Assembly: GCA_965262555.1 (NCBI GenBank)
Contig: OZ253543.1
Span: forward strand, 3,971,218-4,035,217
DNA from: Vicinamibacterales bacterium
GTDB taxonomy: Bacteria; Acidobacteriota; Vicinamibacteria; Vicinamibacterales; UBA8438
Direction of reading: 5' to 3'
Length of the DNA: 64,000 nucleotides
Position 1 is the first letter of the stretch, and every line of letters begins with the position of its first letter. Positions 1 through 64,000 of the stretch are shown here, piece by piece. Both the position numbers and the translations under genes were made by a program. Under the pieces are notes generated by a model that worked only from the letters and a program-made list of their open reading frames with translations, had not been told where the DNA came from and did no database searches.

Positions 1-927
1 GACTTGCCAGCCCGGATTGCGGGGCGAGCGGCCGCCGCCCTCGGGAGCGACCGGGGGCCCCGCGATCGATGCCCCTGACTCCGAGTCGGCCACGATCATC
101 GTGTCGTCGGCCAGGATCGTGATGCCGCTGGGCCGGCCGAAATGCCGCCATTCGTCGACGAAATTCAGGTCCTGGTCCAGGATCTGGACGCGGTTGTTCG
201 ACCGGTCCGCGACGAACAGCCGTCCCTGGGAGTCGAACGCCAGCGCGTGCGCTCCCATGAACTCGCCCGGACCCAGTCCGAGGCGGCCGACGGCCCGCAC
301 GAACTCGCCGTCGGTCGTGATCTCCACCAGCCGGTCTCCGTCCTGCTGGGCGGTGGACGGTCGCGGCCAGTGCCCGTCGGCGACGATGATGTTGCCGTTC
401 GACGCCACCGCGCAGGCCGTCGGACCGATGAAGGTGTCCTCACCCGCCGCCGACACCCCCGCCTCGCCGAGGCTCATCAGCAGCTCGCCGTCCTGGCTGA
501 ACTTGTGGAGCTGAAAGCCGCGCCCGGCCGTGGACGGGTCGTCGCGGAACGGACCGCTGTCGCCGGCCCACAGGTTGCCGTCGTTGTCCATGCAGAACCC
601 GTGGGCCTGGACGATCGTCCCCTCGCCGAAGCTCTTGGTGATCTGACCGTCGGCGTTGATGTAGTTGATCGGCGGTTCCGACCGAAACATCATCCAGGTG
701 CCGCCGGTTCCGTCCGGGATGAGCCCGATGGCGGCGCCCCACTCCATGCCCGGTCGCAGGGTCGGCCAGTTCTCGATCAGCCGGTACGGGTTGGACATCG
801 TGCTGGTTGGTCGCCGGGACAGCTCGAACAGCGGCGACGGTTCCTGCGCCGACGACGCCACGCTCAACCCGAGCGCGGCAACGAGCACCAGGCCGGGCGC
901 GAGCGTGATGACAGCACGTTGTGACAT
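1..927 (-). CDS. NHL-repeat secreted protein (3' end lies outside window)
   Basis: Absent from the ORF track because it runs off the window edge. Reverse strand from ATG (comp 925-927), preceded by GGAGGGAGG, gives MSQRAVITLAPGLVLVAALGLSVASSAQ (signal peptide). NHL-like blades follow (GNLWAGDSG, NGNIIVADGHW). The listed + ORF 142..924 is its antisense shadow. Confidence 0.75.
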   Translation of the reverse strand, partial: MSQRAVITLAPGLVLVAALGLSVASSAQEPSPLFELSRRPTSTMSNPYRLIENWPTLRPGMEWGAAIGLIPDGTGGTWMMFRSEPPINYINADGQITKSFGEGTIVQAHGFCMDNDGNLWAGDSGPFRDDPSTAGRGFQLHKFSQDGELLMSLGEAGVSAAGEDTFIGPTACAVASNGNIIVADGHWPRPSTAQQDGDRLVEITTDGEFVRAVGRLGLGPGEFMGAHALAFDSQGRLFVADRSNNRVQILDQDLNFVDEWRHFGRPSGITILADDTMIVADSESGASIAGPPVAPEGGGRSPRNPGWQV

Positions 928-1060
928 CGGGATCCTCCCTCCGGACGACTCGGCGTCCTGCTGACGGCCGATGTTACAGTCAGGGGTCGATTGTAGCTAG
1001 CGTCAGGGTTGTGCGGCTGCCGGCCGCCGCGATCCGTTGACAGCCGAGGAGGGACAACTC

Positions 1061-2704
1061 ATGCGGCACCCGATGCCTTCTACGTTGACCGTCGGTCTGT
1101 TGGCGGTGGCGCTGCTGGTGGCGGGGGCCGCGCCTGCGCGCGCACAACTCCAGGACCAAACCCGGGTGGCGCCGACCAACGACCTGCCCAACCCCTACGC
1201 CCGCGTGCACCCGTGGGGCGAGCTGCCGGATCCGTATGTGCCCGGCGCCTACAACGACCGGGCGTCGTTCATCGGCGCCGACGAGGGACCCGACGGCAAC
1301 ATCTACCTGCTGAGCCGCTGTCTCCAGAACTCCTGCACCGGACGGACCGAGCCGGCGCTGCTGAAGCTCGACCCGTCGGGCCGGTTGCTCCTGAGCTGGG
1401 GTTCGGGGATGTTCGACTTCCCGCACGGCCTGGATCTCGACGACGCGGGCAACGTCTGGGTGGCTGACCAGCGTGGGCACCGGGTGGTGAAGTTCGATGC
1501 CCAGGGCAACACGCTCCTGACCATCGGCGAGCGGGGCACGGCGGGCGATCCACCGCTGCTCAACGAGCCGACCGACGTCGTGGTCGCCCCGGGCGGTGAG
1601 ATCTTCATCACGGAAGGGCACAGCTTCGCACCAGGCGCCAACCGGGTGTCGAAGTTTGCGGCCGACGGCACGTTCCTGATGTCCTGGGGACGTACCGGCT
1701 CGGGGCCGGGCGAGTTCAACGTGCCACACACGATCGCGCTCGATTCCCAGGGCCGCGTGTTCGTCGGTGATCGGGCCAACAACCGGATCCAGATCTTCGA
1801 CCAGCAGGGCACGCTGCTCGACATCTGGTACCAGTTCGGCCGTCCCAGTGGCCTCGCCATCGGTGACGACGACCGGATCTACGTGGCCGACTCCGAGTCC
1901 TATGGCACTGATAACCCGGGGTGGAAGAAAGGGATTCGGGTCGGGAGCGCGCGCGACGGGTCGGTCCAGTCTCTGATCGAGGACCTGGAGTCGACCGCCA
2001 TCGAGCACAGCGGCGCCGAAGGGGTGGGCGTGGACTCGGCCGGGAACGTCTATGGGGCCGTCGTCCGGCGCCGGATGCTGGAGAAGCACGTGCCGAACGG
2101 TGATGCCACCGCGCTCCCGGGCGAGACCGCGCCGGCGCATCTCGGGCACGTCGCCTACGGCTTCCCCGGCGCGCCGGGGGGACGGAGCCTGGCCGCCACG
2201 GCCTCGGCCGAGACCGGCACGATGCTGCTCCACGCGAACGTCGCGGCCGGCGACCTGAGCGACTTCGGCGCGATGCGCCGCCACGCCGGACACGTGCTGC
2301 ACCTACTGGAGCCGGCCGACGGCGCGTCCGGGCCCGGTCTCGGGCTCGGCGTGATCCCCGCTGTCGAAGGGCTCGTCAGCCACCTGGAGCGGGCGGCCAG
2401 CGAGAGCGGGGCTTCGGACAGCCTGCGGACGCACGCCGGGCACGTCTCCCAGATCGCGGCGGGCCTGCTCGCCAATGCTCGCGCCGCCGCCGCGGTGGCC
2501 CAGCGACTCGTCGACGCCAACACCATCCGCAGGGCCGCCCCGCTGGTCGCGCGGCTCCGCGTCCTGGCCTATCAGATCGCGGAAGGGTTCGACCTCGACG
2601 GCAACGGGGAGTTGGCGTTCGATGGCGAGGCCGGCATGCAGCAGCTCGAGGCGCACCTCTACCTGCTGCTTGAGGGCGAGCCGCTTCCGCGCGAGCTGCG
2701 GTAG
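1061..2704 (+). CDS. NHL-repeat secreted protein with C-terminal helical HxGHV-repeat tail
   Basis: ORF 1037..2704; best start is ATG 1061 after GAGGAGGG. Signal peptide LLAVALLVAGAAPARAQ. Repeated NHL blades (GNVWVADQRGHRVVKF, GEIFITEG, GRVFVGDRANNRIQIF, DRIYVADSE). Confidence 0.85.
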   Translation: MRHPMPSTLTVGLLAVALLVAGAAPARAQLQDQTRVAPTNDLPNPYARVHPWGELPDPYVPGAYNDRASFIGADEGPDGNIYLLSRCLQNSCTGRTEPALLKLDPSGRLLLSWGSGMFDFPHGLDLDDAGNVWVADQRGHRVVKFDAQGNTLLTIGERGTAGDPPLLNEPTDVVVAPGGEIFITEGHSFAPGANRVSKFAADGTFLMSWGRTGSGPGEFNVPHTIALDSQGRVFVGDRANNRIQIFDQQGTLLDIWYQFGRPSGLAIGDDDRIYVADSESYGTDNPGWKKGIRVGSARDGSVQSLIEDLESTAIEHSGAEGVGVDSAGNVYGAVVRRRMLEKHVPNGDATALPGETAPAHLGHVAYGFPGAPGGRSLAATASAETGTMLLHANVAAGDLSDFGAMRRHAGHVLHLLEPADGASGPGLGLGVIPAVEGLVSHLERAASESGASDSLRTHAGHVSQIAAGLLANARAAAAVAQRLVDANTIRRAAPLVARLRVLAYQIAEGFDLDGNGELAFDGEAGMQQLEAHLYLLLEGEPLPRELR

Positions 2705-2719
2705 ACCCGGAGGAACACG

Positions 2720-4864
2720 ATGACCCGATACCGTACGACTGGTGGCGTCTTGGCCGTCATGGCTTGCCTGCTCGGGGTGGCTTCCCCGGCCGCTGCGCAG
2801 CTTCCAGGGGTCGAGGACGGCCAGTGGCGCTACCTGGGCGGCGACGCCGGCCACACCCGCTCGAACCCCTGGCTCACGCAGATCAACGCCGCCAACTTCG
2901 CCGACCTCGAGGTCGCCTGGATCTGGCGCGCCAACAACTTCGGGCCCGGCGTCGAGTACACGGCGCGGGCCACGCCGGTGTTCGCCGACGGCGTGCTCTA
3001 CACCGTCGCCGGTCAGCGGCGGCAGGTGGTGGCGATTGACGCCGCCACCGGCGAGACGCTCTGGACCTTCCGCGAGCCGGAGACGATGCGCTACCGCCGT
3101 TCGCCGCGCACCGACTTCGGCAAGGGGGTCGCCTATGCGGAGGTCGACGGCCGGGGCGTCGTCTTCATCACGTCGCCCGCCTTCTTTCTCTGGGCGTTGG
3201 ACGCCCAGACCGGGCGACCGCTTGAGGGCTGGGGCGAGCCGGTCGAGATAGACACCTTCTCGCCGACCGGGGTGGTCGACCTCATTCCGCCCCTGGTGGC
3301 CGACTGGGATCCGTGGCTGGCCTGGGACGGCCCCTATGACCCGGACCACGGCATTCCTCAGCGACTCGGGATGGTCACCGCATCGTCACCCCCGATTGTG
3401 GTCAACGGGGTGGTGGTTGTCCTCGTGGGTCATGAACCGAGCTACGACCAGACCCGCATCGAAAACGTGCCGGGGGACATCATGGGGATCGATGCCCGCA
3501 CCGGCGCGGTGCTGTGGAAGTTCCACGTGATCCCCCGGCCCGGCGAGTACGGCCACGAGACCTGGGAGAACGACGCCTGGCGCTGGTCGGGTGACATGTC
3601 CACCTGGGCGCCGGCCTCGGCCGACCCGGAGCTTGGGCTCGTCTACCTGGTGACCAATGCCTCGACCGTTCAGTCCTACACGGGCCACCGGCCGGGTCAC
3701 AACCTGTTCGGTGGGAGCGTCCTGGCGCTCGACGTGGCGACCGGAGAGCGGCGGTGGCACTTCCAGATCCACCACAGCGACCAGTGGAACTACGACCTGG
3801 CGGCCGCGCCGATCCTGATGGACCTGACGGTCGACGGCACGCGGGTGCCGGCGCTCATCCAGAACACCAAGCAAGGGCTGGTCTTCGCGTTCAACCGGGC
3901 CACCGGCGAGCCGCTCTGGCCGATCGAGGAGCGCCCGGTGATGCAGACCCAGGTGCCGGGCAACTACACGGCCCCCACCCAGCCGTATCCGACCCGGCCC
4001 GAACCGCTCGACCCGATCGTGGTCGATGGGCTGACCGAGGACTACGTACTCGACTTCACGCCGGAGTTGAAGCGCGAGGCGCTCGAGATCCTGAGCGAGT
4101 TCCGGGTTGGGGGCCTGTACATGCCCCCGCTGCCATATCCGCACGACAACGACTACCGGAACGTGATCGGCTGCATGGGCGGGCTCAACATCTATAAACC
4201 GGCGGTGGCCGACCCGACGACCGGCATCATGTACGCGCCCCACAGCCGGGGGTGCAGCGCGCCGCGCTTCATGGTGCCCACCAATGGCGTCGACGAGGAG
4301 CGCGGATTGCCCGGTCTGTCGGCCGAGGCCTGGCGGGGCCGGGAGCGCCACACTCCCACGACAGGCACGACGGTGGCCGCCTGGGCTCCGGGCGGGCCAG
4401 CCGAGTTTCCGGCCCAGATCGACGGGTTGCCGGTGTATCGGCCGCTCTTCCAGGCACTGGCCGCCTACGACATGAACACCGGGGAGCGTTTGTGGGACAT
4501 CCCGATCGGGGAGACCCCCGAGCGGTTCCGGAACCACCCCCGTCTGGCCGGTGTCGACCTGCCGAACCTGGGCGGTTCGGGACACTCCATCCAGATGGTC
4601 GTGGGCGATCTCTTGGTGCAGACCACCGAGGACCTGCGGGGCGAGGCGGAGCTCAGCGACAATGGGCTGCCGCTGCTGCGGGCCCGCGACAAGCGGTCGG
4701 GCGAGATCGTGGCCAGCGTCGAGGTGCCGATTCCTGGTCAGTACGGCATGATGACCTACCTCGATGACGGTGTGCAGTACATCCTCATGCAGGCAGGCAG
4801 CGCGCGACGCGGGCACCCCGGAGCGCTCGTGGCGCTACGGCTGCCGGACGACGCGATCCAGTAA
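2720..4864 (+). CDS. PQQ-dependent dehydrogenase (quinoprotein beta-propeller)
   Basis: 714-aa ORF with RBS GGAGGA and a signal peptide ending AAAQ. Reiterated propeller motifs: AIDAATGETLW, ALDAQTGRPL, GIDARTGAVLW, ALDVATGERRW, AFNRATGEPLW, AYDMNTGERLW. Confidence 0.85.
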   Translation: MTRYRTTGGVLAVMACLLGVASPAAAQLPGVEDGQWRYLGGDAGHTRSNPWLTQINAANFADLEVAWIWRANNFGPGVEYTARATPVFADGVLYTVAGQRRQVVAIDAATGETLWTFREPETMRYRRSPRTDFGKGVAYAEVDGRGVVFITSPAFFLWALDAQTGRPLEGWGEPVEIDTFSPTGVVDLIPPLVADWDPWLAWDGPYDPDHGIPQRLGMVTASSPPIVVNGVVVVLVGHEPSYDQTRIENVPGDIMGIDARTGAVLWKFHVIPRPGEYGHETWENDAWRWSGDMSTWAPASADPELGLVYLVTNASTVQSYTGHRPGHNLFGGSVLALDVATGERRWHFQIHHSDQWNYDLAAAPILMDLTVDGTRVPALIQNTKQGLVFAFNRATGEPLWPIEERPVMQTQVPGNYTAPTQPYPTRPEPLDPIVVDGLTEDYVLDFTPELKREALEILSEFRVGGLYMPPLPYPHDNDYRNVIGCMGGLNIYKPAVADPTTGIMYAPHSRGCSAPRFMVPTNGVDEERGLPGLSAEAWRGRERHTPTTGTTVAAWAPGGPAEFPAQIDGLPVYRPLFQALAAYDMNTGERLWDIPIGETPERFRNHPRLAGVDLPNLGGSGHSIQMVVGDLLVQTTEDLRGEAELSDNGLPLLRARDKRSGEIVASVEVPIPGQYGMMTYLDDGVQYILMQAGSARRGHPGALVALRLPDDAIQ

Positions 4865-4990
4865 CTGGCCGCCGCGCCGCGCCGGGGTGAGGAGAGCCGG
4901 CAGGTCCTTCCGGGGCGCCACCGCGGTCGTCTGGGGCGCCTCGGGCCAGGTGGTGAGGGCGCACGCAGCTCGAACTGACCGAGGCTCACG

Positions 4991-6085
4991 TCATGTACCA
5001 CCGCCGGGGCGGTGACTCTCGGTGATCCGGCCGAGGTGAGCCTTCAGCTCCTCGACACCGGCCCCGGTGCGGGCGGAGACGGCCAGGCCGCCCTTCGCGT
5101 CTCCGACCTCCGCGCCGCATCGGTCCATCTTGTTGAAGACGCGGAAGACTCGACGCTGATCGACCCCGATGTCCGCCAGCACCGCCTCGCCCACCTCCAT
5201 GTGCTCGCGCCACTGCGCATGGCTGGCGTCGACGAGGTGAACGACGACGTCTGCCTGGAGGATCTCTTCGAGTGTGCTGCGAAACGATGCGACAAGATGA
5301 TGCGGGAGCTTACGGATGAAGCCAACGGTGTCGACAAAGATCGCGGTCGCCCCACCGCCGAGGGAACCCCGCCGAAGCTTGGAATCGAGGGTCGCGAAGA
5401 GCTTCCCTTCGGCCCGGACACCGGCACGCGTCAGGCGGTTGAAGAGGGTCGATTTGCCGGCGTTGGTGTAGCCGGCGAGCGAGACGACCGGGGCGCTCCG
5501 CCGCCCTCGACGATGGAGCTCACGCGTCCGTTCGATCTTGGAGAGCTCCCGCTTCAGGTGCTTGATGCGTGTGCGTATCATGCGCCGGTCGACCTCGAGC
5601 TGGGTCTCGCCCTCCCCGCCACGCACCCCGATACCGCCAACCTGACGAGACAGGTGGGTCCAGCGACGGGTCAGACGCGGCAACTGATACTCGAGCCGCG
5701 CCATCTCGACCTGGGTACGAGCCTCGCGCGTCCGCGCCCGCCGAACGAAGAGGTCGAGGATCAAGTCGCTCCGATCAATGACGGCACACTCGACGACTTG
5801 TTCGAGGTTCCTGACCTGACGGGGCGTCAGGTCGTCGTCGAAGATCACCACGTCGGCCTCCGACTCGGCCGCGACGCGTGCGAGCTCACCGGCTTTGCCC
5901 CGGCCGATGAGCGTTCTCGCGTCCGGCGCGCGTCGGTTCTGCAGACTCCTTCCAACCACCTCCATCCCGGTACTTCGGGCGAGCTCCGCCAGCTCGTTGA
6001 GGTGCTCTTCGACGACGATGCCAGCCTGACCCGGCAACGACAGGCCCATGAGGAAGGCGCGCGACGCGGCACGTTCGGATGGCAT
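4991..6085 (-). CDS. hflX: GTPase HflX
   Basis: G1 GYTNAGKSTLFNRLT, G3 DTVGFI, G4 NKMD. HflX N-domain IDRSDLILDLFVRRARTREARTQVEMARLEYQLPRL. Start placed at MPSERAAS by comparison with remembered E. coli HflX. The ORF-track start at 6304 remains possible. Confidence 0.85.
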   Translation of the reverse strand: MPSERAASRAFLMGLSLPGQAGIVVEEHLNELAELARSTGMEVVGRSLQNRRAPDARTLIGRGKAGELARVAAESEADVVIFDDDLTPRQVRNLEQVVECAVIDRSDLILDLFVRRARTREARTQVEMARLEYQLPRLTRRWTHLSRQVGGIGVRGGEGETQLEVDRRMIRTRIKHLKRELSKIERTRELHRRGRRSAPVVSLAGYTNAGKSTLFNRLTRAGVRAEGKLFATLDSKLRRGSLGGGATAIFVDTVGFIRKLPHHLVASFRSTLEEILQADVVVHLVDASHAQWREHMEVGEAVLADIGVDQRRVFRVFNKMDRCGAEVGDAKGGLAVSARTGAGVEELKAHLGRITESHRPGGGT

Positions 6086-6333
6086 CGTCGGGTCTGGATA
6101 CAGTCTATCGCCGCCGGTACCGGAGAGCCGCCCGACCTCGGCGGGACGCATGCCCACGGCCGGGACGCCCGTTCGGGTTTGACGATCGCCCCTCGTGTCG
6201 ATATCGTGGGTCAAGTTCGGCGCACCGCGCCCCCCCGGGTGTGAATCCGCGTGAGGACAACCGGCAATCCGCCCTGTTCGAGGCGGCGGCATGTGGAGGT
6301 CCAAGGGGGGCGGGATGACCGGGAGGGGGCAGC

Positions 6334-7206
6334 ATGACCGGAAAGCGCGCCAATACGGACGATCGTCTGCGAATCTGGCTGGCCCGTCATGCGCTCGCGC
6401 GGTCTCGCCGTCTCGTACGGGGCGCCGGCGTCCTGACCAGCCTGCTCCTGGTCGGGTGCGGTCCGAGTCCGAGCTTCGAGAGCGCCGGGATCGGCCAGAC
6501 CGGCGTGACTGGAGCGGGGGAGGTGTCGATCCCGGTGCCGCCAGGGGTGAGTGGGGATCTCCTCGTGGCGATCCTCGGCGTTCCGGGGAATCCGAATACC
6601 TCCGGGCCCGAGGGATGGACGGCGGTGCCCGGCTTCGATGGCTTCAACGGCGCCATGTGTCAGTCGGATGGACAGGGGACCGCGTGTCAACTGGCCGTCT
6701 TCTACAGAATCGCCGACGGATCGGAGTCCACCGCCTCCTTTTCGTGGAGCGGCAGGCGGCAGGCGGCAGCTGCCGTGCTGCGGTTCTCGAACGTCGATGT
6801 GAACGAGCCGATCGGCGCGGCTGGCCCGCAGCGCGGGTCGTCGGATATGCCGACAGCGCCGGTGGTCGAGATCACCCGGGACGGGTCCCGCGCACTGCGG
6901 ATCGCCGTCGTTGAGCTGGACGAAGCGGCACCGTTTCTCCGCGGGGCGGTGGCGCTGGCCGACGAACCTCCCTCGTCACGGCTGAGCATCGTCTCGTTTC
7001 CTGCCGCCGCAGACGATCCGACGAACGGCTGTGGCCCGCCGTTGTCCGCGTGCGACCAGATCGACCGCGCCGTGGGGCTGGCCGTGTCGGACACGCGTCA
7101 CGCGACGGCCGGTGCCTCCGGTCCCGTCTCGTGGGAGCTCGCCGGCGGCGACCAATGGCTCACCGCCACGATAGAGATCAAGCGGCCGCCCGGGCAGGGA
7201 CGCTGA
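6334..7206 (+). CDS. hypothetical lipoprotein
   Basis: 290-aa ORF after GGGAGGGGG. Lipobox LLLVGC. No recognisable domain. Confidence 0.55.
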   Translation: MTGKRANTDDRLRIWLARHALARSRRLVRGAGVLTSLLLVGCGPSPSFESAGIGQTGVTGAGEVSIPVPPGVSGDLLVAILGVPGNPNTSGPEGWTAVPGFDGFNGAMCQSDGQGTACQLAVFYRIADGSESTASFSWSGRRQAAAAVLRFSNVDVNEPIGAAGPQRGSSDMPTAPVVEITRDGSRALRIAVVELDEAAPFLRGAVALADEPPSSRLSIVSFPAAADDPTNGCGPPLSACDQIDRAVGLAVSDTRHATAGASGPVSWELAGGDQWLTATIEIKRPPGQGR

Positions 7207-7340
7207 CGCCTCGCGCGTCGTCGAGTCGCCAACGCGCGCGGTCCATGTCGGGACCCAGCGAGAGCGCCGACGGAAGAGTGGGGAATGCACCGACAGCGCC
7301 CGTCCTGCCAGGTCCGGTGCGGTCCAGAGGAGCACGGCTG

Positions 7341-8059
7341 ATGAGAGTCACCACTCGCCAGTCGCACGTTGCCGTAGCGCTTGCCCTGAGCCTGGCCGCC
7401 TGCGGCGGGGCGCCGGATCGCCCCTCGGGGCGGAGGTCTCCGGAGCGATCCTCCGGGTGGATGGCGACACCGGCAACCTCACCGGCGCGTATCGTGACGG
7501 CACGTTCGTCATGAGCCACTTCTCGGGTGCGCGCCCGCTGCTGCTCGAGGTGACGCTCGAGGACGACGGCTCGCTCCGGCTGCTGCAGAACCGGCAACGG
7601 GAGCTGACGGCCGTCCGGTCGGACAGCGCGGCGGCCGCCGCGTTGCCCAAGCCGACCGATCCGTCCCGCCACACCACCGTCGCCGATCCGGATGAACCGT
7701 TTCGCTTCAGCTTCCCGGACCTCGAGGGGCGGCTCGTGACGAACGAGGATGCCCGGTTCGCCGGAGAGGTCGTGGTGGTGAACATCACCGGGAGCTGGTG
7801 TCCCAACTGCCACGACGAAGCGCCGTTCCTCGCGGAGCTGTATGACACCTACCGCGACCTGGGCCTGGCGATGGGGGCGTGGGTCGAGGAGGACCGCGCG
7901 CCGGAGCGCCTCGTGGCTTCCAAGCTCGACGCGGACGGCCAGGTGACGCTCACCCGTGCGCTCTGCCCGTACCCGCAGGTGGCGGAGTCCGACGGCAGCG
8001 GTGACGTGAACGACGAGCAGAGCTTTCGCTGCGTGACGGCCCCGACGGTGGACGAGTAG
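7341..8059 (+). pseudogene. TlpA-like thiol:disulfide oxidoreductase remnant, frameshifted near the 5' end and fused in frame to a tannase-family C-terminal tail
   Basis: Lipoprotein signal MRVTTRQSHVAVALALSLAACGG (frame of 7341) is out of frame with the ORF 7457..8059. That ORF carries VVVVNITGSWCPNCHDEAPFLAELYDTYRDLGL. After about 7866 the sequence switches to AWVEEDRAPERLVASKLDADGQVTLTRALCPYPQVAESDGSGDVNDEQSFRC. This tail matches the C-terminus of the tannase-family gene at 62574. Confidence 0.6.
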
Positions 8060-8071
8060 GAGAGCTAGCTG

Positions 8072-9127
8072 CTAGCGGCTGCGCAGTCGCCGAATGCCCC
8101 CACCGAAGGATGCGCCCCCCAGAGGAGTGGCCTCACCGATCTGAGTCATGGTCGACAGGTCGAACGTGACCAGGTCACCTGCTCCCTCGTTCATGATGTG
8201 GAGCGTGTTGCTGTCTGGCGAGAACAGCGGGAAGCCGTGTCCGGAGAACTCGTCGGGCGTGGTGCGCAGCGTGCTCAGGACCTCTCTCGTGTGGGCATCG
8301 ATGACCGAGACTTCTCGACCGTGCGTCGCGGCAACGTAGCGACCGTCCGGTGAGACCGCGACTCGTCCCGACGACTGCTCGGTCGGCGGCCGGAGCACGT
8401 CGATCACCTCATGGGTGTCTGGATCGATCACGGTGACCGATCCATCGCCATCGCCGTTGATCCAGACCTCACCTCGCGGCCCGCCGAAGTCAACCCCCGC
8501 GGGACGGCTGCCGTCATGCATCTCGATCACGTCGACGACGCTGTCGGTGTGGGTATCGATGACGACCACGCTGTCGTCGTCGTTGCGCGCCGGATAATAG
8601 AGACGGCCGGTCGTCGGATGCACCCAGAGGTAGTTGCCGGCAATCACGGTGTCGATTTTGTTCACCACGGTACCCGATGCCACGTCGTACACCACGACGC
8701 CGGGAACCTGGGCAAACTCGGCCGTGATGTAGAGCTTGCTGCCGTCGCGGTTCAGGGCGAGTCCGTGAGGGTCGCTGGACGTCGACGCGCGCTCGCCGAT
8801 CCTGGCGAACCGCCGCACCGCGGCCGGCCTCGAGAAGAACTCCGACTCGATGACTCCCGTCTGCTCGAACGTCTCGAGGTCGAGGACAAGGACCTGCTTG
8901 GCATAGGGCACGGACACATAGAGCGTTCGGGCGTCCGGGCTGATCGCGGCTTCGTGAGGCTCGCCGTACCACTCGCGTGGAATGACGAACTCCCGCAGGG
9001 TCCGGCCATTCCCGGGATCGATTTCGGAGATTTTGTTGTCCGTATGGCTGAGCGCGATGATCGTGTAGTCCTGCGCGAGCGCCGGCTGGGCCACGAGCAG
9101 CCCAAGCAACCACAACCCCTTCACCAT
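8072..9127 (-). CDS. YVTN/lactonase-type beta-propeller repeat protein, secreted
   Basis: Start ATG 9127 after AGGAGG. Signal MVKGLWLLGLLVAQPALAQ. Repeats of the type SPDARTLYVS, NRDGSKLYIT, SPDGRYVAAT, SPDSNTLHIM. Confidence 0.75.
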   Translation of the reverse strand: MVKGLWLLGLLVAQPALAQDYTIIALSHTDNKISEIDPGNGRTLREFVIPREWYGEPHEAAISPDARTLYVSVPYAKQVLVLDLETFEQTGVIESEFFSRPAAVRRFARIGERASTSSDPHGLALNRDGSKLYITAEFAQVPGVVVYDVASGTVVNKIDTVIAGNYLWVHPTTGRLYYPARNDDDSVVVIDTHTDSVVDVIEMHDGSRPAGVDFGGPRGEVWINGDGDGSVTVIDPDTHEVIDVLRPPTEQSSGRVAVSPDGRYVAATHGREVSVIDAHTREVLSTLRTTPDEFSGHGFPLFSPDSNTLHIMNEGAGDLVTFDLSTMTQIGEATPLGGASFGGGIRRLRSR

Positions 9128-9282
9128 GACACCTCCTGTGCAGTGCCGCGTGACCACTGCGAAAACGGTCCACATGATAGAGTCGCGACGACCTGAAATC
9201 GTTGCGGTGAGCGCGAATGAACGCTCGGCCGCGGCGGGCGAGGCACGGTCGAGGTCACGACAGTGACCGAAGGAGGCAAGAG

Positions 9283-9756
9283 ATGCGGCGGGCGAGACGA
9301 ATCCTGACGGTCGTAGCGGTCATGGTACTGGCAATGGTCGGGACGGCGTCGGCGCAGACGGCGCTGTCGGCGCAGGATGTGACCGAGATCAACCATCTGT
9401 ACGCGCGATACAACCTGGCCCTCGACAGTGGTGACGCCCAGGGATGGGCTGACACGTTCACCGCGGACGGCGTGTTCGGGAACAGCGAAGGCCGCGCCGG
9501 CTTGGTGCAGTTCGCCGAGGGGTTCCACGCGCAGCAGGATGGGCACGCGCGCCACTGGAACAACAACGTGCACGTGACGTCCACGGCCGAGGGCGCCGAG
9601 GGCACAACCTACCTGCAGCTCTGGAACGTCGGGGTGCGCCCGCAGACGATCATCGTGACCGGCATCTACCACGACACCCTGGTGAAGACCGCCGACGGCT
9701 GGCGATTCAAGACCCGGCGGGTCGAGGTCGACCGACCGGCGGACGGCGGGCAGTGA
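9283..9756 (+). CDS. SnoaL-like / NTF2-fold protein, secreted
   Basis: ATG 9283 after AGGAGG. Signal peptide, then INHLYARYNLALDSGDAQGWADTFTADGVF and GWRFKTRRV, typical of the SnoaL_4-like fold. Confidence 0.7.
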   Translation: MRRARRILTVVAVMVLAMVGTASAQTALSAQDVTEINHLYARYNLALDSGDAQGWADTFTADGVFGNSEGRAGLVQFAEGFHAQQDGHARHWNNNVHVTSTAEGAEGTTYLQLWNVGVRPQTIIVTGIYHDTLVKTADGWRFKTRRVEVDRPADGGQ

Positions 9757-10248
9757 TCACCGACCGGCCGGGTCGTCGGTCAGGGTGACCAACGGCCGGC
9801 CCGGTTGGACGAGATCCCCCACGGCGCACGTGACCTCCGCCACGGTGCCGTCGCGGGGTGCGCGGAGCGTCAGTTCCATCTTCATCGCTTCGAGCAGGAT
9901 CAGCGCATCTCCCTGCGTGACCGCCTGCCCCGGCTCGACCAGGACGTCGATCACCGTCGCCGGCATCGGTGCTTCCAGGGAGTGACTCGGCTCCGCGGCC
10001 GGGCCGGGGGCCGCGAGGGGACGCAGCTCAAGCCGCATCGGGCAGCCGTCGGCGTGTGCCCACACGTTGTCCTCGTGGCGTGCGAGGTACACGAGCACCC
10101 GCCGGCCGCCCAGGGTGACCTGGACGGTGCCGTCGGCGATCGGGGTCACCGTGGCCGGCTCCGGCCAGCCGTCAACCAGCACGGTTCCATCCGGCGACAC
10201 CGTCAGCCGATGCTCACGGCCGGCCACGGTGATGGTGAGGTGCGCCAT
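9757..10248 (-). CDS. biotin carboxyl carrier (biotinyl/lipoyl attachment) domain protein
   Basis: Contains the biotinylation motif EAMKME (LILLEAMKMELTLRAPRDGTV). The ATG lies 8 nt after the stop of the biotin carboxylase ORF. Confidence 0.8.
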   Translation of the reverse strand: MAHLTITVAGREHRLTVSPDGTVLVDGWPEPATVTPIADGTVQVTLGGRRVLVYLARHEDNVWAHADGCPMRLELRPLAAPGPAAEPSHSLEAPMPATVIDVLVEPGQAVTQGDALILLEAMKMELTLRAPRDGTVAEVTCAVGDLVQPGRPLVTLTDDPAGR

Positions 10249-10256
10249 GGCGTGGG

Positions 10257-11777
10257 TCAGTCGGTGTGGGGCGACGTCAGCCGCCAGTCGGTCAAGCGCG
10301 TCCAGGGGTCTGGCACCCGTTCGCGCGGACCGGTCGAGGGGCTGACGGCCACGCCGGCACCCTGGTGCAGGGCGGCTGCTGCGGCCAGCGCGGCAATCAG
10401 GGGGATGTCGGCGACCGGCGCGACCAGGGCGTCATGCTCGTCGGCCAGGAACCCGGTGTCGATCCGTCCGTCGACGAAGCGGGGGTGGTCCAGCACTCGC
10501 TGGAGCAGCAGGAGATTCGTCGGCAGTCCCAGGATTGCGTAGCGCCGCAGGGCGTCGAGTGCCCGGCGTCGCGCGAGATCCCGCGTTTCGGCGTGGGTCA
10601 CGACCTTGGCGATCAGCGGATCGTACTGGACCGGCACGGTGCCGCCCTCCCAGGCCGCGGTGTCGATGCGGAGCCCCGGGCTCGAGGGCTCCCGATACAG
10701 CGCAATGCGCCCGGCCTGCGGGAGATAGTCGTGCGATGGGTCCTCGGCGTAGACTCGGCATTCGATGGCGTGTCCGCGCGACGTCAGCATCGGTTGCGCC
10801 CAGGGTACCGGCTGGCCGGCCGCGATCAGGAGCTGGCCTCGCACCAGATCCACTCCGGTGCACAGTTCGGTCACGGCATGCTCGACCTGGAGCCGGGTGT
10901 TCATCTCGAGGAAGTAGAACCTGGCGTCGTCCCCCTCGCCATCGAGCAGGAATTCAACCGTGCCGACGTTGTCGTAGCCGGCGGTGGCCGCGACGGCGAC
11001 CGCCGCCGCCGTCAGACGCTCCCGGATGGTGGGCGTGACGGCCGGCGACGGGCTCTCCTCCACCACCTTCTGATACCGTCGCTGCACGCTGCACTCGCGC
11101 TCGAAGAGGTGCACCAGCCCCCCTCGCTGGTCGCCTGCCACCTGCACCTCGACATGGCGGGGCCGTTCGAGCCGGCGCTCCACGTAGACCGTGCCGTCAC
11201 CGAAGGCCGCCAGCGCCTCGCGGCGCGCGGCCCCGATTGCGGCATCCAGCTCGGTGGCATCGTTCACCAGGCGTATGCCCTTGCCGCCCCCGCCGGCGGC
11301 CGCCTTGAGCAGGGCCGGGAAGCCGACCCTGTGCACGGCGCGCCGGAGGCCGGCGTCGGTCTGGTCGTCCGGCGTGCCTCCGGGCACCACCGGTACGCCC
11401 GCCTCGGCGGCGAGCCGTCGTGCCTCGATCTTCGATCCGGCACGGGCGATGACGTCCGCCGACGGGCCCACGAAGGCGATACCGGCGTCCCTGCAGGCCG
11501 CCGCCAGCTCGGGATTCTCCGACAGGAACCCGTAGCCAGGATGCACCGCCTCGGCGCCCGATCGACGGGCGGCATCGATGATGCGGTCGACAGCGAGATA
11601 GCTCTGCCGGGGGGTGGCTGGGCCGATTGGCTCCGCCTGGTCGGCCGCCGTCACATGCGGCTCCGCCGCGTCCACCTCGGAGAACACCGCGACGCTGGCC
11701 ATCCCCAGCTCACGGCAGGTCCGGATGATGCGGAGGGCGATCTCGCCCCGGTTGGCGATCAGGACGCGGCGGAACAT
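10257..11777 (-). CDS. biotin carboxylase subunit of an acyl-CoA carboxylase (MCCase alpha, BC part)
   Basis: MFRRVLIANRGEIALRIIRTCRELG, GYGFLSEN, KAAAGGGGKGIR, EMNTRLQVEH. The ORF-track call 10257..12401 is an out-of-frame upstream extension over the beta-subunit gene. Confidence 0.9.
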   Translation of the reverse strand: MFRRVLIANRGEIALRIIRTCRELGMASVAVFSEVDAAEPHVTAADQAEPIGPATPRQSYLAVDRIIDAARRSGAEAVHPGYGFLSENPELAAACRDAGIAFVGPSADVIARAGSKIEARRLAAEAGVPVVPGGTPDDQTDAGLRRAVHRVGFPALLKAAAGGGGKGIRLVNDATELDAAIGAARREALAAFGDGTVYVERRLERPRHVEVQVAGDQRGGLVHLFERECSVQRRYQKVVEESPSPAVTPTIRERLTAAAVAVAATAGYDNVGTVEFLLDGEGDDARFYFLEMNTRLQVEHAVTELCTGVDLVRGQLLIAAGQPVPWAQPMLTSRGHAIECRVYAEDPSHDYLPQAGRIALYREPSSPGLRIDTAAWEGGTVPVQYDPLIAKVVTHAETRDLARRRALDALRRYAILGLPTNLLLLQRVLDHPRFVDGRIDTGFLADEHDALVAPVADIPLIAALAAAAALHQGAGVAVSPSTGPRERVPDPWTRLTDWRLTSPHTD

Positions 11778-11796
11778 CGCTGAATGGACTCGGGAG

Positions 11797-13404
11797 CTAC
11801 ATTCGGAAGATGCCGAAGGCGGTGTCCGGTATCGGGGCGCCGTAAGCGGCGGCCAGGCCCAGGGCCAGACTGTCCCGGGTGCGGACAGGGTTGATGACGC
11901 CGTCGTCCCACAACCGGGCGGTCGAGTAGTAGGGCGACCCCTCGTGCTCGTACTTCGCGAGGATAGGCGCGCGGATGCCATCCAGCTCCTCGGGAGAGGC
12001 GTCGCGGCCCTCCCGAGACGCCCGGTCCTGCCGGATGGTGGCCAGCACGGTGGCCGCCTGCTCTCCCCCCATGACGGAGATCCGGGCATTGGGCCACATC
12101 CAGAGCAGCCGCGGGTCGTAGGCCCGGCCGCACATCCCGTAGTTCCCGGCCCCGAACGAGCCACCGATGATGACGGTGAACTTGGGGACGGCAGCGTTGG
12201 CCACCGCGTGCACCATTTTGGCGCCATCCTTGGCGATGCCACCCCGCTCGTACTCACGCCCCACCATGAACCCGGTGATGTTCTGGAGGAAGACAAGGGG
12301 CACACGCCGCATGGCACACAGTTGGATGAAGTGCGCGGCCTTGAGCGCCGATTCGGAGAACAGGACGCCGTTGTTGGCGAGCAGGCCCACGAGGATGCCA
12401 TGGACGCGGGCGAAGCCGGTGACCAGGGTCGGGCCGTACCGCGCTTTGAACTCGTCGAACCGGGAGCCGTCGACCAGTCGGGCCACGACCTCCCGCACGT
12501 CGTAGGCCGTCCGCAGATCGACCGGCACGATGCCTAGCAGCTCGGCCGGGTCGTAGATCGGGTCCTCTGGCGTCGCCAGATCGGGGATGGTCGCTTCCGG
12601 AGCGCGGATCGAGGCGACGATCGTGCGGGCGAGCTCGATCGCGTGGTCGTCGTTCTCGGCCAGGTAGTCGGCTACGCCCGACAGTCGGGTGTGGACGTCG
12701 GCGCCGCCCAGCGCTTCGGCCGTCACGTCTTCACCGGTCGCCGCCTTCACCAGCGGAGGACCGCCGAGGAAAATCGTCCCGGTGCCCTTCACGATGACCG
12801 CGACGTCGGCCATTGCCGGCACATAGGCGCCGCCGGCGGTGCACGAGCCCATGACCACGGCGATCTGGTCGATCCCCAGCGCCGACATCCGCGCCTGGTT
12901 GGCAAAGATGCGGCCGAAGTGCTCACGGTCCGGGAAGACCTCGGCCTGCCGCGGCAGAAACGCACCTCCCGAGTCGACCAGGTAGAGACAGGGGAGGCGG
13001 TTCTCCAGCGCGACCTGCTGCGCCCGCAGATGCTTCTTGACGGTGATCGGGTAGTACGTGCCGCCCTTTACGGTGGCGTCGTTGGCCACGATCATGACCG
13101 TCCGGCCCTCGACTCGGCCAATCCCGGTCACCAGACCGGCCGCCGGCGTGTGGTCGTCGTACACCCCGTGACCCGCAAGCGGCGACAGTTCGAGGAACGG
13201 GGCGCCCGGGTCGAGCAGCCGGTCGATGCGCTCGCGCACCAGCCGTTTCCCCTGCGCGCGGTGACGGGCCGTGGAGCGCTCGCCACCGCCGTCGAGGGCC
13301 GCTCGGTGGCGCTCGTCGAGCTCACGCACCAGCGCCTCCATGGCGCGGCGGTTGCTCTGGTAGCCGGGGTCGTCGACCCGGACCTGGGATCGCAGCGTTT
13401 GCAT
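11797..13404 (-). CDS. mccB: methylcrotonyl-CoA carboxylase carboxyltransferase (beta) subunit
   Basis: MQTLRSQV start at 13404, 14 nt after the upstream stop. [47 protein letters not shown] and [14 protein letters not shown] are hallmarks of MCC-beta type carboxyltransferases. Confidence 0.85.
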
Positions 13405-13417
13405 CGAGCCGGCCGCG

Positions 13418-14599
13418 CTATCCGGCCCGGCCGACGACCGCAAGCTCGGGGCGGGTGGTGGATGCCTGCAACTGCTTGGCGATGACGATTCGCAGAATCT
13501 CGCTGGTGCCTTCTCCAATCGTCAGGAGCTTGGCATCGCGGGAGTACTTCTCGGCTGGATAGTCTTTCACGAAACCGTAGCCGCCGTGGATCTGGATCCC
13601 GTCATCCGCAACCTTGACGGCAACTTCGCTGGCGAAGAGCTTGGCCATCGACGCGTGCAGCGTGGCGGGCCCCCCGTTCTCGATCGTGCGTGCCGCCTGG
13701 TAGGTGAGCAGCCGAGCGGCTTCGATCCGGGTGGCCGCGTCGGCGAGCTTGGACTGAATTGCCTGGAACGCTGAGATCGGCTCGCCAAAGGCGATCCGCT
13801 CGCTCGCATAGCGAAGGGCCGCCTCGTGCGCACCCTGGGCCAACCCGACCGACAGGGCGGCGATGCCCACCCGGCCTCCGTCGAGGATCTGCATCGTCTG
13901 GGTAAAGCCGTGCCCCTCCTCGCCGATCAGGTGATCCTCAGGAATGGCGCAGTCCTCGAAGATCAACTCGCTGGTCTCGCTGGCGCGCATGCCCAGCTTG
14001 TTCTCTTTCTTGCCGACCCGGAACCCCGGCGTGTTCTTCTCGACGATGAAAGCCGAGATGCCCTTCGACCGCCGTGACCGGTCGGTGACCGCCATCACGA
14101 CCACGACGCTGCTGGCCTGGCCACTGGTGATGAACACCTTCGAGCCGTTCAGCACCCAGCGACCGTTGTCGCGGGTGGCCGTGGTGCGCATGTTCGCCGC
14201 GTCGCTGCCTGCAGACGGCTCGGTCAGGGCCCAGGCGCCGAGGTGCTCGCCGCTGGCCAGCCGGGGCAGGAAGCGGCGGCGTTGCTCGTCACTACCGAAC
14301 CGTGCGATGTGGGCGACGCACAGCCCGTTGTGCGCCGCCACCGACAGGGCGATCGCGGGGCAGACGCGGGCCAGTTCCTCAATGCAGATGCACTGGTCGA
14401 GCTTCGTCATTCCCGCTCCACCGAGCGCTTCAGGCACCTCGATACCCATCAGTCCCAACGCTCCGAGCGCCGGCGCCAGCTCCGTCGGAAAGCGTTGCTC
14501 CTCATCCCAGTCCAGTGCGTGCGGACGGATCTCCTGTTCGGCGAACTCCCGGATCGATTGACGCAAAATCTGCCGGTCGTCGGACTCATCGAGGCACAT
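13418..14599 (-). CDS. acyl-CoA dehydrogenase (isovaleryl- or short/branched-chain type, by context)
   Basis: [60 protein letters not shown]. First gene of the co-oriented cluster with the MCCase subunits. Confidence 0.9.
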
Positions 14600-14620
14600 G
14601 GTGGCTTCCTCTACGTGCTT

Positions 14621-14649
14621 ATTATATTATCACCATTGATTATTGACAG
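14621..14649 (-). promoter_or_regulatory. putative sigma70-type promoter in a short AT-rich island upstream of the acyl-CoA dehydrogenase cluster
   Basis: On the minus strand: CTGTCA (comp 14644-14649), a 17-nt spacer, TATAAT (comp 14621-14626), then 23 nt with GAGGAAG before ATG 14599. A perfect TTGACA (14643-14648) also faces the + direction. Confidence 0.35.
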
Positions 14650-14857
14650 GGCATCCGAGGCTGCATCATTCCGGGCGAGCGTTCATTCGTCAGTACCGAT
14701 GGAAGCTGATCACCCGCGAAGGCCCGTTCGAAGGGCCGTGTCCCTGACGATCCACACCCAGCGGCCCAAGCTCCGGGTCGCCGCCATGGCGTACGGAGCA
14801 GAAGCGGGTGTATAAGGGGGCCGATCCGGAGGAGAGTACCGCCGGAGGAGGTTGACC

Positions 14858-15424
14858 ATGAGCACACAGGCACAGACCGCTGGCACGTCATCGAAGTCCG
14901 TCAGGAGGATCCTCCCCGGTATCGCGGCCACGCTGGCGTTGGTGGTCGTGGCCGGGGGCGTCGTCTGGACCATGAACTGTCCATGCGAGGCCACCCCGGG
15001 CTTCGTACTGCTGGGCGACACGCACGAGCAGCCGGTCACCGACTGGAGCTTCGCGAACGATGTCTCGCTGTGCCAGATCCAGATTGGGATCTGGTTGAGA
15101 CCCCATTCGGTGAACGTCAACTGCATGGCGACGCCGGACGGCAATCTCTTCATCAGTTGCTCGTTCGGCGCGAACAAGTACTGGTGTCCACGGGTGGGAC
15201 AGGACCACTCGGGACGCCTCCGGCTCGACGGCGTCGTCTATCCCGTCGTCCTCAACCGGGAAATGGATCAGGCCACCCTCGATCGGGTCTGGGCCGCACG
15301 GATCCGGAAGCTGCAGAAGCCGGCCGTGCAGGCGCGGCAGCCTGGGGGCGGCGGCGAACCGCCTCCGCTCGATACGCCCCGGCCGGAGGCCTGGTGGTCG
15401 TTCCACGTCGTGTCGCGCTCGTAG
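14858..15424 (+). CDS. hypothetical membrane-anchored Cys-rich protein
   Basis: ATG 14858 after GGAGGAGG. N-terminal TM segment ILPGIAATLALVVVAGGVVW. No domain recognised. Confidence 0.6.
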   Translation: MSTQAQTAGTSSKSVRRILPGIAATLALVVVAGGVVWTMNCPCEATPGFVLLGDTHEQPVTDWSFANDVSLCQIQIGIWLRPHSVNVNCMATPDGNLFISCSFGANKYWCPRVGQDHSGRLRLDGVVYPVVLNREMDQATLDRVWAARIRKLQKPAVQARQPGGGGEPPPLDTPRPEAWWSFHVVSRS

Positions 15425-15529
15425 CGCCGGCGACGCACAATGTGACGTTCGTGCCAGCACATCACGCCCGGCTGTGGCTGGTGACGCCGCTCCGGACGGC
15501 GGCCGCGGCGATGGCGGATTGACGCGGTC

Positions 15530-16429
15530 CTACGCCACACCCTGTTCCTCCAGGAAGTCGAGGGTGAGGGCGGCACACGTCTCCGGGTCTTCAAGTTGGA
15601 GGAAGTGCGTCGTGTCCGGGACCAAGTCGTAGCGGAGCGTGTTGAGGGTGCGCAAGTTCATGCTCGGCATGTAGGAGTGGCTGGAGGTGGGATCGGAGCC
15701 GATCGCTATCACGGGGCACTCCACGTGCTTCAAGACGTCGGGCACCTGTATCGCCCAGCCGAAGTAGAACTCGAATATCTGGGCTTCGTGCTCCGGCGGG
15801 CAACACAGCTCGTACCCGCCGTTGGCCGCGGGCCGCAGGGTCGTCTGCGCGAACAGGTCCAACGTGTCCGCCGGTATCCGGGCGAAGACTTGAGAACGGC
15901 TGATAGCCTCGGTGAACTCCTCGCGGGTCTCGAAGAACCGCTTGCGACGCCGGGCCCGCGCCGCGGACGGCTGCAAGAGGGCCTCCAGGTCCGAGGGCGA
16001 GCCGCCGGGCGGACAGATCGGTGGGTCGAACAGGACGAGCGCCGCAAAGCCGGCGTCATCGGGTCCGTGGAACAGCGCCGGAAGGGTCGCCAGCGAATGG
16101 AACACGCCGGCCTTCGGCTTCGCTCCGAAATGCGCTTCGATAGTGGCGGAGACGTTCCAGTTGTCCCTGATGAGCGTCGGTATGTTATGGGTCCGCAGGC
16201 TGCTGACCGCGTTCCATCCGTGGCTGCGCAGGTCGTGGACGACGATGTCGAATTGATCGGCCAGCAGCGACCAAAAGGGATAGTACAGGTCGGCGGCGAG
16301 GCCGTTCCCGTTGCTGAGCACCATGCGTGGGCCTGCCGGGTTGCCGTGCCGGCGCAGGGTGATCACCGTGCCGTCGTCCATGCGAGCCTTGGCGGTAGCG
16401 AGCGGGGTGGGCAGTTCCCAGCGGTCCAC
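15530..16429 (-). CDS. alpha/beta hydrolase fold protein
   Basis: 299-aa ORF. Has MVLSNGNGL, then DIVVHDLRSHGWN, then GVFHSLA (nucleophile elbow-like), then a late DTTHFLQLEDPE (His). Confidence 0.75.
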   Translation of the reverse strand: MDRWELPTPLATAKARMDDGTVITLRRHGNPAGPRMVLSNGNGLAADLYYPFWSLLADQFDIVVHDLRSHGWNAVSSLRTHNIPTLIRDNWNVSATIEAHFGAKPKAGVFHSLATLPALFHGPDDAGFAALVLFDPPICPPGGSPSDLEALLQPSAARARRRKRFFETREEFTEAISRSQVFARIPADTLDLFAQTTLRPAANGGYELCCPPEHEAQIFEFYFGWAIQVPDVLKHVECPVIAIGSDPTSSHSYMPSMNLRTLNTLRYDLVPDTTHFLQLEDPETCAALTLDFLEEQGVA

Positions 16430-16502
16430 GGCCGCAGTATCCCAGATCGCGGCGGCGCCGGTCGCGAGCTACCCAGCTCAAACAGGCTCAGTTCGGCCCG
16501 AG

Positions 16503-16660
16503 CAGCCCGTGGTGAAACCCCCGCTACATTTGAGCGGCGATGCATCCCGCCTGAGCGGCGTTGCTCCTCGGTCGCCTCTGGCCAAGAGGCTCCCTCGTCG
16601 CGCCTTGTCAGGCGGGCGCCTCACCGCTCTCGGTGTCACGCGGGGTTTCACCACGGGCTG
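16503..16660 (+). mobile_element. MITE copy 1 (158 bp), sharing terminal inverted repeats with the IS at 33116..34579
   Basis: Ends are CAGCCCGTGGTGAAACCCCCGC and GCGGGGTTTCACCACGGGCTG. Right flank is CTAG; left flank is CGAG. There are 10 mismatches to the copy at 55399..55556 by hand alignment. Confidence 0.8.
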
Positions 16661-16664
16661 CTAG

Positions 16665-16841
16665 GCGCGGGCGTTCGGGCTGACCGAGACCGGGAGTTTC
16701 GAGGCCGGACGGAGCGCCGACTTCCTGGTGCTCGACGCCAACCCGCTCGACGACATCATGCATACGCGGCAGATCGCCGCAGTGTATCTTCGAGGCGTCG
16801 AGGTCGACCGCGAGGCCTTGCGGACGCGCTGGATGGACTGA
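16665..16841 (+). pseudogene. amidohydrolase 3' fragment (58 codons) abutting MITE copy 1
   Basis: ARAFGLTETGSFEAGRSADFLVLDANPLDDIMHTRQIAAVYLRGVEVDREALRTRWMD aligns with the C-terminus of the intact amidohydrolase at 53938..55326 (AAGKNASFVVLDANPLDDIGNTRRIASVYLGGVAVDRAAL). No start codon or upstream domain. Confidence 0.7.
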
Positions 16842-16972
16842 TACGGTACAACGGCGAGCTGTGATCTTTCGATAGGTTGTCCACTCGGGCCCGAGCGAGG
16901 AAACTGAAGGTGCGAACCAACCAGTTTGCCGGAAGGAGGACCGAGTGGACGGCCTCGCGGAAGGAGATCGTC

Positions 16973-17371
16973 ATGAAGTTGGCGTTGAGTCTGCTGGTCC
17001 TGAGCCTGATCGCGATGATCGCGGGTCCGGCGCGCGCCGCGCAGGACCGCGGTGTGGCAGACTCCGAACGCGTGGTCTTCCGCTGGGTGGGGACCACCGG
17101 ACATGCTTGGGGCGCCTGGGTGACGGCCGGGGCCTCCGTCGAGGACTGGGTCGAGGAAGCCATCGCGCTGTGTGCCGAGGAGGACTTCTGCGAGGTCAAC
17201 GTCTTCGAGGGGCCCGAGCACGCGACGCACGAGATTCCGGTGCCCGAGGCGAACCGGGCCGGCCTGAAATGGGTCGTGCGATACCGGCACCGCGAGACGC
17301 CCGCCGTCGTGGTCGAAGAGGTGCAGACCGAGCCGGGACGCGAGCTCCGCACGTGGACCTTCGATCGGTGA
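16973..17371 (+). CDS. secreted hypothetical protein
   Basis: ATG 16973 after AAGGAG. Signal MKLALSLLVLSLIAMIAGPARAAQ. No domain recognised. Confidence 0.6.
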   Translation: MKLALSLLVLSLIAMIAGPARAAQDRGVADSERVVFRWVGTTGHAWGAWVTAGASVEDWVEEAIALCAEEDFCEVNVFEGPEHATHEIPVPEANRAGLKWVVRYRHRETPAVVVEEVQTEPGRELRTWTFDR

Positions 17372-17513
17372 ACGCGGGGCCTCGGGTCCCAGCATGAACG
17401 GTGGCCTCCGCCGTCGGGCGACCAGTGTTCTACTGGACCCCCAGGTAGCCAGTTAGAGAACCCCCGCCGGGCCCCCGGCCAGGAGTGTGCGACGGCGCGC
17501 CCGTCAGGGCGCG

Positions 17514-18575
17514 CTACCGCGTTCCTTCGGCTTCCTGCCGTTCGATGTTGCGGTAGATCTCCTGGATGTGCCGGATGTCGTGATTACCCTCGTGGCAGGC
17601 GTACTCGTACATCGGCCCCTCGGTGGCCATCAGCGGGATCTCGGCGCTCCACGGCCGGTCCCAGGTGGCCGGATCCTCCACCGTGAACGTGAAGTGGATC
17701 CGGTCGTCCGCCACCCGGGTGAACCGCTCCACGACCTTGAGGTCGCGGCTCGAGCCCTGCCACGCGGACTCGTCGTTGAAGTGGGTGCTCTCGACGACCA
17801 GGGTGTCGCCCTCCCAGTGCCCGCGCGAGTCGCCCGGCCACTGGCGGATCGTCTCGGAGATGGGCGGTCGTCCGTCGATTGGGATGATCCGCGGCGCGTT
17901 GTTGTTCTGCTCGGTGAAGATGACGACGTGCGTCGGTGTCTGGAAGATCTGGTGGATGTCGTTGTACGAGGGCGGCTGCAGCGGCGGCCCGTTGTAGCCG
18001 TAGTAGAGGCAACGTTCGCTGTGCGGGCGCAGCTCGTAGCCGTCGAACTGCCCCCGGTCGCCACGTGCCGCCCGCCGATCCGCCGCCCGCGCCTGGGCCT
18101 GTTCGTTGGCCGGGGGAATCCGGCCGTTCGGCGGATCGGTGATCAGCGACGTGCGCCGGGTCGACAACCCCTTCGGCACTCTGGTGGCGAGCCAGATGGC
18201 GTTGTCGTAGTGGACATAGGTTTCGTCGCGGTGGGTCTGGTCGAGAGCCTGCGCGCGTTCATCGGCGTCGGCAATATCGATGACAAAGCGCGCCAGCGGG
18301 TCGGCCCCGTCGACCGTCAACTGCGCCTGGAGCTGCGCGAACTCCTCCTCGGAGTAGAACGCCTGATCGCCCAGATGCTCGGGGCGCTCCATCGGCGTGA
18401 AGGTCTGGGTGGTCCAGTAGCCCTGCAGGTTGGGCTGGCCGTCCGGCAGGCGAGGCATCTGCCAGTCCGGATCCGTGTTCGGGGTGCTCTCGGACCGGCT
18501 CTGGGCAAACGCCGGCCCGGAGGCCAGCAGAGCGACCGTAAGCACCGCGGCGACCGTTCGAAGACGATGGTCCAT
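17514..18575 (-). CDS. secreted protein of unknown function (YEYACHEGN-motif family), paralog of 52672..53658
   Basis: Signal peptide ending PAFAQ. Shares RRTSLI(T/V)DPP(N/D)GR(I/L)PP, YQIFQ(T/A)P, WxGD(T/A)LVVE(S/T)TH and YEYACHEGN blocks with the second copy. Confidence 0.75.
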   Translation of the reverse strand: MDHRLRTVAAVLTVALLASGPAFAQSRSESTPNTDPDWQMPRLPDGQPNLQGYWTTQTFTPMERPEHLGDQAFYSEEEFAQLQAQLTVDGADPLARFVIDIADADERAQALDQTHRDETYVHYDNAIWLATRVPKGLSTRRTSLITDPPNGRIPPANEQAQARAADRRAARGDRGQFDGYELRPHSERCLYYGYNGPPLQPPSYNDIHQIFQTPTHVVIFTEQNNNAPRIIPIDGRPPISETIRQWPGDSRGHWEGDTLVVESTHFNDESAWQGSSRDLKVVERFTRVADDRIHFTFTVEDPATWDRPWSAEIPLMATEGPMYEYACHEGNHDIRHIQEIYRNIERQEAEGTR

Positions 18576-18739
18576 CTCAAGTCCTCCCTGGGAGGTTGCC
18601 GTGGTTACTCGGAATGCCCCCCATGATCGCTCATGTTCCCGCCGTTCGCAAGCTGCCGGGACACCACCCGCCCCCGCCCTCGCCCGGACCTCGGTGCGAG
18701 TAGGATGGGTAGGTCTCGCAGCAATAGGGGAGAACCAGA

Positions 18740-19780
18740 ATGATCATCGAACGCCCCACCCTGTGCGCGCGCGTCGCGCTGTCGCTCGCGGTCGTGCTGG
18801 CCCTCGTGCTGCCGGGTGCGGTCGCGGCGCAATCACAGCAACCGCCACCCAAGCCGCCCGCCGAATGGGGGCCGATCTCGATCAACCTGGAGGAGTTCGA
18901 GTATCCGCATCCGGTCGAGTTCATGAACCTTCAGGTCTACGGCCAGGACGTGCGGATCGCCTACATGGACGTCGCGCCGGTCGGGCCCGCGAACGGCCGC
19001 GCCGTCGTCTTCCACCATGGGGGCAGTTACTACGGCTGGTATTGGAAGCGCCAGGTCGAGGCCCTCACCAAGGCCGGCTACCGGGTCGTCGTGAAGGACC
19101 GGCTCGGCTGGGGGAAATCATCCAAGCCGATCCTCCCGTACAGCATGAGTCTGCACGCCTCGAACACGGCCCGGCTCATGGAGCACGTCGGCATCGCCGA
19201 GGCCGCCATCGTCGGACACTCGATCGGCGGGCAGATGGCGACCCGGTTCGCCTTCCTCTATCCGGAGAAGACGACGCATTTGGTCACCATCAACCAGATC
19301 GGCCTGACCGACAACCGCGCCGGGCGCGGGTTCAGTCCGTTCGACGGCGAGATCGACGCCGACCCGGATCTCCAGCGCGCCTACGCGGCGGACGTGCGCA
19401 CCGACACGCGGCGCTACGTCGAGTGGAAGCCCGAGTTCCTGGATCACCTCCGGATCCGCCACGGCCAGCGGCTGAGTGGCGACTGGCCGCGGCTGGCGTA
19501 CGTGCGCCGGCTCGGCGGCAACCTGCGCGCGATGGACACAGTGGTCAACGACTGGCCCCACATCCAAACCAGGACGCTGATCCTCGGTGGCGAGATCGAC
19601 GGGCCCGACTTCCCCGCGAACGCGCGGCGGGCGGCCGAGATCCTCTCCAACGGAGAGATCTTTCTGATCCCGAACGTCGGCCACAATCCCCACGAGGAGG
19701 TGCCGGACATCGTCAACGCCGAGTTGATCCGTTTTTTCGGCACCGATCCGGACGCGCCGGAGGGGGAGGGGGCACGCTAG
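18740..19780 (+). CDS. alpha/beta hydrolase, secreted
   Basis: Signal peptide, HHGG oxyanion region, nucleophile elbow GHSIGG, late GHNPHEE. Confidence 0.85.
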   Translation: MIIERPTLCARVALSLAVVLALVLPGAVAAQSQQPPPKPPAEWGPISINLEEFEYPHPVEFMNLQVYGQDVRIAYMDVAPVGPANGRAVVFHHGGSYYGWYWKRQVEALTKAGYRVVVKDRLGWGKSSKPILPYSMSLHASNTARLMEHVGIAEAAIVGHSIGGQMATRFAFLYPEKTTHLVTINQIGLTDNRAGRGFSPFDGEIDADPDLQRAYAADVRTDTRRYVEWKPEFLDHLRIRHGQRLSGDWPRLAYVRRLGGNLRAMDTVVNDWPHIQTRTLILGGEIDGPDFPANARRAAEILSNGEIFLIPNVGHNPHEEVPDIVNAELIRFFGTDPDAPEGEGAR

Positions 19781-19799
19781 CGTCTACGCTGTTAGCGGA

Positions 19800-20315
19800 C
19801 AGGAGGGGCTCGCCTGGGCATCGACCTGCCGGCAGCGTCACCGTCCCGGGCTCCGGCGTGACGGCCGGACAGAGCCTAGCCAGCGCGCGTCCTGGTGTCG
19901 CGGCGGTAGCGGCTCGCTACGTACTCGTCGGCCACGCAGGCGTCAGTGCCGTGTGGTGCACATTCCGCACCTCATCCAGACTCAGAATCCGTTCGGGATG
20001 CGTGAGTCCGTTCGGGCTGATTGCGCGGCGGTAGACCCAGTCCGCCGCGTCAGCGTACCCGCGCACCTCCATGTACTCGCGCAGCTCCTTGTTGCCGACG
20101 GCCCGCCCTTCGTCAAGGAGTCGTTCGACCTGCTTCAGGACCAGGGTGTTGCCCTCAATGGCGGTGGAGTGGTGAGCTTCCTCGTACCAGATGCCGCGCC
20201 AGATGCCGGCGGCTTCCGCCTCCGCCGGGCTCGGCAGGCCGCCCAGTCGGTCCCGCAACTCCGTGATCTCCTTTCTTATTTGTCGAGTCTGTCGACGAAT
20301 AAAATTACCGAACAC
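19800..20315 (-). pseudogene. Fic/DOC-family remnant lacking the catalytic HPFxxGNGR region
   Basis: ORF 19917..20315 has the Fic N-terminal inhibitory-helix type motif HSTAIEGNTL and LSLDEVRNVHHTAL, then stops. A shifted frame downstream reads ...YRRDTRTRAG and also terminates. No Fic motif is present. Confidence 0.55.
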
Positions 20316-20489
20316 TTTTCGGTCGGGTGAAGGTCGAGGTGGAGAACGCTTCGCGCGCGACCTGGTACTACGCGTGACGCGGGCGAACAGCAGCCTCTGC
20401 CGCGCGAGGCGGTGCTTAGGTGTGCAGGGCCACGGACCAGCCTGATAGGAGCTGATCGTGGCCGGATCGAAACCGGAGCCTCCGGATTA

Positions 20490-21353
20490 TCAGAGGGCGC
20501 GGTCGAACAGGGCGAGCAGACGGTCCCACGCCCGCTCCGCCTGGGCCTCGTGGTAGACCTGCGTGTCGGGCGGGCACCAGCCGTGCAGGGCACCCTCGTA
20601 CACCTCGATCTCGGCCGGCAGGCCTGCGGCCTCGAAGGTGTCGCGCAGGACGTCCTTCGCCTCGGGCTGGTTCTCGTCGTCGTTCTCGGCGATCGCGAAC
20701 AGGTAGTGGGCCGTCATCTGCGGCACCAGCAGGTGCGGGCTGTTCGGCTGATCGGTCACGAGACCGCCGCCGTGGAACGAGGCACCGGCGCCGATGCGGT
20801 CGGGCACGGCGGCTGCCGCGCGCATCGTTATGGGACCGCCCATGCAGTAGCCCATCGTCCCCATCTTTCGGTTGCTGTCCACCGACGACTGATTGTCGAG
20901 GAAGCTCACGAACGCCCTCGTATCGCGCATGTGGGTATCCGCGTTCAGGGTCCCCATCAGCGGCATCAGCGTCTCGCGCACCGCGCCGAAATCCGTCGTG
21001 TCCACGACGGGCGCCCGCTGCGTCCGGTAGTACGGGTTGACCACCAGGACCGAGTAGCCCGATTCCGCGAGCCGCTTGGCCATCTGGCGCTTTGCCGGCC
21101 GCAGGCCGAAGGCGTCGGGCCAGATCAGGACGCCCGGATGGGCTCCGCTGGAGGGATGCACGAAGTAGCTGTCGCATGTGCCGTCGGGGGTCGTGACGTC
21201 GAGTTCGGACTCGGTCACAGCCTGGGCGTTTGCCGCCCGGGGCAGCAGCATCGCCAGACCGGCTCCAGCCGACACGGCTCCGAACTCCCGGCGCGTCAGT
21301 CCCTTGGCGCGCAGGTACTTGGCAGTTTCGACGTCGGTTCTCTCATCGCACAT
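20490..21353 (-). CDS. dienelactone hydrolase family protein with Tat-type signal
   Basis: RBS AAGGAGG. TRREFGAVSAGAGLAML twin-arginine leader. GYCMGG nucleophile elbow. Late ALHGW. Confidence 0.85.
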   Translation of the reverse strand: MCDERTDVETAKYLRAKGLTRREFGAVSAGAGLAMLLPRAANAQAVTESELDVTTPDGTCDSYFVHPSSGAHPGVLIWPDAFGLRPAKRQMAKRLAESGYSVLVVNPYYRTQRAPVVDTTDFGAVRETLMPLMGTLNADTHMRDTRAFVSFLDNQSSVDSNRKMGTMGYCMGGPITMRAAAAVPDRIGAGASFHGGGLVTDQPNSPHLLVPQMTAHYLFAIAENDDENQPEAKDVLRDTFEAAGLPAEIEVYEGALHGWCPPDTQVYHEAQAERAWDRLLALFDRAL

Positions 21354-21714
21354 GTCGGCCTCCTTACTGGAACCCTCCCTGGGGGGCTGCAGATCCGTCC
21401 AATGATCAGCCCTGATACTACGCCAATCCGCGTCAAACGCGCTGTGCCACCGGTCGTCCCTCGATACAACCGGACGATCCGCATCAGCACCGGTGTCGGC
21501 AGTGTCCCGCCCGGGCCTGTCGTGTCGTTCATCGGGCGAGTTGTACCGTAACCCCTAGAGCGGCACAACTCCCGGGCAGCGCCCCCAAGCCGTCAGCGCC
21601 GGCACCCGGCGGTGACGTTGAAGGGGCCTGCGGTTCTGGTGAATGATCCGGACGCACGGTGGGTTCGAGGCGCGTCGGGGCTGCGTCGAGGGCGGTGCGA
21701 CGGGGGAGAGACGC

Positions 21715-22722
21715 ATGGGCACACGGTTCCTGGCGACGTCGGTGGCGGTATGCGGCGTCGCGGTACTGGTTGCGTCGTGCGGACCGGCGGGTGACGCCGA
21801 TCCGGCGGCCGGCACGGGCGGTGCGGCAGTCTCGGACGCGGCCGGCGACGCAGGCGAGGCCGCCAGCGACATCACCCTGACGCAGATCGACGTCGGCGAT
21901 TTCACGTTCGACGTACGGATGGCCGGTCCGGATGACGGCGAGGTGGTGATCCTGCTCCACGGCTTCCCGCAGACGTCGTACGAGTGGCGTCACCAGCTCC
22001 GCGAGCTGGCGGCGGCCGGGTTCCGCGCGGTAGCCCCAGATCAGCGCGGCTACTCGCCTGGGGCGCGCCCGCCGGACGTTGACGACTACGTGCTGCCGCT
22101 CCTGATCGAAGATGTCCTCGGTCTCGCCGACGCCATCGGCGCCGACCGGTTTCACATCGTGGGCCATGACTGGGGCGCGGCCGTTGCCTGGGTGGTTGCG
22201 GTGGTCGCCCCGGAGCGCGTGATCACGGCAAATCCGGTGTCGGTCCCGCATCCGGATGCGTTCGCCGCGGTGCTGAACGACCCGATGTCGTGCCAGTTCG
22301 CCGCGTCCGCCTACTTCGATCTGTTCGTCCAGCCGGATTCGGAGGACGCCTTTCTTGCCGCCGGCCACGCGGTGCTGCGCGGCCTCTTCGCCGGCATCGA
22401 CGACGAGGCCGTCGAGGAGTACGTGCGTGTGCTCGGGTCGAAAGCGGCGCTCGGCGCCGCCCTCAACTGGTACCGCGCGAACATCGGCGACCGTAATCTG
22501 CGGGGACCGGCCGCCGGCAGCGTCGTGGTGCCGACGATGTTCACGTGGAGCGACGGCGACGCTGCGCTCTGCATCGACGGCGCCGTGCTCACCGAGCAGT
22601 ACGTCGAGGCTCCGTACCGCTTCGAGATCCTCGAGGGCGTGAGCCACTGGATTCCCGACCTCGCGCCCGAAGCGATGTCATCGCTGCTCGTCGACCATGT
22701 GACGCAGTATTCTGAGCGCTGA
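21715..22722 (+). CDS. alpha/beta hydrolase lipoprotein (epoxide hydrolase / haloalkane dehalogenase-like)
   Basis: ATG 21715. Lipobox LVASCG. HGFPQTSYEWRHQ, GHDWGA nucleophile elbow, SHWIPD. Confidence 0.85.
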   Translation: MGTRFLATSVAVCGVAVLVASCGPAGDADPAAGTGGAAVSDAAGDAGEAASDITLTQIDVGDFTFDVRMAGPDDGEVVILLHGFPQTSYEWRHQLRELAAAGFRAVAPDQRGYSPGARPPDVDDYVLPLLIEDVLGLADAIGADRFHIVGHDWGAAVAWVVAVVAPERVITANPVSVPHPDAFAAVLNDPMSCQFAASAYFDLFVQPDSEDAFLAAGHAVLRGLFAGIDDEAVEEYVRVLGSKAALGAALNWYRANIGDRNLRGPAAGSVVVPTMFTWSDGDAALCIDGAVLTEQYVEAPYRFEILEGVSHWIPDLAPEAMSSLLVDHVTQYSER

Positions 22723-22786
22723 CGGGTGTCTGTCTGCCGCGGGATCACCGGCCGATAGACTCCATAGCACCAACCGGCGTCCTACG

Positions 22787-23923
22787 ATGGGCTCGTTGCC
22801 GATGTCTCCCGCACTCAGCGCTTCACGCGAACCTGCCTCGACCCGCCACCAGCACTGGAGGACGGCCCGGTCGGCTCTCGCATGGGCAGCTTGCCTGATT
22901 GCTGTCGGCGCGGTCATCGCTCTCGCCGAACAGCCCGAGTCGGACCTGGAGCGTCTGCTCACCGAGCAGATGGATTTCTCGGCCGACGACCTGCGGGCTC
23001 TGGACGGCGGCGACGTCGTGATCACCAGCCTCGACACGCGAGTCCGTCAGGAGCTGGCTCACGTCAGCGCGGTATACCTCGACGCGTCCCCCGCCGACTT
23101 CGTCGATCGCTTCCGCGACATCGAGGAGTTCGAGAGCGGCCCCGGCATCCCGCAGATCGGCCTCTTCAGCAATCTTCCGCGGATCGAGGATCTCCAAGGG
23201 TTGACGCTGCCCGAGGCGGACCTCGAGGAGTTGTCGTCTTGCCGTCCAGGCGACTGCGAGCTGAAGCTCTCGGCGGACTGGATGGAGCGATTCCGGACCG
23301 AGGTGGACTGGTCGTCGCCAACCGCGGCGCAACGGGCCGACCACATCGCCCGGGAGGTGATCCTCGAGTTGGTCGTTGCCTACCAGGTGGAGGGCAACGC
23401 GGCGCTCGGGTCGTATGCCGACAGCGACGAGCCGATGCCAGTGGCCGAGCAGTTCCGCGCGCTGCTCGCCAACGACGACCCGCTACCCAACCCGGTGCCT
23501 GCGTTGCTCACGTATATGGTGAGCTACCCGCAGGGTGCTCCCCCGAGTGCCGAGGACTTCTTCTACTGGACGGTGGTCGACTTCGGCCTCAAGCCCACCA
23601 TCCGGGTGAATCACGTCACGATCTACCCGGTGGCCGACCACTCGACGCCGGGTGACGCCTATGCCATCGCCATCAAGCAGCTCTACGCGAGCCACTACTT
23701 CCATACGACGCTCGAACTGCGCTTCGTGACCGCCCACCCGCTCGCGTCCGGCCGGGACGGCTCGTCCCTCATTTCGTTTACGCGGTCGCGCAACGACGGG
23801 ATGACCGGCTTCAAGGGATGGTTCCTGCGACCGATCATCAGACGCCGTTCCCGTGATGCCGTGCGCCGCTATCTCGAGCACGTCAAGCGGCAGGTCGAAC
23901 GTCCCGTACCGAAGACCTCCTGA
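22787..23923 (+). CDS. hypothetical protein with N-terminal TM/signal anchor
   Basis: 378-aa ORF with protein-like composition. No domain recognised. Confidence 0.55.
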   Translation: MGSLPMSPALSASREPASTRHQHWRTARSALAWAACLIAVGAVIALAEQPESDLERLLTEQMDFSADDLRALDGGDVVITSLDTRVRQELAHVSAVYLDASPADFVDRFRDIEEFESGPGIPQIGLFSNLPRIEDLQGLTLPEADLEELSSCRPGDCELKLSADWMERFRTEVDWSSPTAAQRADHIAREVILELVVAYQVEGNAALGSYADSDEPMPVAEQFRALLANDDPLPNPVPALLTYMVSYPQGAPPSAEDFFYWTVVDFGLKPTIRVNHVTIYPVADHSTPGDAYAIAIKQLYASHYFHTTLELRFVTAHPLASGRDGSSLISFTRSRNDGMTGFKGWFLRPIIRRRSRDAVRRYLEHVKRQVERPVPKTS

Positions 23924-24037
23924 GGCGCGTCACCGGCCACGGCGCCGCGCGCGGCGCGTTCGCCTCGACTCGCGGGTGCGGTTCTGGCATTCTGTGACTT
24001 CCACGCCGGTCCAACCGGAACAACCGCAGGAGGCCAC

Positions 24038-25216
24038 ATGCGCACGCGACCGCGTCATCTGTCACACCTCACGCGCCGCGAGGCGCTCGGCATGCTCGGC
24101 ACCGGAGCCGGGGCCAGCCTGGCGTTCGCCGCGGGCTGCGGCGGCGGCAGCGCCCCGCCGGCAGAGTCGGGCAGCGGCGGGATGGAAGAAGCGGCCGGTG
24201 CGACGCCGGACGTCACGTTCCCCGACGGCGCCGTCATCCGGACCATTCTCGGAGACGTCGATCCCGTGACGCTCGCGGGCGGCGCCACCCTCTTTCATGA
24301 GCACCTCGACATCAATCAGGCCTACGCCGTGCCGCCTCGGGACGAGGCGCGCAGCCGCGACAACCCGCTTGCCGGCGACGAGGCGGAGGCGTTCGTCGAG
24401 CTGGTCTCCGAAGAGCTGCGCATGGCCGCCGCCGATGGCCTGAGTTGCATTGTGGACGCCGCCATCTATCGCCGGACCGAGCAGGAGCTGGAATTCCTGC
24501 GGCAGATGGCGACTCGCTCCGGCGTAGCGGTGGTCGCGGCCGGCGCCTACTGGCGCGCGCCCTTCCCCGAGAACATCGCCGCCATGAACGTGGACGAGCT
24601 GACCGAGCACTTGATCACCGACGCGCGCGGACAGCACTGGGGCGCCTTCGGCGAAGTGGGCACGTTGATGGAGATGCACGAGACGGAGCGCACCTTCCTG
24701 CACGCGGTCAGCCGGGCGCATCACGCGACCAATCTCCCGATCCTGACGCACACCGAGCATCAGGGCTGCCCGCCCTGCGGCCTCGAGCAGCTCGACGTAT
24801 TCGAGGAGGAGAACGTCGACTTCAGCCGCGTTTGCATCGGGCACCTCTCCGACATCACCGCGGAGCAGGATCCGGGCTGGACGTCTCACCTGGAAATTGG
24901 CCGCCGGGGGGCCTACATCGGGTTCGACACCGTGGGCCGGCCGCTCAGGTCGGATGCGTTCGACGACATTCCGGAAGCCGACAAGGTCCGCATGGTGCTG
25001 AACGTCCTGGAGGCGGGTTACGAGGATCAGGTGCTGCTGTCGGCCGACTTCGCCAACTCGATTGATCTCAAGTCGAACTCGGGGACCGGATTCGCCACCA
25101 CCATCGTGCAGTTCGTGCCGAAGCTGCGGCACGCCGGCGTGGACGAGGCGACGCTGCACAAGATCACCGTCGACAACCCGCGCCGGTTCCTGGCGTTTGT
25201 GCCGCCGGAGGTGTAG
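24038..25216 (+). CDS. phosphotriesterase-family metal-dependent hydrolase, Tat signal + lipobox
   Basis: RBS GGAGG. TRREALGMLGTGAGASLAFAAGC leader. GATLFHEHL (HxH) and an overall PTE-like TIM-barrel pattern. Confidence 0.8.
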   Translation: MRTRPRHLSHLTRREALGMLGTGAGASLAFAAGCGGGSAPPAESGSGGMEEAAGATPDVTFPDGAVIRTILGDVDPVTLAGGATLFHEHLDINQAYAVPPRDEARSRDNPLAGDEAEAFVELVSEELRMAAADGLSCIVDAAIYRRTEQELEFLRQMATRSGVAVVAAGAYWRAPFPENIAAMNVDELTEHLITDARGQHWGAFGEVGTLMEMHETERTFLHAVSRAHHATNLPILTHTEHQGCPPCGLEQLDVFEEENVDFSRVCIGHLSDITAEQDPGWTSHLEIGRRGAYIGFDTVGRPLRSDAFDDIPEADKVRMVLNVLEAGYEDQVLLSADFANSIDLKSNSGTGFATTIVQFVPKLRHAGVDEATLHKITVDNPRRFLAFVPPEV

Positions 25217-25218
25217 TC

Positions 25219-26439
25219 ATGCGGACGAACAGGCTCGGCATCGCGGTGGCCGGCGCGGCGCTGCTCGCCGTGCTCAGCGCCAGTGCGGCGGCGGCGCAGG
25301 CGCTGCCCGACCCGCCGCGGGCCGATCGGCAGCCGGTCGGCCTGTCGGCGCCGCGGATCGCGCCGCTCCCGGAGTCGCAGTGGACCGACGAGCACCGCCG
25401 CCTCGTGGAGAGGTATGCGGCTGACGGCCGGGCCGACAACCAGCTCCACACGCTGCTCAACGTGCCGGCCATCGTGGAAGGGCTGATGCCGTTCACCGTC
25501 TATCTCACGGAGGCGTCGACGGTGTCGCCGCGCCACCGAGCGCTGCTGATCCTCCGGGCCGCCTGGCTGTGCGGCAACCAGCCGATCTGGGCGACCAACG
25601 CGGCGCGCGCGCGTGACGGCGGGATGACGAACGACGAGATCCGCCGCATTGCGGAGGGGCCGGAGGCGGCCGGATGGGATCCGTTCGAGCGGACGCTGCT
25701 GCAATTGGCGGATCAGTTGTATCTGCACTCGTCGGTGGCCGACGCCACCTGGAACGCCCTTGCCGCGCGCTACGGCGAGCACAACCTGATCGACGCGGTC
25801 GAAACGGCGAACCACTTCATCGTGCTGTCGATGATCTACAACGCGTTCGGCGTCCAGCCGGACAGCGACACGCCCGACCGGCTCCCCACCGACGTGCCCT
25901 ACCGGATCACGGGGCCCGAGCCCGAGCCGAGGCTGACGGTGGCGCGCGTCGATCCGCTCGACGGACCGGGCATCGCGGTCGGGCGGACGTTCGCGCGGCA
26001 TCCCGCGCTGGCCGAGGCGCGTGGCCCGCGGGCCGGCTACATCAACCGCGTGTCGCCGCTCACGCCGCACGACCGGGAGATCCTGATCCTGCGCATCGGG
26101 TGGAACTGCCAGGCGGTGTACGAATGGGCCAAGCATGTCGGGACGGTTGGCCGCGCGCGCGATCATGGCGTGGACCCGCGCGCGGTGGCCCTCGGCCCCG
26201 GCGCCCCAGGCGCCGGCGGCCTCGAAGCCACGCTGCTGCGGCTTGTCGACGAGCTGTACCAGAACGCGGTTGTCTCGGACGAGACGTGGCGCGCCCTCAC
26301 CGCGCAGTACGACACCGCCGAGGCGATGAGCGCCGTCTACACGCCCAGTTCCTACCGGGCGACGTCGATGTCGCTCAACGCCTACGGGGTGCAACTCGAA
26401 CCGGGCGACGAGGGATTCCCGGACGTCCCGTTGCGCTGA
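25219..26439 (+). CDS. carboxymuconolactone decarboxylase (AhpD-like) family protein, duplicated domain, secreted
   Basis: Signal peptide. Two repeats of the CMD-type pattern (RHRALLILRAAWLCGNQPIW; DREILILRIGWNCQAVYEW). Confidence 0.7.
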   Translation: MRTNRLGIAVAGAALLAVLSASAAAAQALPDPPRADRQPVGLSAPRIAPLPESQWTDEHRRLVERYAADGRADNQLHTLLNVPAIVEGLMPFTVYLTEASTVSPRHRALLILRAAWLCGNQPIWATNAARARDGGMTNDEIRRIAEGPEAAGWDPFERTLLQLADQLYLHSSVADATWNALAARYGEHNLIDAVETANHFIVLSMIYNAFGVQPDSDTPDRLPTDVPYRITGPEPEPRLTVARVDPLDGPGIAVGRTFARHPALAEARGPRAGYINRVSPLTPHDREILILRIGWNCQAVYEWAKHVGTVGRARDHGVDPRAVALGPGAPGAGGLEATLLRLVDELYQNAVVSDETWRALTAQYDTAEAMSAVYTPSSYRATSMSLNAYGVQLEPGDEGFPDVPLR

Positions 26440-26632
26440 ACCGCGGGCTCAGGGCTCAGCACCGACCCTTCGTACACGGTTCAGGAGGTGAGGACCCTCT
26501 CGCGCCCTGCTCCCGCAACTGGCCCGGCGGCCCGACGTACCTGTAGAGCGTCACTGGCCTGATTCCGAGATCGCTGCACCGCGCCCTCGCGGGCTCGTAG
26601 ACGGCGCCCGCCCGGTCGTCTGGAGACGCCGC

Positions 26633-26935
26633 TCACACGGAAGCAGACCGATGCGCCCGGAGGAAGGAACGTATCTGGCGCACCGCCAGGGGAATCCGCT
26701 CCTTGGGCTCCTTCCACGGGTACATGCTCACTTCGGCCCGCGGCGCGAGCAGCGCCATTTCCATGGCCACGGCATACGAGTGCGCCGCCGTGTCGTCCGG
26801 CAGGACCAGTACGGGCGTCTGGAGCGGATCGCTCGGACGATGAACGGTGCGGTTCGCTGACGGCTTCGACGGTCCCGTAGATTCCCGCGGAGGGCGTCCG
26901 CGTTGGCGATATCCGTCAGGTGCCGCTTCGTCCAC
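26633..26935 (-). pseudogene. C-terminal gene fragment of uncertain family (alpha/beta-hydrolase-like tail)
   Basis: Only the segment TPVLVLPDDTAAHSYAVAMEMALLAPRAEVSMYPW looks protein-like. The upstream part of the ORF merges into the IS3 remnant junction. Confidence 0.3.
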
Positions 26936-27223
26936 ACGACTCGCGCTCCAGCTCCTTGAGCCGTTCGCGCTCGCTCGTCGTCAAGCCGGGCCAATGCCCA
27001 GCATCACGCTGCGTTGGCCGCACCCACTTGCGTAGCGTCTCGGCCGTGCACCCGAGCTTCGGCGCGACCGGCTGCAGCACCGCCCACTCCGACCCGTGGG
27101 CCCCCGGTGCTCCGCGACCCTCCGGACCACGCGCTCTCGCACCTCTGACGAAAACCGCCTTGGACGTCCCATAGACCCCATCCTCCCAAGCAATGAGGTC
27201 TCCGAGAAACCCGGTACGGTTCA
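26930..27223 (-). mobile_element. IS3-family remnant (left IR + frameshifted, 3'-truncated orfA)
   Basis: Minus strand: TGAACCGTACCGGGTTTCTCGG (IR-like, comp up to 27223). Then ATG 27172 MGRPRRFSSEVRERVVRRVAEHRG. After a frameshift it reads HGSEWAVLQPVAPKLGCTAETLRKWVRPTQRDAGHWPGLTTSERERLKELERE, then breaks off. Confidence 0.7.
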
Positions 27224-27256
27224 GGCACCCCTGTGGCGCAAACGCCCGCGGGATCC

Positions 27257-29359
27257 CTACCGCATGTCGTCAAGAAACTCTGAAGCCGGGTCCACTGCGC
27301 TGACGTGCAGGAAGTCGCGAGCCCGCGTACAGGCGACGTACAGGAGGTGCCGCTCGGTGTCGTAGACCTCCTTCAGGTCCGCATCGTCACCCACGGCGTC
27401 GATACGTGCTTGCAGGGGGACTACCTCATCGTCGCAGGCGATCACAGCCACGGCCTTGAACTCGAGGCCCTTGGCTAGATGCATAGTGCTCAGCGACACG
27501 CGTCCAGGTCTCATCTCAACGTGCCCGTCCAGAACCGCTGAAGGTACTCCGGCGGCCTTGGCCGCGGCCTGTGCTCGGTCGAGCTGCTCGCTGGAGCGCA
27601 CGAACATCCCGATCTCGTGCACCTGTACGCCGTTCGCTAGCCGCTCCTTCACCCATGCCGCAACGGCAGCGGTCTCCTCGTCGGCCGTGGCGCATACGCA
27701 GACAACAGGCGGTGGTCCATTGAATACCGACACTGTTTCCCGCCGAGCCTCCACGTTTCCGTCAACGTCCGCGATCTCGGGCCCCAGCAGGCGGTCCGCC
27801 TCCTCGCGAATCTGGTGCGAGGTGCGATAGTTGACCCTGAGCGTGCGGGACCGGCCGCGCACGTCGACACCGAGCGACTTCCAGGAGAACGGCTGCTGGA
27901 AGATGCGCTGGCCGAGATCGCCGGCGAAGAATAGCGCGTTGGGATGGTCGCCTCCGAGAGCGGCGAAGAAGCGCAACTGTGACACGGACAGGTCCTGGGC
28001 CTCGTCCACGACGGCGAAGTCGTAGGGCACTCGGCCCGTCTCGGCGATGTGTCGGGCCAGCGCAGTAGAGACCGCAGCCGGTGTGGTCAAGCCGAGGGCT
28101 TTCAGCCGCTCTCGCACCGTGGCAAAGACACGCCAGAGTGCTTCGCGTTTCGGCTCAGGCAACCGCGTCTTGCGACCCAGCCTAGCAACTTCGCGGTAAT
28201 CGTCCCACGACCCGAGTTGCCAGGCGTCCACTACCTGCTCCCATTCGTCAAGCAAGAATCGGCCGCTGAACCTGCCGTCGTCCTCCAGCGCGGATGCCTC
28301 GGCGAGCAGCCCGCTCATCTGCTCGAACGTGACGTACCGGACGGGTCCAAGTTGCGCCTGGTGCAAGCGCATACCGAGCGCATCCAGCGCGTGGACCTCG
28401 ACTCGCTCCGCCACGCGAGGCTCCGTGCCGACCAACCGGCGCAACTTCGCTTCGAGTAGGCGCGCCAGGGGTTCGGAGAACGTCGCCAGCAGGACACGGG
28501 CGTCTGGATTCGTGCGAGCCAAGTGCGCGGCGCGGTGGAGCGCCACGACGGTCTTGCCGGTGCCTGCCGAACCTGCCACCCGCGCTGGCCCTGCGTAATC
28601 ACGCTCTACCCATCGGCGCTGCTCGGGATGAAGGAAGACCGCCCACTTCTCCCAGGGCGCATCGAGGGCCTGTTCCAGCTCCTCGACGCTGGTGACTACA
28701 CGGAAGCGGCGCTGTGCGTCGGGGTGCTCGAACGGCGACAGCGCCGCTGGTGGCACCTCGGCCACCGCCGGCTTGCCGCCGGTGGCCAACTCCAACAACG
28801 CCTCCGCAGCCTCCGCCGGCAGGTGGTCGGCCAGAACAAGCAGGCTGTCCTCGTCGGCCTCGCGCACGTTGTCGAGCCACTCCGCAGGGACGCCGTAGCC
28901 CAGCAACTCGTCGTCCTCACGATCCGCGAACAGCGTGCCCCTGGGCTTCGCCTTCCCCACAGGGGCCGCCGTCGGTTCCGGTTCCGCCTGCGTGTAGGCC
29001 GGGACTACGATCTCGCGGACCGCCTCGCGGATCTCCACGAGCTGCGCCGCTCCGGTCTTCGGGTGCGTTTCGAGCTTGCGTCGTTCGGCCCAGTGGTAGG
29101 CCTTGTCGTGGTGATCCACGTAGCACAGCAGCAGACTGCTCTCGGAGCGGTGGACGATGATGCGGACGTCCACATTCACCCGCACCGACCAGAAGTTCTT
29201 GTCTCGCGCCTTGTCGAGCTTGTGGAAACTCAGGCCTGGACTGGCCGGGTTCATCTGCAGGTCGAATGCCGTGGTCTTGACTGCCTTCTGTTCGTCACCG
29301 TTCAGCCGGGCCAGGCCGTCGGTGAACGTGTCCGCGATGAGGAAGGTGGTCATTGCCAT
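27257..29359 (-). CDS. SF1 UvrD/Rep-like helicase with N-terminal RelE/ParE-fold domain
   Basis: N-terminus FHKLDKARDKNFWSVRVNVDVRIIVHRSESSLLLCYVDHHDKAYHWA (RelE/ParE-like). Walker A GSAGTGKT, motif II VVDEAQDLS, VNYRTSHQI, TMHLAKGLEFKAV, LLYVACTRARDFLHV. The start overlaps the upstream stop (ATGGCAATGA). Confidence 0.85.
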   Translation of the reverse strand: MAMTTFLIADTFTDGLARLNGDEQKAVKTTAFDLQMNPASPGLSFHKLDKARDKNFWSVRVNVDVRIIVHRSESSLLLCYVDHHDKAYHWAERRKLETHPKTGAAQLVEIREAVREIVVPAYTQAEPEPTAAPVGKAKPRGTLFADREDDELLGYGVPAEWLDNVREADEDSLLVLADHLPAEAAEALLELATGGKPAVAEVPPAALSPFEHPDAQRRFRVVTSVEELEQALDAPWEKWAVFLHPEQRRWVERDYAGPARVAGSAGTGKTVVALHRAAHLARTNPDARVLLATFSEPLARLLEAKLRRLVGTEPRVAERVEVHALDALGMRLHQAQLGPVRYVTFEQMSGLLAEASALEDDGRFSGRFLLDEWEQVVDAWQLGSWDDYREVARLGRKTRLPEPKREALWRVFATVRERLKALGLTTPAAVSTALARHIAETGRVPYDFAVVDEAQDLSVSQLRFFAALGGDHPNALFFAGDLGQRIFQQPFSWKSLGVDVRGRSRTLRVNYRTSHQIREEADRLLGPEIADVDGNVEARRETVSVFNGPPPVVCVCATADEETAAVAAWVKERLANGVQVHEIGMFVRSSEQLDRAQAAAKAAGVPSAVLDGHVEMRPGRVSLSTMHLAKGLEFKAVAVIACDDEVVPLQARIDAVGDDADLKEVYDTERHLLYVACTRARDFLHVSAVDPASEFLDDMR

Positions 29360-30510
29360 ACCAGCAGGTTTCCCTTGCCACGGTGCGGAACTCTTTGTTT
29401 GGGCCGCCAGCCTTCAGGCTCGAGCCGTCCACTCTCAATCCACTGCCGGATCCAGTCCTTGATATCGCGCTCCCATGTCATGGGCTGAGAGAGTGCTAGG
29501 TCCCAGAGGTCGTCGTAGAGAACGCGCTTCCTTGCCTCGAGGACGTCCTGGACCATCGCTCGCGATCGTGCCACATACCGGTCTCTCAGCAGTTCGTAGT
29601 GCGCCGAGCTATGCATGTCCTCGGCTCCAAAGAGGCTTGACATCCCGCTCAATTCACGCCTGCTGCGGTCCTGGACCCTCGCCCGTGCGGCTTCCTGGAC
29701 CTCCATGGCCTTCCGTTCCGCTTCCTTGAATACCTCGACACCTTTGCGGTGTCTCGTCGCATAGATCAGATGACAATGCGTCCGGTTGCGCCCGGGGTGC
29801 AGGACGATGGCGGAGCACACGTACCGGAATCCACCGAACTGACGAACGCTACTCTGGTACTCGTCAACGACAGCGTCGTCCCTATCCAGGCCCTGCAATC
29901 CAGCCACCCGCTCTTTCACACCGGGCCGCCCGAACAGCCTGTCGAAGCTCGCCTGAGTCTGCTGCTGCGGGGACTCGATGAACCGGCGGACATCCTTGGT
30001 CATCAGGTTGATCAGCACCTCGCCAGGTTCGACACTCAGAAGAGGCGCGATCGTATCCATCGCGAAGCCTGTCCAGCCGGTCGGGTCGATGAAGATGAAC
30101 GGGAACGTCTGGCGCCCATCGCGCCGCACGAAGTCGAGAATCGCGTCGACCGATTCCTCGAGGATGGCATTTCTGGTCTCAACCTCAGCATCGTCCACGG
30201 CGTCGGCGTAGGCCTTCAGTCTGGCGTGAGCATCTTCGTTCCGCTCCAGAAAGAAGCAGCGAAGCCCAACCTGACGGCCCGAATCCGCATGGCGGTCGCG
30301 CGCGCGCCGGAGTTCCTCGAGGGCGATGGAGAAGGATGTGTCGCGCAGATCATCCGTGTGGGCGTTCCACGGACCGGAAAAGCAATCGACGTAGCTGATG
30401 GAGTTCCAGTTCGACAGGACGATTGGTGCGAACCGGCTCAGGTACTTCCGGAGAATGAAGTGCTTAACGAGCGTCTGCTCCCGGCCGACGTAGGGGTCGT
30501 CCTCCTCCAT
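29350..30510 (-). CDS. three-Cys-motif partner protein TcmP (TIGR04474-like), copy 1
   Basis: LVKHFILRKYL, SYVDCFSGPW, CFFLERN, FIFIDPTGW, EVLINLM, DRLFG, HLIYATRHRKG. Follows a Gp37/Gp68 gene by 10 nt. Family name recalled from memory. Confidence 0.75.
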   Translation of the reverse strand: MEEDDPYVGREQTLVKHFILRKYLSRFAPIVLSNWNSISYVDCFSGPWNAHTDDLRDTSFSIALEELRRARDRHADSGRQVGLRCFFLERNEDAHARLKAYADAVDDAEVETRNAILEESVDAILDFVRRDGRQTFPFIFIDPTGWTGFAMDTIAPLLSVEPGEVLINLMTKDVRRFIESPQQQTQASFDRLFGRPGVKERVAGLQGLDRDDAVVDEYQSSVRQFGGFRYVCSAIVLHPGRNRTHCHLIYATRHRKGVEVFKEAERKAMEVQEAARARVQDRSRRELSGMSSLFGAEDMHSSAHYELLRDRYVARSRAMVQDVLEARKRVLYDDLWDLALSQPMTWERDIKDWIRQWIESGRLEPEGWRPKQRVPHRGKGNLLVWQ

Positions 30511-30520
30511 CGCGTTCCAA

Positions 30521-31315
30521 CTACACGCTCACGGGCGTCAACTCGCGTAGCGCCGTTGCCCGCGCGCTGTCGTCGGGCGGCGCAACTCTTGAACGCGTGG
30601 GAAACTGGTTATAGGTTCGCCCGTCGAGACGTCTCCCGGTCTCACGCTTGCGTACCCCGCCCCACTGTTTGAAGAAAAACGGCACGCTGGCATCTCGACA
30701 CTGGTCCCGAATGCCTCGGACCCAGTCCACCGACATCGGGCGCGCGCCCGGGCCGCTCTCGCCGCCGACGATCACCCAGTCGATACTGCGCAGGTCGAAC
30801 TGTCCCAAGTCTTCCAGAAGCGGCTCAATCGAGAGAAACCTGACAGCGGCCGGCGCGCGCCGAAGATGTTCGATTCGAACCAGTCCGTGCTTGCGGTTCT
30901 CGACACTGACGCCCCACCAGATGTTCGGGCACCGCGCCGCAAAACTCAGCTCACCGTTGAGGAGGCCTGCGAGACGCTCGGCACGCTTGGTGAGCACCTG
31001 GAACGTGTGCCAGTTGGCAGCAGCCATCACCTTCGCGACCGCGATCACGTACTCGTCAGGAACTCCATCGTGGAACAGGTCGCTCATCGAGTTCACGAAG
31101 ACCATACGCGGTGTGCGCCACCGGAGCGGGTCGCCAAGCTTCTCCGGGACGAGCCGCAGGTCGAATCCAAACTCGAAGGGATGGCCCGGCACGCCACGGA
31201 ACCGCTCCGCAAATGTCTCCGCGTAACAGTGAGCACACCCAAGGCTGATCTTCGTGCAGCCGCGCACTGGGTTCCAGGTGGCGTCGGTCCATTCGATCTT
31301 CGACTTGTCACTCAT
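30521..31315 (-). CDS. Gp37/Gp68 family (DUF5131, PF07505) three-Cys protein, copy 1
   Basis: MSDKSKIEWTDATWNPVRGCTKISLGCAHCYAE (C-x6-C-x2-C), FVNSMSDLFH, FLSIEPLLEDLG, WVIVGGESGPGARP, PFFFKQWGG. Start moved to ATG 31315 by homology with copy 2. Confidence 0.85.
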   Translation of the reverse strand: MSDKSKIEWTDATWNPVRGCTKISLGCAHCYAETFAERFRGVPGHPFEFGFDLRLVPEKLGDPLRWRTPRMVFVNSMSDLFHDGVPDEYVIAVAKVMAAANWHTFQVLTKRAERLAGLLNGELSFAARCPNIWWGVSVENRKHGLVRIEHLRRAPAAVRFLSIEPLLEDLGQFDLRSIDWVIVGGESGPGARPMSVDWVRGIRDQCRDASVPFFFKQWGGVRKRETGRRLDGRTYNQFPTRSRVAPPDDSARATALRELTPVSV

Positions 31316-31360
31316 GCGCGAGTCCCATTCCAATGTCCCCTACGCCCGTGACAGTCCAGG

Positions 31361-33111
31361 TCACACCCGGAACACCTTCATCACCTCGTCGCCGAGGTGG
31401 TTGATGACCTTCACGGCGTAGCGGCCGCTCGTGGGCTTGGGGAATGGGCGCGAGGTGTCGCTGCGTAAGGTGGCCCAGGCGTCGGGGTCGACCTCTGCCT
31501 TCAGAGTCGTCTTCAGCGCGCCGTACGGGTCGTTCTGGCCGAGGAAGTAGGCGTGCCGGACGAAGAAGCTTTCCTCGTTGTAGTCGGTATCGATAAACCA
31601 GCAGGCGATGCCGTCGGCGTTGTCGCTGCGGACTTCGCCGGTGCTGGGGTCGAACACGTCCACGCCCTTTACGCGCACGCGAAGGGCGCCGTCCTCCTCC
31701 TCGATCTGCTCAATGTCGGGCTCGCCGAACACTACGAACAGGTTGCCCTTATCGGTGGTCTTGAGGTCGCCGCCCATGTGGAGGTCGGCGTTCATCCGCG
31801 CTTTAAGAACAGGGATGCGGCCGAGCTTACTGAACTCCGACGCGTGGGCCTCGAAGTTGAACGCGCACGCGATCAGCACGTCGAAGCCGGAGTCACCTGC
31901 CTCGCGGGCGGACCCTACCAAGTCGGGGCGGCCGACGGTCCCAAACTCGGGCCCGATGAGGATGCCGGCGCGGCGCTCGGCATCGCCCTCGCGGTAGCGG
32001 CCCTCGGCGCAGATCAGCTGGCCGGGCCACGGCTGCAGGGAGGTGAACGTGATGCGGTCGTCCCTATCTTTCTGCTGGACGCCGGCCACCCTCAGGTTCT
32101 CCACTATCATCTGGTCGAATTGCTGTCCCACGCCGTAAGTGGGGCCACGCTCGGCCACCTTGAAGGGGTCGATCAGCTTGTCGTTCTCGTCCACGCCGAG
32201 CATGCGGTGGGGACTGAGGCTTTCGACGGTGAACGGGCCCGCGACGCGGACCTTCTTCCGGTCCTCGTAGGGCTTGTCGTAGAGGTACTCGAACTCGGCT
32301 TTCGCAGTGATGGAAGCATCAATGGCCTGCTGGCGGGCGATGCGCGCCTCCCAGAACTCCGCGAATGGCTTCGCGGCAGCCTTCGGCCAGTCGTCCGGTA
32401 CCTCGCGCGGGACCTCCCACTCAGCTAACTCGAACGCGGGCACCACCTCGCCGCTTGGCATCGTGAACGTGGCCTGCTCCTGGGCATCGAAGTTCACGGC
32501 TCCAGCCCGGCCGCCGGTCGTCACCTCACATGGCGTCTTGTGCCCGCACAGCGTCTGGTTGAGCACCGCCAACGCGTCCTCCACCCTCGGCTGGTGCTCT
32601 TCCCAGATGACGTCGATCTCCACGTTGTTGGCGATCGACTTCAGCGTGATGTGCGGCACGCGCTCGTAGACGAATCCCTGGCGGACGTTCCCATACGTCG
32701 GCTTCTCGACGTAAGGTTGCCCAGTCACCTCGGCCTGTTTCCGCAGACCGTCCTCAGAGTCCGCGAGCAGATAGAATGGGTAACGGGCGCCCATGACACG
32801 CGCGCGAGCGAGCGCCAGCGCCACCCGAGACGTGTCAATCGTGATCCAGCGTCGACCCCATTGCTCTGCTGTATAAGGGCTGGTGCCCGATCCGCATGTG
32901 GGATCCAGGACTAGATCGCCAGGATCCGTGCTCATCAAGATGCACCGCTGAACGACGCTGGTCGCCGTCTGAACTACGTACAGCTTTGGATCGCCGAATC
33001 CTGACTGGCGCGTGTCGTCCCAGATGTCCGAATGCGACTGACACGAAAAGTCACCAAAAGGGCGCACGAAGCCCAAGGTCGCGCCAGAGTACGTAAGCCT
33101 CTGGGCCTTCG
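31361..33111 (-). pseudogene. beta-class N6/N4 DNA methyltransferase, 5'-truncated (motif IV missing), with long C-terminal domain
   Basis: Motif I region TDPGDLVLDPTCGSGTSPYTAEQWGRRWITIDTS is present, but no DPPY-type motif precedes it. The first 19 codons of ORF 31361..33169 are IS end or CTAG sequence. Confidence 0.7.
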
Positions 33112-34512
33112 CTAGCAGCCCGTGGTAGAAGGGGCTCTTCGTAAATCGATGGGTAGGTGTTCGTGACACCGTGTCACAGGGTCGCTACACGACCAATCCG
33201 GGCGATCGCGCGCCTCTGGTGCCCAGGAGCGCGATACGAGGGTCCAGAGGCAACTGAGACCGGCGATCAAAGCGCCGAACACGGCGGCGGCGCGGCCTTG
33301 GAGGCTCCTTGGCGTACCGACGCCCGTCAGCTGCCGCATGAGGAGTCCCAGATTGAACCCGCAGACGTGGACGAGCACGCGCTTGAGGATATTGGGATGC
33401 CCGCGCAGATGCACCCGGCGCATCCGGCCGGTCTCATAGAGATGCGCGTTGGGCCGTTCCAGCAGCTCGCCGCGCTGGCGCAGCAGCCGTCGCCCGCGCG
33501 CGCCCCGAATCCGCCGCCGATTGGCATACACCGCTGCGCGCGCCCCCGCCTTGCCCTTCCACGTGCGCCGCCCGCGATCCGGCTCCGACACGTAACTCCG
33601 CACCCCGATCGCGGCACACCCGACCATCGTCTCGTTGCTGTGATACCCCTTGTCGCCCACGACCTCGACAATCCCGGCGGCGCCGACCGCTTCGACCTGT
33701 TCCGCCGCGGTGATGAGGGTTTCGACCATCGTCGTCGTGTCGCCCTCGTCCGCGTCCTGCACCGTCACGCCCACAATGGCCCCCGTCTCCAGGTCGACCG
33801 CGTGCTCGGCGGTATGGGCCAGATGCGTCCGCCCGTCCTTCATCTTCGTGATTTTCGCGTCCGGATCCTGGGGATGCGTCCAGTCGTCGTTGGACCCTTT
33901 CTTCTTGCGCTTCCGGTCGAAGCGGGCCAGTTCAGCCCGCGTCGGTGTGGCGATACCGGATGCCGCCGCGAGCCGCGTCAACCAGGCCTCGTACTCCTCG
34001 CCCGTGTCCCGGCGCACGATGCTTCGCATCGCCGCGTTGGCTTCCAGCGTCGTCGCATCGATCCCGATCGTGTGCCCGTGGACGAGGTGGGCGTCGGCCA
34101 GACGCTGCAACACCCACGTGAACACGGCCTGGTGCGTCTCGAGGTCGATCAGGCGCCGGGTGCGCGACAGCGTCGAGTGGTCGGGCGGGGCCTCGTGCAG
34201 CGCGAAGTCCAGAAACTCGCGGATGCTCAGCGAGTCGGCGGCGCGCCACGCGATCGCCCGTTCCGAGTCCAGGCCTTCGAAGTAGCCGAGCAGCAGCAGC
34301 CGGAAATAGCGGCCCGGCGCCAGACTCGGCCGGCCGACCCCGTCGGCGTAGAACGCCGCGCACTGCGCTTCGACGAAGGCATCGAAGTCCGCCTCGTCAA
34401 GCGTGCGATTCAGGCGCTCGTAAAACGGGTGCCCCGCGCTCTGCGGCAAATCCGTGGTGGCCACCCACATCGTCGATTGGCGCGCCCGGCGCCGTCGTTT
34501 GCCCATCGCCAT
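33112..34512 (-). CDS. IS5/IS1182-family DDE transposase
   Basis: MWVATTDLPQSAGHPFYERLN, GRPSLAPGRYFRLLLLGYFEGLDSERA (InsH N-terminal type), IGIDATTLEANAA, VVGDKGYHS. The stop codon TAG lies in the flanking CTAG. Confidence 0.85.
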   Translation of the reverse strand: MAMGKRRRRARQSTMWVATTDLPQSAGHPFYERLNRTLDEADFDAFVEAQCAAFYADGVGRPSLAPGRYFRLLLLGYFEGLDSERAIAWRAADSLSIREFLDFALHEAPPDHSTLSRTRRLIDLETHQAVFTWVLQRLADAHLVHGHTIGIDATTLEANAAMRSIVRRDTGEEYEAWLTRLAAASGIATPTRAELARFDRKRKKKGSNDDWTHPQDPDAKITKMKDGRTHLAHTAEHAVDLETGAIVGVTVQDADEGDTTTMVETLITAAEQVEAVGAAGIVEVVGDKGYHSNETMVGCAAIGVRSYVSEPDRGRRTWKGKAGARAAVYANRRRIRGARGRRLLRQRGELLERPNAHLYETGRMRRVHLRGHPNILKRVLVHVCGFNLGLLMRQLTGVGTPRSLQGRAAAVFGALIAGLSCLWTLVSRSWAPEARDRPDWSCSDPVTRCHEHLPIDLRRAPSTTGC

Positions 34513-34579
34513 GCCCGAAGTGTAGTACGAGCGGTCAATCGTGTCGATCCCTATAACGAAGGACTTTCACCACGGGCTG
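33116..34579 (-). mobile_element. intact IS5/IS1182-like insertion sequence flanked by CTAG on both sides
   Basis: Ends are CAGCCCGTGGTAGAAGG (33116) and the reverse complement of CAGCCCGTGGTGAAAGTCC (34579). CTAG at 33112-33115 and 34580-34583. Single 466-aa transposase ORF. Confidence 0.85.
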
Positions 34580-34663
34580 CTAGCACTCACTGCCGCGGCA
34601 CGGGCAGTGGCGCCGTCCGTGTCCACCGCGATGCTGTGCGCCCCCGCCAGAAGTTCCGCGTAA

Positions 34664-35445
34664 CGCGCTTGGACTTCTATAGTACAGGAGTTCCTCGGCG
34701 GCGAAGCCCTCTACGGATTCGCCCGGCGCCACGATGTGTCGCGAAACCTCATCCGTGTCTGGGTGGCGAAGTACGAAGCCGGCGCCTTCGATGACGAGTT
34801 CCAGGCCGCGGACCTTCTGCAGCAGTACGAAGCGAGGATCGTGGCGCTGGAACGGCTGGTTGGACGCCAGGCGCTGGAGATCGAGTTTCTAAAGGGGGCT
34901 CAGAACGGCGTGCCGTCGCCCAGAAGCGCACCTACGTCCGTCGTTGCCGGGCCCGTGGCCTGTCCGTCACCCGAGGATGCGTCCTAGTGGGCCTGCCACG
35001 CTCGACCTGCTACGACGCGCCGAGCGTCGCCGTGGATGACCCCGAGATCGTCAGTCGCATGCAGGCCATCTGCGACGAGTTCGAGACGTATGGGTACCGG
35101 CGCGTCGGCGCTGCGCTGCGCCAGGAAGGGCTCGTCGTCAACAGCAAAAAGGTGCGTCGGTTGATGCGTGACCACGACCTGCAACCCAGACGGCGCAGGC
35201 GTTTCGTCGCGACGACCGACAGCGGCCACGACCTGCCGGTGTTCGCCAATCTCGCCCGGGACACCGTGCCCGACGGCCCCAACGAGATCTGGAACGGCGA
35301 CATCACCTACGTCGCCGTAGCGTCCGCCGGGTTCGTCTATGTCGCGCTGATCCTCGATGCCTAGTCGCGCCGCGTGGTCGGCTATGCGATCGGTCGGACC
35401 ATCGACGCGCGGCTCGCCGTGGCTGCCCTCAAGGCCGCACAGAAT
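34664..35445 (+). mobile_element. IS3-family remnant: 5'-truncated orfA, orfB N-terminus with in-frame TAG, 3'-truncated
   Basis: IVQEFLGGEALYGFARRHDVSRNLIRVWVAKYEAGAFDD...LERLVGRQALEIEFLKGA (orfA). Then GLPRSTCYDAP...YGYRRV...WNGDITYV...ALILDA*SRRVVGYAIGRTIDARLAVAALKAA (orfB), after which homology stops. Confidence 0.8.
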
Positions 35446-35944
35446 CTCATGGCCGACAACGACGTGCGCTCCTCTCAATGTTGTACTATCGCCCCTTCGC
35501 CATGCGAGCTGAGGTCGCCGCAGGGTCCTCGTCGTTCCTAGCGGCTCTGTCGACGACGGCAGGAAACGGGACAATGCGCACGCCGCGCTCAAGCGGATAT
35601 ACGCGTCCCCTCGGCGGTCTCGCCCCTCCACTTGGCCGGCACCCGCCCGCCGGCCCGCTGAGCGTCTTGGACATTGAAGCGACGGCCCTTCGCTGCTCGT
35701 CATGAACGAGTGGTCGCCACATTGAGGCAACACGCCTCACAGCGAAGGAGGGTGTATCCGGACTAGAAGCAACATCTGGCAGGGACCCTACTGGAAGATG
35801 TGGACCCGAGAGCGACGCCGTCCCGCGCCCCGTTCCCTGTTGCCTGGGCAATGAAGAGGGTTGACACGTCGCCAGTGTCCACACGCGCGGAGCTCAGACC
35901 GACCGAGAAGAAACCAAAGACTTCGAGAACACGAGGTAGACCAC

Positions 35945-37813
35945 ATGAGAGCTGACGCCGTTTCTCTACTAGCAATCTTCGAAAAGAAGATGCGCCTCGA
36001 GGTTCCTTTGTTTCAACGGCAATATGTCTGGACGAAGGAGCAACAATGGGAGCCGCTCTGGGAAGATATTGAACGCAAGTTCTCCGATTATCTCGATGGA
36101 CGGAAGGACACGCCCGTGCACTTCCTCGGAGCGATCGTGCTTGACCAGAAGCAAACGCCCACCACCCATGTCGAGAAACGACAGGTCATAGATGGGCAAC
36201 AACGATTGACAACGCTGCAGATCTTTCTCTCTGCATTTCGAGATTTTTGCCATGAGCATGAGTGCGAGGAACTCGCAAGCGAATGCGACGGCTTCACGCT
36301 CAACCGTGGCATGATGGCTGAACCGGAGATCGATAGGTTTAAGGTCTGGCCAACCAATCTTGACCGCAAGCAATTCACGGATGTTGTAGCGTCACGTTCG
36401 CGCGAAGAGTTGGAACGGCGGCACCCGGTAGTCCGCAGGAAGTATGCACGGCAACCGGATCCACGGCCGCGCATGGTCGAGGCCTATATTTTCTTTCGTG
36501 AGAGAATTGACGCTTTTTTTGTCGGTGCCAATGGCGAGGCACCTCTTGCCGCGGAGGAGGATCTCGCGGTTCGCCTTGAAGATTGTTTTCAGGCCCTCAA
36601 GAATGCACTTCAAATCGTGACAATTGATTTGGATCACGACGATGATGCTCAAGTCATTTTCGAAACGCTCAATGCGCGTGGCGAACCGCTTCTTCCTGCC
36701 GATCTGCTGCGCAACTTTATATTTCTCCGAGCGGCGCGGAACGGCGAACCGGTCGAAGCATTGTATGAACAGTACTGGAAAGATTTCGATAATTATTTCT
36801 GGCGCACACCCGTGAAACAGGGAAGGTTGTTGAGACCGCGCAGCGACCTATTCATCCAGCATTTTCTTGCCAGCCGACAGACCTACGACATTCCCATTAA
36901 GCACCTTTTTGTGGAGTACAAGTATTGGATTCAACGCAAGGCACCGTTCGAGTCAGTAGCCGATGAGCTAGCAGAACTCGCGCGCCAAGGTCATGATTTT
37001 CGGCGCATTCTCGAACCGAAAAAGAATGATTCGCTGTACTCACTCGCAGTGTTCCTGGACGCCTTTGATGTGCGAACGTCCTATCCGCTTTTGTTGTCGC
37101 TGCTCGATGTCGGCATCAGCGATGAAGAATGGCGGGCCGTTTCAAATATGCTTGAGAGCTATTTGTTGCGACGGGGTGTTTGCGGGCTTACCACAAAGAA
37201 CTATAATCGAGTTTTTCTAGCAATAACACGTACTCTCCGGCGCGATGGCGTAAATGCCGAGAACCTAAAAACGTACCTCTTATCACAATCTGGCGAGTCC
37301 ATTGAATGGCCGACAGATGACGCTTTTTCCGAGGCGTGGCGAACTTCGTATGCATACCGCATTCTGAACAATCGGAAGATCGTGCATATCCTCAAGCGTT
37401 TAAACGAGACCTACTACGACAGCAAGATGGAAACGGTCTCCATTGAGGACGCGCTAACAGTTGAGCATATTTTGCCGCAGGGATGGATCGAGAGCTGGCC
37501 GCTTGAGGACGGCAGTCGCGGAGTGCCTGTCCTTGAGTTGTGGGGCGCCGATGAACACGACCCGCGTGTAGCGCAAACCCGGGCGAGAAACGTAGCACTC
37601 CAAACGTTTGGAAATCTCACCATCCTGACGCAAAAGCTAAATTCCTCTGTGTCCAACGGATCGTGGACCATGAAGCAACCAGCGCTACAGAGCCACTCGC
37701 TGTTGCCGATCAATCAGCAGCTTCAGAATAGGAATGTCTGGAATGAGGCGGCGATACTGGCGCGATCGAATGAGTTGTTGGAGCGCGCATTGCAATTGTG
37801 GCCGCGCTCGTAG
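35945..37813 (+). CDS. GmrSD-family type IV (modification-dependent) restriction endonuclease, DUF262 + DUF1524
   Basis: ATG 35945. LEVPLFQRQYVW and IDGQQRLTTLQIFL (DUF262/ParB-like). C-terminal LTVEHILPQGW...FGNLTILTQKLNSSVSN (DUF1524 His-Me). Visibly lower GC than the flanks. Confidence 0.85.
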   Translation: MRADAVSLLAIFEKKMRLEVPLFQRQYVWTKEQQWEPLWEDIERKFSDYLDGRKDTPVHFLGAIVLDQKQTPTTHVEKRQVIDGQQRLTTLQIFLSAFRDFCHEHECEELASECDGFTLNRGMMAEPEIDRFKVWPTNLDRKQFTDVVASRSREELERRHPVVRRKYARQPDPRPRMVEAYIFFRERIDAFFVGANGEAPLAAEEDLAVRLEDCFQALKNALQIVTIDLDHDDDAQVIFETLNARGEPLLPADLLRNFIFLRAARNGEPVEALYEQYWKDFDNYFWRTPVKQGRLLRPRSDLFIQHFLASRQTYDIPIKHLFVEYKYWIQRKAPFESVADELAELARQGHDFRRILEPKKNDSLYSLAVFLDAFDVRTSYPLLLSLLDVGISDEEWRAVSNMLESYLLRRGVCGLTTKNYNRVFLAITRTLRRDGVNAENLKTYLLSQSGESIEWPTDDAFSEAWRTSYAYRILNNRKIVHILKRLNETYYDSKMETVSIEDALTVEHILPQGWIESWPLEDGSRGVPVLELWGADEHDPRVAQTRARNVALQTFGNLTILTQKLNSSVSNGSWTMKQPALQSHSLLPINQQLQNRNVWNEAAILARSNELLERALQLWPRS

Positions 37814-37850
37814 GCCCGGACTTCAGGCGAACTCCCAAAGGAGTTTAGAT

Positions 37851-38147
37851 GTGGGTACGTCAACAGAGCGCCCAATTCAGGTCGGATGGGGTAATCGTAA
37901 CTCGTGGAGGGAGCCTAATCGCACCTCTTGGCACTGGGGTCACGCGAAAGACTACGTTCTGCGACCGTCGACGCCAGTCTACGATGATCACGACATCGTG
38001 GTTCTAAGTGACGAGATCGTGTCGGTCTTTGGCCCGGTGGACCAAGGTCGCTACATTACCGCCCTGGCAACTGAGCGGGGCCCGAACGTCGCTGCTAGTA
38101 TGATCGACTATTTTACCGCCCGTCGACGTGGTTTGCGACTCAGATAA
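37851..38147 (+). CDS. hypothetical protein
   Basis: GTG 37851 lies 7 nt after AAGGAG. Protein-like segment DYVLRPSTPVYDDHDIVVLSDEIVSVFGPVDQGRYITALATERG. An alternative 52-codon ATG frame at 37849 cannot be excluded. Confidence 0.35.
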   Translation: MGTSTERPIQVGWGNRNSWREPNRTSWHWGHAKDYVLRPSTPVYDDHDIVVLSDEIVSVFGPVDQGRYITALATERGPNVAASMIDYFTARRRGLRLR

Positions 38148-38237
38148 CGGGTGCCGTCGCTCGCGTTTGGAGTGCGCAGGACGACGGAACGTGATACTCT
38201 TCAGACGTATTCGTGAGGGTTGCGTGCTGGGATCTAA

Positions 38238-38531
38238 ATGATGACGGAGGACGATTTCCGGCGAGAGCTTCACGCGGCGTTTATTGGTGCGCAGGATCGG
38301 GGCGCGTCCTATGTGGACATCAACGCTGGGGAGATCCATAGGCGTGTCGGCGGGTATCCTCGGTCCAACCACCGGATGCCGATATGCTGCGCAGTTCTCC
38401 AGAGTGAGAGGGCCGTCGGTGACAAGGTTCTTGAGCAACCGCCGAAGGGGACGGGGGCGTCCTTAACGATCCGTTATTCTCTGCCACGAACTACTTCTCG
38501 GCAGGCAGACCTCGCGAAACGGAGTCGATAG
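38238..38531 (+). CDS. hypothetical small protein
   Basis: 97-aa ORF with balanced composition (GEIHRRVGGYPRSNHRMPICCAVLQ...GASLTIRYSLP). No family name can be assigned with confidence. Confidence 0.5.
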   Translation: MMTEDDFRRELHAAFIGAQDRGASYVDINAGEIHRRVGGYPRSNHRMPICCAVLQSERAVGDKVLEQPPKGTGASLTIRYSLPRTTSRQADLAKRSR

Positions 38532-38630
38532 GGAGGCTGAGGTGCGATGCTAGTCCGGCTCCGGGCCGGTCGCAGGCGTAGCAGTCTGGGAGTTGTCGTG
38601 GTGAACACCGACGTCCGCCGTCCAGAGCGA

Positions 38631-39110
38631 CTAGAATAGCGCAACTGCGACAACAACGAAGACCCCCAATCCAAAAGTCAACAGCTGACACTTGAGAAGG
38701 CACCAGCTTAGGTCACCCAACCTATCCGCTGTCGCCTTGGCATTGTCTCGAATGTCATCAAGTTCGCATTGCCCAGATGCGTTAGCGATCTGTGCTGTCA
38801 GCCGGAAGTCTAGCAGTCGATTCCAGGAACACAGGAGTGCGAGAAACCCAGACACTCCCAAGATAAAGATGCCGAGGAGCAGCACGTAACTCAGACAGCC
38901 GGGGAGCATTGATGCCTGACCAACAGCGAAACCGATCGATGCCGTGGTCAAGACAAGCACGGTGTTGGTGAAGAAACCAAACTGTGTAATCGTGATCTGT
39001 TGCCACCTGGAAAACCTACTTCGGGTGTCCGCCGTCCGGAGCGGAGCCTTGGTGCGACTCTTCAGGTCAACGACGTACCGTTCCGCGGTGTTCCACTGGT
39101 CACACAACAT
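38631..39110 (-). CDS. hypothetical integral membrane protein (3-4 TM segments)
   Basis: 159-aa ORF with hydrophobic spans FGFFTNTVLVLTTASIGFAV, CLSYVLLLGIFILGVSGFLALL and LLTFGLGVFVVVAVALF. Confidence 0.6.
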   Translation of the reverse strand: MLCDQWNTAERYVVDLKSRTKAPLRTADTRSRFSRWQQITITQFGFFTNTVLVLTTASIGFAVGQASMLPGCLSYVLLLGIFILGVSGFLALLCSWNRLLDFRLTAQIANASGQCELDDIRDNAKATADRLGDLSWCLLKCQLLTFGLGVFVVVAVALF

Positions 39111-39249
39111 TCAGGGTCTTTGTTTACCGGGGTGATTCGACGAGCGCGGACGTAGGTGCCGAGTTCTTCCTCAACAGCCACGCGGAGGCATACTGACAGC
39201 GGCGCTGTTCTACTGACGTGGTTTCGGATCGGAAGGACCGCGCGTTGAT

Positions 39250-40707
39250 CTACGGGGGCGACCGTTGGAGCGTGTCGGGAACGACGGGGCTGGAAGAGCG
39301 AAGCATCGTGATGATCAGCGGGGCGAGGTCGAGTTGACGCTGGTAGGCGGTCCGCACGACGCTGGCGAGCACCTGCTGGGTGTCGGCGCCGTGGCGGGTA
39401 CGATTACCGCCACAGACTGTGCGGGTGACCACCGCGGGTCGGATGGCCTGTTCGGCGCGCCAGTTGGTGGCGTCGATCGACGGGTCCCACAGGAAGGCGA
39501 ACGTCGCGGCGAATTCGCGGTCCAGATGGGCGGCGAAGCGGTCGGCGGCGTCCAGCGTCGGAGATTTGTCGATCAGCCGACCGAGTTGGGCGAGCAGTCG
39601 GCCGCGAGCGGTTGCCAGGCCGTGGTCGCTCAGCAGCCCGGCGTCGCGGCGGTCGCGCAGCTTGAGAGCGGCCTGCAGGACGGCGTGCACCCGGGCGGCC
39701 CACGGGCTGCGCGGATGATCGGTTCGGAGTTGCCGCGCTCGCCGGATCAAGTGAGCCAGACACGACTGGTGCAGCGCGTGGGTGAAGCGGCGATACGGCG
39801 CCCACCCGTCGCGCACGAGCACGCCGGCGAAGTCGGTTCCCAGGACCGTTGCCGCGTCGTCGAACCCGCGGCCGGCGCGAATCGCGTAGACCGTCGTCTG
39901 GGGCGTGGCGAAGGCCCACAGCCAGTGGCGCATGGCGCCGACGCGCCAGCCGGTTTCATCCGGCGTGACCACGGGAGATTCCCGCACCTGCTGGCACAGT
40001 GCGGTGTAGGTCGGCGCGGCGTGGCGAGCCGTGCGATGCAGCACCTGCGCGAGGCCTCCCGGTGTGACGGTCAGGCCGAACTGGGTCCGGAGCAGGTGCG
40101 CGACCTTCGCCAGCGGCACACCCAGGTGCGTGTGCAGCCGCACGACCAGCGCGACGACTGCGGGACCGAGTTGCACGCTGGCCGCTCCCAGCGCGTCGGA
40201 GGTGTGCAGCCGGTGGCGGCCCTGGACGCGACGCCGACACTGCGAGCAGTGGCCGACCTCGATGTCGAAGCGCCGCACGATGGGGCGCACCACCGGGAGA
40301 TCTTCCTGATATTGCGTCGCCACCCGGGACAGCTCGACGGCGCCGCCGCAGTCCGGACACGCGGCAGCCACCGGCGCTCGGCCGGTCTCGTCAACCTGCG
40401 GCGGACGCGGGCGGCACGCCTGCCGGCCGTAGTGCGCACCTGCGCGCCGGCCGGGTCGTCCGCCGCGACCGTGGGGCCGGTCCTTGGCGAAGGGAGCCGC
40501 CTGCCGGAATCCTGCCCGCCGCGCCGCGTCGAGTTGCTGCTTGAGGTGTTCACTACGGCGTTTCCACCGATCCCGGTCACCCTTCCACCGATCCCGGTCG
40601 CCCTCGACCCGCGTCAACTCCTCGCGCAGTCGTGCGATCTCTCGCTCTTGTTCCTCAATGCGGGAATCGCGGGGATCCTGCTCCGTCCGGGGACGTTGCC
40701 GTGGCAC
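39250..40707 (-). CDS. IS66-family transposase (TnpC-like)
   Basis: N-terminal coiled coil, zinc-finger CPDCGG...HCSQCRR, VTPDETGWRV, HQSCLAHLIRR. GC-rich compared with the surrounding lower-GC DNA. Element ends not resolved. Confidence 0.85.
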   Translation of the reverse strand: MPRQRPRTEQDPRDSRIEEQEREIARLREELTRVEGDRDRWKGDRDRWKRRSEHLKQQLDAARRAGFRQAAPFAKDRPHGRGGRPGRRAGAHYGRQACRPRPPQVDETGRAPVAAACPDCGGAVELSRVATQYQEDLPVVRPIVRRFDIEVGHCSQCRRRVQGRHRLHTSDALGAASVQLGPAVVALVVRLHTHLGVPLAKVAHLLRTQFGLTVTPGGLAQVLHRTARHAAPTYTALCQQVRESPVVTPDETGWRVGAMRHWLWAFATPQTTVYAIRAGRGFDDAATVLGTDFAGVLVRDGWAPYRRFTHALHQSCLAHLIRRARQLRTDHPRSPWAARVHAVLQAALKLRDRRDAGLLSDHGLATARGRLLAQLGRLIDKSPTLDAADRFAAHLDREFAATFAFLWDPSIDATNWRAEQAIRPAVVTRTVCGGNRTRHGADTQQVLASVVRTAYQRQLDLAPLIITMLRSSSPVVPDTLQRSPP

Positions 40708-40782
40708 CCCACCGTTATGCCAGATCCCCTAGAAAAGTACAAGTCCAAAATGTTGGATCTCGCGCGTCACGAAACCATCCCG

Positions 40783-41016
40783 CTAAACAAATACGAGCAA
40801 GCCAGCCACCACCAACCCAGTCCCGACGATCGTTCCGATGATCGCTTTCGTATCAGAACGCAGCCCCGTAGCGTAGCACACACCGTCCGCCGAGGGCTCC
40901 GTGACCGAGCTTACTCGATTCTGAGGTTGCCGGTAGGGCGGCTGTTCCACAAACGGTTCCTGCAGTCCGCCGAAGTTCAGATTGAGAACGGGGGATGTGA
41001 CGAGGGAAACGGTCAC
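40783..41016 (-). CDS. small ORF with C-terminal TM segment (possibly a gene fragment)
   Basis: 77 codons from a GTG start, ending AIIGTIVGTGLVVAGLLVFV. Wedged between the IS66 element and an IS solo end. Confidence 0.25.
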   Translation of the reverse strand: MTVSLVTSPVLNLNFGGLQEPFVEQPPYRQPQNRVSSVTEPSADGVCYATGLRSDTKAIIGTIVGTGLVVAGLLVFV

Positions 41017-41060
41017 TCGCTAACGAAATAGGGCGCTTAATATCAACATGTTACGGGCCA

Positions 41061-41229
41061 CTCGCGTTGGAAGAAGGGATGCCCGCCGCCCCGAGGTAGG
41101 TCCGACGGCGCCACCCACATCGCCTGTTGGGACCCGTCGTCGCGGGTGGTGCCCATCGCCATGGGGCCGCAGTGTAGTACAGAGGATCGGTCCTGTCGAT
41201 CCCGCAAACCGACTTTCGCCACAGACTGT
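41061..41229 (-). mobile_element. solo end of a diverged IS5/IS1182-like element (IR + first ~35 transposase codons)
   Basis: Minus strand reads MAMGTTRDDGSQQAMWVAPSDLPRGGGHPFFQRE, against MAMGKRRRRARQSTMWVATTDLPQSAGHPFYER in the intact IS. The end GACTTTCGCCACAGACTG+TTAG parallels GACTTTCACCACGGGCTG+CTAG. Confidence 0.7.
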
Positions 41230-41325
41230 TAGTCGTTTTTCGCCTCATCGGAGGCCCGCATTCGATCGTTCCGCTCAAGTCTCAGTCGGCCGATCGACCA
41301 TCCGGAGGCATCGGCTCAGCGGATT

Positions 41326-41355
41326 TTGACTCGCTGACGCGATTCACCTTATCTT
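41326..41355 (+). promoter_or_regulatory. possible promoter giving a near-leaderless transcript for Gp37/Gp68 copy 2
   Basis: TTGACT (41326-41331), an 18-nt spacer, TATCTT (41350-41355), then ATG at 41363 with no Shine-Dalgarno in between. Confidence 0.2.
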
Positions 41356-41362
41356 CGACCAC

Positions 41363-42116
<754 letters not shown>

Positions 42117-42127
<11 letters not shown>

Positions 42128-43217
42128 CCCGAACCCGGAATATTGGGTCGAGTACGGGCCTTTCCAGCGGGTCAAACACGACCTGATTCGCGCGTATCTC
42201 GGTGGATGGTTCCCCAAGCTTGGAACCTGGGCCAGGCGCGTGCTGTACGTAGACACACACGCCGGCCGCGGCCGGTACGTCACGGGCGAGCCGGGATCTC
42301 CGCTCGTCGCACTGACTACGTTCCTCAGTCACAGCTACCGGGACGAGTTGCTGAAGAAATCCGAGTTCCACTTTCTGTTCATCGAACGAGACGTTGGAAA
42401 CCTGAGCATGCTGAATGCCGAACTGAAGGCACTTGGCGCGCTGCCGAGCCGGGTGTTGGTCGATCGACAGCATGGGGACGCGTTTCGATGGCTGTCGGAG
42501 GCCGTCGAACGGTTGCGGAAGAGCGGTAAGAACATGGCACCGGCCTTTGTGTTCGTCGACCCGTACGGCTTCAAGGTGCCGGCCGAGTTACTCGCCGATC
42601 TGATGCGCGCTGGCCGAGTCGAGCTCTTCATCAACATGATCTGGCGCGAGCTCGACATGGCCGTCCAGCAACGTCCGGAGCCCGGAGAGGGTATGGCCCG
42701 GACTCTTGACACCATCTTCGGCGGGGAGGATTGGCGAACGGAGATCACGGCGCCCGACGTCAACGAACGTATGCGCCAGGCTGTTCGTCTTTTGGCGCGA
42801 AACGTTGGTGCGAAGTGGTGGACCTACGTACGCATGGTTACCGGTGGCGAGGCCACGCGATACATCCTTCTTCACCTCACGAACCACGACAAGGGTCGTG
42901 ATCTCATCAAAGACTGTATCTGGAGCATCATCCCGGAGGGTGGCTTCGAGGTCTTGAAATCGGAAGACCCTCGGCAGCTCATGTTGATCGAGAAGGAGCC
43001 GGACTTCGCACCCTTGAGGGCTTGGGTTCTTCAACGACTCGCCGAGGGATCGCAGCGATGGAGCACCCTCGAGGACGGCATTCGAAGTACGCAGTGGCGA
43101 GCAAGGCACCTGAACGACATGGTCAAAGATCTTCGTCGCGACCACATCATCGTTGCCAATGACTTCAGCGGCCGGTTCTCGAGAACTGCGAATCCGCTCC
43201 TGCGGCTCCCGTCGTGA
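42117..43217 (+). CDS. three-Cys-motif partner protein TcmP, copy 2 (first canonical start only at GTG 42240)
   Basis: Frame is open from 42054. DPNPEYWVEYGPFQRVKHDLIRAYL (42126-42200) is homologous to the TcmP copy 1 N-terminus but has no ATG/GTG/TTG before 42240. Then LYVDTHAGRGRY, FLFIERD, FVFVDPYGF, ELFINMI, TIFGG, YILLHLTNHDKG. Confidence 0.75.
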
Positions 43218-43307
43218 CTGAGGTGTTTCGCTGGGAACCGGAGAATGGGGTTGGATGAGAACATGCAGCGAATGGCTTAGAGCCGCAGAAGACACCCCAA
43301 AAACACT

Positions 43308-43354
43308 GAGGCCGGCCCGGCGGCTGGCCTCGCAGCCTCTTCTCAAAGAAGAGG
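43308..43354 (+). terminator. two adjacent GC-rich hairpins downstream of TcmP copy 2 (no U-tract)
   Basis: GAGGCCGG..CTGGCCTC (43308-43331) and CCTCTTC-tcaaa-GAAGAGG (43336-43354), inside the 228-nt gap before the nuclease-helicase gene. Confidence 0.3.
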
Positions 43355-43445
43355 GAGAAGAAATGCGATGCTGTCGTCGATAACCCAATTTCTGAATATC
43401 GGTGTCGGCTAGCGGGTAAGGTACGAGTAACCATGCCATCACACA

Positions 43446-46400
43446 ATGAGACAGACGACTGACGCCCTTGTTCGCGCACCCACGGACCTCAGCAACTTCC
43501 TGAGCTGCCGACACCTCTCCACGCTGGACCTACGGGCGGCGCGAGGCGAGGTGGAGCGTCCGAAGCGATACGACCCGGTTCTCGAGGACCTCCGTGCCCG
43601 AGGCCTCGCGCACGAGCGGGCGTACCTGGAACGCCTGCGGGCCGAAGGGCTCACGATCGCCGGCGTCAGCGAGATCGGAGACGGTGCTCCTGTCTACGGC
43701 GCGGAGGCGACTCTCGCCGCCATGCGCGAGGGGGTCGACGTCGTCTACCAGGCCACCCTCGAGGACGACCGCTGGTCTGGTCGAGTCGACTTCCTCCGCC
43801 GCGTCAACGTCCCGAGCGACCTCGGTGCCTGGTCGTACGAGCCGTTCGACACCAAGCTTGCTAGAGAGACCAAGGCCGGGACGATCCTCCAGCTCTGCGT
43901 CTACGCGTACCTGCTTGAGAATACCCAAGGGGTGCGGCCGGGCTCTATGCACGTCGTGACGCCGGCCACCGGCTTCGAGCCGACGAGCTACCGGGTCGAC
44001 GACTACGGCGCCTACTTCCGCCTGCTCGAGCGGGATATCGACCAGTTCCTGGCCGGGCCTAGCGAGACTTATCCGGAGCTGGTGTCGCACTGTGACTACT
44101 GCGCCTGGTGGTCGGCGTGCGCGGCGCGTCGTCGCGGGGACGATCACCTCTGCTACGTGGCCGGGATCTCCGGTGCCCAGATCAAGAGTCTGCGCGCGTT
44201 GGGCATCGAGCGGCTGGCCCAGCTGGCGGCGCTCGATCCCGTGCCAGCGCCGCCCCAGGGATCGAGAGAGGCGTTGGCACGCGTGCGCGATCAGGCGCGG
44301 CTGCAAGTCGTCGGCCGCGAGAGCCAGGCGCCGGTGCACGAGCTCAAGGAGCCCTTCGACGCTGAGCACGGGCTCGCGCTGCTCCCCGAGCCTACACCCG
44401 ACGACATCTTCCTCGACTTCGAGGGCGATCACTTCGCCGCGGAGGGGGTGCGCGAGTACCTGCTTGGCTATGTGACCAGAGGACCGGACGGCGAGCCAGT
44501 CTACACGGCGCTCTGGGCCACCACACGCGAAGAGGAGCGCGCCGCCTTCGAGCGCTTCATGGACCTCGTGACCGCGACCCGGGCCTGCAACCCGGAGGCC
44601 CACGTCTACCACTTCGCCCCGTACGAGCCGGTGGCGCTCAAGCGCCTCATGGGTGTGTACGCCAGCAAGGAGATCGAGCTCGATGCGCTCCTGCGCGGGC
44701 GCGCATTCGTCGACCTGCACATGGTAGTCAAGCGGGCCCTCATCGCGAGCGTCGAGCGCTACTCCATCAAAGAGCTGGAGCCCTTCTTCGGCTACGAGCG
44801 CGCGCAGGATCTGCGCGAGGCGACGATGAGCCGGCGCATCGTCGAGAACGCCGTCGCCGCTGGCGACCTCGACAAGGATCTCGAGCCGCACCGGCGGGTC
44901 GTCGAGGACTACAACCGCGAGGACTGCGAATCGGCGTCGCGGCTGCGTGAGTGGCTGGAACGGCTCCGGGCCGAGGTAATCGCGAGCGGCCACGAACTCC
45001 CTCGCCCTGCGGTGGAGAGCGGAGAGGCGTCGGAGGCGATTAGCGACCTCGATCGCGAGCTGCAGCGACTGCGTGACGGTTTACTTGACGGAGTCCCCAC
45101 GGAACCACGGGATCGGTCGGCGGACCAGCAGGCGCGGTTCGCGCTCGCGCACATGATGGAGTTTCACCGCCGGGAGGACAAAGCGGGCTGGTGGGAGTAC
45201 TTCCGCGTTCTCGGGCTGGAGGCGGGTGAGCTCGAAGAGGAACGGCGAGCCCTGGCCGGCTTGCACTTCCTCGAGCAACTCGACGACAAGCGTGCTCCGC
45301 TTCAGCGGTACCTCTTTCCTGCTCAGGAGCTCGACGCGCGCGAAAAGGACGATGTCTTCGATTGCGACGGCAATAGGATCGGCAAGGTCCACGCGGTCAG
45401 CTACGGCGAGTGCACCATCGATATCAAGAAGATGGTCAAGACGGCGGGCGAGCACCCGACCGATGTCGTGTTCCACAACATCGTCCCCTCCGACACGCTG
45501 CGACAATCCCTCATGCGGTTCGGGGATGCCGTCCTCAACCGGGGATTCTCGCCGCGTGAACCGTACCGCGCCGCGGTGGAGCTGATCCTTCGCAGGCCGC
45601 CCCCCATGAGCGAGGACGGCTCCAGCCTGCAACGCCACGGCGAGAAGACCGTCGACGCGGCCTGCCGCATCGCACGCGCCCTGGACGGGAGCGTACTTGC
45701 CATCCAAGGCCCGCCCGGCACTGGAAAGACGTACACCGGGGCGCACGTCATCTGCGCGCTCGTGCGCGCGGGACTGAGAGTCGGCGTCACGGCGGTGAGC
45801 CACAAGGTCATCCTGAACCTCCTCGAGGATGCCGCCGCGCAAGCGCGGGCCGACGAGACGGCCATGACGATCGTTCACCGCCAGGACGGCGAGTACGAGG
45901 GCGAGTGGAGGATCCGGCGAGAAACAAACTACGACTCCATCCGAGGGGATCTCAACAGCGGCGACACCAACGTCCTCGGCGCCACCGCGTGGTGCTGGGC
46001 GCGACCCGACTTCGAGCAGAGCGTCGACGTCTTGATCGTCGACGAGGCCGGTCAGATGTCGCTCGCGAATGTGTTGGCTGCCGCCCCGGCCGGGCGGAGC
46101 CTCGTCCTGCTTGGTGATCCGCAACAGCTCGAGCAGCCGTTGCAGAGTAGTCATCCCGAGGGCAGCGAGGTCTCGGCGCTCTACCACCTACTGGACGGCG
46201 AGGACACGATGCCCGTCAACAAGGGGCTGTTCTTGGCGGAGACCTACCGGCTGCACCCCGACATCGCAACGTTCACCTCCGAGATTTACTACGAAGGCAA
46301 GGTCGCGGCTCGCCCGGGCCTGGAGCGGCAAGCCATTGTCCCTAACGGCGATTCGGACTCCGCTCTCACGGGCTCAGGGCTCGTCTATGTGTCCGTTCCC

Positions 46401-46883
46401 CACACCGGACATACGGCGAGGTCGCTGGAGGAGATCGAGGTCATCGCACGCCTCATCGACGAACTCGTCGGCCGCTGCAGCTGGCAGGACAAGGACGGGA
46501 TCGTCAAACCGCTCACGGAGAGCGACATCCTCGTCATTGCCCCATACAACGCTCAGGTCTCCGCGTTGATCGAGGCGCTCCCCGCGCTGAGCAATCGAAT
46601 CGGCACGGTCGACCGCTTCCAGGGTCAAGAGGCACCAGTCGTTGTCTACTCGATGACGTCCTCGAGCCCGGAACACGCACCACGGGGGATGGAGTTTCTC
46701 TACAGCCGATTCCGTTTCAACGTGGCCACCTCTCGGGCCCGAGCCCTATGCATTCTGGTAGGCAGCCCCGAGTTGTTTCGACCGGAATGCCGAACGCCAC
46801 GCCAGATGAAGATGGCGAACGGATTCTGCCGATACTTGGAGCTGGCGAGAGTCGTCGAGCGCAGTGAATCAGCGCCGCTGTAG
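43446..46883 (+). CDS. RecB/Cas4-like PD-(D/E)xK nuclease + RNaseH-like domain + SF1B (Upf1/Dna2-like) helicase fusion (TM0106-type N-terminus)
   Basis: N-terminus: C21, RVDFL, YEPFDTKL, QLCVYAY, CDYCAWWSAC (4 Cys). Middle: IFLDFEGD, VYHFAPYE, YNREDCES. C-terminus: IQGPPGTGKT, LIVDEAGQMS, LLGDPQQLEQP, TVDRFQGQEAPVVVYS, RFNVATSRAR. Confidence 0.85.
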   Translation: MRQTTDALVRAPTDLSNFLSCRHLSTLDLRAARGEVERPKRYDPVLEDLRARGLAHERAYLERLRAEGLTIAGVSEIGDGAPVYGAEATLAAMREGVDVVYQATLEDDRWSGRVDFLRRVNVPSDLGAWSYEPFDTKLARETKAGTILQLCVYAYLLENTQGVRPGSMHVVTPATGFEPTSYRVDDYGAYFRLLERDIDQFLAGPSETYPELVSHCDYCAWWSACAARRRGDDHLCYVAGISGAQIKSLRALGIERLAQLAALDPVPAPPQGSREALARVRDQARLQVVGRESQAPVHELKEPFDAEHGLALLPEPTPDDIFLDFEGDHFAAEGVREYLLGYVTRGPDGEPVYTALWATTREEERAAFERFMDLVTATRACNPEAHVYHFAPYEPVALKRLMGVYASKEIELDALLRGRAFVDLHMVVKRALIASVERYSIKELEPFFGYERAQDLREATMSRRIVENAVAAGDLDKDLEPHRRVVEDYNREDCESASRLREWLERLRAEVIASGHELPRPAVESGEASEAISDLDRELQRLRDGLLDGVPTEPRDRSADQQARFALAHMMEFHRREDKAGWWEYFRVLGLEAGELEEERRALAGLHFLEQLDDKRAPLQRYLFPAQELDAREKDDVFDCDGNRIGKVHAVSYGECTIDIKKMVKTAGEHPTDVVFHNIVPSDTLRQSLMRFGDAVLNRGFSPREPYRAAVELILRRPPPMSEDGSSLQRHGEKTVDAACRIARALDGSVLAIQGPPGTGKTYTGAHVICALVRAGLRVGVTAVSHKVILNLLEDAAAQARADETAMTIVHRQDGEYEGEWRIRRETNYDSIRGDLNSGDTNVLGATAWCWARPDFEQSVDVLIVDEAGQMSLANVLAAAPAGRSLVLLGDPQQLEQPLQSSHPEGSEVSALYHLLDGEDTMPVNKGLFLAETYRLHPDIATFTSEIYYEGKVAARPGLERQAIVPNGDSDSALTGSGLVYVSVPHTGHTARSLEEIEVIARLIDELVGRCSWQDKDGIVKPLTESDILVIAPYNAQVSALIEALPALSNRIGTVDRFQGQEAPVVVYSMTSSSPEHAPRGMEFLYSRFRFNVATSRARALCILVGSPELFRPECRTPRQMKMANGFCRYLELARVVERSESAPL

Positions 46884-47142
46884 GGTCGGCCCTCTTGAAG
46901 AAGTCGGTCCGCTCAAGGATGTCGGCAAGTATGGTCGGCACGCGACAGTGAGGATTTGAGCAGAGGCATCTTGCTCGCTTTGCGAGTCGCTCGACGGTCG
47001 CTTTTGCTGAAGTCGTCACGCACTCGACTGCATGCTTCGTCGACCAGACGGCGAACAGCAACAGGGGAAGGCCGGCGTCATTGGGACACGCGCGATCGAG
47101 GGCATGTACGCTAACGGCGACGCGCCCTTCTGTCTGGCTCAC

Positions 47143-47270
47143 TCAACCGCATATCCAAGTGCTTCTGCGTTTTCGCGAACCCGAGTGTCCCGTGTCACGA
47201 CCACAATCAACGGCGGTGGCTCGCCAAGCAACTCCGTTGTAGCCAAGTGCACCGCGTCGACCAAGACGCT
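47143..47270 (-). pseudogene. PIN-domain (VapC-like) toxin 3' fragment
   Basis: SVLVDAVHLATTELLGEPPPLIVVVTRDTRVRENAEALGYAVE* matches the C-terminal DA-HLA...VT-D-R...A-ALG pattern of VapC. An in-frame TAG lies immediately upstream and no N-terminal part is present. Confidence 0.55.
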
Positions 47271-47284
47271 CTAGCGATCACTGG

Positions 47285-47470
47285 ATCGCGGCCGTGGCGC
47301 ACGGTTTCCGGTCGAGCTTTCGAGATCGGGTGGCCGAGGAGACCAACGACTCGCGCGAGGTCATCGAGGCGGTGCTGCCGCACGTTGTACAGAACAAGGT
47401 GGAGGTGGCCAATGCGCGGAGGCGCAATAGAGCCGAACCGCGGCGCACGACGTCTTTCCCATGCGGAGGC
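47285..47470 (+). pseudogene. tyrosine recombinase (P4-type integrase) 3' fragment
   Basis: HGFRSSFRDRVAEETNDSREVIEAVLPHVVQNKVEVANAR matches the integrase C-terminal box HGFRSSFRDW...ALAH...VEAAY. The catalytic Tyr position reads N. Nothing integrase-like lies upstream. Confidence 0.65.
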
Positions 47471-47538
47471 AACGCGATGTTTTTCGACCGGATGTTCCTC
47501 TTCCTGCCCGGGGTTGGGCGCCCACGGCCCACACCGCA

Positions 47539-49866
47539 TCAGAACCTGTGGGTATACAGGACCTTCGAAGATAGCCGGCGGTCGAGCGTGTAGGTGTGAC
47601 CGATCACCGGGTCGTCCAGCCAGTTGTGGATATAGACGAAATAGAAATCGTTTCCCGGTGTGAAAATCCATCGAAAGCGCGCCTGCCAACCGAGGATCGC
47701 GCTCTGTGTGTCGTATTGCACATTGTTGACAAGTGAGACTCTGGGGTTGAATTGCGTCTCGGCGATTATGCGATACAACTGGGTGGTGAAGTCCCCTTCT
47801 GCCAGCGACACGCGGTTCCACTCATGAGTGAAGGTGTAGAAATGTCCAGACGCAGCGCGGACGTTGAACGTCGCATTGAGTCGCAGGCGGTCTCCCGAGA
47901 AGAACTCGCCCCACTCGACCTCCGGCCGGACGGAGATGGGGCGGCGGGCTGAAGTCCTTCCGCCGATGGAGTAGCGGGTGAAACCGTAGTCTTGGCCCGT
48001 CGGGAGTGTCACCCCGCGCGCGATGCGGAAATCCCGCTCGAGCAGTTCGTAGGTTGGGAGGATATGCACCTGAATCGAATCCTGGCTGTGAGTCTCGATC
48101 TCGAGCGCCACAATGTCGATCTCCCTGGTCAACAGTCCGTTGTCGACCGGGTCGAGAAACCAGTTCATCGCGGCGCCGAAATTGAAGTTCCGGATCCATG
48201 GATGCTGGCGCGGCCGCGGAGCAAAGCTTACTTGGGGGCTGATGTTTCGGAAGCCGGTTCGGCGAGTATACCCAACCGCCGCGTCGTAGTTCTCCTGGAT
48301 CTCCTGGAACCCGATCTGAAGATCCAATGGGTCGTTCGGGTATGCGAGCACGGCACCAAAGGCTGAGGCCTTACCGGCCGTGTCCATCGGATTCGTCGTG
48401 CGTAGGAAATAGCCGGTCGCACTCAAGTTGTCGGAGCCGAGGAACGTCGATGTCGCCAGCCTCAGGTCGACGCCGATTGTCTGGCGGTCGTCGACGTCGC
48501 CACCACGCGTGTGCCGTAGCGTGTACAGCGCACCGAGGTGGGATTCGCGGAACATCCGGCGCTTGAGACGCACCACCGTGAAGTCCTCCCCAAGGGAACC
48601 GCCTCCTTTCTCGCCGGTCTCGTCACCGGTCTGAACCTGCAGGACACCGATATCGAAAGCTCCGGCCTGGCCGGTCAGCTTGCCACCGAAGTTGATGCCT
48701 TGCGGCGTGTTCTCTTCGTCGAGTCCGATCCGGCGGCTTTGAAACGGGATCAGCGTCTCGCCGCTGCCGCCGGTCTCGAAATTGAAGAAGAGCGCGCCGT
48801 CGAGGAAGAAGTCGCGCTGTTCCGGAAACAGCAGCGAGAAACGCGTGAGGTTGGTCTGGCGCGCGTCGACCTGGGTCTGGGCGAAGTCGGTGTTTACGGT
48901 GAGATTCGTTCGCAGACTCGGGGTGATGTTGTAGAACAGATCGACGCCGACCTGCGCCGCGTTCCTGTCCTCGGCATCATCCCGACCAGGGAACGCCTCT
49001 GACGTGCCCACCACGTATGGCTTGATGTCGAGACCACGGCCCTGGGTCACATCTCGGATCCCGGTCAGCAGACCGGCGTTGCTCATCCGGTTCAACCCTT
49101 GGTTGCGCAGCCAGCCCATCCAGAGGCTCACCTCGTTCTTCCGAGCGATCGTCCGCTGGAAGTTGACGCCCCACCCTTCGCTGTTGGGGTTGAAATTCAT
49201 CGTTCGGAACGGGACTGCGATCTCGAGGGTCCATCCAATCTCGCTCCGGGTCGATCGGGCGTCCCAGATCCCATCCCACCGCCGGTTGTTCGTGTTGTTC
49301 GCGCCTCGCAACGAATCGGCCATTGAACCGGCCGGGTTCATCTCCCACCAGTAGGCGCTCTGACCATCATTGAAGGTGTCGATCGCCCACTGCAATTTGT
49401 CGTCGGACGGAAGGAACCCGTCCCGTCCCATCTGGTAATAAATCAGCTTGTCCGGTTCGGAATCGAACAGCGTGACCCCCATGTAGAGCTTGTCGGAGTC
49501 GTAGACGAAGCGCACTTCCGTCTGCTCGGTGGCGGGCTGGCCGTTGTCCGGATCTCGCTGCAGGAAGTTCGTCGCCGGCACGGCCCGCATCCAGACGTCT
49601 TCATCGAGCCGTCCATCCAGGGTGATCGATTCGTCAGGGTCCATTCGGACCGCTTCCATAAAGCGCCGTTCGTTGGGCGAGGTAGTTGCGCTGCCACGCG
49701 GCACCGACTGAACGGGCGGCGGAGCCGCCAACCGTACGACCGGATTCGGTGTTTGCCCTGTAACGGGAACCTGGGCCTCCTGACTCTCCGCGAAGGCGGG
49801 AAGAGTGACCCCGACGGTGAGAACAAATGCCGCGCCGGATGTCAACTGTCTAATCTGTAGATGCAC
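47539..49866 (-). CDS. outer-membrane-type protein with N-terminal carbohydrate-binding (CBM9-like) region and beta-barrel-like C-terminus (DUF5916-like)
   Basis: 775 aa. Signal peptide ...LPAFAES. ITLDGRLDEDVW...NFLQRDP. Alternating beta-strand pattern throughout. C-terminal KVLYTHRF. Confidence 0.75.
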   Translation of the reverse strand: MHLQIRQLTSGAAFVLTVGVTLPAFAESQEAQVPVTGQTPNPVVRLAAPPPVQSVPRGSATTSPNERRFMEAVRMDPDESITLDGRLDEDVWMRAVPATNFLQRDPDNGQPATEQTEVRFVYDSDKLYMGVTLFDSEPDKLIYYQMGRDGFLPSDDKLQWAIDTFNDGQSAYWWEMNPAGSMADSLRGANNTNNRRWDGIWDARSTRSEIGWTLEIAVPFRTMNFNPNSEGWGVNFQRTIARKNEVSLWMGWLRNQGLNRMSNAGLLTGIRDVTQGRGLDIKPYVVGTSEAFPGRDDAEDRNAAQVGVDLFYNITPSLRTNLTVNTDFAQTQVDARQTNLTRFSLLFPEQRDFFLDGALFFNFETGGSGETLIPFQSRRIGLDEENTPQGINFGGKLTGQAGAFDIGVLQVQTGDETGEKGGGSLGEDFTVVRLKRRMFRESHLGALYTLRHTRGGDVDDRQTIGVDLRLATSTFLGSDNLSATGYFLRTTNPMDTAGKASAFGAVLAYPNDPLDLQIGFQEIQENYDAAVGYTRRTGFRNISPQVSFAPRPRQHPWIRNFNFGAAMNWFLDPVDNGLLTREIDIVALEIETHSQDSIQVHILPTYELLERDFRIARGVTLPTGQDYGFTRYSIGGRTSARRPISVRPEVEWGEFFSGDRLRLNATFNVRAASGHFYTFTHEWNRVSLAEGDFTTQLYRIIAETQFNPRVSLVNNVQYDTQSAILGWQARFRWIFTPGNDFYFVYIHNWLDDPVIGHTYTLDRRLSSKVLYTHRF

Positions 49867-50010
49867 GTCGGCCAGATTATAGGTGCGGGTGTGCTCCGAG
49901 CGGGTGACAGTCGTCCTTCGAGAGTTGCGGTTCCTTGAGCTGCGAGAATTGGGTCGCTAAACGTTGCGGGAGTGAGATTGGGGGGCGGTGCGTTCAGGCT
50001 CGAGGCCGCG

Positions 50011-50895
50011 CTAGCGCGACACGACCAGTAGCACCCCGACGACGACGACACTGGAGCAGCCGAGGGACCAGAGCGTCAACGTCTCGCCCGCGAGCAGGTA
50101 CCCCAGGATGAGGGCGATGACGGGGTTCACGTAGGCGTAGGTGGCCGCCTTGGCCGGAGTCGACGCCTTCAGTAGCCACAGGTAGGAGCCGTAGGCGACC
50201 GATCCGAACGCCGCGACGTAGATCCACGCCCCGAACGCGGCTGGTGACACGGTGGACCAGTCGAGGCCGACGAACTCGCCGGACACGGCCGATATCGCCA
50301 TCAGCGCGGCGCCGCCGCCCAGCATCTGCATGCCCGCCGACAGCCAATGCGAAGAGGGCTGCGGGGCGTAGCGCGAATAGACGGAGCCGGCTGCCCACAG
50401 AAGACTGGCCATGACAAGCGCGCCCGCGCCAACCGCGTCGAGTGCGCGCCCGCCGGCGATGGCGGACGGATTGACGAGCAGGGCGACTCCGGTGAACCCG
50501 ATCGCGAGCCCGAGGATCACCTGTCCCGGCGGTCGGGCGCCACGGGGGCGCAGCCAGTCGGCCAGCGTCACCCAGAACGGCACCATCGAGATGAGCAGGG
50601 CGCCGAGCCCGGAGGGCACGCGCTGCAGTGCCCAACTGACCAGGCCGTTGCCGCCGGCCGCCATCAGCAGGCCGACCACGCCGGTGGTCAGCCAGTGGTA
50701 GGCCGTGGGCCGCGCCGCGCCCTGGTATGCGGCCAACGCGACGAAGACGATCCCGGCGCTCAGGAAGCGCCCGCCAGCCATCAGGAACGGCGGGATCTCC
50801 GCCACGCCCCAGCGGATGGCGAGGTAGGTCGATCCCCAGATGACGTAGACGGCAGCGAAGGCGGCCACGAGCGAGACGCGCGAGGGCTGGGTCAC
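50011..50895 (-). CDS. EamA/DMT-family transporter
   Basis: 294 aa with ten hydrophobic segments. AAVYVIWGSTYLAIR is typical of EamA repeats. Confidence 0.85.
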   Translation of the reverse strand: MTQPSRVSLVAAFAAVYVIWGSTYLAIRWGVAEIPPFLMAGGRFLSAGIVFVALAAYQGAARPTAYHWLTTGVVGLLMAAGGNGLVSWALQRVPSGLGALLISMVPFWVTLADWLRPRGARPPGQVILGLAIGFTGVALLVNPSAIAGGRALDAVGAGALVMASLLWAAGSVYSRYAPQPSSHWLSAGMQMLGGGAALMAISAVSGEFVGLDWSTVSPAAFGAWIYVAAFGSVAYGSYLWLLKASTPAKAATYAYVNPVIALILGYLLAGETLTLWSLGCSSVVVVGVLLVVSR

Positions 50896-51049
50896 GGGAA
50901 CCTGTCGGGGGTGGACACGACGGTGATGGGTCAGCCCGACATTCTAGGTCCACGGTGCAGTGGCCCGTGGTGAACCCAGCGCAACCGGGCTCGATCACCC
51001 TCGGCCGGAGGGTCAGGCAACGCGCCGATGCGGATACGATGAAGGGACG

Positions 51050-51211
51050 ATGAGCCAGCGCGGCCGGACGGGTTGGGTGGTCACAGGGGCCGTCGCGGTG
51101 CTCGCCGGTGGGTGCGTCGCCGCGCAGGAGCCGCAGCCACGTGACGCGACCTGGTTCGAGGGGCGGCGAATCCTCCGGAACCGCGTTGCTCCCCCGAGCC
51201 CCGTGTCTTGA
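51050..51211 (+). pseudogene. amidohydrolase N-terminal remnant
   Basis: MSQRGRTGWVVTGAVAVLAGGCVAAQEPQPRDATWFEG parallels PALPGWVVTCAVALVAGGCVAAQEQQPRDATWFEG of 53938..55326. The DNA is also clearly similar. Homology ends after about 40 codons. Confidence 0.6.
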
Positions 51212-51257
51212 CGAACGCCGAGGTGGCTCGGGCTAACGGTGTCGGAGGCTGGAGGCA

Positions 51258-51785
51258 ATGAGGGAGCTTTTCGAGTCTGCCAGCAGAACGTGGGTTCTCA
51301 GCGCCACGCTGGTCACGGTCCTGGTTCTCCTCGTCGCGGTCTTTCCGGCTCTGCCCATCGGCGGCGAAATGCTCGACGTGAGGGCAGGCTACACCTACCC
51401 GGAGGCTGTCGCCGCGATGGAGAGCTATGGCGAGCAAGGGCGGCGGGTGTATGCGTGGTCCAGCGGGATCCTGGACACGTTGATGCCTGTCGTTTACGTC
51501 AGCTTTCTGGCCGGATTCGTCTACCGGTTCCGACCAACGGAACGGCTTTGGAGGCTGGCGTACCTGCCGCTGGCGGCGGGAGTCCTTGATCTGTCCGAGA
51601 ACGTCCAGGTCGTTCTCATGCTGACTCGATATCCTGACGTGTCTACGTGGCAGGTGGCGAGCGCATCGCTGTTCACGCTATCGAAGCAATACGCGATTTT
51701 GATCTGCCTGGCGCTGGCGATGACCCTGGCGGCTGCCTCGGCGGTGCGCCGGGCCCGGCACGGTTATCGTGACGGTGCGTCGTAG
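51258..51785 (+). CDS. hypothetical membrane protein
   Basis: 175-aa ORF with 4 hydrophobic segments. No domain recognised. Confidence 0.55.
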   Translation: MRELFESASRTWVLSATLVTVLVLLVAVFPALPIGGEMLDVRAGYTYPEAVAAMESYGEQGRRVYAWSSGILDTLMPVVYVSFLAGFVYRFRPTERLWRLAYLPLAAGVLDLSENVQVVLMLTRYPDVSTWQVASASLFTLSKQYAILICLALAMTLAAASAVRRARHGYRDGAS

Positions 51786-52089
51786 CCGTCAACCGCCGGG
51801 AGAGCCACGCGCGGCGTTAGCGGTGGACCCCCACTACCATCGCCTGCTCCACCTCGACTGGATTCGAGCGGACGTCGACGGCGACGGTCGCAGGAAGTAC
51901 GTGCCTCACGCCGATCGAACCGGCCCGCGCCAGCCGGAGCGGTACAAGGCCCCGCCCTTCAGACCCGAGCTGCCGGCTCGAGACACGATCAGAATCTTCA
52001 CCGTCACGTGGTAACGGGAGCGGGTCGACACGCGGGCGGCGATCCGGTAGGATTCACAACTGTTGGAGAGCGCGACCCAAGAGGAGTGT

Positions 52090-52512
52090 ATGAGTCATCG
52101 GAAGCGGGAGAGAGTGCTTTGGACCGTCAGTCTAGCCCTGGGTGTTCAGATTGCGTGTGGAGGTAACCCCGCGGAACCAAGCCCGACCTCCGGTGTCACC
52201 GTGTACCAGCATCCCAATTACGGCGGCGACTCATTCATGTTTGTCGACGACTTCCCCAACTTTAGTCGTCTGGAGGGTCCCTGCGTGACGCAAAACCCGT
52301 TCTCGCCCATAATAATCCCTAGTTGGAATATGTGTGTCTCTTCCGTAAAAATTGCGGCGGGGTGGCAGGCTATCGCATACGGGCTCGTTAATTACTCCGG
52401 CGTGCCCCTCACCATCACGGCCGACATCAGCGATCTCGACGACATAGAGGGGCCGTGCAGCGATGATTGGGACGACTGCATCACATCAATACGGGTGTCC
52501 CCCGCTGAGTAG
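52090..52512 (+). CDS. beta/gamma-crystallin-like lipoprotein
   Basis: ATG 52090 after AAGAGGAG. Lipobox GVQIACGG. VYQHPNYGGDS...WNMCVSSVKIAAGWQAIAY...YSG is a Greek-key crystallin-type pattern. Confidence 0.6.
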   Translation: MSHRKRERVLWTVSLALGVQIACGGNPAEPSPTSGVTVYQHPNYGGDSFMFVDDFPNFSRLEGPCVTQNPFSPIIIPSWNMCVSSVKIAAGWQAIAYGLVNYSGVPLTITADISDLDDIEGPCSDDWDDCITSIRVSPAE

Positions 52513-52671
52513 CGGCGGGACGATTTCCACAAGCCCTGTTGGCCGCGCACCTGCAACGGCCGGTCTGAACGCCCGAGTGACGGCGGCTGCCGACTGGCGC
52601 GCCTGAAGGCGTGGAACGAGCGGAAGCGGGCGCTCGTCCCTCTGACCGGCGCCGGCGCGAACTCTCTCGAC

Positions 52672-53658
52672 TTACGGTGCCCGCTTCGCGGCGGCCTCCA
52701 GGGCGCGCTCACCGTCCAGCACGTTGGCGATCGAGTAGTTCCCCTCGTGACACGCGTACTCGTAGATGACGTAGCCGGGGGGGCTGGTGAGGGGCAGCTC
52801 CACCGTGAAGGGGCGAGTGTAGGTCGCCGGGTCGTGAATCGTGTAGCGGTACTCGATGGTGTCGGCGTCGATGCGGGTGAACCGCTCGACCGCGCGCAGA
52901 CCGCGGGTGCCGGGGAACCCCCGCCACGTCGTGTCGTCGCGGTAGTGCGTGGTCTCGACCACGAGGGCGTCGCCGTCCCAGCGGCCGCGCCCGTCGCCGT
53001 TCCACTGGCGGATGCGCCCGTCGATCTCCGGACGCCCGTCCAGCGGCACGACGCGCACGTCGTGGATCATTTCGTTGAGAATGACGACCTGCCCGGGCGC
53101 CTGGAAGATCTGATACGTGTTGTTGTAGCCGGACGGCACCGGCGGCACGCGCTGGTAGGTCATGCAGCGTTCCTGCAGCGGCCGGTCCTCCCAGGAATCG
53201 AAGGGGTGGGCGCGGCGATGCTCGCGTTGCGCCGCCTGCCGCCGCTCGGCCGCGGGCGTCAGGGGCGGCAGCCTGCCGTCGGGCGGGTCCACGATGAGCG
53301 ACGTGCGCCCGGTCGAGGCGCCCCGATCCCACCAGACCTGGTTGTACGCGAGGGCCAGGTCGCCCTCGCGGCTGAGTTCGCCGCGCCGTTCGGACGACGC
53401 GCGGGTCGCGTCGGCGAGGTTCTGCTCGGCCACCTCCTCCGGGGTCAGGAACTCGCGCCCGGCCAGGGTCGCCGGCCGCTGCAGCGGCGTGAACGTGGCG
53501 TAGGACCAGATGCCCTGCAGGTCCGGATCACCCCAGGGGGTCCGGAGAGTCGTCGCATCCGGCGCCGATGCGGTCTCCTGACCGGCTGCGAGAGCCAGCA
53601 TCGGCCACGCCGCCGCGACCATCGCCGCCGCCGACCGCACCAACCATCGACGAGTCAT
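52672..53658 (-). CDS. secreted protein of unknown function (YEYACHEGN-motif family), paralog of 17514..18575
   Basis: Signal peptide. Shared blocks with 17514..18575 (GRTSLIVDPPDGRLPP, YQIFQAPG, WDGDALVVETTH, IYEYACHEGN). Confidence 0.75.
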   Translation of the reverse strand: MTRRWLVRSAAAMVAAAWPMLALAAGQETASAPDATTLRTPWGDPDLQGIWSYATFTPLQRPATLAGREFLTPEEVAEQNLADATRASSERRGELSREGDLALAYNQVWWDRGASTGRTSLIVDPPDGRLPPLTPAAERRQAAQREHRRAHPFDSWEDRPLQERCMTYQRVPPVPSGYNNTYQIFQAPGQVVILNEMIHDVRVVPLDGRPEIDGRIRQWNGDGRGRWDGDALVVETTHYRDDTTWRGFPGTRGLRAVERFTRIDADTIEYRYTIHDPATYTRPFTVELPLTSPPGYVIYEYACHEGNYSIANVLDGERALEAAAKRAP

Positions 53659-53937
53659 GCCAACCTCCTCGGTTCGCGAGGGCGGTTGTCCGACGAGCCG
53701 CCCGGGCTCGCCGGCACCGATCCGCGGCCCTGGCTTCCCTGAGGATATACCGACCGCCGCGGGACCGGGACGACAGGCTCACCGCGGCGGTGGCCTGTCA
53801 GTTATGGCTCCTACTGTACCATCGCCGCGACGTGTCCTCCGCTTGCTCGCTCGCCGGTTGGTACGGACGGTGGTGATGCGCAAAGCTGCCGTTCACCGTC
53901 GCATACCCGTCGGTGTAGCCCCGACGGAGGGAGGTTC

Positions 53938-55326
53938 ATGATGCGGGCTTCGGAATCGTCAGCCATGACACGAGCGTGGCCCGCGCTGCCGGGTTGGGTG
54001 GTCACGTGCGCCGTCGCGTTGGTCGCCGGTGGGTGTGTCGCCGCGCAGGAGCAGCAGCCACGGGACGCGACCTGGTTCGAGGGCGCCAGACTGATTGACG
54101 GCAACGGCGGCGCGCCCGTCGAGCGGTCGGCATTCGTCGTCGAGGACGGCATCCTCGCCTGGGTTGGCGCGGAGGGCGAGCGAGAGGCGCCCGAGGGTGC
54201 CGCGCGCGTGGACCTGACGGGCAAGACGGTGATCCCGGCGCTGATCGACGCGCACCAGCACTTGGGACTGACCAGCGTGACGGAGGGGACGTACAGCACC
54301 GGCAACTACACGGTGGCCAACCTGGTCGACCACCTGGAGCGCACGGCCTATCACGGCGTCGCGGCGACGATGAGCCTGGGGCTGGAGGCCGACGAGACGC
54401 TGGCGTTCGAGCTGCGGAACGCGCGGGTTCCGAACGCGGCGCGCTTTCTGACATCGGGCCGCGGCATCGCGGCGACGCCGATGGCTGGCCCGCAGCAGGA
54501 GTACCGCCTCGGGATCCCGCGCGGCGCGCAGACCGCGGCGGAGGGGTGGGCGGCGGTTGACGAGCTGCACGGGCACGGGGTCGACATCATCAAGATCTGG
54601 GTCGACGATCGAGGCGGTACGGTGCCGAAACTGGAGCCGGAGGTCTACCGGGCGATCATCGACGAGGCGCACGCCCGCGGCATGCGGGTAACGGCGCATC
54701 TCGGCTCTACCAGCGGGCTGGCCGACGCCAAGGACCTGCTGCGGGCAGGCGTCGATGGCTTCGCGCACACGGTGCGCGACCGCGACGTCGACGAGGAGTA
54801 CCTGGCGCTGGTGCGTGAGTACCCGGATGTCTGGACCATCCCGAACCTGCCCGACTCGCCGGTGACCCTCGACGATCTGCCGTGGTTAAGCGAGACACTG
54901 CCGCCGTTCGAGGTCGAGAACTTGCGCGCGCACGCGGAGCGGTTGGCGGCGGAGGGGCCCGGAGAGTCGTTCGAGCTGCAGTGCCGCAACCTGGCCCGCA
55001 ACCGCGAGGCGGGGATGATCATCGGCATGGGCACCGACTCGGGCGTCAGCGTCGGCTGGACCACCCACACCGAGCTGCGCGACATGGCGGGCTGCGGCCT
55101 CACGCCGATGGAGGTGATCGAGGCCGCGACGCGGGTCAACGCGGAGATCCTGGGGCTCGACGATCTCGGCACGGTGGCGGCGGGGAAGAACGCGTCGTTC
55201 GTGGTGCTCGACGCAAACCCGCTGGACGACATCGGCAACACGCGGCGGATCGCGAGCGTCTATCTGGGTGGCGTGGCGGTGGACCGCGCGGCCCTGCGGG
55301 CGACGTTCATGAATCGCGTGCCCTGA
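53938..55326 (+). CDS. amidohydrolase family protein (metal-dependent, secreted lipoprotein)
   Basis: RBS GGAGGGAGG. LVAGGC lipobox. VIPALIDAHQHLG (HxH). C-terminal FVVLDANPLDDIGNTRRI. Confidence 0.85.
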   Translation: MMRASESSAMTRAWPALPGWVVTCAVALVAGGCVAAQEQQPRDATWFEGARLIDGNGGAPVERSAFVVEDGILAWVGAEGEREAPEGAARVDLTGKTVIPALIDAHQHLGLTSVTEGTYSTGNYTVANLVDHLERTAYHGVAATMSLGLEADETLAFELRNARVPNAARFLTSGRGIAATPMAGPQQEYRLGIPRGAQTAAEGWAAVDELHGHGVDIIKIWVDDRGGTVPKLEPEVYRAIIDEAHARGMRVTAHLGSTSGLADAKDLLRAGVDGFAHTVRDRDVDEEYLALVREYPDVWTIPNLPDSPVTLDDLPWLSETLPPFEVENLRAHAERLAAEGPGESFELQCRNLARNREAGMIIGMGTDSGVSVGWTTHTELRDMAGCGLTPMEVIEAATRVNAEILGLDDLGTVAAGKNASFVVLDANPLDDIGNTRRIASVYLGGVAVDRAALRATFMNRVP

Positions 55327-55398
55327 CGGCGCCGCTGCCGAGGCGGCGCTTCGTTACGGCGCGATTCAGGGAGCAGGCTGGGCCACCGGCGTGCCTAG

Positions 55399-55556
55399 CA
55401 GCCCGTGGTGAAATCCCCGCTACATTCGAGCGGCGATGCATCCCGCCTGCACGGCGTTGCTCCTCGGTCGCCTATGGCCGATAGGCTCCCTCGTCGCGCC
55501 TTGTCAGGCGGGCGCCTCACCACTCTCGGTGCTACGCGGGGTTTCACCACGGGCTG
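55399..55556 (+). mobile_element. MITE copy 2 (158 bp) flanked by CTAG/CTAG
   Basis: Same termini as copy 1 and as the IS at 33116..34579. CTAG at 55395-55398 and 55557-55560. Overlaps the last 17 codons and the stop of the M48 protease gene. Confidence 0.85.
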
Positions 55557-56787
55557 CTAGCCGCCGCAGGGCGGCGATCCGCTGGAGCACCGGCGGGTGC
55601 GAGTAACTCAGGAACACCGCCAACGGGTGCGGCGTCAGGTTGGTGAGGGTGTCGGCGGACAGCTTCTTGAGGGCGGTGATGAGCGGTTCGCCGCTGCCGG
55701 TGGTCTCTGCCGCGAACCGGTCGGCCTCGAACTCGTTGCGGCGGGAGAAGAGGTTGACGAGGACCGACAGCACCAGCTCGACGGGCGTGAAGAGCAGGCC
55801 GAAGAAGAGGAGGCCGGCATAGACCGACGGCTTGGTGACGTAGAACGCGGCGAACAGCCCCTCCTGCTCCAGGAAGAGCGACAGGATCCAGAGCATCGCG
55901 CCGAGGTGGGCGATCGACAGCGCCATTCCCTGCCAGACGTGCCGCTTCTTGTAGTGGCCCACCTCGTGCGCGACCACCGCCACCAGTTCCGGCACCGTGT
56001 ACTGCTCGACCAGCGTGTCGAACAGGCCGATCCGCTTGTGCCGGCCGAAGCCGGTGAAGAAGGCGTTCGCCTTGGACGACCGGCGCGATCCGTCGACGAC
56101 GAAGATGCCCCGCAGAGGAAACCGGGCGGAGCGGGCGTACTGCAGGATGGCGTCGTGGAGGTCTCCGGTGTCGAGCGGCGTGAACGTGTTGAACAGGGGC
56201 ATGATCCAGGTCGGCGCGACGAACTGAATCGCCAGCATGAAGACGGTGGCGGCGATCCAGCACCAGAGCCAGGCGAGCGGCCCCGCCCACTCGAAGAACC
56301 CGAGGATGATGGCGAGCAGCGCGCCCCCCAGGACGACGGCGAGCAGGACGCCCTTGAGGAGATCGGCCACGAATGTCGTCGGCGTCGTACGGTTGAACCC
56401 GTATCGCGCTTCGATGCCGAACGTGGAGTAGATGCGGAACGGCAGGCCGAGCAGCGTTGAGGCCACGCCGAGCCCGCCGATGTAGAGGAGGCCGGTGACG
56501 ACCGGGCCGCGATCCAGGCCGCGGAGTGCCTGATCGAGCCACTCGAAGCCGCCGGCGAACCAGAACAGCAGCACCACCGCCAGGTCGAACGCACCCCGGA
56601 TCAGGCCCAAGCGGGTCCGCGTCGCGGTGTAACGCTGCGCCTGGGCGTACGTGGCGTCGTCGAAGACGCCGGTGAACTCGGCCGGCAACGTTGGCGAAAA
56701 GGCGCGTGCGTTCAGGACGCCGGTGGCGACGCTGAGCACGTACTCGCCGACCAGGGCGACGAGAATAATGACGGCGAAGGTGTTCAT
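55504..56787 (-). CDS. M48-family (Ste24/HtpX-like) zinc metalloprotease, C-terminus supplied by a MITE
   Basis: [12 protein letters not shown] start at 56787. Multiple TM segments. [10 protein letters not shown] (HExxH), [13 protein letters not shown]. The ORF-track call 55504..58542 is an artefactual extension antisense to the fumarase gene. Confidence 0.85.
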
Positions 56788-56856
56788 GTGTTCATTGTGC
56801 CGGCCTGGAGGCCGGCGCACCATGGCCCGGCCCCGCGAAACGGTAAGATCTTGGTG

Positions 56857-58497
56857 ATGGCCAGCTTCCATTATCAACCCATCTTCGAGCTCGGACCGGA
56901 CGAGACTCCGTACCGGCGCCTCGGGACCGACGGCGTGTCGACGGTGACGATGAACGGCCACGAGATGCTGACCGTAGACGCGGAGGTGCTGCGGAGCGTC
57001 GCGCGGCAGGCGTTCGACGACGTGTCGCACCTGCTGCGGCCGGCGCACCTGGCGCAGCTCCGCTCGATCCTCGACGACCCGGAGGCGTCGGGGAACGACA
57101 AGTTCGTCGCGCTCGAGCTGCTGCGGAACGCCAACATCGCCGCGGGCCGGGTGCTGCCCGGCTGCCAGGACACCGGAACGGCAATCGTCATGGGACACAA
57201 GGGCGAGCAGGTGCTCACCTTCGGCGACGACAGCGTCGCGCTGTCCCGCGGCATCTACGACGCCTACAACGAGCGCAACCTTCGCTACTCGCAACTCGCG
57301 CCCCTCGACATGTACACCGAGACGAACACTGGTTCGAACCTGCCGGCCCAGATCGAGATCTACGCCGAGCCGGGCGACGAATACGAACTGCTGTTCATCG
57401 CCAAGGGGGGCGGCTCGGCGAACAAGAGCTTCCTCTATCAGGAAACGAAGGCGCTGCTGAACCCGACGTCGATGCTCCGGTTCGTCGAGGAGAAGCTGAA
57501 GACGATCGGCACCTCCGCCTGCCCGCCGTACCACTTGGCCCTCGTCATCGGCGGCACCTCCGCCGAGTTCACGCTCAAGACGCTGAAGCTGGCGACGACG
57601 AAGTACCTCGACCGCCTGCCGACGTCCGGCAACGAGTACGGCCGCGCGTTCCGTGATGTCGACATGGAGCGGCAGGTGTTCGAGATCGCGCGGCAGATCG
57701 GCGTCGGCGCGCAGTTCGGCGGAAAGTACTTCGCGCACGATGTCCGCGTGATCCGCCTCCTGCGCCACGGCGCCTCCTGTCCGGTCGGCCTCGGCGTCTC
57801 CTGCTCGGCCGATCGGCAGGCGATCGCGAAGATCACGCGCGACGGCATCTTCCTCGAACAGCTCGAGGAGAACCCGGCGACGTACCTGCCGGATGTGACC
57901 GACGAGGAATTGCCGAGCGACGTCGTTCGGATCGACCTGAACCGACCGATGCCGGAGATCCTGGGTGAGCTGACCCGGTACCCCGTCGCCACCCGTCTGT
58001 CGCTGACGGGGCCGATGGTGGTGGCGCGCGACCTCGCGCACGCGAAGCTGAAGGAGCGGCTCGATGCGGGCGAGGCGCTCCCCGCGCACATGCGCGACTA
58101 CATGGTCTACTACGCCGGCCCGGCAAAGAAGCCGGAGGGCCGTCCGTCGGGCTCGTTCGGTCCGACCACGGCGGGCCGGATGGACGCCTACGTCGATTTG
58201 TTGCAGTCGCACGGCGGCAGCATGGTGATGCTGGCGAAGGGGAACCGCTCGCCGCAGGTCACCGAGGCGTGCCGGCGCCATGGCGGCTTCTACCTCGGCT
58301 CGATCGGCGGTCCGGCGGCACGCCTGGCCGACCACAGCATCCGGAAGGTGGAGGTGCTCGAGTACCCCGAGCTGGGGATGGAGGCGATCTGGAGAATCGA
58401 GGTCAACGATTTCCCGGCCTTTATCGTCACAGATGACAAGGGAAACGACTTCTACACGCAACTGCTGGCTGCGAAGCCGGCGACGTTGATCCGATAG
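56857..58497 (+). CDS. fumA: class I (Fe-S) fumarate hydratase
   Basis: [10 protein letters not shown]..., [77 protein letters not shown] and GPAKKPEG...GPTTAGRMD closely track remembered E. coli FumA. Confidence 0.9.
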
Positions 58498-58563
58498 CGA
58501 CGTTCGATCCAAACTGATAGGTTCGCGGCAGGCCGTTTTCACAGATCACCCAGGGAGGCAGAC

Positions 58564-59196
58564 ATGCGGAACGTGCTGATCGGCGCGGCGGTGGCGGGGT
58601 TGGCGGCGATGGCGGTTCCTGTTGTCGGCGCGCAGGAGGGGGGCAACGAGGCTCCCGGTTGGGAAGCCAGGCTTGATCGGGAGGGGGACATCAACAGCGT
58701 GCTCCACTTCCGGCCGATGGACACCGGCGTGCATGCGACCACCGGCGGCCGCGGGTTCGCCATCTTCTGGCGGCCGGGGTCCAGCGGGTCAGGGGACTTC
58801 AGCGTCAGTGCCACGTTTACGCAGATGGAGCCTTCGGGTCACGCGAATGCGTACGGGCTGTTCTGGGGTGGCTCCAACCTGCAGGCCGACAACCAGCAGT
58901 ACTCGTACTTCATGCTGCGCCAGGGCGGCGAGTACCTGATCAAGAAGCGGATGGGCGAGGACCTCCCGACCTTGGTCGACTGGACCGCCCACGACGCCGT
59001 CAACGACCTGGACGCGAACGGCTCGTCAACGAACACGCTCGAGGTCGAGTTCAGGGGCGACAGCGTGCGTTTTCTCGTCAACAACACGGAAGTGGCGACG
59101 CAGTCGCGGTCCGCGGTCGATTCCGACGGCATCGCCGGCCTGCGGGTGACGCACCTGCTGGATCTGCACATCAGCGATCTCAGTCTCGGCAACTAG
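58564..59196 (+). CDS. secreted hypothetical protein (jelly-roll / DUF1080-like suspected)
   Basis: RBS GGGAGG. Signal peptide. YGLFWGG...YSYFMLRQGGEYLIKK...LEVEFRGDSVRFLVNN pattern. Confidence 0.55.
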   Translation: MRNVLIGAAVAGLAAMAVPVVGAQEGGNEAPGWEARLDREGDINSVLHFRPMDTGVHATTGGRGFAIFWRPGSSGSGDFSVSATFTQMEPSGHANAYGLFWGGSNLQADNQQYSYFMLRQGGEYLIKKRMGEDLPTLVDWTAHDAVNDLDANGSSTNTLEVEFRGDSVRFLVNNTEVATQSRSAVDSDGIAGLRVTHLLDLHISDLSLGN

Positions 59197-59230
59197 ACGC
59201 GCATCGGTTAACACTCGAAGGGGGAAGAGC

Positions 59231-59863
59231 ATGCGGGCAGTGAAGATCGTCGGCGTCGCTGCGGTGGTCGTGGCGGCAGGCATGATGGCAAGCCTGGTCG
59301 AGGCGCAGAACCGGCCACCCAGCACGCGGGGACACACCGCCACGCAGCTCGGCGGCGCCTACAACGACGAGGGGCGCTTCGAGGGTGGCTCCTGGATCGA
59401 CATCCACTACGGCCGGCCGATTCTGCGGGGGCGGGACGGTATCTTCGGCGAGGGGGACGAGTTCGGCCAGGGCATCTATGCCGGTGCGCCCATCTGGCGC
59501 GTTGGCGCGGATCAGACGACCACCTTCACCACCGAAGCAGATCTCCTGATCGGCGGGCAGCGTCTCGCGGCGGGCGAATACACGATGTTCGCCGATCTGG
59601 CGAACCCGACCGCGTGGGAGCTGATCTTCACCACCTGGGGAGTCAAGCAGGCCTTCCGCGAGGACAACCCGAACGCGCTGTGGGGCGCCTACGGCTACGA
59701 CGATAGCAAGGACGTGATGCGGACGACATTGAGCGTCGACACGGCGAACGACCGCGCCGATCAACTGATCGTCGGCTTCCGCAACATGAACCAGCAGGGC
59801 GGCGAGCTGTACATCTACTGGGACAACCAGTTCGCGACGGTCCCAATCCAGGTTGCCAACTAG
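59231..59863 (+). CDS. DUF2911-like secreted protein
   Basis: Signal peptide. PIWRVGADQTTTFTTEADLLIGGQRLAAGEYTMFA is typical of DUF2911. Confidence 0.65.
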   Translation: MRAVKIVGVAAVVVAAGMMASLVEAQNRPPSTRGHTATQLGGAYNDEGRFEGGSWIDIHYGRPILRGRDGIFGEGDEFGQGIYAGAPIWRVGADQTTTFTTEADLLIGGQRLAAGEYTMFADLANPTAWELIFTTWGVKQAFREDNPNALWGAYGYDDSKDVMRTTLSVDTANDRADQLIVGFRNMNQQGGELYIYWDNQFATVPIQVAN

Positions 59864-59943
59864 CTGACCGTCCCGACCGCAGGTGCGCCGGTTTGTCAGC
59901 CGCGGCTGGGCAGCCGGCGCACCAGGCCCGTACGGCTCCCCCG

Positions 59944-61500
59944 ATGACGCCGGCGCCGACTCCCTTCACCCATCGGCAGATTCTTGTCGTCTTCTCCGGC
60001 CTCATGGCCGGCATGTTCCTCGCGGCGCTCGATCAGACGATCGTGTCCACCGCGCTCCCCACGATCGTGGGCGAGCTGGGCGGCCTCGAGTACTACTCGT
60101 GGGTGGTGACGGCGTACCTGCTGACCGGCACCATTACGCCGCCGCTGTTCGGCAAGCTGGGCGACATCTATGGCAGGCCGGTCACCTTCCAGGTGGCGGT
60201 GGTGATTTTCCTGCTCGGGTCACTGCTGGCCGGCCTCGCGCCCGGGATGGTCGAGCTGGTGCTGGCGCGCGGCGTGCAGGGCGTCGGCGCCGGCGGCCTC
60301 ATCACGCTGACATTCGCCGTCATCGGCGACATCGTGTCGCCGCGGCAGCGCGGGCGCTACATCGGGCTGATGGCGAGCACCTGGGGGATCGCGAGCGTCG
60401 TCGGACCGCTCGCGGGGGGGTTCATTGTCGACAACGTGTCGTGGCGCTGGGTCTTCCTGATCAACCTGCCGGTCGGCGCGGCGGCGCTCGCCATTATCGC
60501 GATCGTGCTCAAGCTTCCACCGACGCATAAGCCGGCGAAGCTCGACGTCGGCGGCGCCGTCCTGCTGATGGCGGGCGTCAGCCTGCTGCTGCTGGCGCTC
60601 GTGCAGATCGAGCAGGATGGACCGGCGGCGTGGCGCACGGCGTCGTTCCTCGGATCGGCCGCGGCCGGCGCGGCGCTGCTTGTCGGGTTCGTCGCGTGGG
60701 AGGCGTGGGTCGAAGAGCCGCTGCTGCCCCTCCGGCTGTTCCGGTTGCCGATCTTCCTGGTCGGCTCGGCGATCAGCCTGACCCTCGGCAGCGTGTTCTT
60801 CGGCACCGTGATCTTCCTGCCCCTGTTCCTGCAGGTGGTGACCGGCGTGTCGGCGACCAACTCCGGCCTGTTGCTGCTGCCGCTCACCGCCGGCATGGTG
60901 ACCGGATCCGCCGGCTCCGGCCGGCTGACCGCGGCGACCGGACGCTACCGGATCTATCCGATCGCAGGGAGTATCTGCGCCCTGATCGGTATGGCGCTCC
61001 TGAGCGTCATGTCCAGCGGCACGTCCATCCTCGTGATCTCGCTGTCGATGCTGCTGCTGGGCCTCGGGTTCGGCATGGTGCTGCAGGTGTCGCTGCTCGC
61101 CGTACAGAACGTCGCGCCGCACAGCGACCTGGGCGTGGCGACATCGTCAACGCAGTTCTTTCGCTCGATGGGCGGGTCGTTCGGCGTCGCCATCTTCGGC
61201 GCCATCCTGAACGTCCGCCTCGCCGACGAACTGCCGGCGCGTCTGCCCGCGGCGGTGGTCGCGGAGACGGCGGGCGAGGTCACGCAGTTTCTTCAGAGCC
61301 CGGCCGCTATCCGCGCGCTGCCTCCCGCCATCGGAACCGCTGTGAGTTCCGCCCTGGAGGTCTCGATTCAGACGGTCTTCCTCGTCGCCGTCCCAATCGC
61401 CGCCGTCGGCGTCGTCCTCGCGTTCCTTCTGCAGGAGATCCCGCTGCGCGACACGGTCGGCGCCGAGACCGCGGCCGGAGAAGGCACGCCGGCCGGATGA
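59944..61500 (+). CDS. MFS transporter, DHA2 (EmrB/QacA, 14-TMS) type
   Basis: ATG 59944. LAALDQTIVSTALPTI, GKLGDIYGRP, and about 14 hydrophobic segments. Confidence 0.85.
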   Translation: MTPAPTPFTHRQILVVFSGLMAGMFLAALDQTIVSTALPTIVGELGGLEYYSWVVTAYLLTGTITPPLFGKLGDIYGRPVTFQVAVVIFLLGSLLAGLAPGMVELVLARGVQGVGAGGLITLTFAVIGDIVSPRQRGRYIGLMASTWGIASVVGPLAGGFIVDNVSWRWVFLINLPVGAAALAIIAIVLKLPPTHKPAKLDVGGAVLLMAGVSLLLLALVQIEQDGPAAWRTASFLGSAAAGAALLVGFVAWEAWVEEPLLPLRLFRLPIFLVGSAISLTLGSVFFGTVIFLPLFLQVVTGVSATNSGLLLLPLTAGMVTGSAGSGRLTAATGRYRIYPIAGSICALIGMALLSVMSSGTSILVISLSMLLLGLGFGMVLQVSLLAVQNVAPHSDLGVATSSTQFFRSMGGSFGVAIFGAILNVRLADELPARLPAAVVAETAGEVTQFLQSPAAIRALPPAIGTAVSSALEVSIQTVFLVAVPIAAVGVVLAFLLQEIPLRDTVGAETAAGEGTPAG

Positions 61501-61542
61501 GGCGCGCCGCGATGAACGCAGAATTCGCCTAGTCTCAGCAAC

Positions 61543-61699
61543 CTGCCATAAGCTCAACGATGTACCACGTTATCTGAGACATACCATAAATGGATTAATA
61601 TCCCATATGTGTAGCGGATGCCAGTCATAGGAATAGTTACCATATTCTAAGACTCCTGCCATATCGTGAGGATCTCCCAGGCTTGGCGAATCTGCCATA
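61543..61699. repeat. array of six CCATA(A/T) motifs (three as CTGCCATA) in an AT-rich spacer
   Basis: CCATA at 61546, 61584, 61603, 61640, 61659 and 61695, giving alternating spacings of 38/19/37/19/36 nt. CTGCCATA at 61543, 61656 and 61692. Confidence 0.5.
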
Positions 61700-61883
61700 T
61701 GCCGGAAGGCGCCGCGTCGCATATCCCGCCGCGAGACGATCGGTTCGGAAGGTACGGGATCGGGCCCGGATCGGACAGCATTCCCAGGTCTGGGACGGAG
61801 CAGTTGGGCGACACCACCGGTCGTCTGACGGCGCTCACCGGCGTTTAGCGCGTCGGGCCGCCGTTCCGAAGGGAGGCAAGATC

Positions 61884-62402
61884 GTGCCGAAGTGTCCTTC
61901 GTGCAACAACGAGGTCGTGCCGGGTACGCGGTAGTGCCGGATCTGCTACGCCAACGTCGTCAGTCCGCAAGCGGGTCGCCTGGCGGCGCCCATCAAGCGG
62001 CTGGGCGCGCATCTGCTGGACCTGGCCATTCCTCTGTTCGTGTTTGCCACGGTCCTCATGCCGGTGCTGATGGGCGTTGCGCTCACCAGCGCCGCGGGTG
62101 ACGAGGCGAGTGCCGTCGGCGCCGGACTTGGCGGCCTGCTCGGTCTTGCGATCCTGTCCGCCTACATCGTCTGGGCGTTGCTGCTCTTCTCGCGAGGCAC
62201 GACACCCGGGAAATTCCTGCTGGGCATGCGCGTGGTCAAGGAAGACGGGAGCAACGCGGGGCTCCTGACGATGCTGATCCGCGAATGGGTGGGAAAGTGG
62301 ATCTCCGGCTTCATCTTCGCGCTCGGGTTTCTGTGGATTCTGATCGATCAGGACAGGCAGGGCTGGCACGACAAGCTCATGAGCACGTATGTGGTGAATT
62401 AG
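61884..62402 (+). pseudogene. RDD-family membrane protein with N-terminal zinc ribbon, interrupted by in-frame TAG (61932-61934)
   Basis: GTG 61884 after GGGAGG. VPKCPSCNNEVVPGTR*CRICYANV...KRLGAHLLDLAIPLFV...TPGKFLLGMRVVKEDG...GWHDKLMSTYVV. No ATG/GTG/TTG occurs between the TAG and 62040. Confidence 0.65.
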
Positions 62403-62573
62403 CACTCGGCGATACGGTGCGGCGGCAGCGGCTGCGCTCGCTGATCGTCTGGACGGCGGCGGGCCTTGCCGCCGCGGCGCCGGCCGACTCACCCGTCGAC
62501 TTTCTCTAGGTCGACACAGAGGCGCAACATCAACGGAATCAGAAAGTTGCGCTGATCCAGTTGACGCGGTCGA

Positions 62574-64000
62574 CTACTCCGACGGCATCCGGCAGGTGAA
62601 GTTCGTGGCGTCGTCGGTGCTGCCGCTGCCGCTGTAGACCGCCTGCTCGGGATACGGGCAGAGGGGGCGGGTGCGGTCGACTTGGCCGTCGCGCGGGCGC
62701 TCGGCCAGGACGGAGGTGGGAGCCGTGCCCTCCTCCACCCAGGTTTCGAGCGCGGTCAGCATGTCGAAGCGGCTGGGGCCGTTGCCGCCGCCGCAGTGGC
62801 CCATCCCGGGGGCCATGAAGAGGCGGTAGTTGTCATGCACGGCGTCCCGGCCGCCCAGCGTGCCGAGGACGCGGCTGTAGTACTGCGTCGCGTTCGCCGG
62901 CGAGATCTGCGGGTCGGCCCAGCCGTGGTAGGCGATCAGCTTGCCGCCCTGGTCGAAGAAGGGCTGCAGGTTCGGGTCGATCGCGTTCAGCGTGTCGTTG
63001 TCCACCTCCTCGGCGCGGACGATGTCGGTCTCGAAATTGAACCGGTCGATCGTCCAGTCCGGGTCGGCGAACGTCAGGTAGCGGAACTGCTCGAGACCGG
63101 TGCTGCGGGCTGACTGCGTCCAGCCCAGGTCGGTCCAGCCCAGCTCGCTGCCGGGCAGCAGCCCGGTGATCGGCCGGCCCGTCGCCGGGTTCTCGGGCGA
63201 GGCGTAGAGCATCCGGACCGCGTTCACCTGCGGCGGGGTGAGACACCCGTCGCTGCCCGAGCCCTGGCACGCCAGCGCGCCCGGATCGAAGTCGCAGCGT
63301 TCCGGATCTCCCACGACGCCGTCCTCCACGCCGTCGGCCGCATCGCACGCCGCCAGCACGGCGTCGTGGACGAGCTGGCGTGTCGCCTCCGGCAACTGCA
63401 TCGCCGGATCAGCCTCGAGCGGCTTCGCGACCCGAAGCGCCCCCCCGGCGCGGTCGGTCCAGGCGTTGCCCGGCGCACCGGCAACGATGCCGTCGAAGTC
63501 GTCGGGGAAGCGCTGCGCCGCCTTCATCGCCTGGCGGCCGCCGGCCGAGCAGCCGACCCAGTACGAGTAGCGGGGCGCCTCGTCGTAGTACGCCTCGATC
63601 AGCGCCTTCGAGACGTCCGACATCTCGTGTACCGCACGCCAGCCGAAGTCGATCACCTTCTCCGGGTGGCCGAGGCCGAAGCTGGCGGTGTTTCCTTCGT
63701 GGCCGGTGTCGGTGGAACTGCCGGCGTAGCCGCGCGCGAGCGCCTGCGCCAGCGAGTTGTGGCGGATCGATCCGGTGAACGCGCCGTTGCCGACCGCCTG
63801 GTACTTGCCGTTCCAGTCGTCCGCGTCGGCGGGGAGCCAGACCTCCACGTTGATGTCGGAATCGCTCGACGGCGTGAGCGTCGCCAGGACACGGCAGAAG
63901 GCGGGCAGCGCGGCGTACATGTCCGCGCCGCGGCCGCCGCCGCCCGGCGGCATGAAGACGCCGGCCGCGACCACCTCCGCGCCGGTGATCCCGGTGTTCG
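62574..64000 (-). CDS. tannase / feruloyl esterase family alpha/beta hydrolase (5' end outside window)
   Basis: GCSAGGRQ nucleophile elbow, AYHGWADP, GMGHCGGG, C-terminal RPLCPYPEQAVYSGSGSTDDATNFTC. The frame stays open upstream of 63974 to the window edge. Confidence 0.8.
   Translation of the reverse strand, partial: NTGITGAEVVAAGVFMPPGGGGRGADMYAALPAFCRVLATLTPSSDSDINVEVWLPADADDWNGKYQAVGNGAFTGSIRHNSLAQALARGYAGSSTDTGHEGNTASFGLGHPEKVIDFGWRAVHEMSDVSKALIEAYYDEAPRYSYWVGCSAGGRQAMKAAQRFPDDFDGIVAGAPGNAWTDRAGGALRVAKPLEADPAMQLPEATRQLVHDAVLAACDAADGVEDGVVGDPERCDFDPGALACQGSGSDGCLTPPQVNAVRMLYASPENPATGRPITGLLPGSELGWTDLGWTQSARSTGLEQFRYLTFADPDWTIDRFNFETDIVRAEEVDNDTLNAIDPNLQPFFDQGGKLIAYHGWADPQISPANATQYYSRVLGTLGGRDAVHDNYRLFMAPGMGHCGGGNGPSRFDMLTALETWVEEGTAPTSVLAERPRDGQVDRTRPLCPYPEQAVYSGSGSTDDATNFTCRMPSE

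Follow-up and report, generated by a model that had tools for sequence, protein, structure and literature searches.

Evidence for a DUF5131-TcmP cassette, putatively modifying nucleic acid, within a probable decayed Type III-like operon

Results

Organization of the locus

The window analysed here is a stretch of 64,000 nucleotides from contig OZ253543.1 of a Vicinamibacterales bacterium. Four tightly packed minus-strand open reading frames encode a fragment of an N6/N4 methyltransferase (MTase), DUF5131 (Gp37/Gp68), TcmP and a RelE-fold::UvrD helicase (Table 1). The original prediction described all four as they are found, with every coordinate and motif right. The intergenic spacings are 45 nt between the MTase and DUF5131 and 10 nt between DUF5131 and TcmP, and the TGA stop of TcmP overlaps an ATG of the helicase within ATGGCAATGA. 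The true start of the helicase is probably the second ATG at 29353, which would overlap the TcmP stop as ATGA. The surroundings were also described correctly. Besides GmrSD and an IS66 transposase, they include a second DUF5131-TcmP pair, which has a different helicase after it.

Table 1. Positions of the features in the window
Feature	Position	Strand	Remarks
RelE-fold::UvrD helicase	27257..29359	-	700 aa; Pfam UvrD-helicase and UvrD_C
TcmP	29350..30510	-	386 aa; TIGR04474
DUF5131 (Gp37/Gp68)	30521..31315	-	PF07505
N6_N4 MTase fragment, putative Mod 3' remnant	31361..33115 (ORF call to 33169)	-	C-terminal MTase_III match
IS1182/IS5-like insertion sequence	33111..34584	-	transposase 33112..34512; terminal inverted repeats
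GmrSD	35861..37813		type IV, modification-dependent
DUF5131 copy 2	41363..42127	+	PF07505 at 322 bits
TcmP copy 2	42117..43217	+	TIGR04474 at 157 bits
RecB/Cas4-like nuclease-SF1 helicase	43446..46883	+	Pfam domains

A truncated Mod and its intact relative

The window MTase matches only positions 140-217 of the 221 in the N6_N4 Pfam profile. In the comparison with the PADLOC MTase_III model PDLC03632, the C-terminal part alone matches. Sequence comparison indicates that this gene is the 3' remnant of a Type III Mod, covering residues ~380-963 of 963. An intact Res-Mod-DUF5131-TcmP-helicase locus, L001, is found in the same metagenome and matches the window with 99.93% identity as far as position 33115. 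Its Mod is an N6/N4 enzyme with a DPPY motif at residue 171 and matches PADLOC MTase_III at 1292 bits. Its Res contains Walker A, DEAH and an endonuclease domain, and matches the NCBIfam BPTD_3080 family restriction endonuclease at 1307 bits. The catalytic DPPY motif is lost from the window Mod, which is therefore predicted to be inactive.

The Mod ORF call to 33169 runs into an insertion sequence (IS); homology to L001 stops at 33115. The IS is bounded by 21-nt terminal inverted repeats (33111-33131 and 34564-34584), and its transposase matches NCBIfam transpos_IS1182 and Pfam DUF772/DDE_Tnp_1. None of the L001 sequence upstream of the breakpoint was found anywhere in the window. The loss of Res and of Mod up to residue ~380 was probably caused by an IS1182-like element together with a deletion next to it. 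Restriction and methylation by this operon are therefore expected to be dead here, while the helicase reading frame is intact.

The helicase and the Res-Mod-helicase frame

In the helicase protein, a linker joins a RelE/ParE-fold N-terminus (residues ~1-90) to a UvrD-like SF1 helicase. The Pfam matches to UvrD-helicase (59.8 bits) and UvrD_C (60 bits) are each over the cut-off. The predicted RelE fold of the N-terminus is backed by three lines of analysis: a weak HigB-like Pfam match (E=0.0036), the RelE label that JGI gives to homologues, and an AF2 model of residues 1-84 (pLDDT 65-85). Nearly all Foldseek matches of this model are RelE/YoeB/YafQ/ParE toxins, with TM scores of 0.7-0.8.

More than 8000 homologues of the helicase are found at ~70% identity, across phyla. 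Mod is located upstream of the helicase in the same orientation in 51 of 54 informative metagenome loci. By gene order, the helicase is thus the third, conserved member of a widespread Type III-like Res-Mod-helicase frame, and lies outside the DUF5131-TcmP pair. This frame resembles EcoP15I-type Type III restriction-modification (R-M) in the Walker A/DEAH/endonuclease architecture of the L001 Res and in its N6/N4 Mod with DPPY. Unlike canonical Type III R-M, it has a constant third gene and a long C-terminal extension on Mod, and canonical PADLOC REase_III models match its Res weakly (1e-6). The window copy differs further in that Res is absent and Mod truncated. We found no description of a frame of Res (BPTD_3080 family), Mod (930-960 aa) and RelE-fold::UvrD helicase in the searchable literature.

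The interval between Mod and the helicase is a cargo slot. It holds no cargo in 16 loci and one to five cargo genes in 35, and inserts are also found between Res and Mod in 10 of 29 loci. Cargo in other loci includes IetA/IetS, PDC-S15, PDC-S02, HNH and FRG, as well as Hachiman, HEC-01A, HEC-06/GmrSD-like and type IV REase genes. The cargo is interchangeable, and DUF5131-TcmP is one such cargo, inserted precisely after the Mod stop and before the helicase start. Whether it is Mod or cargo, the last gene before the helicase start mostly has its end about -4 to +30 nt from that start. The close packing against the helicase, originally read as a translational-coupling layout, therefore probably reflects operon read-through in the slot and not a specific partnership. 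In having conserved genes flanking a slot with interchangeable defence cargo, the frame is similar to Hma, BREX, DISARM and Type I R-M. Unlike the Hma frame, none of its genes matches Hma models.

DUF5131, a predicted radical-SAM enzyme

The window DUF5131 matches PF07505 at 330 bits. The RGC-x6-C-x2-CYAE and GGESG motifs noted originally are both found, corresponding to CX6CX2C and GGE(S)G, with the three cysteines and GGE invariant. The Pfam Radical_SAM profile gave no match in the window DUF5131. DUF5131 is Megacluster-5-2 (CX6CX2C) at RadicalSAM.org (PMC9477430). It is predicted to be a radical-SAM superfamily enzyme. Spore photoproduct lyase belongs to the same RadicalSAM.org group (Megacluster-5), and DUF5131 has the cysteine triad and GGE. 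Compared to spore photoproduct lyase and viperins, DUF5131 is distinct in its CX6CX2C spacing and in its small size of about 250 aa. Its likeness to prokaryotic viperins is a functional analogy only.

TcmP, a predicted methyltransferase fold

The window TcmP matches TIGR04474 at 137 bits (cut-off 53). In a newly seen structural relationship, its AF2 model (pLDDT 89.9) suggests an RlmJ-like class I SAM methyltransferase fold with a helical C-terminal extension. RlmJ ranks first in Foldseek (E=3e-4), but the TM scores of 0.39/0.52 make it a distant match, with generic class I MTases nearly level. Profile methods did not detect the TcmP-RlmJ relationship, and the likeness is at the level of fold and motifs only. 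Conservation across 177 TcmP sequences extends to motifs I, II and IV and to the KH dyad, the conserved residues being K16, H17, Y40, D42, G46, E89, D142, P143, G145 and W146. E. coli RlmJ, the 23S rRNA m6A2030 methyltransferase, carries the N-terminal KH dyad, motif I (Y-x-D-T-H-A-G-x-G-R-Y) and an Asp-Pro motif IV at equivalent positions. In TcmP#2, LYVDTHAGRGRY aligns where RlmJ carries LYLDTHAGAGRY. Unlike RlmJ, TcmP has DPxG[W/F] instead of DPPY as motif IV, ~120 aa of extra C-terminal sequence and an obligate radical-SAM partner.

Sequence comparison also newly indicates that DUF5131 is well conserved and TcmP hypervariable (median pairwise identity 66% versus 25%).

Distribution of the pair

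The context survey covered DUF5131 relatives with at least 55% identity, with genes called by a home-made caller. Among 120 genes neighbouring the pair in 30 genomes, which represent 182 Pfam families, no helicase family occurs two or more times. The expected enrichment of the pair beside helicases was thus not observed. Some close TcmP homologues have no helicase or MTase within 8 kb. The pair is also found inside Type I R-M loci and, in L037, within another Type III system, where Mod and Res flank it. In L082 it is fused as one 646-aa protein. DUF5131 and TcmP are a real, obligate partnership, and the pair is self-contained: neither the MTase nor the helicase is needed as a neighbour. We found no experiments on the DUF5131/TcmP family in the searchable literature. 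A functional link between the pair and the helicase may exist within this lineage; in the environment of origin, loci with this arrangement are plentiful.

Records matching DUF5131 number 181 for phages, with a concentration in those of Mycobacterium, Gordonia and Burkholderia, and 440 for plasmids. In a Gordonia phage, the pair is located between the integrase and the repressor. In related phages that region has yielded prophage-expressed defence genes, and in CarolAnn the repressor is co-expressed with genes 43/44. Phage Che9c carries DUF5131 without an adjacent TcmP, among early DNA-metabolism genes and beside a DNA MTase. Stand-alone pairs have mostly housekeeping neighbours, with defence genes in the minority; embedding, mobility and prophage position are thus the main grounds for proposing a role in defence.

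The second pair and its helicase

The two DUF5131 copies in the window are 69% identical and the two TcmP copies only 22% (BLASTP). TcmP copy 2 lacks a canonical start, with CTG in place of the ATG of its orthologue, and junction analysis placed the next in-frame start at a GTG at 42240. The helicase that follows contains a TM0106-type RecB/Cas4-like nuclease domain, RNase_H_2 and an SF1 (AAA_11/AAA_12) helicase, and its homologues are named 'TM0106 family RecB-like putative nuclease'. Close relatives of this helicase lack the pair, among them one with 95% identity that is located beside SIR2-HerA. The second helicase is thus predicted to be an independent single-gene element and no conserved partner of the pair. 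The repeated trio described originally is not a conserved unit.

Relationship to known candidates

Both window pairs match the A and B models of PDC-M30/PDC-M41, two-gene phage-defence candidates in PADLOC. E-values are about 1e-101 for DUF5131 (M41B/M30B), and 2.5e-14 and 4e-17 for TcmP (M30A/M41A). The earlier statement that no named system is known with this gene content does not hold for the pair. PDC-M30 and PDC-M41 were found by 'guilt-by-embedding' (Payne et al. 2024, bioRxiv 10.1101/2024.01.29.577857), and the window pair too is embedded in an R-M operon. Those candidates were derived from embedding in BREX, DISARM and Type I R-M, whereas the host in the window is a Type III-like Res-Mod-helicase operon. 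Their definition carries no mechanism, and we found no experimental test of either in the searchable literature.

Discussion

The original prediction proposed an undescribed modification or defence module in which the MTase, DUF5131, TcmP and the helicase, or three of these genes, form one system, the pair modifying nucleic acid and the helicase acting as effector. The pair is real, a nucleic acid role is likely and the context is one of defence, but the four genes are not one system. Close packing and the overlap of the TcmP stop with the helicase start favour the proposal, as does the second window pair, which also precedes a helicase. In S. meliloti, TcmP SMa2243 adjoins the Hna helicase and the two are co-induced (PMC12445080), and L040 and L089 carry UvrD-like genes close to the pair, as does L033 beside an unpaired DUF5131. 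However, the MTase and the helicase belong to the Res-Mod-helicase operon. The helicase directly follows Mod in the 16 loci with an empty slot, and elsewhere it follows IetAS, Hachiman, FRG, HNH and other cargo at equally tight junctions. TcmP homologues without either gene nearby, the survey of neighbours and the SIR2-HerA relative of the second helicase also argue against a single system. Comparative context largely refutes this proposal, and we consider it highly improbable. Two outcomes had been named in advance as counting against a four-gene system, an existing definition and a lack of enrichment beside helicases; both were found.

The remaining alternatives concern what the pair does. 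Phages and other mobile elements could use the pair as a module for self-protective hypermodification or anti-restriction, with bacterial copies prophage-derived or co-opted. Such a module would modify the DNA of its carrier and so evade host nucleases. The naming of the family for phage proteins, the phage and plasmid records, the position of the Che9c copy and the modification-dependent GmrSD nearby in the window are consistent with this. We nevertheless find it unlikely: many chromosomal copies have no prophage context, others are embedded in restriction operons beside bona fide defence cargo, and the Gordonia phage copies lie between integrase and immunity repressor, an interval that in related phages has prophage-expressed defence genes. 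A selfish or defensive module similar to R-M, in which the variable TcmP sets specificity and methylates self nucleic acid as a mark and the DUF5131 radical damages unmarked targets, would explain why a conserved enzyme accompanies a hypervariable partner. This division resembles variable Mod/HsdS versus conserved Res/HsdR. The autonomous two-gene cassette with its patchy, mobile distribution, the predicted MTase fold with intact catalytic motifs, the fused form analogous to Type IIG enzymes, and the occurrence within R-M loci and a prophage immunity region point the same way. Against it, nuclease-like or toxic activity lacks support, TcmP divergence spans the full length and not just a recognisable target-recognition domain, and the Che9c DUF5131 has no adjacent TcmP. 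We know of no radical-SAM enzyme acting as a restriction effector. This explanation is quite unlikely. The target could also be rRNA or tRNA instead of DNA, with an RlmJ-like enzyme and a Cfr/RlmN-type radical enzyme altering translation in conflict. RlmJ is the best structural match of TcmP, including motif I and KH, and one prophage copy carries an RNA methyltransferase annotation. That annotation is not experimental, DUF5131 groups with the DNA-repair enzyme spore photoproduct lyase and not with RlmN/Cfr, and the genomic neighbours are DNA-directed R-M systems, which makes an RNA-directed pair distinctly improbable.

Our preferred reading, to which we assign a probability of about 0.7, is that the region is a composite of a decayed Type III-like operon and an embedded DUF5131-TcmP cassette that modifies nucleic acid. 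Motifs and models suggest that the pair is most likely an autonomous SAM-dependent module. DUF5131 and TcmP would form one nucleic acid-modifying enzyme. TcmP, a hypervariable RlmJ-like amino-methyltransferase, would choose its target base, probably a DNA or RNA adenine, and flip it. It may also methylate the flipped base, its SAM-binding and DPxG[W/F] motifs being intact. DUF5131 would use a 5'-deoxyadenosyl radical for a second transformation at or beside the same nucleotide. The role of such an enzyme would most likely be in phage-host or mobile-element conflict.

Gene arrangement in the window

Four co-oriented minus-strand open reading frames are present in the window exactly as in the original prediction, which proposed that an N6/N4 methyltransferase (MTase), DUF5131 (Gp37/Gp68 family), TcmP and a helicase form one undescribed modification/defence system. 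Their family matches lie far beyond chance. The intergenic distances of 45 nt and 10 nt are confirmed, as is the overlap of the TcmP TGA with the helicase ATG inside ATGGCAATGA. The setting is IS-rich, with IS1182-like and IS66 transposases in the window, and a GmrSD-type type IV restriction enzyme is located nearby. This enzyme also matches PADLOC HEC-06. The G+C content of its segment is 0.53 versus ~0.68, and this markedly low value suggests that the segment was acquired separately and recently. A tRNA that could mark the island border was sought, and none was found in the window.

Coordinates of the features discussed
Feature	Position	Strand	Remarks
RelE-fold::UvrD helicase	27257..29359	-	700 aa
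TcmP, copy 1	29350..30510	-	386 aa
DUF5131, copy 1	30521..31315	-	alternative start TTG 31333; homologues begin at ATG
N6/N4 MTase fragment	31361..33169	-	matches only positions 140-217 of 221 in the N6_N4_Mtase profile
Terminal inverted repeats of IS1182/IS5-like element	33111-33131, 34564-34584		21 nt
GmrSD	35861..37813		
IS1182-like stretch	41110..41203		97 nt
DUF5131-TcmP pair, copy 2	41363..43217	+	
TM0106-type helicase	43446..46883		1145 aa

The MTase and an intact related locus

An exact-protein lookup of the window TcmP identified an intact locus from the same metagenome, L001. Its gene order is Res (1024 aa, ResIII and RE_endonuc), Mod (963 aa), DUF5131, TcmP and helicase. The L001 Res contains Walker A and DEAH motifs and belongs, over its full length, to the curated NCBIfam ‘BPTD_3080 family restriction endonuclease’ (1307 bits). 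Positions 28768-33115 of the window and 7396-11743 of L001 are 99.93% identical. Res is absent from the window, with no match to L001 positions 1-7395 anywhere in it, and at the breakpoint lies an IS1182/IS5-like element bounded by terminal inverted repeats. The DPPY motif is located at residue 171 of the intact Mod, and the Mod remnant in the window starts at about residue 380.

A Type III restriction-modification (R-M) system in the window was rejected, since Res is missing, though present in L001, and Mod lacks the catalytic DPPY. Because Res and the DPPY region are gone at the IS breakpoint, an IS-associated deletion has abolished restriction and methylation in this genome. Near-identity of the window to the intact L001 shows that this deletion was very recent. 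The window MTase is a dead Type III Mod.

The helicase and the Res-Mod operon

The helicase is a UvrD-like SF1 enzyme (PF00580, 59.8 bits, cut-off 23; PF13361, 60 bits, cut-off 25.6). The RelE/ParE fold proposed for its N-terminus is borne out by a weak HigB-like Pfam match, by the RelE annotation of homologues by JGI, and by an AF2 model of residues 1-84, which is of moderate confidence (pLDDT 65-85). The Foldseek matches of this model are nearly all RelE/YoeB/YafQ/ParE/HigB, with TM of 0.7-0.8 and rmsd of 2-3 Å over ~85 residues. More than 8000 homologues, ~70% identical over the full length, are found in Acidobacteriota, Verrucomicrobiota, Methylomirabilota and Alphaproteobacteria.

Three independent homologues are each located at the 3' end of a Res-Mod operon, and the intervening genes differ. 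Between Mod and the helicase, these loci contain IetA/IetS, two unknown genes plus an HNH protein, and an FRG-domain protein (PDC-S15), respectively. The Res-Mod interval contains DUF1016 (PDC-S02) in one locus and an unknown 280-aa gene in another. For a census of this arrangement, metagenome contigs were scanned with the helicase and 80 loci were kept, using a home-made gene caller and HMMs built from known examples. Mod is upstream of the helicase in the same orientation in 51 of the 54 informative loci, which are those with a detected Mod or with 3 kb or more of sequence upstream. Res was also detected in 29 loci, 10 of which carry an insert in the Res-Mod interval. Mod and the helicase are adjacent in 16 loci and are separated by one gene in 19, two in seven, three in seven and four to five in two. 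When 66 cargo proteins were pooled and scanned with PADLOC, they matched 366 models, among them those of Hachiman HamA/HamB, HEC-01A, HEC-06/GmrSD-like proteins and a type IV restriction enzyme. The constant genes of this Type III-like frame are Res of the BPTD_3080 family, Mod of ~930-960 aa and the RelE-fold::UvrD helicase (loci L104-L183, L004, L008, L011 and L001). Its two slots, Mod-helicase and Res-Mod, hold IetAS, Hachiman, GmrSD-like proteins, HEC-01, PDC-S02, PDC-S15 and unknown genes.

The gene directly upstream of the helicase start usually ends about -4 to +30 nt from it, often in an ATGA. The overlap of TcmP and the helicase, originally taken as classic translational coupling, does exist; however, the layout is a property of the slot, because the upstream gene ends similarly close to the helicase whether it is Mod or any cargo. 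The helicase belongs to the R-M frame and not to the DUF5131-TcmP pair. DUF5131 is directly upstream of the frame helicase in one census locus (L179), and in another (L142) it closely follows the helicase on the opposite strand. Hence the pair entered the frame on more than one occasion or at more than one position.

The arrangement is the embedding architecture that Payne et al. (bioRxiv 10.1101/2024.01.29.577857) reported for Hma, BREX, DISARM and Type I R-M, found here in a Type III-like frame with a constant helicase gene. No description of the Res-Mod-RelE::UvrD frame or of its use as a cargo slot was found in the open-access literature, and a search for a Type III system with UvrD/RelE returned nothing relevant.

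DUF5131 and TcmP as a two-gene cassette

Both pairs in the window match the two-gene PADLOC candidates PDC-M30/PDC-M41, in which model A is TcmP-like and model B is DUF5131. The E-values are 2.5e-14 (M30A) and 1.6e-101 (M41B) for copy 1, and 4.2e-17 (M30A) and 1.5e-102 (M30B) for copy 2. A gap of 10 nt separates the two genes of copy 1, and those of copy 2 overlap. The view that no named system has this gene content fails for the pair, which these candidates already cover. We found no functional study of DUF5131, PF07505, TIGR04474, PDC-M30/M41 or BPTD_3080 in the open-access literature, nor a report of an anti-phage experiment on PDC-M30/M41. Data on an anti-phage role of the candidate are limited to a correlation seen in strains of P. 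aeruginosa (PMC10855318). No solved structure exists for either protein of the pair.

The contexts of close homologues of TcmP (57-60% identity) were compared in three lineages. In two of them the pair is alone among housekeeping genes, and in the third it is within a Type I hsdR-hsdS-...-hsdM operon. An alignment scan of species-representative genomes with DUF5131 returned at least 588 matches, from which 80 loci with relatives of at least 55% identity were kept. Counted per DUF5131 gene over these and the earlier context loci, TcmP is downstream in 35 of 87, upstream in 24, and not detected adjacent in ~25. Some of the loci without an adjacent TcmP are interrupted by IS elements. Because local jackhmmer labelling of R-M genes was too insensitive in the 80 genome loci, neighbours were pooled and scanned with Pfam and PADLOC instead. 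The order Mod-pair-Res is found in L037, and a Type I arrangement with the pair in L026. In Type I R-M loci with the pair, a short N-terminal fragment of HsdM (L017:6977-7159; a ~91-aa ORF in L026) is just upstream of DUF5131 and the full hsdM is downstream of TcmP. This duplicated 5' end of hsdM may record the route of cassette insertion.

An Acidobacteriota MAG contains a single 646-aa DUF5131-TcmP fusion ORF (L082:9965-11905; TIGR04474, 152 bits), whose TcmP part is 64% identical to TcmP copy 2 of the window. This natural Rosetta-stone fusion gives direct evidence that DUF5131 and TcmP act together.

DUF5131 is also present on mobile elements. It is found in 440 plasmid records and in 181 phage records, mainly of Mycobacterium, Gordonia and Burkholderia phages. 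The family takes its name from Che9c gp68. In Gordonia phage WelcomeAyanna, and also in related Gordonia phages, the pair (genes 41-42) is placed convergently between integrase and immunity repressor, and TcmP is annotated ‘methyltransferase’. The same region in related phages (CarolAnn) contains prophage-expressed defence genes. The papers on defence in CarolAnn and mycobacteriophage Sbash describe an unrelated RexAB-like system and were rejected as covering the pair. A phage tblastn with one TcmP returned 13 records, a search too insensitive for co-occurrence counts in so divergent a family. A single-sequence search with TcmP returned 2139 clusters at 50% identity.

The neighbours and the second helicase

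Several known systems were considered for the four genes. Gabija failed: the GajB matches of the helicase are generic, TcmP and small ORFs flank it, and GajA was not found among the neighbouring genes scanned. No Hma model is among the best 25 PADLOC families per protein for Res, Mod or the helicase, and for MADS and DISARM the matches are generic helicase/MTase ones or none. That the helicase is a partner of the pair was rejected from the genomic context of its homologues and that of the pairs. Two neighbours on each side of 30 paired loci, called with a home-made gene caller, were surveyed with Pfam. These 120 neighbours match 182 Pfam families, N6_N4_Mtase occurring twice; no helicase family occurred twice, and an enrichment of helicases beside pairs was not seen. 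In a PADLOC scan of the same neighbours, defence genes are a minority by raw count. The most frequent neighbour, at 5 of 120, is the Carboxyl_trans family. In six Acidobacteriota loci (L034, L040, L052, L057, L062 and L080), a pair in the order TcmP-DUF5131 follows a 516-552-aa protein, which is probably of the Carboxyl_trans family. This suggests a conserved, lineage-specific insertion site of the pair beside a housekeeping gene.

A second trio with a different helicase had also been noted in the window. The second pair is indeed followed by a 1145-aa protein, a TM0106-type nuclease/RNase_H_2/SF1 helicase fusion. An exact-protein lookup of it returned no record. A 95%-identical relative from the same metagenome (L184) lacks the pair and adjoins SIR2_2 and a HerA-like ATPase. 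More distant relatives have IS elements on their flanks or are part of defence islands. Because of these contexts, the trio is a coincidental adjacency in a defence and IS island. The nuclease-helicase behaves, by its distribution, as a mobile single gene, and may itself be a defence gene.

In TcmP copy 2, no ATG, GTG or TTG is present from the upstream stop to codon 42240 (42054..42240). Homology and the TIGR04474 match begin ahead of this codon, at ~42126-42168, and the ATG of the orthologue in L074 corresponds to a CTG at 42117. This copy is either a start-codon mutant (pseudogene) or a user of a non-canonical start. The IS1182-like stretch just upstream of DUF5131 copy 2 is 76% similar to part of the IS1182-like element.

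Features of DUF5131 and TcmP

DUF5131 copy 1 matches PF07505 with 330 bits (cut-off 28.9). The predicted RGC-x6-C-x2-CYAE and GGESG motifs are both in its translation, and the C-x6-C-x2-C triad and the GGE motif are invariant in DUF5131. PF07505, CX6CX2C and GGE together place it in the DUF5131 subgroup of radical SAM enzymes. This subgroup is RadicalSAM.org Megacluster-5-2, characterised by CX6CX2C, and spore photoproduct lyase is in the same megacluster (PMC9477430). A PDB sequence search with DUF5131 gave nothing meaningful.

Both TcmP copies adjoin a DUF5131 gene and score above the curated TIGR04474 cut-off of 53 (137 bits for copy 1, 157 bits for copy 2). No Pfam family matched TcmP, and PDB sequence searches with both copies gave nothing meaningful. 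The confident AF2 model of TcmP (pLDDT 89.9, pTM 0.89) matches class I SAM methyltransferases in Foldseek. The top match is RlmJ, a 23S rRNA m6A methyltransferase (E=3e-4, TM 0.39/0.52); it is distant, and generic class I MTases score only just below it. TcmP has the hallmarks of this fold class, namely motif I, an acidic residue in motif II and Asp-Pro in motif IV. TcmP copy 2 LYVDTHAGRGRY aligns with RlmJ LYLDTHAGAGRY. Membership in the RlmJ sequence family was rejected, with no Pfam or PDB match, an hhalign probability of 0.7% and a motif match of only 15 residues; the likeness to E. coli RlmJ is limited to the fold and this short motif, and the profile comparison failed.

Among 177 diverse TcmPs, the KH dyad (K16/H17), Y40/D42/G46 in motif I, the acidic E89 in motif II and D142/P143/G145/W146 in the DPxGW motif IV are 82-100% conserved, and D42, G46, E89, D142, P143 and G145 are 86-100% conserved. 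In RlmJ, the equivalent residues K18 and D164 are catalytic. We read TcmP as a catalytically competent amino-methyltransferase-like enzyme, as its model and motifs would predict.

The two proteins diverge at different rates. The median pairwise identity over 46 pairs is 66% for DUF5131 and 25% for TcmP, with 37% of the TcmP comparisons unalignable. Between the two window copies, DUF5131 is 69% and TcmP 22% identical. Such a contrast between a conserved catalytic subunit and its quickly diversifying partner is consistent with a role of TcmP in specificity or an arms race.

Discussion

Our analysis does not support an undescribed four-gene system. The MTase and the helicase are genes of the frame, and the pair is a separate, catalogued candidate. 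The intuition behind the original prediction, an enigmatic nucleic-acid-modification enzyme pair in a defence context, is supported. Judged from gene content and context, the pair is an autonomous two-gene cassette and a further member of the known but uncharacterised PDC-M30/M41 candidate family (TIGR04474 with PF07505).

A DUF5131-TcmP heterodimer, or the natural fusion, would be a SAM-dependent nucleic-acid-modifying machine that would serve in genetic conflict. Its target would be DNA or RNA, and it would protect self, attack invaders, or do both in an R-M-like manner. A more specific reading, to which we assign a probability of only about one in eight, is that the pair provides radical-chemistry, R-M-like immunity, in which TcmP reads or marks a sequence or structure and DUF5131 damages or hypermodifies unmarked nucleic acid, and that, separately, Res-Mod-RelE::UvrD is an undescribed three-component Type III variant in which defence cassettes commonly dock.

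The frame with Iet, Hachiman, GmrSD-like and candidate cargo extends the idea of ‘embedded defence’ to a Type III-like operon, and its slot is a further source of guilt-by-embedding candidates. The unit for experiments is two genes, not four, and the sign to seek is a SAM-dependent base change in DNA or RNA. Of its two enzymes, the radical-SAM protein is conserved, and the methyltransferase diverges fast and looks catalytically intact. The pair is widespread, its DUF5131 member also occurring in hundreds of phage and plasmid records, and it deserves experimental work.
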